A stretch of DNA of 31,960 nt, taken from positions 1-31,960 of the forward strand of contig JAEOTA010000032.1 of assembly GCA_016840085.1 (NCBI GenBank). The letters are read 5' to 3'. Below are positions 1 to 31,960 of the stretch, piece after piece. Each line of letters opens with the position of its first letter. Position 1 is the stretch's first letter. The translations under genes and the position numbers were made by a program. The notes under the pieces are model-generated. The model saw nothing but the letters and a program-made list of their open reading frames with translations. It had not been told where the DNA came from and did no database searches. This DNA is from Promethearchaeota archaeon. GTDB lineage: Archaea > Asgardarchaeota > Lokiarchaeia > Sigyniarchaeales > SOKP01.

Positions 1-1
1 A

Positions 2-1048
2 TATATACATGATAGATTAGGACCACATGATTTACCTCTAATTGGTCGTGCGGATTGGAATGATTGCTTGAATCTAAATTGCTTTTCAGATAATCCTGAT
101 CAATCTTTTCAAACCACAAAAAATAAGAAGAGTAAAGTTGCAGAATCAGTCTTTATCGCAGGATTATTTATTGCTGCACTAAAAGAATTTATTAAAATCC
201 TTAAGCAAAAAAATTCATTGGACGAGACTAAATTATATCTCGAATGGGCAGAAAATATGAATTCCGCAATCTTGAAATATGGTTGGGACGGAGAATGGTT
301 TATTCGAGCTTATGATAATTTTGGAAATAAAATTGGATCTCATGAATGTGAAGAAGGTCAAATATTCATTGAACCACAAGGATATTGTATTATGGCCGGA
401 GTTGGTATAGAAGAAGGCTTTGCAGAAAAAGCGCTCAATTCTGTAAAAAGTAAATTAGCTACCCCTCATGGTATTATGCTTTGTCAACCACCATATTCTC
501 AATACTACATACATTTAGGTGAAATCTCATCTTATCCGCCAGGATACAAAGAAAATGGTTCTATATTTTGTCATAGTAATCCTTGGATTATGATCGCTGA
601 AGTGATGGTTGGACATGGTGACCAAGCTCATGATTATTATACTCGTATCAATCCATCAGCACGAGAAACTATTAGCGAAGTTCACCGCTGTGAACCATAC
701 ATTTACGCTCAAATGATCGCTGGAAAAGATGCTTCAACTTTTGGAGAAGCTAAAAACTCTTGGTTAACAGGGACAGCAGCTTGGAGTTTTATTGCTATAA
801 CCTCTTGGATTCTTGGTATCCGTCCTACGTACAAGGGATTATATATCTCACCAATAATTCCTAAAAATTGGCCGGGTTTTCAAGCAACTCGAATTTTTCG
901 AGGTGTGAAGTATCATATTTCTGTAGAACGGGTTGGTAAAGGTAATAAATCTATAATATATGTAAATGATAAACAAATTGAAGGGAATATTATTCCACCA
1001 CCTCCTCCAAAGATTAAGAAAATGTTTATAAGTGTTAAAATCACTTAA
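2..1048 (+). CDS. GH94 glycoside phosphorylase (cellobiose/chitobiose phosphorylase-like), 5'-partial
   Basis: The frame is open from position 2 ([25 protein letters not shown], the GH94 catalytic D-W-N-D motif), followed by [13 protein letters not shown] and [10 protein letters not shown]. The true start lies upstream of the window. Confidence 0.92.
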
Positions 1049-1133
1049 ATAATACTGTAATATTAATTAAATATTTATTATTTAAGTGATATACTTTTTT
1101 TATTTTATTTATTCGTTGAAAAGATTTAACTAA

Positions 1134-1454
1134 GATAACAAAAGAGTACAATTAAAAGTTTCATCGCGGATATCTCTTGAACAATGATTGTCTTTAAAAG
1201 AAAATGTATTTTCTCATGATGCTCAAAATTGGTTTGATAGTGTTAGGTATGGATGGAATAAAAAAACTATGATAATTGGTGGAAAACATAATCTTGGTCG
1301 AAATTTTTCAATTTTTATTAAGTATTTATTGAAAAAGTATCTGAGAATTTATAATTATAAATTAATATCAGAAGATTTCCGAGAATGTAAATCAGAAGAT
1401 AATAATAACATAATTTATACAATTATATTCACTTTTGCCCCCTCTCATTCTTAA
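1134..1454 (+). pseudogene. Probable C-terminal remnant of a larger protein (88-aa ORF preceded by an in-frame TGA)
   Basis: The frame reads DNKRVQLKVSSRISLEQ*LSLKENVFSHDAQNWFD...HNLGRNFSIFIK, with TGA at 1185-1187 directly before the TTG start. It looks like the tail of an archaeal regulator-associated domain. Confidence 0.4.
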
Positions 1455-1631
1455 GTTTGTTCTAGAATAAAACCATCATTCATTAGGAATTCATTTAAAC
1501 TGGAAATTCAAGTATAAGTTTAAATTAAGATTTTTCTAAATACAATTGGATTTAAGAGAGAATTATAATCAAATATATTAAAAATTTAAGGAAAGTTAAA
1601 ATTTTTCAACAATTTAGCTCTCTATAGATAC

Positions 1632-3107
1632 TTAATAACTCTTAGCGATATACACAGTACATCCGGCAGGTTTTCCGCATATTAGACAAGTAGCAAATTC
1701 ATGTTTTTCTTCATCAACTCTTTTTCCCCGCACAAAACCTCCAATTTCCTTTTCAACTACTTCTGCACAGTGATATGCATCCATGTCTATTGAACAGAAA
1801 CCACAGCAGACTATTTTCCCATTATTAATAGCTTCAATCGCTGCATCTTTTTCATAACAAAGTTCAATTTGCGATTCAAAGTCAATTAATGATTTTTTTT
1901 TAATTTCTTTTGTGTAGTTCTGGGCAATCTCATTAACTTTCTTTTCTAAATCTTTTTCTTTCATGATAAATTTCTTACTATCATGTCTCTTTATTAAAAC
2001 TAATTGTTCCTTTTCAATTTCTCTAGGACCTATTTCAATTCTGATTGGAACTCCACGTAATTCCCAATAATAAAATTTACTTCCAGCAGATTCATCTGAA
2101 TCGTCAATCTTAACAGAATATTTCTTTTTTAATATTTCAAAAATTACTTTAGCTTTAGCTAAAATCGGTTCCTCTTTTCCTTTAAACAAAATAGGGATGA
2201 TAACAATCTGAATTGGGGCTAAATCAAAAGGTAAGACTAGACCGTTATCATCTCCCAAATACGCAATCATAGCTCCATAATTTCTACTTTGAGCAGGACC
2301 ATAACAAGTTTGATAACCATATTTCTCTTTCCCATCTGTGTCCACGAACTTTACATCAAACGGTATTGAAAATTTTTGACCTAAAAGATGTGTTGAAGGT
2401 AATTGCAGAACTTTTCCAGAACCCATTAGAGCATCTGCAGCGAAGGTTTTTTCTGCGCCTGAAAATTTATCCCATTGAGGCCTCTCAAAAAAGATGAGAG
2501 GAATACAGCACTCATCTTGAAGCATTTGATAGGTTGTTTCCATATCTTCCTTAACTTGCTCCATTGCATCCTCCATTGTAGCAAATACATTATGTGATTC
2601 AATCCAATGAAATTCCCTGCCCCTAAAGAATGGTCTTGTCATTTTTCCCTCATATCTCCAAACTTGGCATGATAAATATCTCTTAAACGGTAGATCTTTA
2701 TAGCTCCTTATCCATAAAGAATACATCTTGTATAGAGCGGTCTCACTCGTAGGGCGTAGTGCTAACCGTTCTGGTAATTTACCAGAAGTTCCCGCTTCAG
2801 TTACCCAAAATACTTCTGGCGAAAAACCTTTGACATGGTCTGCTTCTAATAAAAAATTTGACTCAGGGATTAGAGAAGGCATTGTTAATGGTAAATGACC
2901 TTTTTTATCAAGCAAATCTTCATATTTTTTATACATCTTCCTTATTGTAATCGTTGCCCATTCCCTATATACAACAAAGCCTTTGATGTTATACCTAATA
3001 TCAGCTAACTCCGCTTTGTTAATCAATTCCGTATACCAAGCAGAAAAATCTTCTTCCTTTGAAACTGTTATACCCGTTATTGGAGCTTCTTTCTTCTTTT
3101 TTGCCAT
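1632..3107 (-). CDS. proS: Proline--tRNA ligase, archaeal/eukaryotic type
   Basis: Motifs EDFSAWY, LALRPTSET and WRYEGKMTRPFFRGREFHW; anticodon-binding domain (YWELRGVPIRIEIGPR); C-terminal Zn domain ending AKSY. Confidence 0.98.
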   Translation of the reverse strand: MAKKKKEAPITGITVSKEEDFSAWYTELINKAELADIRYNIKGFVVYREWATITIRKMYKKYEDLLDKKGHLPLTMPSLIPESNFLLEADHVKGFSPEVFWVTEAGTSGKLPERLALRPTSETALYKMYSLWIRSYKDLPFKRYLSCQVWRYEGKMTRPFFRGREFHWIESHNVFATMEDAMEQVKEDMETTYQMLQDECCIPLIFFERPQWDKFSGAEKTFAADALMGSGKVLQLPSTHLLGQKFSIPFDVKFVDTDGKEKYGYQTCYGPAQSRNYGAMIAYLGDDNGLVLPFDLAPIQIVIIPILFKGKEEPILAKAKVIFEILKKKYSVKIDDSDESAGSKFYYWELRGVPIRIEIGPREIEKEQLVLIKRHDSKKFIMKEKDLEKKVNEIAQNYTKEIKKKSLIDFESQIELCYEKDAAIEAINNGKIVCCGFCSIDMDAYHCAEVVEKEIGGFVRGKRVDEEKHEFATCLICGKPAGCTVYIAKSY

Positions 3108-3178
3108 AGAAAATCATTAAAAATAATATTTTAAAAATTAAATATTTTATTAGATAGAAACATAAAGCATTTAAACCA

Positions 3179-3925
3179 TTACATATCATCGGGAAGTAAT
3201 TCTGCGTTAGTAATTACTAAACCCGGTCTGATAACAACTTTATATTTTTTAGATTCTAAAAAGTTTTTTATTTCCTTTCCAATCTTTTCTAATTTATCAA
3301 TACTTTCATTATTAGAAATAGTATACACTATCAATGATTTTGCAGATTCCATTTCTGCTCTATTTATCTCATTTGCATGTTTAATTAATATATGATCTGC
3401 TCCTGTAATTTCAGCAATTTTTCTAATCTCTTGTTCTAAAGAGCTAAAAGTAAAAAATTCTCTATTTTTGCTCGCGATCTTCTCTGCTAAAATTTTTTCT
3501 AAGTTCTCTCTCGAATTCTTATCATAAAAAGCAGTTAATTCTTGAGTACAAATCATTTTATACTTCCCAGAAATTAATTCTTCCTTTTGGTTAACAAACT
3601 CTATTAACTTACTATAATATTTTTGGTCAATTTTTTTAAAGTTCTCAATATTTCTTACTAAATCCGTTAACTTATTAATTAAATCATAGTAGAATTTTAA
3701 AGTAGATTTAATATTTAATTTATCCCTCATTTCTTTTATTTCAGGATAGAATTTCCTAAGAATAAGATTGATTTTTTTATTACATTCAGCACAGATTTTA
3801 GCAATTTCATTAATATTTTTAACAGATTTTTTATTTAGTTGATTAAGTAAAGAACTATCTAAAATTGCTAAATCTTCAAAAATCTCGTTAATTTTATTGG
3901 TGTATTTTTTTTCGATATAGCTCAT
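3179..3925 (-). CDS. Hypothetical helical protein, co-oriented upstream of proS
   Basis: 248-aa ATG-initiated ORF with no recognisable motif. Confidence 0.8.
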   Translation of the reverse strand: MSYIEKKYTNKINEIFEDLAILDSSLLNQLNKKSVKNINEIAKICAECNKKINLILRKFYPEIKEMRDKLNIKSTLKFYYDLINKLTDLVRNIENFKKIDQKYYSKLIEFVNQKEELISGKYKMICTQELTAFYDKNSRENLEKILAEKIASKNREFFTFSSLEQEIRKIAEITGADHILIKHANEINRAEMESAKSLIVYTISNNESIDKLEKIGKEIKNFLESKKYKVVIRPGLVITNAELLPDDM

Positions 3926-4043
3926 TTCTTATAAAAATGATAGAACTTATCCTATATAATCTTAATTTTTCCAATATTTCTGAGAAAAAGCTAGTTACAT
4001 GGCTGTAATTAAATAAAAAACATTTGATAGATTATTTACAGAT

Positions 4044-5246
4044 TTAGAGAAAGAAAATTTTCACAGCTGTCATAACAGCCCCACTTATTATAGGGATTGT
4101 AAAATTGTCATTTATCCCTATTGGTAACACCTCAATTAATACCGCAGCAATTCCACCGGATATAAGCAAGATTAATGGAATATCTAATATAAAAAAAAGC
4201 ATATATCCAAAAATAATAACAGCCCCAATGTTTGCAAGACTACCCTCAAGCGTTTTCTCAAATAATTTACGACGACCATATGCTAATCCGAAGACTTTAG
4301 CAAACATATCACCGAAAACAAGAAACATCAACGAAGTTATAGCAATTTCCATCTCAAAAAAGAGTAATATTAAAAATGTAGAAATCAAAAAGATTGTCAT
4401 TGATGAAAATCTTTTCTCTTCTCCCTTTCTAAAAATTGCCGTGGTCTTTTCAGTTAATAACACATTGGTTTGTTTATTAAGAAATCTGAAGATGTCTAGA
4501 CCAATAAAACATAAACATACAATACCTATGACAGAAAGACCAAGTTGAACATCAATAAAATAAAATATAAGAAACAATAGAGACACTGGTCTTATAGCAA
4601 CTCTCCACCAGCTAGCCAGAAAAGCCTCATCAGTTATCACTAATTTTTTTTCTGTTATTACTTTGATCGTCCCAATGGAAGCAATATGAATAAGAATTAT
4701 CACAAAAAATAGATTAAAACCACTTGTAGGGTATAGTATAAACACTGAAAATCCTAATAAGGGAAATAAAACCATTGGTAACAAACTACCTGCTTTAGAA
4801 ATGTAGGTAAATATTGCTACAAGTATTAATAAAAATATCACTACATAAAATAATTGAAACCCAACAGTAAGATAATTCACAAGATAAAAAAGTAGTATTC
4901 CAGTTGCAGTTGCATTTCCTTGTCCACCACGAAATCGTAAATAAAAGGGAAAAACATGCCCAACTATTGCTGTTAATCCACTAATTTGCATGAAAATAAA
5001 ATTTGCTCTCAAATAATAAGCAATCAATATAGCTAATAAACCCTTCAATGTATCATACAATGCGGTGGGAATAGCATACGTAAGTCCTAAAACTTTAAAT
5101 GCATTAGACGTTCCAGGATTACGGGTACCCTCTTCTCTTACATCTATACCTTTCAATTTTCCAAAAAAATAAGCAGGTAAAATTGATCCAAGTAAATAAC
5201 CGATGATAATACTAAGAATGCCAATAAAAATGTCAATTCCATCCAC
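4044..5246 (-). CDS. plsY: PlsY-type glycerol-3-phosphate acyltransferase fused to a CTP-dependent lipid kinase domain (dolichol kinase/Dgk1/phytol kinase family)
   Basis: N-half: GYLLGSI, DVREEGTRNPGTSN, DTLKG, GHVFPFYLRFRGGQG. C-half: FGDMFAKVFG, KTLEGS, NDNFTIP. GTG start preceded by an AAGGTGA Shine-Dalgarno. Confidence 0.88.
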   Translation of the reverse strand: MDGIDIFIGILSIIIGYLLGSILPAYFFGKLKGIDVREEGTRNPGTSNAFKVLGLTYAIPTALYDTLKGLLAILIAYYLRANFIFMQISGLTAIVGHVFPFYLRFRGGQGNATATGILLFYLVNYLTVGFQLFYVVIFLLILVAIFTYISKAGSLLPMVLFPLLGFSVFILYPTSGFNLFFVIILIHIASIGTIKVITEKKLVITDEAFLASWWRVAIRPVSLLFLIFYFIDVQLGLSVIGIVCLCFIGLDIFRFLNKQTNVLLTEKTTAIFRKGEEKRFSSMTIFLISTFLILLFFEMEIAITSLMFLVFGDMFAKVFGLAYGRRKLFEKTLEGSLANIGAVIIFGYMLFFILDIPLILLISGGIAAVLIEVLPIGINDNFTIPIISGAVMTAVKIFFL

Positions 5247-5451
5247 ACTTTTTCACCTTAAAAGATATTAATCTATACTTTATTTTTAATAATAAAAATA
5301 TTTCTAAAAAAGTATGATTTAAAAGGAATTAGAAGAAAATTGCTTTAAGTATGAATTTAATATATTTTCAACTTTGATAAGAAGAATAGAAAAAAAAGTA
5401 ATAAAAAAAAGTTTGTTCTAATTGTTCAAATTTTTGCTTAAACTAATTCAA

Positions 5452-6381
5452 TTACTGAAGTTTGTTCCTAATTTGCTTGGATCTGCTCCTGAGAGTCACT
5501 TCGGTAACCTTAGCTACTTCTGATACTTCTGCTTGTGTTTTTCTATGATTTCCAGCTTTGGCAGCCATATATATGACACTTGCTGCTAATCCCTTTGGAT
5601 CTTTACCTGTACGCAATAATCCATTTTTAGAAGCTTCTGTCAACATGTTAATAGCCTTCTTTTGAACCTCCATTGGTAGACTTAAATCATTACCGAATCT
5701 AAACACTAATTGTTCAGCAGTAATCGGTTTATACTTCAAGTTTAACTCTGGGAGCACTTCCTTAACAACCATACCTAAAGACCTGTGAACTGTTCGTCTT
5801 GGAGTCAAAGAAGCATCACAAACCTCTTCGAGTAATCGTGGAAATTCATGTACTCTAATAGCTGCATAAAGTGAAGCAGCAATAAAACCATCAATTGACC
5901 TTCCCATTGTGAGTTTTTTCCTTGCTACGACTGAATATATCTTCCATGCTGTTTCTTTTATATATTCGGGTGTGTTAAGCTTAGAAGTAAGCATCTTTAA
6001 TTTTGGCTTTGCTTCCCAGAAATTTCTCTCAATACTTGAAATTAATGAATTTTGAATCTTAGATAGTCGTGAAAATAGAGTTTTTCCACGTGCATTGATA
6101 AGCCTCCCCTTCGAATCGATCTTAGAATTCGGGAGCATTGTCCTGGGTCCAAATTCACGCCATCTTGGTTCAGTTCTGCGACGTTTGTTAACCTCTTCGA
6201 CAGTATATGCTCTACGTTCATTCCCTACGAGATTTCTCCCGTAAGTCATACCGCAATTAATACAAATCAGGTCTCCGTCTTTAGACTCAACACAAGGATT
6301 ATCGCAACATTGAGCATCTGAATTGCAGCTAACTTCCTCTACTGGAGTCTTTGTGGATCGTAGGCGATCTTTATAGCTCAT
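5452..6381 (-). CDS. tfb: Transcription initiation factor IIB (TFB) paralog
   Basis: N-terminal Zn ribbon (CCDNP...CINCG) and two cyclin repeats (GRSIDGFIAASLYAA; GKDPKGLAASVIYMA...TQAEVSEVAKVTEVTLRSR). The start is more likely ATG 6381 than the track's 6444. Confidence 0.95.
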   Translation of the reverse strand: MSYKDRLRSTKTPVEEVSCNSDAQCCDNPCVESKDGDLICINCGMTYGRNLVGNERRAYTVEEVNKRRRTEPRWREFGPRTMLPNSKIDSKGRLINARGKTLFSRLSKIQNSLISSIERNFWEAKPKLKMLTSKLNTPEYIKETAWKIYSVVARKKLTMGRSIDGFIAASLYAAIRVHEFPRLLEEVCDASLTPRRTVHRSLGMVVKEVLPELNLKYKPITAEQLVFRFGNDLSLPMEVQKKAINMLTEASKNGLLRTGKDPKGLAASVIYMAAKAGNHRKTQAEVSEVAKVTEVTLRSRSKQIRNKLQ

Positions 6382-6548
6382 TTTATTCACTTTTAAATTA
6401 TTTTTAGTTGATGTATTGATCGTTATTTGATCTTTTTGCCACATTAATTTTTTTTTTCCAATAATATCGAGATCTTTTTTGTTGATAAATCTTTATATTA
6501 TAAAAAAAAAGTTTGATCTTCTTTTAATATTGAATAAAAAGTCAACCA

Positions 6549-6568
6549 TATATATAAAAACTTTTTTA
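6549..6568 (-). promoter_or_regulatory. Candidate BRE/TATA box for tfb
   Basis: The minus strand reads AAAAAAGTTTTTATATATAT, a purine run followed by TTTATATA. The AT-rich background limits specificity. Confidence 0.35.
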
Positions 6569-6689
6569 TACAAACTTGTTATATGTTGTCGTACACACTT
6601 TCTTAGGGGAAATTGGTGGGATTTATAATTTATAATATGTATCAAAATATGCCATAACATCCATTCCTATTTTTGATAAAAAAAGAAAT

Positions 6690-8411
6690 TCAATGGTATA
6701 AATACATGAAACGTTCCATATAATATAAGAATATTTGGTTATAATAGCCTGTAAAATAAACATCGGCGGCATGTCCGGCTAAAGGCATCCATAAAATAGC
6801 ACATTCATTATTTCCTTTAGCAAGGTAAGAATTTCTTATATTTTCAGATATACTGAAATAATTGAGGATATCATGAGTGCCTTGAAAGATAAGACAAGGT
6901 GGGCTACTTTTCTCGATAATTTTTTCGGGATTCTTGAATTCATCACTTCCACTGATTCCAAAAATAACCATTTGACCATTTGCAGGATAAAATGGTATTA
7001 ATCCTTTTATTTTCAAGCTTTCATTAAAAATATTTGTATAGTTTCCACTTGCGATGGCTAGGGCTACTGCACATGTCAGATGACCTCCAGCAGATCCTCC
7101 ACTTATGAATACAGAACCCAAATTTGCACCATAAATATTAGCATGATCAGCAAGATAGTTAGTGAATATACCAATATGTCGCATCATATCATCTATATTA
7201 AAATTCCCCTTTTTATAATCAGGAGTTAGCGGATCTAATTCAAATAAAGGATTACGGTCGATCCCATATTGAATATCAAATACCACATATCCTTGCCCTG
7301 CAAAATATTTATTCATCTGTAGCATATTCATCATTCCTTTATCACCTGAAACCCAACTACCTCCATGGATTCTAATTATTGTTGAATTTTCCCCCGGGAG
7401 TTCTTTCCTTCTATTCAATGGCATGTAAGCATCAAAATAAAGTCTTATTCCATCATCATCATAGAATAAAATATTTTTATCAATTTCACAGTTTTTAGGC
7501 TCTGTACCTAGATAATATCCAGTAAGTGTAAAAGGGGTTTTCAAAAAGAATCGGTTTGCTTCAGAAGGAATTTTAACGTGCCAATTGGTACCAAATGCGT
7601 TAGTAAACACTTTCTCAGCACTATATACACTGGAATTAGACAGAAATAACGGCATCAATAACCACCCAGATACAAAAATGCCAATAATAGCTGTTATATA
7701 GAATTTTTTCGTGGTTCTTTTGTGTTGTTTTAGTTTTAGAAGCAAAATTGTATTGGCTAAAAATATAATTGAAAAAAAGATTCCAAATTGAGAAGAAATT
7801 ATAGCAATAAAGACAGATATTACTTTAAATGAACCAAAAACACCTACAATAGCAAATATAATTCCTATGATAAAAGTAATTCTGGACATAATTATTAAAA
7901 TTTTTCTCAGTGATTTTTTAATTAGTAAGATTCTTATTCCATTTCTTTTACTAAATGATTGTCTAAATAGTTCCAAATTGCTATTATATAAGCATTTAAT
8001 GTTAAATAAAGCAAAAGAAATTCCATAGATTAAAACTCCAAAATAGCTGAAATAGATCATAGTATAAGCTCCGAAATTTTCAGTAAAATTATTCGAGTAT
8101 GTTGAAGAAAGGAGTAAATTTCCTAACATTATTGATAATATAGCAATAATGATAAGAATCAATTGCACATAACTAATTATAGTTGTCTTTGGTCTTAGTA
8201 TGTTTCTTTTATGAAGGTTAAAATATACAAATAAAAGATTTTCAAACAATGTAATAGTTATAATTACTCCAATAAGATCCCAAAATACTGAGTTAGATGG
8301 TTGTAGTATATATAATAATCCGAATACAATACATAATAAATTTAAGATAATTGATAAGCAGCTAGTCAGCTTAACATTTCTTAAATTTATTAAATCTTTC
8401 TTATTCTTCAT
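6690..8411 (-). CDS. Polytopic membrane-anchored alpha/beta hydrolase (HSL/family IV esterase-lipase)
   Basis: About 7 N-terminal hydrophobic segments, then the IHGGSW oxyanion motif, the GGSAGG nucleophile elbow, QGTHD and AGH. Confidence 0.88.
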   Translation of the reverse strand: MKNKKDLINLRNVKLTSCLSIILNLLCIVFGLLYILQPSNSVFWDLIGVIITITLFENLLFVYFNLHKRNILRPKTTIISYVQLILIIIAILSIMLGNLLLSSTYSNNFTENFGAYTMIYFSYFGVLIYGISFALFNIKCLYNSNLELFRQSFSKRNGIRILLIKKSLRKILIIMSRITFIIGIIFAIVGVFGSFKVISVFIAIISSQFGIFFSIIFLANTILLLKLKQHKRTTKKFYITAIIGIFVSGWLLMPLFLSNSSVYSAEKVFTNAFGTNWHVKIPSEANRFFLKTPFTLTGYYLGTEPKNCEIDKNILFYDDDGIRLYFDAYMPLNRRKELPGENSTIIRIHGGSWVSGDKGMMNMLQMNKYFAGQGYVVFDIQYGIDRNPLFELDPLTPDYKKGNFNIDDMMRHIGIFTNYLADHANIYGANLGSVFISGGSAGGHLTCAVALAIASGNYTNIFNESLKIKGLIPFYPANGQMVIFGISGSDEFKNPEKIIEKSSPPCLIFQGTHDILNYFSISENIRNSYLAKGNNECAILWMPLAGHAADVYFTGYYNQIFLYYMERFMYLYH

Positions 8412-8640
8412 TACACTTCTAAATCTAGCTAAATGACTAACCCTATTATATTAATACTACAGGGAGTAGCGATATCTGATAGTTAAATATATTCTTATAC
8501 TTTTTGATTCCTATATGAATCAGGGTCTTAAGCTTAATATACTAATGAAAATCTTAGTATAAAAAATTATAAAAAAAGATAAATTTATATAGGGAAAGTA
8601 AAGCATACTGAAATTGTTCTAAAAATTCAACACATTGGAC

Positions 8641-8748
8641 TTGGTATATAAAACGTTACATGGGATACGTGCATATTTGGTTATAATAACCTGTGAAATA
8701 GAAATCTAAGATATGTCCTCTAAAAGGCATTTATAAAATAGCACAGTC
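8641..8748 (-). pseudogene. Decayed 3'-end fragment of a paralog of the neighbouring esterase
   Basis: Translates as DCAIL*MPFRGHILDFYFTGYYNQICTYPM*RFIYQ, versus ECAILWMPLAGHAADVYFTGYYNQIFLYYMERFMYLYH at 6690-6806. Confidence 0.85.
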
Positions 8749-10029
8749 TTATTTTTTAAGGAGAGGTAGTATTTGGGGGCCATTAGGTAAAAATAATATA
8801 GAAGAATCTGCTCCATATTTCTTTAAACAACTTTTAATAGCGTCCTCAACAGTTTCAGCATACTTCATGCCAATATTTCCTATTTCATTTTCATTCAGTT
8901 TAGATACAATAAAGATTTCTGCTTTCAACAGAATACGGGCTAAAATTTGGATTTCCCATTGATCAGTGACTATAATCTCTTTATTAAGGATCTTTTTGTA
9001 GATCTCATTTGGTTGCATTCCAGAAAAGATTAATTCTTTAAACTTATCTTGACCTATGCCAATACCATCAGCACATTCATTTACAGAGATAATTGTTCCA
9101 TTTTTTTTAACAGCAATTTCACCTATAGCCATACTTTTAACTGCTTGGTATAAATTTAGATCTAAAGGATATCCTCCATTTCCACAAACAACTATATCAT
9201 ATGGCTCTTTTATTTCTTTGAAGATATGTTTCAACTGATAATTTACAAGTTTTTCGTGAGGTTCCTCGAGATTTCCCGTAGCTACCTGAACTATATCGTG
9301 TTGTTCGTTAATACATACATTTACAATGAAATCTACTCCTATTTTTTTCGAAATTTCAATAGAGTTTCTGTGTAGTGGATTTTCTTTAAAAATGCCAAAT
9401 TTCGCATAAGGAGATGCAATATTTTCAGCAGAATGATTATTTTGGATGGTTTCAGCTCCCGCAATTCCTGGAATTATCGACTTACGACCACCAGAGAATC
9501 CCATAAAAAAATGAGGTTCAACATATCCAGTTAAAATCTTCAAATCTGCTCCATAATAATGTTTATTTATCAAAATTGGATGATCATCCATGGTTGCTCC
9601 TATATTGATTAATGAATTTTCATCAATTGCGATGTGATCAATTACTCTAATCCTATTTTTAAGATTATTTCCTAAGATTCGCTCTAATTCCTCTTTATGG
9701 GAAATACGATGTAATCCTGTGGCAATTAGGATCATTATTTGATTGTCCTTAATTCCATATGAGCTTAATTCCTCAATTAGAGCTTCAAGAATAAAATGTG
9801 AAGGGACAGGTCTCGTTGCATCACTCACAACAACACACACAGTCTCCAAATTTATCTTATTTTGGATAATTTCTTCAAGAGGAGGGCATCCAATTGGATT
9901 ATTTATGGATTTCTTTATTTCTTTTTTAAGATTTTTGATAGCATTTTGTCTTTCAGGACGAAATATTGTTACATTCCAAGATGGATCAAGCTTTATTTCT
10001 AAACCTTCCTTACCATAATCGAATTTCAT
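8749..10029 (-). CDS. larA: Nickel-pincer-dependent lactate racemase family protein
   Basis: Motifs SDATRP, ATGLHR, EPHFFMGFSGGRKS and GYPLDLNLYQAVK. Confidence 0.93.
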   Translation of the reverse strand: MKFDYGKEGLEIKLDPSWNVTIFRPERQNAIKNLKKEIKKSINNPIGCPPLEEIIQNKINLETVCVVVSDATRPVPSHFILEALIEELSSYGIKDNQIMILIATGLHRISHKEELERILGNNLKNRIRVIDHIAIDENSLINIGATMDDHPILINKHYYGADLKILTGYVEPHFFMGFSGGRKSIIPGIAGAETIQNNHSAENIASPYAKFGIFKENPLHRNSIEISKKIGVDFIVNVCINEQHDIVQVATGNLEEPHEKLVNYQLKHIFKEIKEPYDIVVCGNGGYPLDLNLYQAVKSMAIGEIAVKKNGTIISVNECADGIGIGQDKFKELIFSGMQPNEIYKKILNKEIIVTDQWEIQILARILLKAEIFIVSKLNENEIGNIGMKYAETVEDAIKSCLKKYGADSSILFLPNGPQILPLLKK

Positions 10030-10035
10030 AGTTAT

Positions 10036-11775
10036 TCACGATTTTTTGTGTATAATCTCTCGAGCTTTTTCAAATATCTCATGAGTTTTAACTCCAGCGG
10101 GGCATTTAGTATGACAAATTGCACAAGAAGTGCATGTATGTATTATATCAGTTATTAATTCGTTTAATTCTAAATCACCATGAACTAATCCATTTAATAT
10201 GCTTAATCTTCCTCTTGGACTATAGGATTCAATCATATGATAAATTCTTGAAGGGCATGTTGTAATACAAAATCCACATCTCATACATTTTAATTCTAAA
10301 ATATTATCGGAACGATTTTTTAAACTTCTTAATATGCTTGATTTTGCCAAAGAACGTTGATCACCCTTTCCAATTCCCGGATTTAAAATCATTTTTGGAT
10401 CAAAAAGCTTTTTAACTTTAGACATTAAATCAACCACCTTAGAACCATGTTCAAGTTCAAGAAATGGCGTTTTAATTTTACCTATTCCATGTTCTCCCGT
10501 AAGACTACCCCCTACAGGAATAATTATTTTCTTATATAAATAATCTATAGCAGTTTGAAAATCTTTTACATCTTGTTTGTCGTTTTCATTAAATAAAAAA
10601 GTAGGATGTAAATTGCCTTCCATATGGCAGATAGTTGCCACTAATAAATTTTTGGCATGTATTTTTTCAGGAATTTGTTCAATTTGCTTGATGACATCTG
10701 CAAAATGAGTTATTTGAATTGTACAATCTTCTACACATGTACTTGGTCTTATTCTAGAAAGGGCGGGGAGATTTGCTTTTCTAGAAAGGATTAACCGTTC
10801 TCTTTCCTCTTCATTTTTGGCAATTTTATGAAATAGTGGGCTTTTTTGAATTATTATATCAAATAAAATCGAGAAGTTTTCTTCTACTTCTCTTTCAGTA
10901 ACGCCATCTACTTCTGCTAATAACACATAACCATTTGGAAAATCTAAAAATTCACCACCCAAATACTCTGAAACGGCTTTTAAAATTAATTTATCCATAA
11001 ATTCTAATAGATTTGGAACAATACCTTTACGTCTAATTTCTAATACAGCATCTTGTAATTTATCAACATCTTCGAAAATAAATAGACCTAATTTTTTTGT
11101 TTTTGGTAATGGTCGAATTCGTAAACCAATATTCGTAATAACTCCAAGAGTTCCTTCAGAACCAATAAATAAATCTTTCAAATTATAAGAGGATACAGAT
11201 TTCAATACATCTGCACCCAAATTTAAGATTTGTCCATTAGGTAACACAACTTCCAAATATAATACATAGTTTTTAGTAACACCATACTTAAATGCCTGAA
11301 TTCCTCCAGCATTTGTCGCAACCATCCCTCCTATAGTAGCAACTGAGCTTGAGCCAGGATCAGGTGGAAAAAAATAACTATACGGTTTTAATACCTCATT
11401 TAAATCATCGCATATTACCCCAGGTTCAATTTCAACTAAATTATTCTCAATATCAATTTTAATTATATTATTCATTTTAGCTAAATCTAAAACGATACCA
11501 TTATAAGGTGTCATAGAGCCTCCAGACAAGCTTGTGCCGCTCCCTCGAGGAGTTACTGGGATTTTATTGTCATTTGCTAATTTTAAAATCTCAGAAATTT
11601 GCTCAACCGTTTTGGGTAATACTATTAAATCAGGAATCCATTCTTTTTCAAAAATTGTGCCCCCAAAACCATAAGTCCATCTAATTACAAAACTATCAAA
11701 ACAAGAATTTTCTCCAACTATTTCTGTAAATTTTTCAATTAGAGAAGTTGATACTTTATTATAAGTAATTACCAT
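10036..11775 (-). CDS. FAD-linked 2-hydroxyacid oxidoreductase (GlcD/D-lactate dehydrogenase family) with a fused C-terminal 2x[4Fe-4S] domain
   Basis: PRGSGTSLSGG, PDPGSS..TIGGMVATNAGG, GSEGTLGVIT, GEHGIG and LNPG, followed by CMRCGFCITTCP and CTSCAICHTKCP. Confidence 0.92.
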   Translation of the reverse strand: MVITYNKVSTSLIEKFTEIVGENSCFDSFVIRWTYGFGGTIFEKEWIPDLIVLPKTVEQISEILKLANDNKIPVTPRGSGTSLSGGSMTPYNGIVLDLAKMNNIIKIDIENNLVEIEPGVICDDLNEVLKPYSYFFPPDPGSSSVATIGGMVATNAGGIQAFKYGVTKNYVLYLEVVLPNGQILNLGADVLKSVSSYNLKDLFIGSEGTLGVITNIGLRIRPLPKTKKLGLFIFEDVDKLQDAVLEIRRKGIVPNLLEFMDKLILKAVSEYLGGEFLDFPNGYVLLAEVDGVTEREVEENFSILFDIIIQKSPLFHKIAKNEEERERLILSRKANLPALSRIRPSTCVEDCTIQITHFADVIKQIEQIPEKIHAKNLLVATICHMEGNLHPTFLFNENDKQDVKDFQTAIDYLYKKIIIPVGGSLTGEHGIGKIKTPFLELEHGSKVVDLMSKVKKLFDPKMILNPGIGKGDQRSLAKSSILRSLKNRSDNILELKCMRCGFCITTCPSRIYHMIESYSPRGRLSILNGLVHGDLELNELITDIIHTCTSCAICHTKCPAGVKTHEIFEKAREIIHKKS

Positions 11776-12019
11776 ATTAAAAATAGATTCTTTTAAGCCT
11801 TACTATATATTTTTAAATGAGTTTAGTTATATTTTATTCTTTTAAAAATAAAATTATATCTATTTATAAAGATGAGTTAATAAGGATTAATGATGTTAGT
11901 TAAGAAAATATTTAACAATTCATAGAGGAATTTTTTCTTTATAACAATAAAAAATTTAAGAGTAGTTAGCTTTTTTATTCATGATAAAACAACAACAATT
12001 AATACTCAAAGGAAATATT

Positions 12020-12316
12020 ATGAAACAGAATGATAATAAAACTAAGGATTCATTAAATAGAAAAAACTTCGTACCCTCAAATTATTTAAATCAATTAATC
12101 CAAAATTTATCGAATCCTCGGTTTTTAGGCTCAATTCATTTAAAAAAGGAAATGAACCCTAATTATAGTCAAGTTGAAAATTTGATTTCAAATGAACGCG
12201 AATTAAAGATGACAAAAACATTAAAAAATGTAATATTAAATCCAATAACAAAAATTTTGATAATTTCTGCTATTATTTTTAATGTAATCTGGTTTCTTTT
12301 AATTTACTTTTTGTAA
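12020..12316 (+). CDS. Small protein with a single C-terminal transmembrane anchor
   Basis: Hydrophilic body ending in ILIISAIIFNVIWFLLIYFL*. The start is either 11981 or 12020; the latter has AGGA upstream. Confidence 0.6.
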   Translation: MKQNDNKTKDSLNRKNFVPSNYLNQLIQNLSNPRFLGSIHLKKEMNPNYSQVENLISNERELKMTKTLKNVILNPITKILIISAIIFNVIWFLLIYFL

Positions 12317-12461
12317 AAGAATAATAATATCAATGATATAGAAAAAACATGGTTATTTTCTTTTTAATATAATATAATAGATATTTTTATTTTTCAAGAT
12401 TAGAATTTATATATTTATTACAATAATTGTAAAATCTATAAGTTAAAAGGTCGACGAACAA

Positions 12462-13934
12462 TTGATTTACGATGTTATAATAATTGGAGGCGGAGTAACA
12501 GGATGTAGTATAGCCCGTACTCTCTCAAAGTATAATATAAAGGTTTGTTTGCTTGAAAAAGAGGGAGAAGTGGCTTCTGGAACAACTAAAGCAAATTCTG
12601 GTGTTGTTCATGCAGGTTATGCATCACCAAGAGAATATATTAAACGATATCTATGTATTAAGGGAAATAAATTATATACTCAAGCAGCCCAGGAGTTGAA
12701 TTTTCCCTTTAAGCGAACTGGATCTTTTGTAGTAGCACTAGAAGATAATCAGATTAAAATATTGGAGAAGGAACGGAAAAAGGGAACAGAAGATGGGATA
12801 CCTGAGCTGGACTTATTATTCGATAAAAAGCAGATAAAAAAAATGGAGCCCAATTTAACCGATGATGTTGTTGGAGTGTTACATGCTCCAACTGCTGGAC
12901 TTGTTAGCCCCTACGAATTAACTTTCGCTTTAGCTGAAAACGCCGCTATAAATGGAGTGAAATTCTTTAGAAATCACGAAGTTGTCAGAATTAAACATGA
13001 AGATTATATCTTTACAGTACGAACATACAAAGGTGAATTTCAAGGACGAAATCTCATTAATGCTGCAGGTCTTTATGCTGCGAAAATTTCAAAAATGTTA
13101 GGTTTGGATTATTTTAGTATAATGCCACGAAAGGGTGAATATATATTATTCGACAGAAATGCTTTACAACTTAACAAAGTATTATTTCCTATAGCTACAA
13201 AAGTTTCTAAAGGGATTCTAGTTTGTCCAACATTACATGGTAATACTTTTGTCGGTCCTAATGCTCAGAATATAACAGATCCAGAAGATATATCAACAAC
13301 TACGGCTGGATTAAAAGAAATTTTGGAAGGAGGGAGAAAATTAATTCCTAATCTCCCTGCAAGAAGTTCCATCAGGAGTTTCGCGGGTTTAAGAGCAGTT
13401 CCAGATACTTATGATTTTATCATTGATAATACCGATGTTTATGGATTTATTAATGTAGCGGGGATTTTATCACCGGGTCTTACAGCTACTTTTGCAATTG
13501 CTGAGAAAGTGGTTGAATTTCTTGAATTACTAGGATTAGAATTGAAAATTAAGGAGGATTACAATCCAAATAGACCGAAACCAGAACGGTTTAAAGATTT
13601 TACAAAAGAAGAGTTAGATAAGAAAATACGAGAAGATCCAGCCTGGGGTAGAATTATTTGTCGTTGTGAAACAATACCCGAAAAAGAGATAATCAATGCG
13701 ATTCATGCGCCAGTTGGAGCAAATACCGTAGATGGAGTAAAGTTTCGGTGTAGACCGGGCATGGGTAGGTGCCAAGGTGGATTCTGTCGTCCACGTGTTA
13801 TTGAAATTTTGTCAAGAGAATTAAATAAATCTTATGAAGAAATTACGAAGAAGGGAGAAGATACTAACATTTTGGTTGGTAAAACAAAGGATTTCATTTT
13901 AAAAAGTGAAAGAAGAGGTGTTAGTGAAGAATGA
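12462..13934 (+). CDS. FAD-dependent glycerol-3-phosphate dehydrogenase-like subunit (GlpA/LhgO family) with a C-terminal BFD-like [2Fe-2S] domain
   Basis: DVIIIGGGVTG, TTKANSGVVHAG, PRKGEY and SPGLTA, then IICRCE...RPGMGRCQGGFC. Confidence 0.9.
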   Translation: MIYDVIIIGGGVTGCSIARTLSKYNIKVCLLEKEGEVASGTTKANSGVVHAGYASPREYIKRYLCIKGNKLYTQAAQELNFPFKRTGSFVVALEDNQIKILEKERKKGTEDGIPELDLLFDKKQIKKMEPNLTDDVVGVLHAPTAGLVSPYELTFALAENAAINGVKFFRNHEVVRIKHEDYIFTVRTYKGEFQGRNLINAAGLYAAKISKMLGLDYFSIMPRKGEYILFDRNALQLNKVLFPIATKVSKGILVCPTLHGNTFVGPNAQNITDPEDISTTTAGLKEILEGGRKLIPNLPARSSIRSFAGLRAVPDTYDFIIDNTDVYGFINVAGILSPGLTATFAIAEKVVEFLELLGLELKIKEDYNPNRPKPERFKDFTKEELDKKIREDPAWGRIICRCETIPEKEIINAIHAPVGANTVDGVKFRCRPGMGRCQGGFCRPRVIEILSRELNKSYEEITKKGEDTNILVGKTKDFILKSERRGVSEE

Positions 13935-15229
13935 AAATATATGAAGTAGATGTTGCTGTAATTGGTGGTGGTTCTGCTGGTTTAGCTGCTGCTATAGTTG
14001 TTAAAAAAGCTGATTTAAATGTTATAATACTAGAAAGAGATAAGGAATTGGGAGGAATTACTCTCCAATGTATTCATAATGGATTCGGTCTTCATGAGTT
14101 TAAAGAAGAATTAACAGGTCCTGAATATATCCAAAGATTTATTGATCAAGCTAAAGAATTAGAAATTCCTTATAAATTAGATACAATGGTTATTGAATTT
14201 ACTCCAGATAAAATTATTTATGCTGTAAATAACAGAGAAGGTCTTATTGAGATTAAAGCTAGAGCTATAATCCTGGCTATGGGATGTCGAGAAAGAACAA
14301 GGGGCGCAATCAATATCCCTGGCTTTAGATCTGCTGGAATTTATACTGCTGGACAAGCACAAAGATTTGTGAATATCGAGGGGTATTTGCCTGGAAGAAC
14401 TTTTGTTATTCTAGGTAGTGGAGATATTGGTATGATCATGGCTCGTCGCCTTACATGGGAAGGCTGTCAAGTCAAAGCAGTGGTCGAAATACAACCCTAT
14501 GTAAGTGGATTAATAAGAAATCAAGTACAGTGTTTAGATGATTATGGTATCCCGCTTATAACTAGTTATACTGTTACAAAAATTCATGGTAAAGACAGAG
14601 TAAAGGGAGTTACAATTTCCAAAGTTGATAGAAACTTTGATAGAGTTATAGGCTCTGAAAAATTCATAGAATGTGATACATTACTCTTATCTGTTGGTTT
14701 AATCCCCGAGAATGAATTAACCAGAGATGCAGGAGCCCATATCTCCGAAATGGGAGGACCAATTGTAGATAATAATTTAGAAACTACTGTTGAAGGGGTA
14801 TTTGCATGTGGTAATGTATTACAAGTCCATGATCTAGTTGACCTCGTGACTGCAGAAGCTAAAAGAGCTGGATTTAATGCTGTTGAATATGTCAAAGAAA
14901 GATATAGGAAAAAGATAGAAAAAAAAGAAATAATCAAATGTGTAGCAGGTGAAAATGTTAATTATGTAAAACCTGATTTTATAAATAAATCAGATTTATC
15001 TAAGGATATAATTTTCACATTTAGAGTAAAACAACCAGACAGAAGAATTCAAATACAATTTAAAGATGGAAAAAATAAAGTAATATACAAAAGAAAGAAA
15101 CTTTATGTTATTCCTAGCGAAATGATTGAATTAAAATTAAATTTAACCGAACAACAAATAGACTCTGATTGTAATAGTTTGGAAATTGAAGTAATACCAC
15201 GTCCAGAAGTTTTAATAGAAGAAGATTAA
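13931..15229 (+). CDS. Pyridine nucleotide-disulfide oxidoreductase (NADH-oxidase-like partner of the G3P dehydrogenase)
   Basis: IGGGSAG, LQCIHNGFG, AMGCRER, GSGDIG and GNVLQVHDLVD; ATGA start-stop overlap with the upstream gene. Confidence 0.9.
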   Translation: MKIYEVDVAVIGGGSAGLAAAIVVKKADLNVIILERDKELGGITLQCIHNGFGLHEFKEELTGPEYIQRFIDQAKELEIPYKLDTMVIEFTPDKIIYAVNNREGLIEIKARAIILAMGCRERTRGAINIPGFRSAGIYTAGQAQRFVNIEGYLPGRTFVILGSGDIGMIMARRLTWEGCQVKAVVEIQPYVSGLIRNQVQCLDDYGIPLITSYTVTKIHGKDRVKGVTISKVDRNFDRVIGSEKFIECDTLLLSVGLIPENELTRDAGAHISEMGGPIVDNNLETTVEGVFACGNVLQVHDLVDLVTAEAKRAGFNAVEYVKERYRKKIEKKEIIKCVAGENVNYVKPDFINKSDLSKDIIFTFRVKQPDRRIQIQFKDGKNKVIYKRKKLYVIPSEMIELKLNLTEQQIDSDCNSLEIEVIPRPEVLIEED

Positions 15230-15251
15230 TTGCATAATGAGGTTTTAAGAA

Positions 15252-15653
15252 ATGTCAACTAAAATAAATGAAGATGAACAGAAACTCCCAGAGGGATTTA
15301 AGGATATAAGATGTATCGTTTGCCCTACAGGATGTTTAGTACATGTTGAAAATGTAAATGGGGAATTGATTATTGAAGGACATTCTTGCAAGAGAGGTGA
15401 GGAATATGCAAGGGAGGAGTTTATAGCCCCAAAACGTATTCTTACAACAACCATGAGAGTTGAAAATGGTTTCCTACCTTTAATTCCTGTTAGATCAAAT
15501 TTCCCACTACCCAAAGAAAAACTCAAAGAAACTTTGAAAGAAATTGCAAAAACTGTAGTTAAAGCCCCGATTAAAATGGGGGATATCTTAATTCAGAATG
15601 TTGTAGGCTTGGATGTTGATATTATAGCAAGTCGAAATTTAATTGAAGTCTAA
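15252..15653 (+). CDS. DUF1667 CxxC metal-binding small subunit
   Basis: CIVCPTGC...GHSCKRG...PKRILTTT; the typical third gene of the G3PDH-Nox-DUF1667 operon. Confidence 0.9.
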   Translation: MSTKINEDEQKLPEGFKDIRCIVCPTGCLVHVENVNGELIIEGHSCKRGEEYAREEFIAPKRILTTTMRVENGFLPLIPVRSNFPLPKEKLKETLKEIAKTVVKAPIKMGDILIQNVVGLDVDIIASRNLIEV

Positions 15654-15751
15654 TAATTTTAGAATTTCTTTTTAAAAATTATTTAATTTTGTGAATAATT
15701 ATAAATAATTTAAGATTTAACTCTTTATCTATATATTATCTTAATAACAAG

Positions 15752-17131
15752 ATGATTTATTTGAATAAAGATGATCTTTTAATTCAATTGGAAAAAATTT
15801 CTGGAATGGATTTTGTTTCGAATAAAACTGAAGATCTCTATATCTATTCCCAAGATCCTGGGGCTTCTGAACCTCGTCCAGTTGATTTTGTGGTATTACC
15901 TAAAAACGTAGAAGAGATCCAAAAAATCATAGAATTAGCAAATAGAGAAAAAATTCCACTTATTCCTATGGGAGGTGGTTTGACGCTTAGTGGTTTAATA
16001 ATTCCTATAAGAGGTGGTATTGTATTAGATCTAAAGAGAATGAACCAGATACTCGAAATAAACGAAATAAGTCGTTATGCTCTCATTGAACCCGGAGTAA
16101 CTACGGGGCAATTACTTGCACATCTAAATGATCACTATCCTGATTTGCAACCAGCAATCCCAGATGCTCCACCCTCAGCAACAGTTACAGGAAATGCCTT
16201 AATCCATGGATCAGGTTATTTATCCCAGAAGTATGGAAATCATGGAAGTATGATCAATGGATTAGAAGTAGTGTTACCGAGTGGAGAAATCTGTAAATTA
16301 GGATCTTGTGCCTTATCTGATTGTTGGTTTACGAGAGGTCCAATTCCTGATTTAATTGGGTTATTTACTAGTTCTTTTGGAACAATGGGAATCATTACAA
16401 AATTATCCTATAAATTATATCCAAAACCAAAAATGAGAGATATGGTTTTTGGATTATGTAAAGATGTAAACAATGTTCCAAAGCTGGTTTCTAAAATTAC
16501 ATATACTGAATTAGCAGAAGATATTCTTCTCGGCAAAGCGGATAAACCAGATTATATGAAAGGTTATGTTACTGTAATGGTTTATATTACTGGAGATTCA
16601 GAAGAAGAATTGGAGTCTAAAAGAAAGATGATTAAACGATTGTATCGTAAAAATGGCGCTCAATTTATGAAGATGCCTGAAAGACTAATGAATATTTTTT
16701 TAGAAAAACCTCAATTTGCTGCTGCTGCTGCTGATTTTAGAAAAGGAGGGGGATTTGAATATGTTGGTTCATTTTTACCCTTAGAAAAAACCCCTGAAGC
16801 AATTGAAAAAGCTACTGCGATTTCAAATAAATACAATATTATTCCCACCCTAATTTTAAGAATTATTGGAAAAGGTCATTGTGTAATGTTCGCTCCCACA
16901 TTTGCGTTTAATCGTGCAGACCCTGCTGATATTGAAAATGCTCGGAATGCATTAGATGAGACTAATAAACTGGTTTTAGAGTTGGGAGGTATACCTTGGA
17001 AAGCAGAATTAGCAGGACAAAAGCTTATCGTCGAAAAGATGGATCCTAATTATAAGAAACTTCTAAAATCAATTCGAAACGTGATAGATCCAAATGGTAT
17101 AATGAATCCTGGAAATTGGGAGGTGAATTAA
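15752..17131 (+). CDS. FAD-binding oxidoreductase (GlcD/alkyl-DHAP synthase superfamily)
   Basis: PMGGGLTLSG, EPGVT, GLEVVLPSGEI, GTMGIIT and DPNGIMNPG. It lacks the GEHG motif. Confidence 0.88.
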   Translation: MIYLNKDDLLIQLEKISGMDFVSNKTEDLYIYSQDPGASEPRPVDFVVLPKNVEEIQKIIELANREKIPLIPMGGGLTLSGLIIPIRGGIVLDLKRMNQILEINEISRYALIEPGVTTGQLLAHLNDHYPDLQPAIPDAPPSATVTGNALIHGSGYLSQKYGNHGSMINGLEVVLPSGEICKLGSCALSDCWFTRGPIPDLIGLFTSSFGTMGIITKLSYKLYPKPKMRDMVFGLCKDVNNVPKLVSKITYTELAEDILLGKADKPDYMKGYVTVMVYITGDSEEELESKRKMIKRLYRKNGAQFMKMPERLMNIFLEKPQFAAAAADFRKGGGFEYVGSFLPLEKTPEAIEKATAISNKYNIIPTLILRIIGKGHCVMFAPTFAFNRADPADIENARNALDETNKLVLELGGIPWKAELAGQKLIVEKMDPNYKKLLKSIRNVIDPNGIMNPGNWEVN

Positions 17132-17133
17132 AT

Positions 17134-18306
17134 ATGGGTACAGAAGTAAAACAGGATTGGAAAGATATTGTTCATAGATGCTTTAGATGTGGCTATTGTA
17201 AATTTACTCATGAATATTCTGATTTCAATTGTCCAAGTTATAAAAAATATCGATTTGAAACATATAGTACCGGGGGTAGGATGTGGCTTATATTTGGAAT
17301 AATTAATGGTGATCTTGAATGGAGTCCGAATTTGGCAAATGTATTATATGCCTGTTCTACGTGTGGAAATTGTACAGAGAATTGTAGATTTGAAAAATTT
17401 AATGATTTTCTTGTTGACATAATTGAAGCAGCTCGAGCTGAAGCTGTTAAAAATGGATTTTGTCCAGAAAAACAGAAAGCTTTATTAGAACGTACAGAAA
17501 ATCCAGAAAATTATAATCCATATGGTGAAAAGAATTCTGATAATCAAGAGTTAAAAAAGAAGTATAACTTACCAGACAAAGCAGAATGGGTTTATTTCAT
17601 AGGATGTACCTCTAATTATCGACAAAAAAACTTAAGAGATGCTACAATACGATTTTTAAAAAAAGCAAATGTAGATTTTACATTAATAGATGAGCATTGC
17701 TGTTGTAGCCCAATTATTCGAACAGGTCAAATAAATCCTGTAAAAGATTTTATGGATTACAATATTACGCATATTAAAGATGCAGGTGCTTCTAAGGTTA
17801 TAACTTCTTGTGCTGGGTGTTATCGTACAATAAAGAAAGATTGGTTAAAGTTTGGTGCGGATTATGATTTTGAGGTATATCATACTGTTGAATTAGTTAA
17901 ACAACTATTAGATGAGGGACAATTAGAAATCAAATCAGAATTTAATAATACAGTAACTTATCACGATCCCTGTCACTTAGGACGTCATACGGGGATGTAT
18001 GAAGTTCCAAGAGAAGTATATAAAAAAATCCCGGGAATACAATTTGTTGAGATGCGAAGAAATCGAGAGAATGCATGGTGTTGCGGAGCAGGAGGAGGTG
18101 TTAAAATAGGTTATCCTGAATGGTCAGTAGAAACTTCAAAAGAAAGATTAGAAGAAGCTAAAGAAACAGGTGCAACTGTGATATCTTCAATATGTCCATT
18201 CTGTAGGACAAATTTGCAAGATGCAAATGATAAATATAATATGGGTTTTGAGGTATTAGACCTATTAGAAATTTTGGATAAATTAGAAATAAATATAAAT
18301 AAATAA
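17134..18306 (+). CDS. GlcF/HdrD-like Fe-S oxidoreductase (ferredoxin-type motifs plus two CCG domains)
   Basis: CFRCGYC, CSTCGNCTENC, EHCCCSP, YHDPCHLGR and CCGAGGG; GGAGGTGA Shine-Dalgarno before ATG 17134. Confidence 0.92.
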   Translation: MGTEVKQDWKDIVHRCFRCGYCKFTHEYSDFNCPSYKKYRFETYSTGGRMWLIFGIINGDLEWSPNLANVLYACSTCGNCTENCRFEKFNDFLVDIIEAARAEAVKNGFCPEKQKALLERTENPENYNPYGEKNSDNQELKKKYNLPDKAEWVYFIGCTSNYRQKNLRDATIRFLKKANVDFTLIDEHCCCSPIIRTGQINPVKDFMDYNITHIKDAGASKVITSCAGCYRTIKKDWLKFGADYDFEVYHTVELVKQLLDEGQLEIKSEFNNTVTYHDPCHLGRHTGMYEVPREVYKKIPGIQFVEMRRNRENAWCCGAGGGVKIGYPEWSVETSKERLEEAKETGATVISSICPFCRTNLQDANDKYNMGFEVLDLLEILDKLEININK

Positions 18307-18356
18307 AACTTCTAAAAAAAAATTTAATTTTTTATTTTATTATTATTCTAATTTTT

Positions 18357-19376
18357 TTAGTAATTTAATTCTTCTCCTAACGCAAGTCTACATAAGTCGC
18401 TTAATAAATAATTTTTTAATCCCTTTCTTTCCACTTTTGAACCCAATGATTCTTTACAAAAAGGGCAACTATATACACATGCCTCAGCGCCATTATCAAC
18501 CATATCTTTAACGTTTCTATTTTGAGTAGACCTTACTAAATTGCTTTTACCAAGTGTAGGGAATGCTGCTGCGCAACATAACGCATTTTCTCTATCGTAC
18601 TTTCTAGCAACTCGTTCAACTCCAATTAAATTACAAATTTTATCTGCTAACTTATCTATTTTAGGTAAAAAACGATTAGAACAAGATCTCTGATATGCTA
18701 TTTTCATACCAAGCTTTTTAATCTCTGATTCATGGTCTTTTAAATAATTATGAAGATATTTATAAATATGAATTGGTTTGAAATCTTTTGGAAGTTCTAT
18801 GTTATTACGGGGACAATAAGATGTGTAAAATCCATAACACTCATCGTGAAAACAAATCATTTCCTTAATCCCTTGTTTCTTGATATTATTTAGTATGATA
18901 GGAGCTCTTTCTCTAATAACCGAATCTCTTGCATAATGATGATATACTAAGTTGCAAAAATAAGAGAGTCCACTAACATATTGCAAGTTTTCAAATAATT
19001 GACCCTCCATATTTTTAGCATTTGTTCTAGGGAAAGCACATTTATTTAAAACTGGTTTTTCAGAATCAATTTCTTTTAATCTTAACTCATCATGGGGTTT
19101 ATACATATTGATTGTAGCTTCTAAAATTTTTTGATTTATGTCAAATGTATTGAATTTTTCTTGTAATTCTGTTATTAAATCAAATGGATGCGAACTGTAC
19201 GGGCAATATTCATCACATGCGAAACAAGTAACACATTCTTTTAAAACGAATGAATTTTCTCCATTAATCATTTTTTCCATTTCCATCCTTGCTGTCTCCT
19301 TGTCAATATCCATCCATTGACATCGCGTCAAACAGTCAATATTTTTGCATTCTGAACAATTAGATTTATCAAACAT
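18357..19376 (-). CDS. Fe-S/CCG-domain (HdrD/GlcF-like) protein with divergent CCG motifs
   Basis: CSECKNIDCLTRC, CVTCFACDEYCP, HDECY, YQRSCS, ALCCAA and CPFC. Confidence 0.85.
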   Translation of the reverse strand: MFDKSNCSECKNIDCLTRCQWMDIDKETARMEMEKMINGENSFVLKECVTCFACDEYCPYSSHPFDLITELQEKFNTFDINQKILEATINMYKPHDELRLKEIDSEKPVLNKCAFPRTNAKNMEGQLFENLQYVSGLSYFCNLVYHHYARDSVIRERAPIILNNIKKQGIKEMICFHDECYGFYTSYCPRNNIELPKDFKPIHIYKYLHNYLKDHESEIKKLGMKIAYQRSCSNRFLPKIDKLADKICNLIGVERVARKYDRENALCCAAAFPTLGKSNLVRSTQNRNVKDMVDNGAEACVYSCPFCKESLGSKVERKGLKNYLLSDLCRLALGEELNY

Positions 19377-19527
19377 TTTTTCATCAATATTTAGTACTTT
19401 TATGTTTTAAGATTGAAATATCTAGTTTGTGATTCCAATATTGTGAAAACGTTTTTAATTTTATTAAAATAAGTATAATAAATCTATACAAAAATAAAAT
19501 AAACATACTTTTAACGAATGATAAAAG

Positions 19528-20688
19528 ATGGAAAGTATTATTCCTAACTTAAATGATAGGGATTTAGCGTTTAAGGAAGCAATTGACAATATAATTTCAA
19601 ATGAGGTTGTTCCTTTCATAGATGAAGTTGAGCAAGGAAAAATTGATATCTGGGATGTGCTCCGTCAACTGGGGAAACATGGATTAATAGGGATCACATA
19701 TCCAAGGGAATTTGGGGGGTATGGTGGAACATATAACCAAGAACTCCTGATGACGGAAGCACTCTGCTATCAAAGTTATCCTATGGATATGTCTCGAGGT
19801 TCATCGACTTATCCTGCATCATTAATCCGGATATTTGGTAAGACCAAATTACTTCGAAACTATATTGATCCACTTGTAAAGGGAGAGAAAATTGGATCTT
19901 TTTGCTTTACTGAACCTGATGCGGGTAGTGATCTCTCGAGAATGAAAACTATTTATGAAAAAGATGAGAAAAATGATGAATTCATTCTTAACGGAGAGAA
20001 GAGATTTATCGTTAATGGAAGCGTAGCTGACACTCTCGTTGTATATGCACGAAATGGGGCGTTCATTATTCAATCAGATTGGGATGGTTTTGAAGTTATA
20101 GAGGAATATTCTATGATGGGTCTTCATGGTCTTCATCTTGGACATTTGAAGTTTGACAACGTTAGAGTTCCGAAAGAGAATGAACTTTATTATAGGGAGC
20201 CTAAACCTTCTACAGAAGGTACTAGAAAGAGGAGGACAGAAGCAATATCAAGTATGCAGCAATTTCTTGCTCCTGAAAGAGCTATGATGGCTTTACAAGC
20301 AATTTGTGTTGCTAAGAGAGCATTGGACGAGGCTATTCGTTATTCAAGAGAACGAGTTCAGTTTAATAGACCTATAAGTGAGTTTGAAGGAATTAGTTTT
20401 AAAATTGCTGAAATGGCTACTAATTATGAAGCAGGGAAAGCCCTAGTGCAAAAATCTTTACAAAATATGAATGATGGTGCTCTTGCCGCAATGGCAAAAC
20501 TTTTTGCTTGTACGAATGCTTTTAAGATATGTGATGATGCCTTACAGGTTTTAGGGGGAATTGGTTATACAAATAAGTACCCTGTTGAGAGATGCCTTCG
20601 AGATATCAGATTATCGCGGATTGGGGGAGGTACAGATGAAATAATGAAATATATAATACAAAAAGATATTTATAAAAAGTTAAAATAA
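19528..20688 (+). CDS. Acyl-CoA dehydrogenase
   Basis: FCFTEPDAGSD, LNGEKRFI, RVQFNRPISEF, ALQVLGGIGY and RIGGGTDEI. Confidence 0.95.
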   Translation: MESIIPNLNDRDLAFKEAIDNIISNEVVPFIDEVEQGKIDIWDVLRQLGKHGLIGITYPREFGGYGGTYNQELLMTEALCYQSYPMDMSRGSSTYPASLIRIFGKTKLLRNYIDPLVKGEKIGSFCFTEPDAGSDLSRMKTIYEKDEKNDEFILNGEKRFIVNGSVADTLVVYARNGAFIIQSDWDGFEVIEEYSMMGLHGLHLGHLKFDNVRVPKENELYYREPKPSTEGTRKRRTEAISSMQQFLAPERAMMALQAICVAKRALDEAIRYSRERVQFNRPISEFEGISFKIAEMATNYEAGKALVQKSLQNMNDGALAAMAKLFACTNAFKICDDALQVLGGIGYTNKYPVERCLRDIRLSRIGGGTDEIMKYIIQKDIYKKLK

Positions 20689-20818
20689 AAACACTACAAA
20701 AAGATGTAAATTAATATAAAGGATTAAAATGAAATACAACTTTTAACCATAATTTTTAGATTCTTTTTTTCATTTATAGAGTTAAACTCTTTTTATGAAT
20801 ATTATAAGGTAGATTTAA

Positions 20819-21277
20819 ATTCCTGAACTGGATCAAATTTACAAAGTCCATAAAAACCTATATATAGGAGCTTATTGGCCACGATTAAATTTTAAACGGT
20901 TTAAAGAAATTGGTATAACAGCAATTGTAAATTTGATGGAAGAAAACCTTTATAATCCGACCCATTTAGGCTTTTCATATTTACATAAGGGTTTTTCTGA
21001 TGATACTTACCCACCGCATGAATATTTGGATGAAATTTTAAGTTTTATTGAGGTCCATCTAAAAAACAGTGGAAAGGTTTTAGTACACTGTTCTATGGGA
21101 GTCTCGCGAAGTGGAGGAATAATTGCTGCGTGGTTATTAAAGGAAAATCCAAGTTGGAGTTGGAGGGACACAATTTCTTATATTGGAAAATCTAAATTCA
21201 TAGCACCAGCGGTGGAAATTAGAGAATCTATCCTTGATTATCTCGAAAAAAGTGAACATTATAGAAGACAATATTGA
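20819..21277 (+). CDS. Dual-specificity protein phosphatase (CX5R)
   Basis: VLVHCSMGVSRSG P-loop. The N-terminal DSP motifs (KVHKNLYIGA, GITAIVNL) lie in frame upstream of the track start at 20933, back to ATT 20819. Confidence 0.88.
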   Translation: MPELDQIYKVHKNLYIGAYWPRLNFKRFKEIGITAIVNLMEENLYNPTHLGFSYLHKGFSDDTYPPHEYLDEILSFIEVHLKNSGKVLVHCSMGVSRSGGIIAAWLLKENPSWSWRDTISYIGKSKFIAPAVEIRESILDYLEKSEHYRRQY

Positions 21278-21350
21278 TTGTGTAAATCAGATTTAGATTA
21301 TATAATGACAATACTTTTATTAGAAAAAAAAGGGAATTTAATATTCAGAA

Positions 21351-21581
21351 TTTTTTAATTTTTTTACTTACAAGTTTTCGCTTTCACCATAATTACAATA
21401 TTTATTGTTTTTGAACAATAAATTTTTCGCTTTCACCATTTTCGCTTTCACCATTTTCGCTTTCACCATTTTTAATTTTTTTACTTACAAGTTTTCGCTT
21501 TCACCATAATTACAATATTTATTGTTTTTGAACAATAAATTTTTCGCTTTCATCATAATTACAATATTTATTGTTTTTGAA
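21351..21581. repeat. Patchwork repeat: a ~88-bp direct repeat at 117-bp offset, a 3x15-bp tandem, and two 10-bp-stem hairpins
   Basis: The TTTCGCTTTCACCAT unit occurs 6 times (one variant; three in tandem at 21425-21469). AATTACAATATTTATTGTTTTTGAA occurs 3 times. The ATTTATTGTT-tttg-AACAATAAAT hairpin lies at 21400-21423 and 21517-21540. Confidence 0.95.
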
Positions 21582-22166
21582 TTTATTCCCTTCACAATCT
21601 TCTTCTTCAATACATTCCTCATTTCCCTTTAATATATTCCCCGAAACGATGTTATTATCACTTTCCTGTCCTAAAACTATTCCATAATGAGTATTAGAGT
21701 TTACGAAGTTTCCTGAAATTTTGTTATTATCACAATTTTCAGCGTATATTCCACCATCTCCATTATCACTTGCGTTATTGTCAATTATTAGGCCATTATC
21801 AACATTAGCCAAATGAATTCCATTATTACCTGCGTTATAGAGTGAGCAATTATCGATTTCAAAGTAAACGGCTGAATTTTCAATCCAGATACACCTTCCC
21901 GAACCTCCGCCATCTATTACTAAATCTTCTATAATATAAGGTTTGGATTTAGTACCTTCTCCTGTACATATTCCCGCCGTCTTAACATCAGACCAATTAT
22001 TATCAATATGAATTTTCCCTGATATTTGCGAAAGTTTCACATTTTTGTCTCCTAAATTAATTTCATCGCTATATCCCACAGTTAAATTAAAGTTGTAGTA
22101 AATTATTGTTGATAATGTGAAAATGAATCCTAAAACAATTATTCTTATTTTTAGGTTTAATTTCAT
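21519..22166 (-). CDS. Secreted right-handed beta-helix (NosD/CASH-like) surface protein, probably C-terminally truncated
   Basis: N-terminal hydrophobic segment, IHIDNNWSD...GEGTKSKPYIIEDLVIDG, and repeated GIxL..s.NN.I.GN coils. The 3' end is formed by the repeat. Confidence 0.8.
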   Translation of the reverse strand: MKLNLKIRIIVLGFIFTLSTIIYYNFNLTVGYSDEINLGDKNVKLSQISGKIHIDNNWSDVKTAGICTGEGTKSKPYIIEDLVIDGGGSGRCIWIENSAVYFEIDNCSLYNAGNNGIHLANVDNGLIIDNNASDNGDGGIYAENCDNNKISGNFVNSNTHYGIVLGQESDNNIVSGNILKGNEECIEEEDCEGNKFKNNKYCNYDESEKFIVQKQ

Positions 22167-22257
22167 TCTATTTTCACCAAACTATCATTTTGTAATAATA
22201 AGATTATGATTGACTATATAACTTTTTTGTCGAAAAATATATTCAAGTTAGAAATTA

Positions 22258-22335
22258 ATAGCACCATCGGTGGAAATCAGAGGATCTGTCCTTAATTTTC
22301 TTAAAAAGCGTGATAACCATAGAAGAGAGTATTAA
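22258..22335 (+). pseudogene. Orphan diverged copy of the phosphatase 3' end
   Basis: IAPSVEIRGSVLNFLKKRDNHRREY* versus IAPAVEIRESILDYLEKSEHYRRQY* at 21200-21277; 14/25 residues identical, same length. Confidence 0.85.
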
Positions 22336-22461
22336 ACATTTATTAAAATCTTCTGATATTGATTATTTGATAACTTTTCTTTTACTAAAATATATAAAAC
22401 CAAATTAAGATTATATAATAAAACATAATTTCGTTGTTTTAAATTTTAGAGGAGATGTATT

Positions 22462-22803
22462 TTGTCTGAATTTGAACAAAAAGTATTGAAATTACTTGAA
22501 GAGATTAATAGCAAACTTGATAAAATTTTAAAAGCTGAATCCACTGTAGGAAGTACAGCTAGTACTGTATCAGTATCATCCACACCATCTACAACTGTCA
22601 AACCTTCTGCAGTTGTTGAAAAACAAGAGGAGGAAGCTAAATTAGAGGAGAAACCTCCTGTTGAGGGTCGTAGAGTGTGCCCAGAATGTGGTGGAACTGC
22701 TTTTAATGCGGTAGAAGATAAAACACAAGTGCTACATCAGATGGGTGGCGTCAAGATTTACGCGAAAAAGTATGTCTGTAGAAGTTGTGGACATGAGATG
22801 TAA
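22462..22803 (+). CDS. Small protein: short coiled N-terminus, S/T-rich linker and C-terminal Zn ribbon
   Basis: RRVCPECGG...EDKTQV...KKYVCRSCG; TTG start with AGGAG upstream. Confidence 0.85.
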   Translation: MSEFEQKVLKLLEEINSKLDKILKAESTVGSTASTVSVSSTPSTTVKPSAVVEKQEEEAKLEEKPPVEGRRVCPECGGTAFNAVEDKTQVLHQMGGVKIYAKKYVCRSCGHEM

Positions 22804-22963
22804 ATTTTTTTTATTTATTTCTTTATTTATATTGATACTACACGTAATTCAATCTAAGAATTTATAAACAACTTTTTATATATAAAATTAGTTAGATTTT
22901 TAACATGAACATGCTTACAGTTTTTTATTAAAATTCGAATCAGAAATGATGGTGTACTACTAA

Positions 22964-24049
22964 ATTCCTAAATGGAGAGTAAAAAAGGGGGTTCAATACG
23001 TAAGAAATTTTATATTAAATAATTTCACGAATAGGAAAATTCCTTACTCCGCTCAAATTGAACTAACACTTCGATGTAATGCGAAATGTCCATTTTGTTC
23101 AATACATTCCTTACCAGAATCAATTCTAGGTAAAGATATGACCACTGAACAAATTAAGTATCTAATTGACCAAATTGCTGATTTGGGTGTCTTGGCGCTA
23201 TCATTTACGGGTGGTGAGCCTACTTTAAGAAAAGATCTTCCCGAACTTATATATCACACTGGAGTAGTACATGACTTTTTGAATGGTATAGCTACTAATG
23301 GATATCTTTTGCCAAAACTTTTTAAGGAGAATAAATTGGAAGGTTTGGATTATATTTTACTTTCTCTTGATTATCCTAAGGCAGAACTCCACGATAAAAT
23401 GCGAGGAATTAAAGTTTTTGATAAAGTATTAGAATCTATTGAACTAGCGAATAAGAATGACATAAAAACAATAATTAGCACAGTGGTTATGAAAGATAAT
23501 TTACATTACTTAAAAGATATGGTTGAATTAGCAAGTAAATTAAACTCCTCAATAGAATTATATCCTTGTGAAGATATAATAAGAGACTTTCCTAACCACC
23601 GTTATCAGATTGATGAGATTCATAATTTGATACCAAATGTCTCTATTTGGGCAAATTTAATAAGGACATTAAGAAGACAATATAAGAATATTTTAACAGA
23701 TCCTATAAGTATTGAAGTAGTTGAGAAAGGTGGATTTGGTGGAAATCCGTCATACTTTCAAAAAGCTTTACGTTGTCATGTTGCTGAAGCATATCTATTC
23801 ATAAGTCATGATGGTCTTCTTCATTATCCTTGTAAAATTCATCCTATAGCAAGTTTTAATACGCTTAAACATCCTCTAAAAAAGATATATTATTCACAAC
23901 GAGTAAGAGACATTATGAAAAAGCATGATACTTATAGTTTCTGTGAGAATTGTCGTTTAGGATGCGCTATAGCATCATCAATTCCAACTCGTTGGAAGAC
24001 ACTTTATTTTAAATACATAAGAGGATTCTTGGACGGAAATTTAAGGTGA
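22964..24049 (+). CDS. Radical SAM protein with a C-terminal SPASM/twitch-like Cys cluster (PqqE/PTO1314/HpnH-like architecture)
   Basis: CNAKCPFC (CxxxCxxC) at 23075-23098 lies upstream of the track start at 23138, followed by FTGGEPTLR, ATNG, YPC and CENCRLGC. The exact start is uncertain. Confidence 0.9.
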   Translation: MPKWRVKKGVQYVRNFILNNFTNRKIPYSAQIELTLRCNAKCPFCSIHSLPESILGKDMTTEQIKYLIDQIADLGVLALSFTGGEPTLRKDLPELIYHTGVVHDFLNGIATNGYLLPKLFKENKLEGLDYILLSLDYPKAELHDKMRGIKVFDKVLESIELANKNDIKTIISTVVMKDNLHYLKDMVELASKLNSSIELYPCEDIIRDFPNHRYQIDEIHNLIPNVSIWANLIRTLRRQYKNILTDPISIEVVEKGGFGGNPSYFQKALRCHVAEAYLFISHDGLLHYPCKIHPIASFNTLKHPLKKIYYSQRVRDIMKKHDTYSFCENCRLGCAIASSIPTRWKTLYFKYIRGFLDGNLR

Positions 24050-24140
24050 TAATAAAATAACGAGAGAAATATAGTAGTAGTAAATATATTTTCAAAAATT
24101 TTATTAAAAATACATTTTTTCCTAATATAGTGAATATTTT

Positions 24141-24749
24141 ATGTCGAACGTAGCAGTTATACTTCAAATTCTATTTATAACTATTGGGATGTTCATATTT
24201 GGTATCTTGTTTAATAGGATTTTAGGAATAAGCAAAGAAACGATAAATGAGTTTAGAGAAAAAGCTTTAAACCTACAAGAACGTATGAGAAATGCTCAAG
24301 CATTAGGTGATGCTCAACTTATGGTGCAATTACAACGAGAAACGATGCACTTCACTAAACAGATAATGTTGAAACAATTTATTCCTTTATGTTTAAGATG
24401 CTCCATTTTTATTGGAATCTTTGCTGTTTTAAGTTTTATATATACTGATTATGATAGTGGATTGTTGCCTTTCCCACTTTTATTTTTCGGGAGTGGTTGG
24501 TTTGCACTTTACTTTATTTTTTCAATATCTATTTCATTAATAGCATATGGAGTAAAAAGACTTTATAAGAAACTCACTGGTAAAGATATTAGGACTCAAA
24601 AAGATTTACGAGAGTTAATGCAAATAATGTCTCCTGCGCCTCAAAGATCAGGATTCTCTCTTCCAATGACATGGGGCACTTCCAGAAGTATACAGGAAAA
24701 AGATCAACCTGAAGAAAAAGAAAGTTGGAAAAAACGGATCCAAAACTAA
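24141..24749 (+). CDS. DUF106/EMC3/TMCO1-like (Oxa1 superfamily) membrane insertase homolog
   Basis: TM1, a Met/Gln-rich cytosolic coiled coil, TM2, a PFPL loop and the GWFALYF.FS TM3. Confidence 0.75.
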   Translation: MSNVAVILQILFITIGMFIFGILFNRILGISKETINEFREKALNLQERMRNAQALGDAQLMVQLQRETMHFTKQIMLKQFIPLCLRCSIFIGIFAVLSFIYTDYDSGLLPFPLLFFGSGWFALYFIFSISISLIAYGVKRLYKKLTGKDIRTQKDLRELMQIMSPAPQRSGFSLPMTWGTSRSIQEKDQPEEKESWKKRIQN

Positions 24750-24812
24750 AATGATTCAATTTAAAATTGATATTTATTTTTCCAAAATAATTATTAAAAA
24801 GCAAATTTACCT

Positions 24813-25097
24813 ATGAAACGCAAAATTTTGCTTAATTTAATTTTTATAGCATTATTTGTAGTGTTCTTAATTTTATCGTTCATGATTGATTTCTTTTTCT
24901 TTATTCCGATAATTTGTTTTTTACCATTTTCGTTTAAGTCTAACAAATTTACAAGATCAAATCTAGAAAGAATTGAATCTAAACAGGTATCGAATATAGA
25001 TTTGGAAATTAGATCCTGCCCTAAATGTGGGTGTGATATTGCCTTAAATGGTGTTAAGTTTTGCTATCATTGTGGAGTAAAATTAAATGATAATTGA
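24813..25097 (+). CDS. Small membrane protein with a C-terminal zinc ribbon
   Basis: Hydrophobic N-terminus, then CPKCG...KFCYHCG. Confidence 0.8.
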   Translation: MKRKILLNLIFIALFVVFLILSFMIDFFFFIPIICFLPFSFKSNKFTRSNLERIESKQVSNIDLEIRSCPKCGCDIALNGVKFCYHCGVKLNDN

Positions 25098-25110
25098 AAG
25101 GTGTTAAAAA

Positions 25111-25602
25111 ATGATTGAGAATAATGATATTAAAAGACAAATGATATTGTATTTTATTTTCGCTGCCCTAATGATACTATTGAATTATTTAATCCAAAAA
25201 TCAAACCAATTATATTTTGCTCCGCTTATTTGTGAGAATTATGGAGATATTGATTTCATCCATCTTTTGTATTGTTCTACAAGCCAATTTAATATGCCTG
25301 AATTGATTGGCTCCATTGTTGCTGTTGGAATTACTTATATTATTAAGTTTTTTCTTGACAAATTCATAGTCTTTAAACAAAAAGAAAAAAAGTTAAAAGA
25401 AACATCAATAGAATTTATAAAATACTTCGGATTTGCTATATTAACCACCATTGAAAATATAGGAATTCAATTCCTTTTAACAAACTTCATTAACACTCCA
25501 TTAGAAATTAGCTTTATAGTTGCATTATCAATTGGATATTTAACAAAATTTTTTCTAGATAGGAAATATGTATTTAATAAGCACTTGAATGATGAAGAAT
25601 AA
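25111..25602 (+). CDS. GtrA-like membrane protein
   Basis: Four TM segments arranged as an internal repeat (KFFLDKFIVF / KFFLDRKYVF), plus EFIKYFGF. Confidence 0.8.
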   Translation: MIENNDIKRQMILYFIFAALMILLNYLIQKSNQLYFAPLICENYGDIDFIHLLYCSTSQFNMPELIGSIVAVGITYIIKFFLDKFIVFKQKEKKLKETSIEFIKYFGFAILTTIENIGIQFLLTNFINTPLEISFIVALSIGYLTKFFLDRKYVFNKHLNDEE

Positions 25603-25637
25603 AAAAATTTAATAGAACAAATGGTGATTTTAATAAT

Positions 25638-26699
25638 ATGTCAGATGAACGTGAAGAAGAACACGAAGAAGAAGATAAATCAATCGTCGATGCCCTCTCA
25701 ACACTTGGCTGGGTAGAAGAAAAGGAGGAAGAAGGAGAAACTTTAGAAACTGAAGAAAATCTAGCTGAACAGCTTAATTTCTTTAGAGAAGAGAATAAAA
25801 GATTAGTTGGAGAAATTAATGCAAAAAATGAACTGATAACCAATCTAGAGGATAAAGTTCAAGAAATTTCCAACCAACTTGAGGATAAACCGGGTCAAAA
25901 CCAAGCAATTCAAAAATTATACGAAACAATCGAAAGAAAAAATGATGAAATAGAACAGATAAGTGCTGTTCTTGAGGAACAATCTCAGAAATCAGATAAA
26001 ATTATTAATGATCAAATTGAAAAAATCAAAGAGTTGAATGCTCAAATTGAGGGTTCTCAATCTCAAAAAGATGCTCAAATTAATGAATTGAAAGAACAAC
26101 TACAATATCTTGAAAACGACACAATTCAGAAATCGAAATTTGATAAGGTTCAAGTATTACTAGAAAAAAAGGATGAAATCATAACTGAAAAGGAAAAAAT
26201 AATTTTTACTCTTGAAAATAAATTAAAAACAGTAAATCAACGGATTCAAGAACTTCAGCAAGAAATAGAAACTTTCAGTTTAATGAAAAAAGATCTTGAG
26301 AAAAAAAGCGAAAGAAATAAAGAATTAGTTGTTGAGATGGAAGAACTAAAACAAAAAAATATTACGAATACAGAATTAGTGAACCGACTTGAAGAAAAAT
26401 TAGAAGAAGCTCATAAAAAATCTGGAAATTTAACTGGTAAATTTGAATTGGAATTAGCAAATTTGAGAAACCTAGTAGATAGTAAGGATGATGAAATAAA
26501 AACCTTAAACGAACATTCCCTTAAAATAAGAAGTGATCTTGAAGAATATAAACAAGCAAAAGAGAAGATGGTGAATGAAATTCAAGAGATTAAGGATGAA
26601 AAACTGAAACTAGAAACTGATATTGAAGAAAAAAATAATGAAATAATTGAATTAAAGAAAAGAATTAAATTAATGCGTAGAGATTTGCAAAAACCTTAA
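25638..26699 (+). CDS. Long coiled-coil protein with an acidic N-terminus
   Basis: About 300 aa of E/K/Q/L-rich heptads; GGTGA Shine-Dalgarno; no ATPase motif. Confidence 0.85.
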   Translation: MSDEREEEHEEEDKSIVDALSTLGWVEEKEEEGETLETEENLAEQLNFFREENKRLVGEINAKNELITNLEDKVQEISNQLEDKPGQNQAIQKLYETIERKNDEIEQISAVLEEQSQKSDKIINDQIEKIKELNAQIEGSQSQKDAQINELKEQLQYLENDTIQKSKFDKVQVLLEKKDEIITEKEKIIFTLENKLKTVNQRIQELQQEIETFSLMKKDLEKKSERNKELVVEMEELKQKNITNTELVNRLEEKLEEAHKKSGNLTGKFELELANLRNLVDSKDDEIKTLNEHSLKIRSDLEEYKQAKEKMVNEIQEIKDEKLKLETDIEEKNNEIIELKKRIKLMRRDLQKP

Positions 26700-26828
26700 A
26701 AAGAATTTGAAAATAGAAAAAATATAACCTTATTCTTCAAGCCAGATTACCCCACATTCTCCGCAATTATATTTCTTTCTCTAATAATTGAACATGTAAG
26801 GATGTCTTTTCCTCAAGTATAGATTTAT

Positions 26829-27245
26829 CTAAGTGTTTAAGTCAGATTTTTTAGAAGAACTTTTTTTAATGTTATCTAATCTCGTAGATAAATTACTCTT
26901 CTTCATATAATTAGAAACATCTTGTTTTACTAAGTCTTCTTTTGATTTTATTGGTCTAGAGGTCTTTAACTTCTCCGTAAAATCAGCTACCGATCGTTTT
27001 TTATCATCTATAGGGAGTTCCGCTATAAATGCATTTGAAAGATCCTTAATTAATTTGTCTTTAATGGGGTCTGATTTACCGAATCTATGCCCCGTAAAGC
27101 CACACTGAATAAATTTTTCATTATCCGATTCGAAATACGCACATCTACGGCAAAATAAATCTTGCAAATATAAATTTGTCTTGGGGCATAATACTAAATC
27201 TATTCCTATTTTACCAGGTCTAATCGGTATTTTAGAAACCTTCAT
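26829..27245 (-). CDS. Hypothetical protein with an N-terminal Cys cluster
   Basis: CP...CRRC...C in the first 50 aa, then a basic low-complexity tail. Confidence 0.7.
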   Translation of the reverse strand: MKVSKIPIRPGKIGIDLVLCPKTNLYLQDLFCRRCAYFESDNEKFIQCGFTGHRFGKSDPIKDKLIKDLSNAFIAELPIDDKKRSVADFTEKLKTSRPIKSKEDLVKQDVSNYMKKSNLSTRLDNIKKSSSKKSDLNT

Positions 27246-27464
27246 GTAATCACTATATTTTAACCGTTTTATGGAACAGCTCTTAAGTATAAAATGGTCT
27301 ATCTTATAATAATTAGATAAATACTATTGATTATGTAATAAAAGTCTGATTTTAAAAAATTATTTGAGTTGATTTATAATATCAAAATGCAATTTTCATT
27401 GGAATCTTAAATTTTTGAATATAAATTTAGATTAATTGAATATTATATTAAAATCAGAAAAATT

Positions 27465-29235
27465 CAGCACTCAAGGTTCCCTCTTAATTTGAATATGACA
27501 TTTCTTACAAATTGTTATAATAATGAATACAAAAGCTATTTGTACAGAAAAAATTTTTTACTTTGGGAATCAAGACATAACTTTATATCCAAACTATTAT
27601 ACCCGATAAATCTTTTTAAGGGTAGGTGCAAATGATAGTGCTTATATTTAAATCTTTTGAAAACCTTATTTTTTAAAGAATTGCAAAGTATTGACTCCAG
27701 ACTTCCATGTAATTTCCAAACCATGCATCAAGCCTTTTAAACTGCGCCTTAAAGAACATTCCCGCCCCTCTTAAAGTGGGGTGATTCTTGGTTTCTTTGA
27801 CTAACAACCGATACGTTTCATATCTTACTCGTATTTCAACAATATATCCGGGAAATTTACTAAAATTATGTCTAAACACGCGATAATCGAGGACTCGCTG
27901 TGCTCCATCCGAAGTCATCATACTCTTTTTAAATGCCGGATAATATAAATACTTCTTTTGAAACCCTTCTAAAAGGTTATTGGTCATTGAGATGTTTGGA
28001 TTTCGCTGATGGGCTATAATTTTCGGAAACCATGATTCTAACTGCTTTAATGCGGTGTGAAGTTCACTAATTTTTTCTCCTTTTAGCTTCTCCACGGTCA
28101 TACGTATAATTTCTAACTGAATATATGCTTCAGTCTCGTCTTTTGAACCAATCAGCATATAAAATCGCTTTAAAAGCCACCGCCACTCTTTAGGGACTGG
28201 TTTTTTTGACTGCTTGGATAATCCCGCAAATGCTTTTACATGCTTTGAAACCGCCCATTTCACGTGAGTCAAGCAGTTCTGTTGTATTATATGCTTAAAA
28301 CTGCGGGTTTTAAAAAGCCCTCCTAAATTAGTGGTACAATCCTTTACTAACCCTTTAATTCGTAATGCTCGATTCTTCCTTCCTTCCATCAACACCTTTC
28401 TTCCCGCGTCTCGTCCCATGTTCAGAGAAATTTTTGCGACAGGAATGAATCTCGTGTTCACATCCACAGTATCTATTGTATACATCTTTTCCCCCCTAAT
28501 TCTCATATGTATCTCATCATATCCCCAATACCCACTCGAGGGTACTGGGGTCTTTTCTAACATCTCCCTAAGTGGCTCAGCAGCTTCGTTAATCCAATTG
28601 ATAATGGAAGATTTAGAGATCTCGATTCCAAAGTCTATTTTAAATACACGCTTAATCTGCGAGGGCATCAACCCTTCCATGTAATGTTGTCGTACTCTAC
28701 GTTTGTAATTTTCATGGTAATTGCCATATTTTGGAGCTAATTTCGAATAATCTGGCTTTATTTCACCACACTTACGACAATACTTCCGATGGAGGTGAAA
28801 CTTGTGTCTTCCGAGCCCCTCGTCTAAGATCGCAATCCTGTCATTAAATCCATTTTTTTTAAGCCTTGTGCCACATTCAAAGCAGTGGGTCTCTTGAATC
28901 TCAATTATATTCCCTGCTTCAATACTTAAAGTATAACTATCGTTTGAGATCGCTTCTTTCTTGCTTAATTGAACGAGAAGATCGCGAGTTTTTGGTTCAA
29001 GAAGATCTGGGCAAAATTTATAAAGAGTGGTTTGTTCTATCTTAATGGGAGCAAATTTTTCACTTAGTTTAGTTGTTGGCATAATTAAATTAAGGAAAAA
29101 TCTCCCTATAAATCTTTCCTTTATGCAAAACTGTTTATCGCTGGAAATTAAGGTTCACTCTTTTATTTCGACTGGAAAACTATCAGAACAAAAGATTGAG
29201 ATGCAAATTATGATCCAATCTTCTCACCAGCACTG
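27465..29235 (-). mobile_element. Insertion sequence carrying the transposase; ends tentative
   Basis: Candidate termini CAGCACT... and ...AGCACTG (CAG...CTG), each flanked by AATT (27461-27464 and 29236-29239). The inverted match is short and imperfect. Confidence 0.5.
27673..29082 (-). CDS. DDE transposase
   Basis: N-terminal CFEC...CRKC Zn finger, an HTH region, WGYDE, VKD, QNCLTH (CxxH) and TNNLLE. Visibly more GC-rich than its flanks. Confidence 0.9.
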   Translation of the reverse strand: MPTTKLSEKFAPIKIEQTTLYKFCPDLLEPKTRDLLVQLSKKEAISNDSYTLSIEAGNIIEIQETHCFECGTRLKKNGFNDRIAILDEGLGRHKFHLHRKYCRKCGEIKPDYSKLAPKYGNYHENYKRRVRQHYMEGLMPSQIKRVFKIDFGIEISKSSIINWINEAAEPLREMLEKTPVPSSGYWGYDEIHMRIRGEKMYTIDTVDVNTRFIPVAKISLNMGRDAGRKVLMEGRKNRALRIKGLVKDCTTNLGGLFKTRSFKHIIQQNCLTHVKWAVSKHVKAFAGLSKQSKKPVPKEWRWLLKRFYMLIGSKDETEAYIQLEIIRMTVEKLKGEKISELHTALKQLESWFPKIIAHQRNPNISMTNNLLEGFQKKYLYYPAFKKSMMTSDGAQRVLDYRVFRHNFSKFPGYIVEIRVRYETYRLLVKETKNHPTLRGAGMFFKAQFKRLDAWFGNYMEVWSQYFAIL

Positions 29236-29323
29236 AATTTTGCACCCACTCAGGTCTTTTTCTTTATATACTTTCATAACATATAATATTGGTTAAAATT
29301 TTTTTAAAAAAATAACGAGTACA

Positions 29324-30433
29324 ATGAATGATAAAGAATTTAAAGTAAATAAATACATTTTACTTCGATTAGAAGGGAAATATACTGTAATATATGTCAA
29401 TGGAAAGAGATTTAACTATTGTAAAGGATTGTTTATTTTCATTCCTGAAAAAAATGTAGAAAAGTATGATGGAATTAGATCAATTGATGAGGTTTCTGAG
29501 GTATATGACGATTATCTAATTAATAATAATATGTATAAAGAAGAGAATGGAAAATTTTATCATTCACCTTATTCTTATTATATACCTCCTGAGACTGAAT
29601 TTTGGGGTCATTGCTCAAATCTACAAGCATGGGTAGAACATGATTATGATACTCGACTTCTACATTCAAATCTAGCATTTCCATTACTTAAAGCACTATC
29701 AAAAGCGGGAGATCCAATTGCAGAAAAGGTCTTTAAAGAAGAAATTGCTAAAAGAATTAGTAGTGGCTATTGTCCTACAATTATTTATTTGATCTTAGAA
29801 GGATATTTTTTCTTTTTAACTATTGAAGAATTTTTATGTGCACTGGACAACTGCAGGGAAAAAATAGATTATCTAGAATATATTAAATTAATTTACGAAG
29901 TTATGATGAAATGGGACGATTATGTGTTTTCTTCAGCAGATATAAAGAAAAGAATCATTAGACGAGAGGGGATGATTAAATTTTTCATGGAACAATTAAT
30001 GGATTCTAAAATGCACAAATGCCTTGAGAATTACAATGATGGATTTTATGATAGATTAAATGAAGATTTGATGAATATCTTTATATGTTATTTTTCTGCC
30101 TGTATGTGCCTATGCTGGGAATACTGTGAAGTAAACATATATGATAAATTACTACAACATTGCAAATTCATGCTTAGCCAAGATACAAAAACTTCATTAA
30201 TATGGAAATATCTAGCAATTGCATATCGCAAAAAAAATATGCCCATTAACGCCAAAGTAGCGGAGAATATCTTCCAAATAAAAGAAAAGCTAGAACAAAA
30301 AAGAATGAAAAAAAAATACAGAAAAGAATCATTAAGGCGATTCTTTTGGCGATTTTCATTTCGTAACTTTAAACGTAGGTATTGGCGTTTCAGAAGGCAT
30401 TATAGAGGTAGTGTAAGAGATGGTCAATGGTGA
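29324..30433 (+). CDS. Lokiarchaeal-type conserved N-terminal domain protein with a helical middle and an Arg/aromatic-rich tail
   Basis: EFKVNKYILLRLEG...PETEFWGHCSNLQAWVEHDYDTRLLHSNLAFPLLK...VFKEEIAKR. Confidence 0.8.
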   Translation: MNDKEFKVNKYILLRLEGKYTVIYVNGKRFNYCKGLFIFIPEKNVEKYDGIRSIDEVSEVYDDYLINNNMYKEENGKFYHSPYSYYIPPETEFWGHCSNLQAWVEHDYDTRLLHSNLAFPLLKALSKAGDPIAEKVFKEEIAKRISSGYCPTIIYLILEGYFFFLTIEEFLCALDNCREKIDYLEYIKLIYEVMMKWDDYVFSSADIKKRIIRREGMIKFFMEQLMDSKMHKCLENYNDGFYDRLNEDLMNIFICYFSACMCLCWEYCEVNIYDKLLQHCKFMLSQDTKTSLIWKYLAIAYRKKNMPINAKVAENIFQIKEKLEQKRMKKKYRKESLRRFFWRFSFRNFKRRYWRFRRHYRGSVRDGQW

Positions 30434-30543
30434 TTTCTAATGATAATAATTGAAAGTTTGTATTTCAATTTTTTATTTAAATATATTGAATAGCTTTAAA
30501 ATTAAAATTTAAAATTTTAAATTAATCTAGATAATGGTTAAAA

Positions 30544-31960
30544 ATGAGTGGTCAATCTAAAAATGTTTCAAACCCTAATGTATTAAATAACCGTAGCAGT
30601 GAAAATGATTATTTATATGACGAAGAACAAGAATCAAATTACTTGGATATATGGGAAAAAATTCCGTCATATAAGGATATCAAAACTAAGTTATCAAATA
30701 GTAAGATTATCTCAATGTTCATTCTTTTACTACTTCTTTTAGTTTTAACTTATATTAATACTTCAAATTTGATTTTTTCAATTATTTTTATTTCTTTATC
30801 GTTTTTTTTTTTTATAATTGCTTTTCATGATAATTTTTTTCATTTTAGAAATATTTTCAATGGGATGTTTAGAAAGTTAAAGATAATTAATCCATTTGAA
30901 GACTTTGCATTTTGGATAATAGAGAAAGATCCTGCTACTTTATTAATATTAAATAAAACCGATGCAGTGACAATTGGTACTCGTATATTTAAAATTGAAA
31001 TTCTTCCTGAAAATGTACATCCCACATTAAATCAGTTTCTTCAAGCCTTAAATCAAGCTCAGGTGCCATTCACGTATCAGGTTGTTCAAAAGCCACTCAT
31101 TAATTTTACTAAGAATCTTTCTAAAGAGAAAAATCGACATTTAATAAAACCTCAGAAAGACAATAATGATGTATCATTCCAAACTTATATCTATTTTAGT
31201 GTGTATAACAAGGTAAATGGTATTTTAACTAAAACTAGGCTAATCGATCTTATTAAATCAGTCCATCAATATTCTAAAGTTCTAAAATCTAATTTTAGCG
31301 CAAATTTTCACCATACTAAAATTACTTTACTCACCGGAAATAATTTAATCAATTCTATTAGGACACTCGTAAGTGGCTTTGATATCGATCCTGTTATAAA
31401 AAAGCCCGATTCGTTTATATCCAATAGTAATTTTCGACAGGTATTTTTGAAATCACTATTTTTTGCCTTTATCATGCTTTATACATCGTTATTATTAATA
31501 GCATTCAGTACTCTGATTGGATTGATAGCAATTATATACTTATCTATTCAATTCGTCATCATCTTTTTATGGTGGCGAAGTATACTCTATTACTATTCCA
31601 ATTGGCGTTTTAGGAGTTATACAACTATAAATAAAGTTGATCCATTTAAGACATGTAAATTTTATAGATTGAATTATACCAATGATACTATCTTTTTTCA
31701 CCTTGATAATCATTTATTGCTATCGTTAAAAAGCTTTAATCTTAATTTTGCTACTCATCCAAGTACAGTGTATCTTGATAAATTTGTGAGAGCGTTAAAT
31801 AGCCATAAAATTCCTTTTATTTATACAATTAATGCTGTTCCTATCTCTTATTCTCTTTTTTGTTCAGAATGTGCTAAATATTTAAATGAAAAAACTGTAG
31901 AAGCTCTTAAAGGAATAGTTTTTATAGCGTTTGATGATCCAAATCCTAGGTACGTAAAAT
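30544..31960 (+). CDS. Large membrane protein with a tandemly duplicated (2TM + soluble domain) unit, 3'-partial; absent from the ORF track
   Basis: Manual translation from ATG 30544 (MSGQSKNVSNP...) stays open to the window end (472 codons). Confidence 0.88.
   Translation, partial: MSGQSKNVSNPNVLNNRSSENDYLYDEEQESNYLDIWEKIPSYKDIKTKLSNSKIISMFILLLLLLVLTYINTSNLIFSIIFISLSFFFFIIAFHDNFFHFRNIFNGMFRKLKIINPFEDFAFWIIEKDPATLLILNKTDAVTIGTRIFKIEILPENVHPTLNQFLQALNQAQVPFTYQVVQKPLINFTKNLSKEKNRHLIKPQKDNNDVSFQTYIYFSVYNKVNGILTKTRLIDLIKSVHQYSKVLKSNFSANFHHTKITLLTGNNLINSIRTLVSGFDIDPVIKKPDSFISNSNFRQVFLKSLFFAFIMLYTSLLLIAFSTLIGLIAIIYLSIQFVIIFLWWRSILYYYSNWRFRSYTTINKVDPFKTCKFYRLNYTNDTIFFHLDNHLLLSLKSFNLNFATHPSTVYLDKFVRALNSHKIPFIYTINAVPISYSLFCSECAKYLNEKTVEALKGIVFIAFDDPNPRYVK

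Follow-up and report, generated by a model that had tools for sequence, protein, structure and literature searches.

A PlsY-type domain joined to a CTP-dependent kinase-type domain in a Lokiarchaeial genome: a re-specified acyltransferase half that may work on fatty acids activated by its partner

What does a membrane protein do that joins in one chain a PlsY acyltransferase-type domain and a domain of the Dgk1/prenol-kinase type, and how did an archaeon come by it? The gene that raises this question lies at positions 4044-5246, minus strand, of the window, i.e. the whole stretch of 31 960 nucleotides that was analysed (contig C20 of a genome of 4.68 Mb, 29.5% GC, 98.8% complete and 7.6% contaminated). 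It has 400 codons without interruption, starts with GTG and is preceded, at a distance of 6 nt, by a Shine-Dalgarno sequence, AAGGTGA (5253-5259, minus strand, as are all features of the gene given below); a sigma-70 scan stayed at chance level. The reading of the ORF and a full-length structure model (pLDDT 88, pTM 0.82) give about 14 transmembrane helices, with a PlsY-fold domain at amino acids 1-199 (4650-5246) and a Dgk1/prenol-kinase-type domain, of the CTP-transferase superfamily, at amino acids 206-400 (4047-4631). This confirms that a single ORF joins the two domains, as an earlier note made from the sequence alone had it. An artefact of frame or assembly is ruled out, the best 120 of 595 homologues being mostly full-length fusions with conserved synteny; naturally split forms are not evident among the homologues, where short matches resemble fragments, and an ORF on the plus strand (4105-4548) is a shadow frame. 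The dN/dS ratio is about 0.1 for both halves alike when close orthologues are compared, and climbs to 0.2-0.3 against distant orthologues, for which dS is saturated. Purifying selection thus acts on both halves, which rules out a pseudogene or a dead half. At a few loci (L002, L013-L018, L025) the halves are unequal in identity or dS relative to the window gene, e.g. dS of 0.13 and 0.47 for L002 and identities of 59% and 72% for L025, which suggests half-swapping among paralogues.

The N-terminal half is matched by PF02660 over amino acids 15-191 with 119 bits (cut-off 24.1), and both phmmer and Foldseek bring up the PlsY of Aquifex (Foldseek probability 1.0 to 5xj5-8); with the whole protein, Foldseek matches PlsY alone. 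The cut-off of the TIGR00023 equivalog is missed (107.3 bits, below 137.2). Residues were mapped on Aquifex PlsY, in which catalysis is substrate-assisted: no protein base is used and the acyl-phosphate takes the proton, while the intermediate is stabilised by a phosphate hole and by Asn37, a catalytic residue that contacts neither substrate (PMC5700162). Thr41 is required for activity, and single mutants of the clamp that holds glycerol 3-phosphate (G3P) keep about 1-25% of it, S35T (17%) and R45K (6%) being partly tolerated (PMC5700162). In our protein, motif 1 (amino acids 40-51, 5094-5129) keeps N43, the oxyanion residue equivalent to Asn37, and has T41, S47 and K51 for Ser35, Thr41 and Arg45. 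H97 (4956-4958) corresponds to His92 of the phosphate hole, and motif 2, GGQGNA (amino acids 107-112, 4911-4928), keeps the backbone glycines with Q109 in place of Lys104, so that GGQG for GGKG had been read correctly. The residues of the acyl-phosphate hole and oxyanion site are therefore present (N43, S47, H97, G107/G108/G110), whereas the G3P clamp (S35/R45/K104/N180) and His177 are met by T41, K51, Q109 and no HxxN. The region of the lost motif 3 is at amino acids 187-198 (4653-4688). HIAS (187-190), previously taken for this motif, is probably misregistered: His187 is found in just 21 of 149 fusions, and in a joint alignment His177/Asn180/Arg183 correspond to G192/K195/T198, which is probably the true register, with some uncertainty, as a low-confidence hhalign run gives a further, different one. 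On these alignments motif 3 is lost under every register considered.

The same division runs through the family when 149 non-redundant fusions are compared with 83 stand-alone PlsY. Equivalents of His92 (145/149 fusions versus 83/83) and Asn37 (119/149 versus 78/83) are kept, whereas those of Ser35 (22/149 versus 75/83), Arg45 (36/149 versus 64/83), Lys104 (23/149 versus 82/83) and the HxxN motif (7/149 versus 79/83) are mostly gone. Counted by site, 139/149 fusions have 9-10 of the 10 residues of the acyl-phosphate-site core and 117/149 have 0-1 of the 5 clamp residues, as against 4-5 of 5 in 74/83 stand-alone PlsY. The position of Thr41 is variable, with T or S in 65/149 fusions only; the PlsY core is decayed in about ten family members, several still with intact kinase motifs, and in forms of about 340 amino acids the motif-3 helices are deleted and both cores retained. 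Judged by its residues, the PlsY half is not canonical: its acyl-phosphate site has been retained, but the G3P clamp and HxxN are degenerate throughout the family, which speaks against acylation of G3P as the product step envisaged earlier. Since PlsY catalysis is substrate-assisted and needs no protein base, loss of the clamp would remove specificity for G3P but not necessarily acyl transfer.

For the C-terminal half, each signal of the CTP-transferase fold is modest. PF01148 reaches 18.5 bits, below its cut-off of 24 (E 0.002, amino acids 260-400), and matches the C-halves of 20/61 homologues; PRK11624 matches one of the 61 (E 0.008), and a profile search points to CdsA (E 0.007). The model of this half (pLDDT 96) has as its best two matches among 48 161 solved chains CdsA (4q2e, Z 9.9, rmsd 5.7, 171 residues aligned) and CarS (5guf, Z 7.5, rmsd 3.1, 100 aligned), Z values that are middling for a helical protein. 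The C-half is a distant member of this superfamily fold. It is not itself a CdsA or CarS, as the KR...KD...PGHGG..DR.D signature is absent and PF01148 stays below the curated cut-off. No solved kinase of the Dgk1/phytol/dolichol family is among its profile and structure matches, and none is solved for the related ECs (PMC13397572). Its kinase motifs, GD...K(T/S)xEG...DN, are near-invariant (D313 145/149, G335 145/149, N381 147/149): G312-D313...K317...K331-T-L-E334-G335 lies at 4242-4313, with D313 the likely counterpart of Asp177 of Dgk1, and D380-N381...P385 at 4092-4109. Near-invariant and common to stand-alone kinases are R215, D251, R254, E276, D313, K331, E334, G335, E372, D380 and N381. 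The two groups part at a clamp, R[K/Q]xxH, which is present in 39/42 stand-alone relatives, a mostly Asgard control, and in 1/149 fusions. In its place our protein has R215xxxR219 (R215-V-A-I-R219, 4590-4604), with Arg at the position of the His in 145/149 fusions; also fusion-specific are S281-S-M-T284 (4395-4406; S281 145/149, T/S284 142/149) and K317 (113/149). A model of PfPolK places the R[K/Q]xxH triad next to the hydroxyl of the acceptor (PMC10849223). Arg in place of His suggests an anionic acceptor, and the extra Arg and Ser/Thr would fit a carboxylate; on the other hand, the change may merely offset the loss of the neighbouring Lys216, retained in 32/149 fusions only, and in the nearest stand-alone relative Asn stands in place of the His. 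The same kinase fold occurs behind an N-terminal domain that by eye is HAD-like in proteins of about 430 amino acids from other Asgard families (L121, L122, L149 and L155).

In the full-length model both catalytic faces are on the K/R-rich side of the protein (22 versus 1), so that the two active sites would share one side of the membrane. Prediction of half-to-half packing gave a score of 0.37, where the best control scored 0.00, above a pass mark met by 58/80 solved pairs and 2/110 mismatched pairs; scores up to 0.60 are, however, obtained by only 7 of the 80 solved pairs and by both mismatches that passed. The runs concur in at least 96% of contacts and the partner pLDDT is at least 77. This lends weak support to a packing of the two halves against each other.

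The distribution of the fusion bears on its origin. The family forms dozens of clusters at 50% identity, with hosts in WOR-3, Calditrichota, KSB1, Aminicenantes, Poribacteria and Actinomycetota; its ESM Atlas cluster is 73% bacterial. Archaeal contigs also carry it, one from a 0.8-Mb genome in which no GGGPS, PlsX or DegV was detectable. The nearest homologues are from Promethearchaeota/Lokiarchaeia, and among 201 Asgard genomes full-length matches are confined to the host family (22 of its 42 genomes), which rules out an Asgard-wide or ancestral gene. When the tree of PlsY halves is rooted on stand-alone PlsY, all fused halves form one clade (100/98) and the Loki copies nest within bacteria, with WOR-3 and Caldithrix (97/95); the full-length tree concurs. 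A common origin of the Loki and other archaeal fusions is rejected (p-AU 0.003), and so is one of the fusion and stand-alone Asgard PlsY (p-AU 6e-10). The trees indicate a transfer from bacteria that would predate the divergence of the genera of the host family, and the patchy presence there indicates loss or incomplete assembly. An Asgard-specific or ancestral lipid route is thus not upheld, and of the proviso in the earlier note that the fusion might be a well-characterised protein acquired from bacteria only the bacterial derivation holds, as we found no characterisation. Any bearing on eukaryogenesis is weak: the fusion is found in anaerobic bacteria and small-genome archaea and, within Asgard, in one family where it is nested among bacterial copies. 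NCBI labels of some fusion loci as Hod, Thor, Odin or Hermod are probably misassigned, since these loci have Loki synteny. Up to four fusion paralogues occur in tandem, in the order TFB-fusion-248 aa ORF-ProRS; the 248-aa ORF (window 3179-3925, minus strand) has no Pfam match and is near the fusion in 55/78 loci. Conserved partner genes were not found in bacteria, nor a conserved lipid operon among the neighbours of the fusion.

Where could the PlsY half obtain an acyl-phosphate? Profile searches of the host genome gave no PlsX, Dak2 or DegV, and PlsX or DegV occurs in 0/42 genomes of the host family, in line with the earlier suggestion that these donors are bypassed; two Dak2 matches inside the family resemble DhaL by score and length. 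Outside it, DegV is present in 39/43 Asgard genomes with stand-alone PlsY, 37 of which also have Dak2, and true DegV is always accompanied by stand-alone PlsY (39/39 Asgard genomes, six families), a profile that sets one fusion lineage against six others in incomplete MAGs. In one of the four DegV-less exceptions PlsY is fused to a PPDK-type phosphotransferase, and DegV is absent from 6/7 non-Loki fusion hosts. It is suggestive that Asgard PlsY usually comes with a phosphate-donating partner, whose place the CTP-type domain would take in the fusion. In the Asgard families f5, f14, f22, f24, f25 and f27 the co-occurrence of stand-alone PlsY, Dak2 and DegV is near-perfect and points to a FakAB-PlsY pathway in these lineages; the highest counts in a genome are 11 matches for DegV and 11 for PlsY. 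Divergent PlsY fused to PPDK_N and PEP-utiliser domains, about 1000 amino acids long, is found in two other Asgard genomes (L166:3890-6946 and L167:3215-6196), in the former near UbiA, amine-oxidase-like, GtrA and FtsX-type genes.

The fusion is an accessory gene rather than part of core membrane synthesis, because PlsC and GGGPS are present in 41/42 genomes of the host family. Since PlsX is found in 5/5 bacterial hosts tested and a separate intact PlsY in 4/5 (adjoining a gpsA-like gene in three hosts), it is not a housekeeping enzyme there either. The PlsC of the host genome, whose presence answers another question raised earlier, is a tandem protein of 553 amino acids with HX4D in each domain (G000:C24:1293-2954, or L079:481-2142, minus strand) and a candidate acyl-CoA-dependent double acyltransferase; similar proteins of about 560 amino acids are found in most of the 42 genomes, more universally than the fusion. 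A search for G1PDH gave weak Fe-ADH_2 matches only. The host genome also has six canonical prenol-kinase paralogues, one directly 5' of GGR-like, GGGPS and UbiA/DGGGPS-like genes, i.e. at the head of an ether-lipid cluster (G000:C35:68841-72787), and five, of 340-380 amino acids, elsewhere.

The reading that we favour, to which we would give slightly less than an even chance, is that the fusion is a self-contained enzyme of fatty-acid salvage, whose CTP-type kinase makes an acyl-phosphate that is then transferred to an acceptor other than G3P. The C-domain would phosphorylate free fatty acid in the membrane with CTP, replacing FakAB or PlsX; the unstable acyl-phosphate would move laterally to the adjacent PlsY domain, with its intact phosphate hole and Asn37 equivalent; and, as the least certain step, it would be passed on to a membrane alcohol. 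Such an acceptor (lysolipid, monoacyl- or alkyl-glycerol, or isoprenoid alcohol) is probable because substrate-assisted catalysis would let acyl transfer proceed with no G3P clamp. The C-domain would then be a kinase of fatty acids, CTP-dependent and embedded in the membrane, and would add to PlsX and FakAB a third way of making acyl-phosphate; its product would be channelled inside the single chain to a re-specified PlsY, which would attach the fatty acids as esters to host or archaeal lipids. This identity, with Lokiarchaeia, small-genome archaea and anaerobic bacteria as hosts, we consider nearly, though not quite, an even bet. Consistent with this are the acyl-phosphate core kept across the family while the clamp was lost, R219/S281/T284/K317 where stand-alone kinases have R[K/Q]xxH, and stand-alone Asgard PlsY with DegV as against a fusion family with neither DegV nor PlsX. 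DegV-less non-Loki hosts, equally low dN/dS in both halves, catalytic faces on the same side, cores that survive in the 340-aa forms, bacterial copies free of conserved partner genes and, weakly, the predicted packing point the same way. Production of the donor by the kinase, as first proposed, thus finds partial backing in two independent indirect lines, the residue pattern of the kinase and the DegV/PlsY profile. Against it, characterised members of the kinase fold act on alcohols, and we know of no carboxylate kinase among them. The change of His to Arg may only compensate the lost Lys, the stand-alone control is mostly Asgard with Asn in the closest relative, the Thr41 position is variable and about ten PlsY cores are decayed, and the DegV profile compares one lineage with six in incomplete genomes. 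Moreover, PlsX is present in all five bacterial hosts tested, so that a new donor source is not needed there.

Another possibility, in our view unlikely, is that the kinase is the sole catalyst, acting in salvage on a lipid alcohol or lipid phosphate that the PlsY fold merely binds or delivers. The near-invariant kinase motifs, the subclade with a decayed PlsY half, the variability of Thr41 and of the entire clamp, and a host family that lacks a known acyl-phosphate source would all agree with this; yet a non-catalytic module should hardly keep Asn37 in 119/149 and His92 in 145/149 fusions, six canonical prenol kinases are already in the genome, and the His to Arg swap and the exclusion of DegV are left unexplained. 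Still less probable is that glycerol or monoacylglycerol (MAG) is the acceptor to which the PlsY half transfers the acyl group of an acyl-phosphate from outside, the kinase converting MAG or DAG to lysoPA or PA and bypassing glycerol phosphate. Loss of the phosphate clamp fits such a scheme, the CTP-dependent DAG kinase chemistry is known from Dgk1, and PlsX could be the donor in bacterial hosts, but in the Loki family, as in the archaeal host of 0.8 Mb, neither PlsX nor DegV is found, so that the donor would be missing there, and the alcohol-side His of the kinase is replaced.

The narrow form of the earlier proposal, that the kinase makes acyl-phosphate with which the PlsY half acylates G3P or G1P to lysoPA, and that the tandem PlsC finishes a bacterial-type PA, seems to us rather improbable. 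It shares its donor logic with the salvage enzyme that we favour, T41 and K51 are substitutions that Aquifex PlsY partly tolerates, and PlsY accepts G1P (PMC13400652); PlsC is present and a GlpA-like triad lies 7 kb off (window 12462-15653). However, four to five clamp residues are changed at once where single changes leave about 1-25% of activity, half of the host family lacks the fusion yet has PlsC and GGGPS, and bacteria retain a separate intact PlsY, beside a gpsA-like gene in three of them. For all other explanations together we would reserve only a slight probability.

How does the fusion compare with known systems? With bacterial PlsY (PF02660; Aquifex 5XJ5-5XJ9; PMC5700162) it shares the 7-TM fold, the phosphate hole (His92, GGxG backbone), Asn37 and D-x-x-K-G; it differs in the degenerate S35, R45, K104, N180 and His177, the missed TIGR00023 cut-off, the attached kinase and a clade of its own. 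Yeast Dgk1, phytol/farnesol kinase, PfPolK and dolichol kinase have in common with it the CTP-transferase fold, GD...G...G...K(T/S)xEG, DN and the first Arg, but not RxxxR in place of R[K/Q]xxH, the extra S281/T284, the frequent K317 or the attached PlsY. E. coli Aas combines in a single chain fatty-acid activation and acylation of a non-G3P lipid acceptor, using a PlsC-type domain and an acyl-ACP synthetase; the fusion would act like it by analogy only, the folds being unrelated. To FakA/FakB with PlsY, and to the known PlsY-DegV fusions (PMC5700162), it may be likened in function only, by the proposed making of acyl-phosphate (an unstable compound; PMC5700162) from free fatty acid beside PlsY: it has no Dak2 or DegV domain, and its catalyst would be membrane-embedded and CTP-type instead of a soluble ATP kinase.

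PlsY homologues in Loki-, Thor- and Heimdallarchaeota, as stated in the earlier note, are already published, as PlsY of unresolved function gained from bacteria (PMC6431249, PMC6737245, PMC9385802); they likely include this gene, but a text search of these three papers gave no mention of the fusion, and we found no description of a PlsY-kinase fusion in the literature. Reviews note PlsY without PlsX in Lokiarchaeia, with an unresolved role (PMC9385802), and in a 2026 paper the plsY of Asgard archaea is brought forward as a possible sign of ester lipids (PMC13400652). What is new here is the Arg signature of the kinase half, the DegV/PlsY profile and the rooted trees. What is called 'PlsY' in Asgard archaea is of two kinds: several families have a near-canonical PlsY accompanied by FakAB-like genes, and one Loki-type family has the re-specified fusion with a kinase, which ought not to be scored as an acyltransferase of G3P. 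It is a real variant of two known folds, neither an ordinary PlsY nor evidence for ancestral Asgard ester lipids, and may serve to attach to lipids fatty acids that it has scavenged and activated in a way not yet described. If the kinase does make acyl-phosphate, this would be new chemistry for the fold, and the source of the donor would have a testable explanation in a single gene. The rest of the window contains a catabolic neighbourhood at 6690-20688, partly syntenic in relatives, in which the GlpA-like triad lies together with a membrane esterase, LarA, GlcD-type oxidases, CCG proteins and an acyl-CoA dehydrogenase, followed by genes for EMC3/TMCO1-like (24141-24749) and GtrA-type (25111-25602) proteins, a dual-specificity phosphatase (20933-21277) and a weak IS66 transposase match (27673-29082).

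Follow-up and report, generated by a model that had tools for sequence, protein, structure and literature searches.

Starts at ATT, ATA, and ATC are regular in the AT-rich genomes of mitochondria and Mollicutes (NCBI tables 2, 4, and 5). The infC gene of E. coli autoregulates through its AUU start codon (PMC4705826). Archaeal initiation has been described as using AUG, GUG, and UUG, and Sulfolobus aIF1 rejects AUU in vitro (PMC4705826). The ebpA gene of Enterococcus faecalis is reported to start at an ATT that precedes its annotated ATG, with expression lowered by the rare codon (PMC4447247). Within the Asgard archaea, a rare ATT start was proposed for the tubulin AtubA of the Kariarchaeaceae (bioRxiv 10.64898/2026.02.15.705738).

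Herein, two enzyme genes, a phosphatase and a radical SAM gene, were analyzed in a window of 31,960 nucleotides (the whole stretch of DNA that was studied) from an uncultured Promethearchaeota archaeon. Comparison of sequences indicates that both genes are very probably intact and translated from AUU, as instances of a habit of this lineage.

Gene frames and start signals

The dual-specificity phosphatase gene occupies 20819..21277 on the + strand (152 codons plus stop; Pfam DSPc match), and the radical SAM/SPASM gene occupies 22964..24049 on the same strand (361 codons plus stop; Pfam match). Between them lies a gene for a zinc-ribbon protein of 113 aa (22462..22803, +) with a TTG start behind GGAG. 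This neighbor is conserved, and public assemblies also call it at 113 aa.

The phosphatase frame opens with TAA (20816-20818), which bounds the frame, followed by ATT (20819-20821, +), the start codon proposed from the ortholog comparison, and CCT (20822-20824). No ATG, GTG, or TTG occurs over 38 codons; the first is TTG 20933 (codon 39), and then ATG 20936. The DSPc domain (PF00782) spans residues 15-139 (E 5.8e-18; 65.4 bits versus a cut-off of 33.5), and it begins ahead of the first canonical codon. By hexamer score (+25), the leader is coding-like. The CX5R P-loop is found at 21089-21109 (+), within HCSMGVSRS (21086-21112). Upstream, an SD-like AGGTAGA is located at 20807..20813 (+), and its AGGT (20807-20810) begins 12 nt before the ATT. 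This AGGT matches the SD consensus AGGAGGTGATCC, which was taken from the 3' end of the 16S of the same genome (GGATCACCTCCT). A mini-ORF, MNIIR* (20795..20812, +), is in frame with the phosphatase and is not conserved.

The radical SAM frame opens in the same manner, with TAA (22961-22963), ATT (22964-22966, +; also proposed as the start from the ortholog comparison), and CCT (22967-22969). Its 58 codons without ATG, GTG, or TTG include the CxxxCxxC cluster motif at 23075-23098 (+; C38, C42, and C45 of the protein), and a canonical start is first reached at ATG 23138 (codon 59). Radical_SAM (PF04055) spans residues 32-190 (E 8e-29; 101.4 bits versus a cut-off of 29.5), and the C-terminal SPASM domain (PF13186) is a marginal match at 21.8 bits versus a cut-off of 21.5. 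No NCBIfam equivalog was above cut-off for either enzyme, and the radical SAM protein had only sub-threshold MoaA/PqqE-like matches. An SD GGTG (22951..22954, +) begins 13 nt upstream of the ATT and is complementary to CACC in the 3' end of the 16S. The in-frame mini-ORF MMVYY* (22946..22963, +) ends with the TAA directly preceding the ATT, and its ATG is not conserved. The TAA-ATT-CCT openings, the 38 and 58 codons free of canonical starts, the AGGT and GGTG motifs, and the mini-ORFs had all been described in a sequence-only reading of this DNA, and all of these descriptions hold.

Conservation of the ATT codon among orthologs

The radical SAM orthologs were collected from 41 species-level genomes with 55-96% amino acid identity; these genomes are mutually related, so the counts are not independent of each other. 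At the homologous start position, 40 of the 41 orthologs have ATT and one has ATG (as ATG-CCG). The codon is retained as AUU in the 40 genomes, never as AUA or AUC. GGTG is present at -13 in 29 orthologs and at -12 in another 6 (35/41 together). In 20/41, no canonical start is found between the upstream stop and the cluster motif, the motif included. In the codon alignment, the start ATT was the same in 20/20 aligned genes. Each of the 13 remaining invariant Ile columns, in contrast, switches between ATT, ATA, and ATC; a single codon was kept in only 6 of the 153 columns with an invariant residue. An additional ATG is present at codon 4 in 12/41 orthologs, at the start site of orthologs of another family, so in these genes the ATG could serve instead of, or besides, the ATT. 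In the family that has single-contig genomes, the radical SAM gene begins with ATG.

For the phosphatase, 19 orthologs were compared, and the homologous start codon was ATT in 10, ATG in 5, GTT in 2, and ATA in 1. The ATG-type orthologs begin with MTDLDQIY or MPDLDQVY, exactly at the ATT position of the others, and the AAGG-TAG upstream of the start is kept in the ATT-type orthologs. The replacement of ATT by ATG in both sets of orthologs supports the regular ATT initiation that the sequence-only reading had suggested.

The identical TAA-ATT-CCT context, to which that reading had drawn attention, is present in both genes; the shared CCT looks coincidental, and the identity is probably partly due to chance. 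The second codon of the phosphatase is not conserved across orthologs, and the other 72 SD+ATH candidates genome-wide show no excess of CCT as second codon. Matches to the pattern TA[AG]ATTCC[TA] number 463 genome-wide, and only 10 of them open a frame of at least 80 codons. TAAATTCCT was rejected as a general start signature, since just 10/463 matches begin a long frame. The features that go beyond chance are the SD, the SD spacing, and the ATT kept across genomes.

Candidate near-cognate starts across the genome

Among 4001 coding-like frames genome-wide, 335 have at least 20 coding-like codons ahead of any canonical start. Within the first 15 codons of these 335 long-leader frames, an SD tetramer precedes 11.5% of the ATT, ATA, and ATC codons and 6.2% of all others (OR 2.0, p 6e-7). 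This signal is seen only when the test is limited to frames with long coding-like leaders; when SD pentamers ahead of all pre-start ATTs were pooled genome-wide, the enrichment was not significant (p 0.10). Both SD tetramers of the two enzyme genes (-12 and -13) fall within the range of ATG starts, for which the modal position of AGGT is -15 to -10.

Further cases came from Pfam matches. The domains of a GPN GTPase (ATT), an enoyl-CoA hydratase (ATT), and an SDR (ATA) all begin before the first canonical codon. In the aIF1 frame, the SUI1 domain begins at codon 28 and the first canonical codon is at 60. SD-led ATT, ATA, and ATC starts are estimated for at least about 40 genes, possibly a few hundred, with aIF1 among them. 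Over the whole genome, Aragorn found 13 tRNAs only, most with predicted introns.

Probable initiation at AUU led by the SD

The upstream motifs AGGU (phosphatase) and GGUG (radical SAM) are complementary to the 3' end of the organism's own 16S and stand at the distance found for AUG starts. The SD motif may position the small ribosomal subunit with AUU in the P site, where the initiator Met-tRNA would pair with AUU despite a third-position mismatch. With AUU read by this tRNA, both proteins would begin with Met-Pro. The rejection of AUU by Sulfolobus aIF1 in vitro (PMC4705826) speaks against this reading. In the Loki-type (Promethearchaeota) lineage, a few percent of genes would start at AUU, AUA, or AUC as a habit. 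The weak codon could keep the output low, or it could tie the output to the level of aIF1, the start-codon proofreader, whose own gene here also lacks a canonical start ahead of its SUI1 domain. As a tentative and broader proposal, somewhat less probable than an even chance, the two genes would belong to a lineage-wide system, in which an entire genus, if not a larger group, of Loki-type Asgard archaea initiates 1-6% of genes, aIF1 included, at AUU, AUA, or AUC. On this view, the strict retention of AUU in the 40 radical SAM genomes suggests start-codon identity as a tuned control point, for example for a gene set whose output follows the aIF1 level.

Alternative explanations

Termination-reinitiation would have a mini-ORF translated (MNIIR*, MMVYY*, or one from the in-frame GTG in GGTG), with the ribosome restarting at the adjacent ATT without fresh SD-led initiation. 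In each gene, an in-frame mini-ORF does terminate at the ATT or close to it; most radical SAM orthologs have the GTG of GGTG in frame, and 30/41 have a stop codon at -3..-1 of the ATT. However, a stop at -3..-1 is equally frequent ahead of ordinary ATG starts (12%), and the GGTG is the SD itself and has no SD of its own. In several of the more distant radical SAM orthologs, an 8-nt spacer shifts the GTG into another frame, or the intervening stop is missing. The sequence-only reading had offered uORF-coupled reinitiation; it is not supported because ATG uORFs are missing from most orthologs, with the ATG of MNIIR* present in only 3 ATT-type phosphatase orthologs. The peptides are not conserved. 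Among the orthologs, where frame and length vary, no upstream ORF was conserved that has a start of its own and ends at the main start or beside it. Reinitiation is thus very improbable.

Equally slight is the chance of a start at another near-cognate codon (CTG 20828 or ATT 20837) or of a leaderless start, with transcription beginning at the ATT itself. CTG 20828 is in frame and had been named earlier as a candidate start for the phosphatase, and TATA-like boxes in the AT-rich upstream DNA would permit several transcript starts. The CTG was rejected because this Leu codon is not conserved and varies among CTG, CTA, TTG, and TTA in the orthologs. The phosphatase orthologs bearing ATG have it at the position of 20819, and 20819 and 22964 are the starts indicated by the spacing of the conserved SD.

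Translation from the first canonical codon as publicly called (ATG 23138 for the radical SAM gene; TTG 20933 or ATG 20936 for the phosphatase), with the upstream frame left untranslated, agrees with the public gene calls of 303 aa and 113 aa and with the AGGT 10 nt ahead of ATG 23138. Yet this internal SD is found in only 15/41 radical SAM orthologs. The 303-aa product loses CxxxCxxC, the defining motif of radical SAM enzymes, and the first quarter of the DSP domain is missing from the 113-aa product. In both genes, the ortholog alignments show the upstream codons to be conserved as protein with synonymous drift. The canonical starts are therefore extremely unlikely as the true ones, and the public products bear out the earlier expectation that gene callers miss ATT starts.

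An assembly error or pseudogene, with either a nonsense change at 22961 or an A6G5-run indel whose correction would bring ATG 22972 (MESKKG) into frame, is almost certainly wrong: the genome is a MAG, and the out-of-frame ATG and the homopolymer run exist, but about 40 genomes share the frame and the stop-ATT-CCN opening with a different sequence lacking that ATG or run, no ortholog reads through the stop, the gene spacing is identical in independent assemblies of three sequencing runs, and the length of the open frames (360-362 aa) and their identity (69-91%) point to purifying selection.

Implications and comparison with known systems

With AUU initiation as the preferred reading, both enzymes, and probably at least 100 others per genome in the lineage, would be cut short in public protein sets, and the radical SAM enzyme is stored publicly without its iron-sulfur motif. 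Domain counts and structure predictions would be distorted by such shortened proteins, as would comparisons between Asgard proteomes. Gene finders applied to Asgard MAGs should permit ATT, ATA, and ATC behind an SD. If ordinary enzymes and aIF1 itself have kept AUU starts over tens of millions of years, relaxed or regulated fidelity of initiation would be implied, and the lineage would offer a concrete system in which to study the evolution of start-codon stringency close to the root of eukaryotes.

The AUU starts of infC (IF3) and pcnB in E. coli are similar to the present case as proposed in that the initiator tRNA is used in SD-led initiation at AUU, the nucleotide sequence of the weak start codon is conserved, and gene finders limited to ATG, GTG, and TTG miss it. 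The difference is that the archaeal fidelity factor here is aIF1 rather than IF3, and that the two genes encode ordinary enzymes rather than an initiation factor and appear to be two among many such genes rather than rare exceptions. The ebpA gene also has an ATT start upstream of the annotated start; it is one bacterial gene with experimental proof, whereas the present case is built on comparative evidence. AtubA is, like the two enzymes, an Asgard gene whose deposited protein is truncated at the N-terminus, and its fold is recovered by starting from an upstream ATT that lies at a plausible RBS distance. AtubA is one anecdotal example from another Asgard class, presented without conservation or genome-wide analysis. 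Mitochondria and Mollicutes likewise combine an AT-rich genome with ATH starts in a sizeable share of genes. Their translation machinery is reduced and their codes are changed, whereas the organism here is a free-living archaeon with the standard code and, very probably, SD-led initiation at AUU.

Two frames opened by ATT

The host genome, of which the window is contig C20, is a metagenome-assembled genome of 4.68 Mb with 29.5% G+C; its relatives, deposited under Promethearchaeota/Promethearchaeia, are Loki-type Asgard archaea. The dual-specificity phosphatase frame (20819-21277) and the SPASM-type radical SAM frame (22964-24049) are each bounded by TAA and opened by ATT CCT. The first canonical codon (ATG, GTG or TTG) is TTG at codon 39 of the phosphatase (20933, followed by ATG 20936) and ATG at codon 59 of the radical SAM gene (23138). 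Pfam places DSPc at phosphatase residues 15-139 and, in the radical SAM protein, Radical_SAM at residues 32-190 and a C-terminal SPASM domain with a marginal score; the cluster cysteines of this protein are C38, C42 and C45. Both leaders look like coding sequence under a hexamer model trained on the host genome, with scores of +25 bits and +16 bits, respectively. When the window sequence was rechecked, everything that the sequence-only reading had stated about both frames was correct, including the in-frame mini-ORFs MNIIR* and MMVYY*.

The 16S rRNA of the host genome ends in GGATCACCTCCT, which gives the Shine-Dalgarno (SD) consensus AGGAGGTGATCC. In a set of 1780 confident ATG starts, the preceding GGTG has its first nucleotide at -14 to -9 and the preceding AGGT at -15 to -10. 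AGGT begins 12 nt 5' of the phosphatase ATT and GGTG 13 nt 5' of the radical SAM ATT, both inside these ranges.

GTAGATTTAAATTCCT occurs both in the host phosphatase leader and, in a different genome (L012), in the leader of the radical SAM gene. Conserved blocks 5' of the phosphatase (TTTTTAGATTCTTTTTTCATTTATAG; 20756-20780) and of the radical SAM gene (AGTTAGATTTTTAA...CTTTAAATTCTTAAT; about 22885-22935), seen also at orthologous loci, contain TTAGATT and then a T-rich run. These blocks could be a common promoter or regulator site of the two conserved neighbours.

Conservation of the ATT codon

Open frames of 360-362 aa encode the radical SAM ortholog in 23 same-genus genomes, each with an upstream stop followed by ATT CCN. 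A wider scan of species-level genomes gave 41 full-length orthologs at 55-96% identity. The ATT is retained at the homologous codon in 40/41; the one exception, L103, has ATG (ATG CCG). In 29 of the 41, GGTG starts at -13, and in 6 at -12; its GTG is mostly in frame with the ATT. The spacer in the 12 nt 5' of the ATT (L009-L028, L072-L114) is variable in sequence and almost always holds a stop, which lies immediately 5' of the ATT in 30/41. Between the upstream stop and CxxxCxxC, motif included, 20/41 have no ATG, GTG or TTG; an additional ATG is found at codon 4 in 12/41. Sister-family orthologs begin at this codon-4 position (MTRLNY...), which makes the ATT-Pro-X extension, together with its SD, characteristic of this clade.

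As a codon-level control, 20 radical SAM genes were aligned. The first ATT is invariant, whereas all 13 other invariant-Ile columns mix ATT, ATA and ATC, and a single codon is kept in only 6 of 153 invariant-residue columns. This pattern indicates that constraint acts on the nucleotide sequence of the ATT rather than on Ile coding.

Among 19 same-genus phosphatase orthologs, ATG stands at the exact position of ATT 20819 in five (MTDLDQIY, MPDLDQVY, MTEMDQIY); the others carry ATT (10), ATA behind AGGTGG (1), GTT (2) or an unclear codon (1). The ortholog alignment proposed earlier therefore found ATG at the ATT position in both families. The second phosphatase codon may encode Pro, Ser, Thr, Ala or Ile, depending on the ortholog, so the CCT common to the two genes is most likely a coincidence.

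Alternative starts and public gene calls

Reinitiation coupled to the mini-ORFs, proposed because both genes have one, is unsupported, as the mini-ORF ATGs are missing from most orthologs. Met is conserved at the internal ATG 23138, but AGGT precedes this codon in only 15/41 orthologs. CTG 20828, offered as another phosphatase start, is not a start, since orthologs carry CTA, TTG or TTA at the same Leu codon. An assembly error, a nonsense change at 22961, or an indel in the A6G5 run with a start at the out-of-frame ATG of MESKKG is excluded by about 40 independent genomes, which keep the frame without that ATG or homopolymer run.

ATT initiation of the two genes is supported, and very probable, given the SD at its proper spacing, the near-invariant ATT and the exchange with ATG. 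As had been predicted, gene callers miss these starts: in assemblies made independently from three sequencing runs, the public calls comprise a radical SAM product of 303 aa without the cluster motif and a phosphatase of 113 aa.

Neighbouring features

A copy of the final 82 nt of the phosphatase gene (21194-21275) lies 1058 nt downstream (22252-22333), at 79% identity. Between the two copies is an inserted segment with direct repeats of 88 nt (21352-21605) and a beta-helix/NosD-like gene (21519-22181, minus strand; Pfam Beta_helix, 3.7e-15). The distance from the phosphatase to the zinc-ribbon gene is only about 0.3-0.8 kb in other genomes, and the element looks like an insertion with target duplication.

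The zinc-ribbon gene (22462-22803) is a conserved neighbour immediately 5' of the radical SAM/SPASM gene. Its 113-aa product combines a linker rich in Ser and Thr with a CPxCG...CxxCG zinc ribbon at its C-terminus, and could be a substrate or partner of the enzyme. Directly 3' of the radical SAM gene is a homologue of the EMC3/TMCO1-like membrane insertases, a eukaryote-like family (24126-24749; Pfam E 8e-6, just below cut-off).

Other non-canonical starts in the genome

At least 20 coding-like codons precede any canonical start in 335 of the 4001 coding-like frames that are 100 codons or longer. In these long-leader frames an SD peak is found at -14 to -9 before the first ATT, ATA or ATC (ATH); control codons show no peak. 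Within the first 15 codons, an SD tetramer precedes 11.5% of ATH codons vs 6.2% of all other codons (odds ratio 2.0, p 6e-7), about 41 sites above expectation. Since such a tetramer precedes only about one in five ATG genes, ATH-started genes may, by rough extrapolation, number a hundred or more.

Individual SD-plus-ATH candidates number 72, and three of ten checked were confirmed by a Pfam domain beginning 5' of the first canonical codon: a short-chain dehydrogenase (C72:24762-25559; ATA, with the domain beginning at residue 13 and the first canonical codon at 79), a GPN-loop GTPase (C78:34831-35604; ATT, with the domain beginning at residue 6 and the first canonical codon at 24) and an enoyl-CoA hydratase (C19:271320-272144; ATT). 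Each of the three proposed starts is preceded by GGTGA, GAGGT or GGAG. The sole SUI1 gene, encoding aIF1 (C81:64195-64518, L061; 107 codons), carries an ATT at codon 3. Its SUI1 domain begins at codon 28 and its first ATG/GTG/TTG is codon 60, so that the proofreader of start codons seems to have a non-canonical start of its own.

In the genome, scored as 98.8% complete, Aragorn detected no more than 13 tRNA genes, with introns predicted in most; the tRNA genes may be split, carry introns at unusual positions or be unassembled.

Proposed mechanism and comparison with known systems

Intact frames, SD, spacing, nucleotide-level conservation of ATT and ATT/ATG exchange are demonstrated. Met-tRNAi would read AUU through a third-position mismatch, both proteins would begin Met-Pro, and the weak AUU codon may lower or regulate output.

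Full-text literature searches turned up no systematic account of ATT starts among the Asgard archaea; the sole case found was one proposed ATT start, in a Kariarchaeaceae tubulin. Judged from their sequences, both genes are further, well-conserved cases of a lineage habit absent from the literature searched. In vitro, known archaeal aIF1 rejects AUU; in bacteria, IF3 regulates its own gene, which starts at AUU (PMC4705826). This makes a control linked to aIF1 plausible as a hypothesis.
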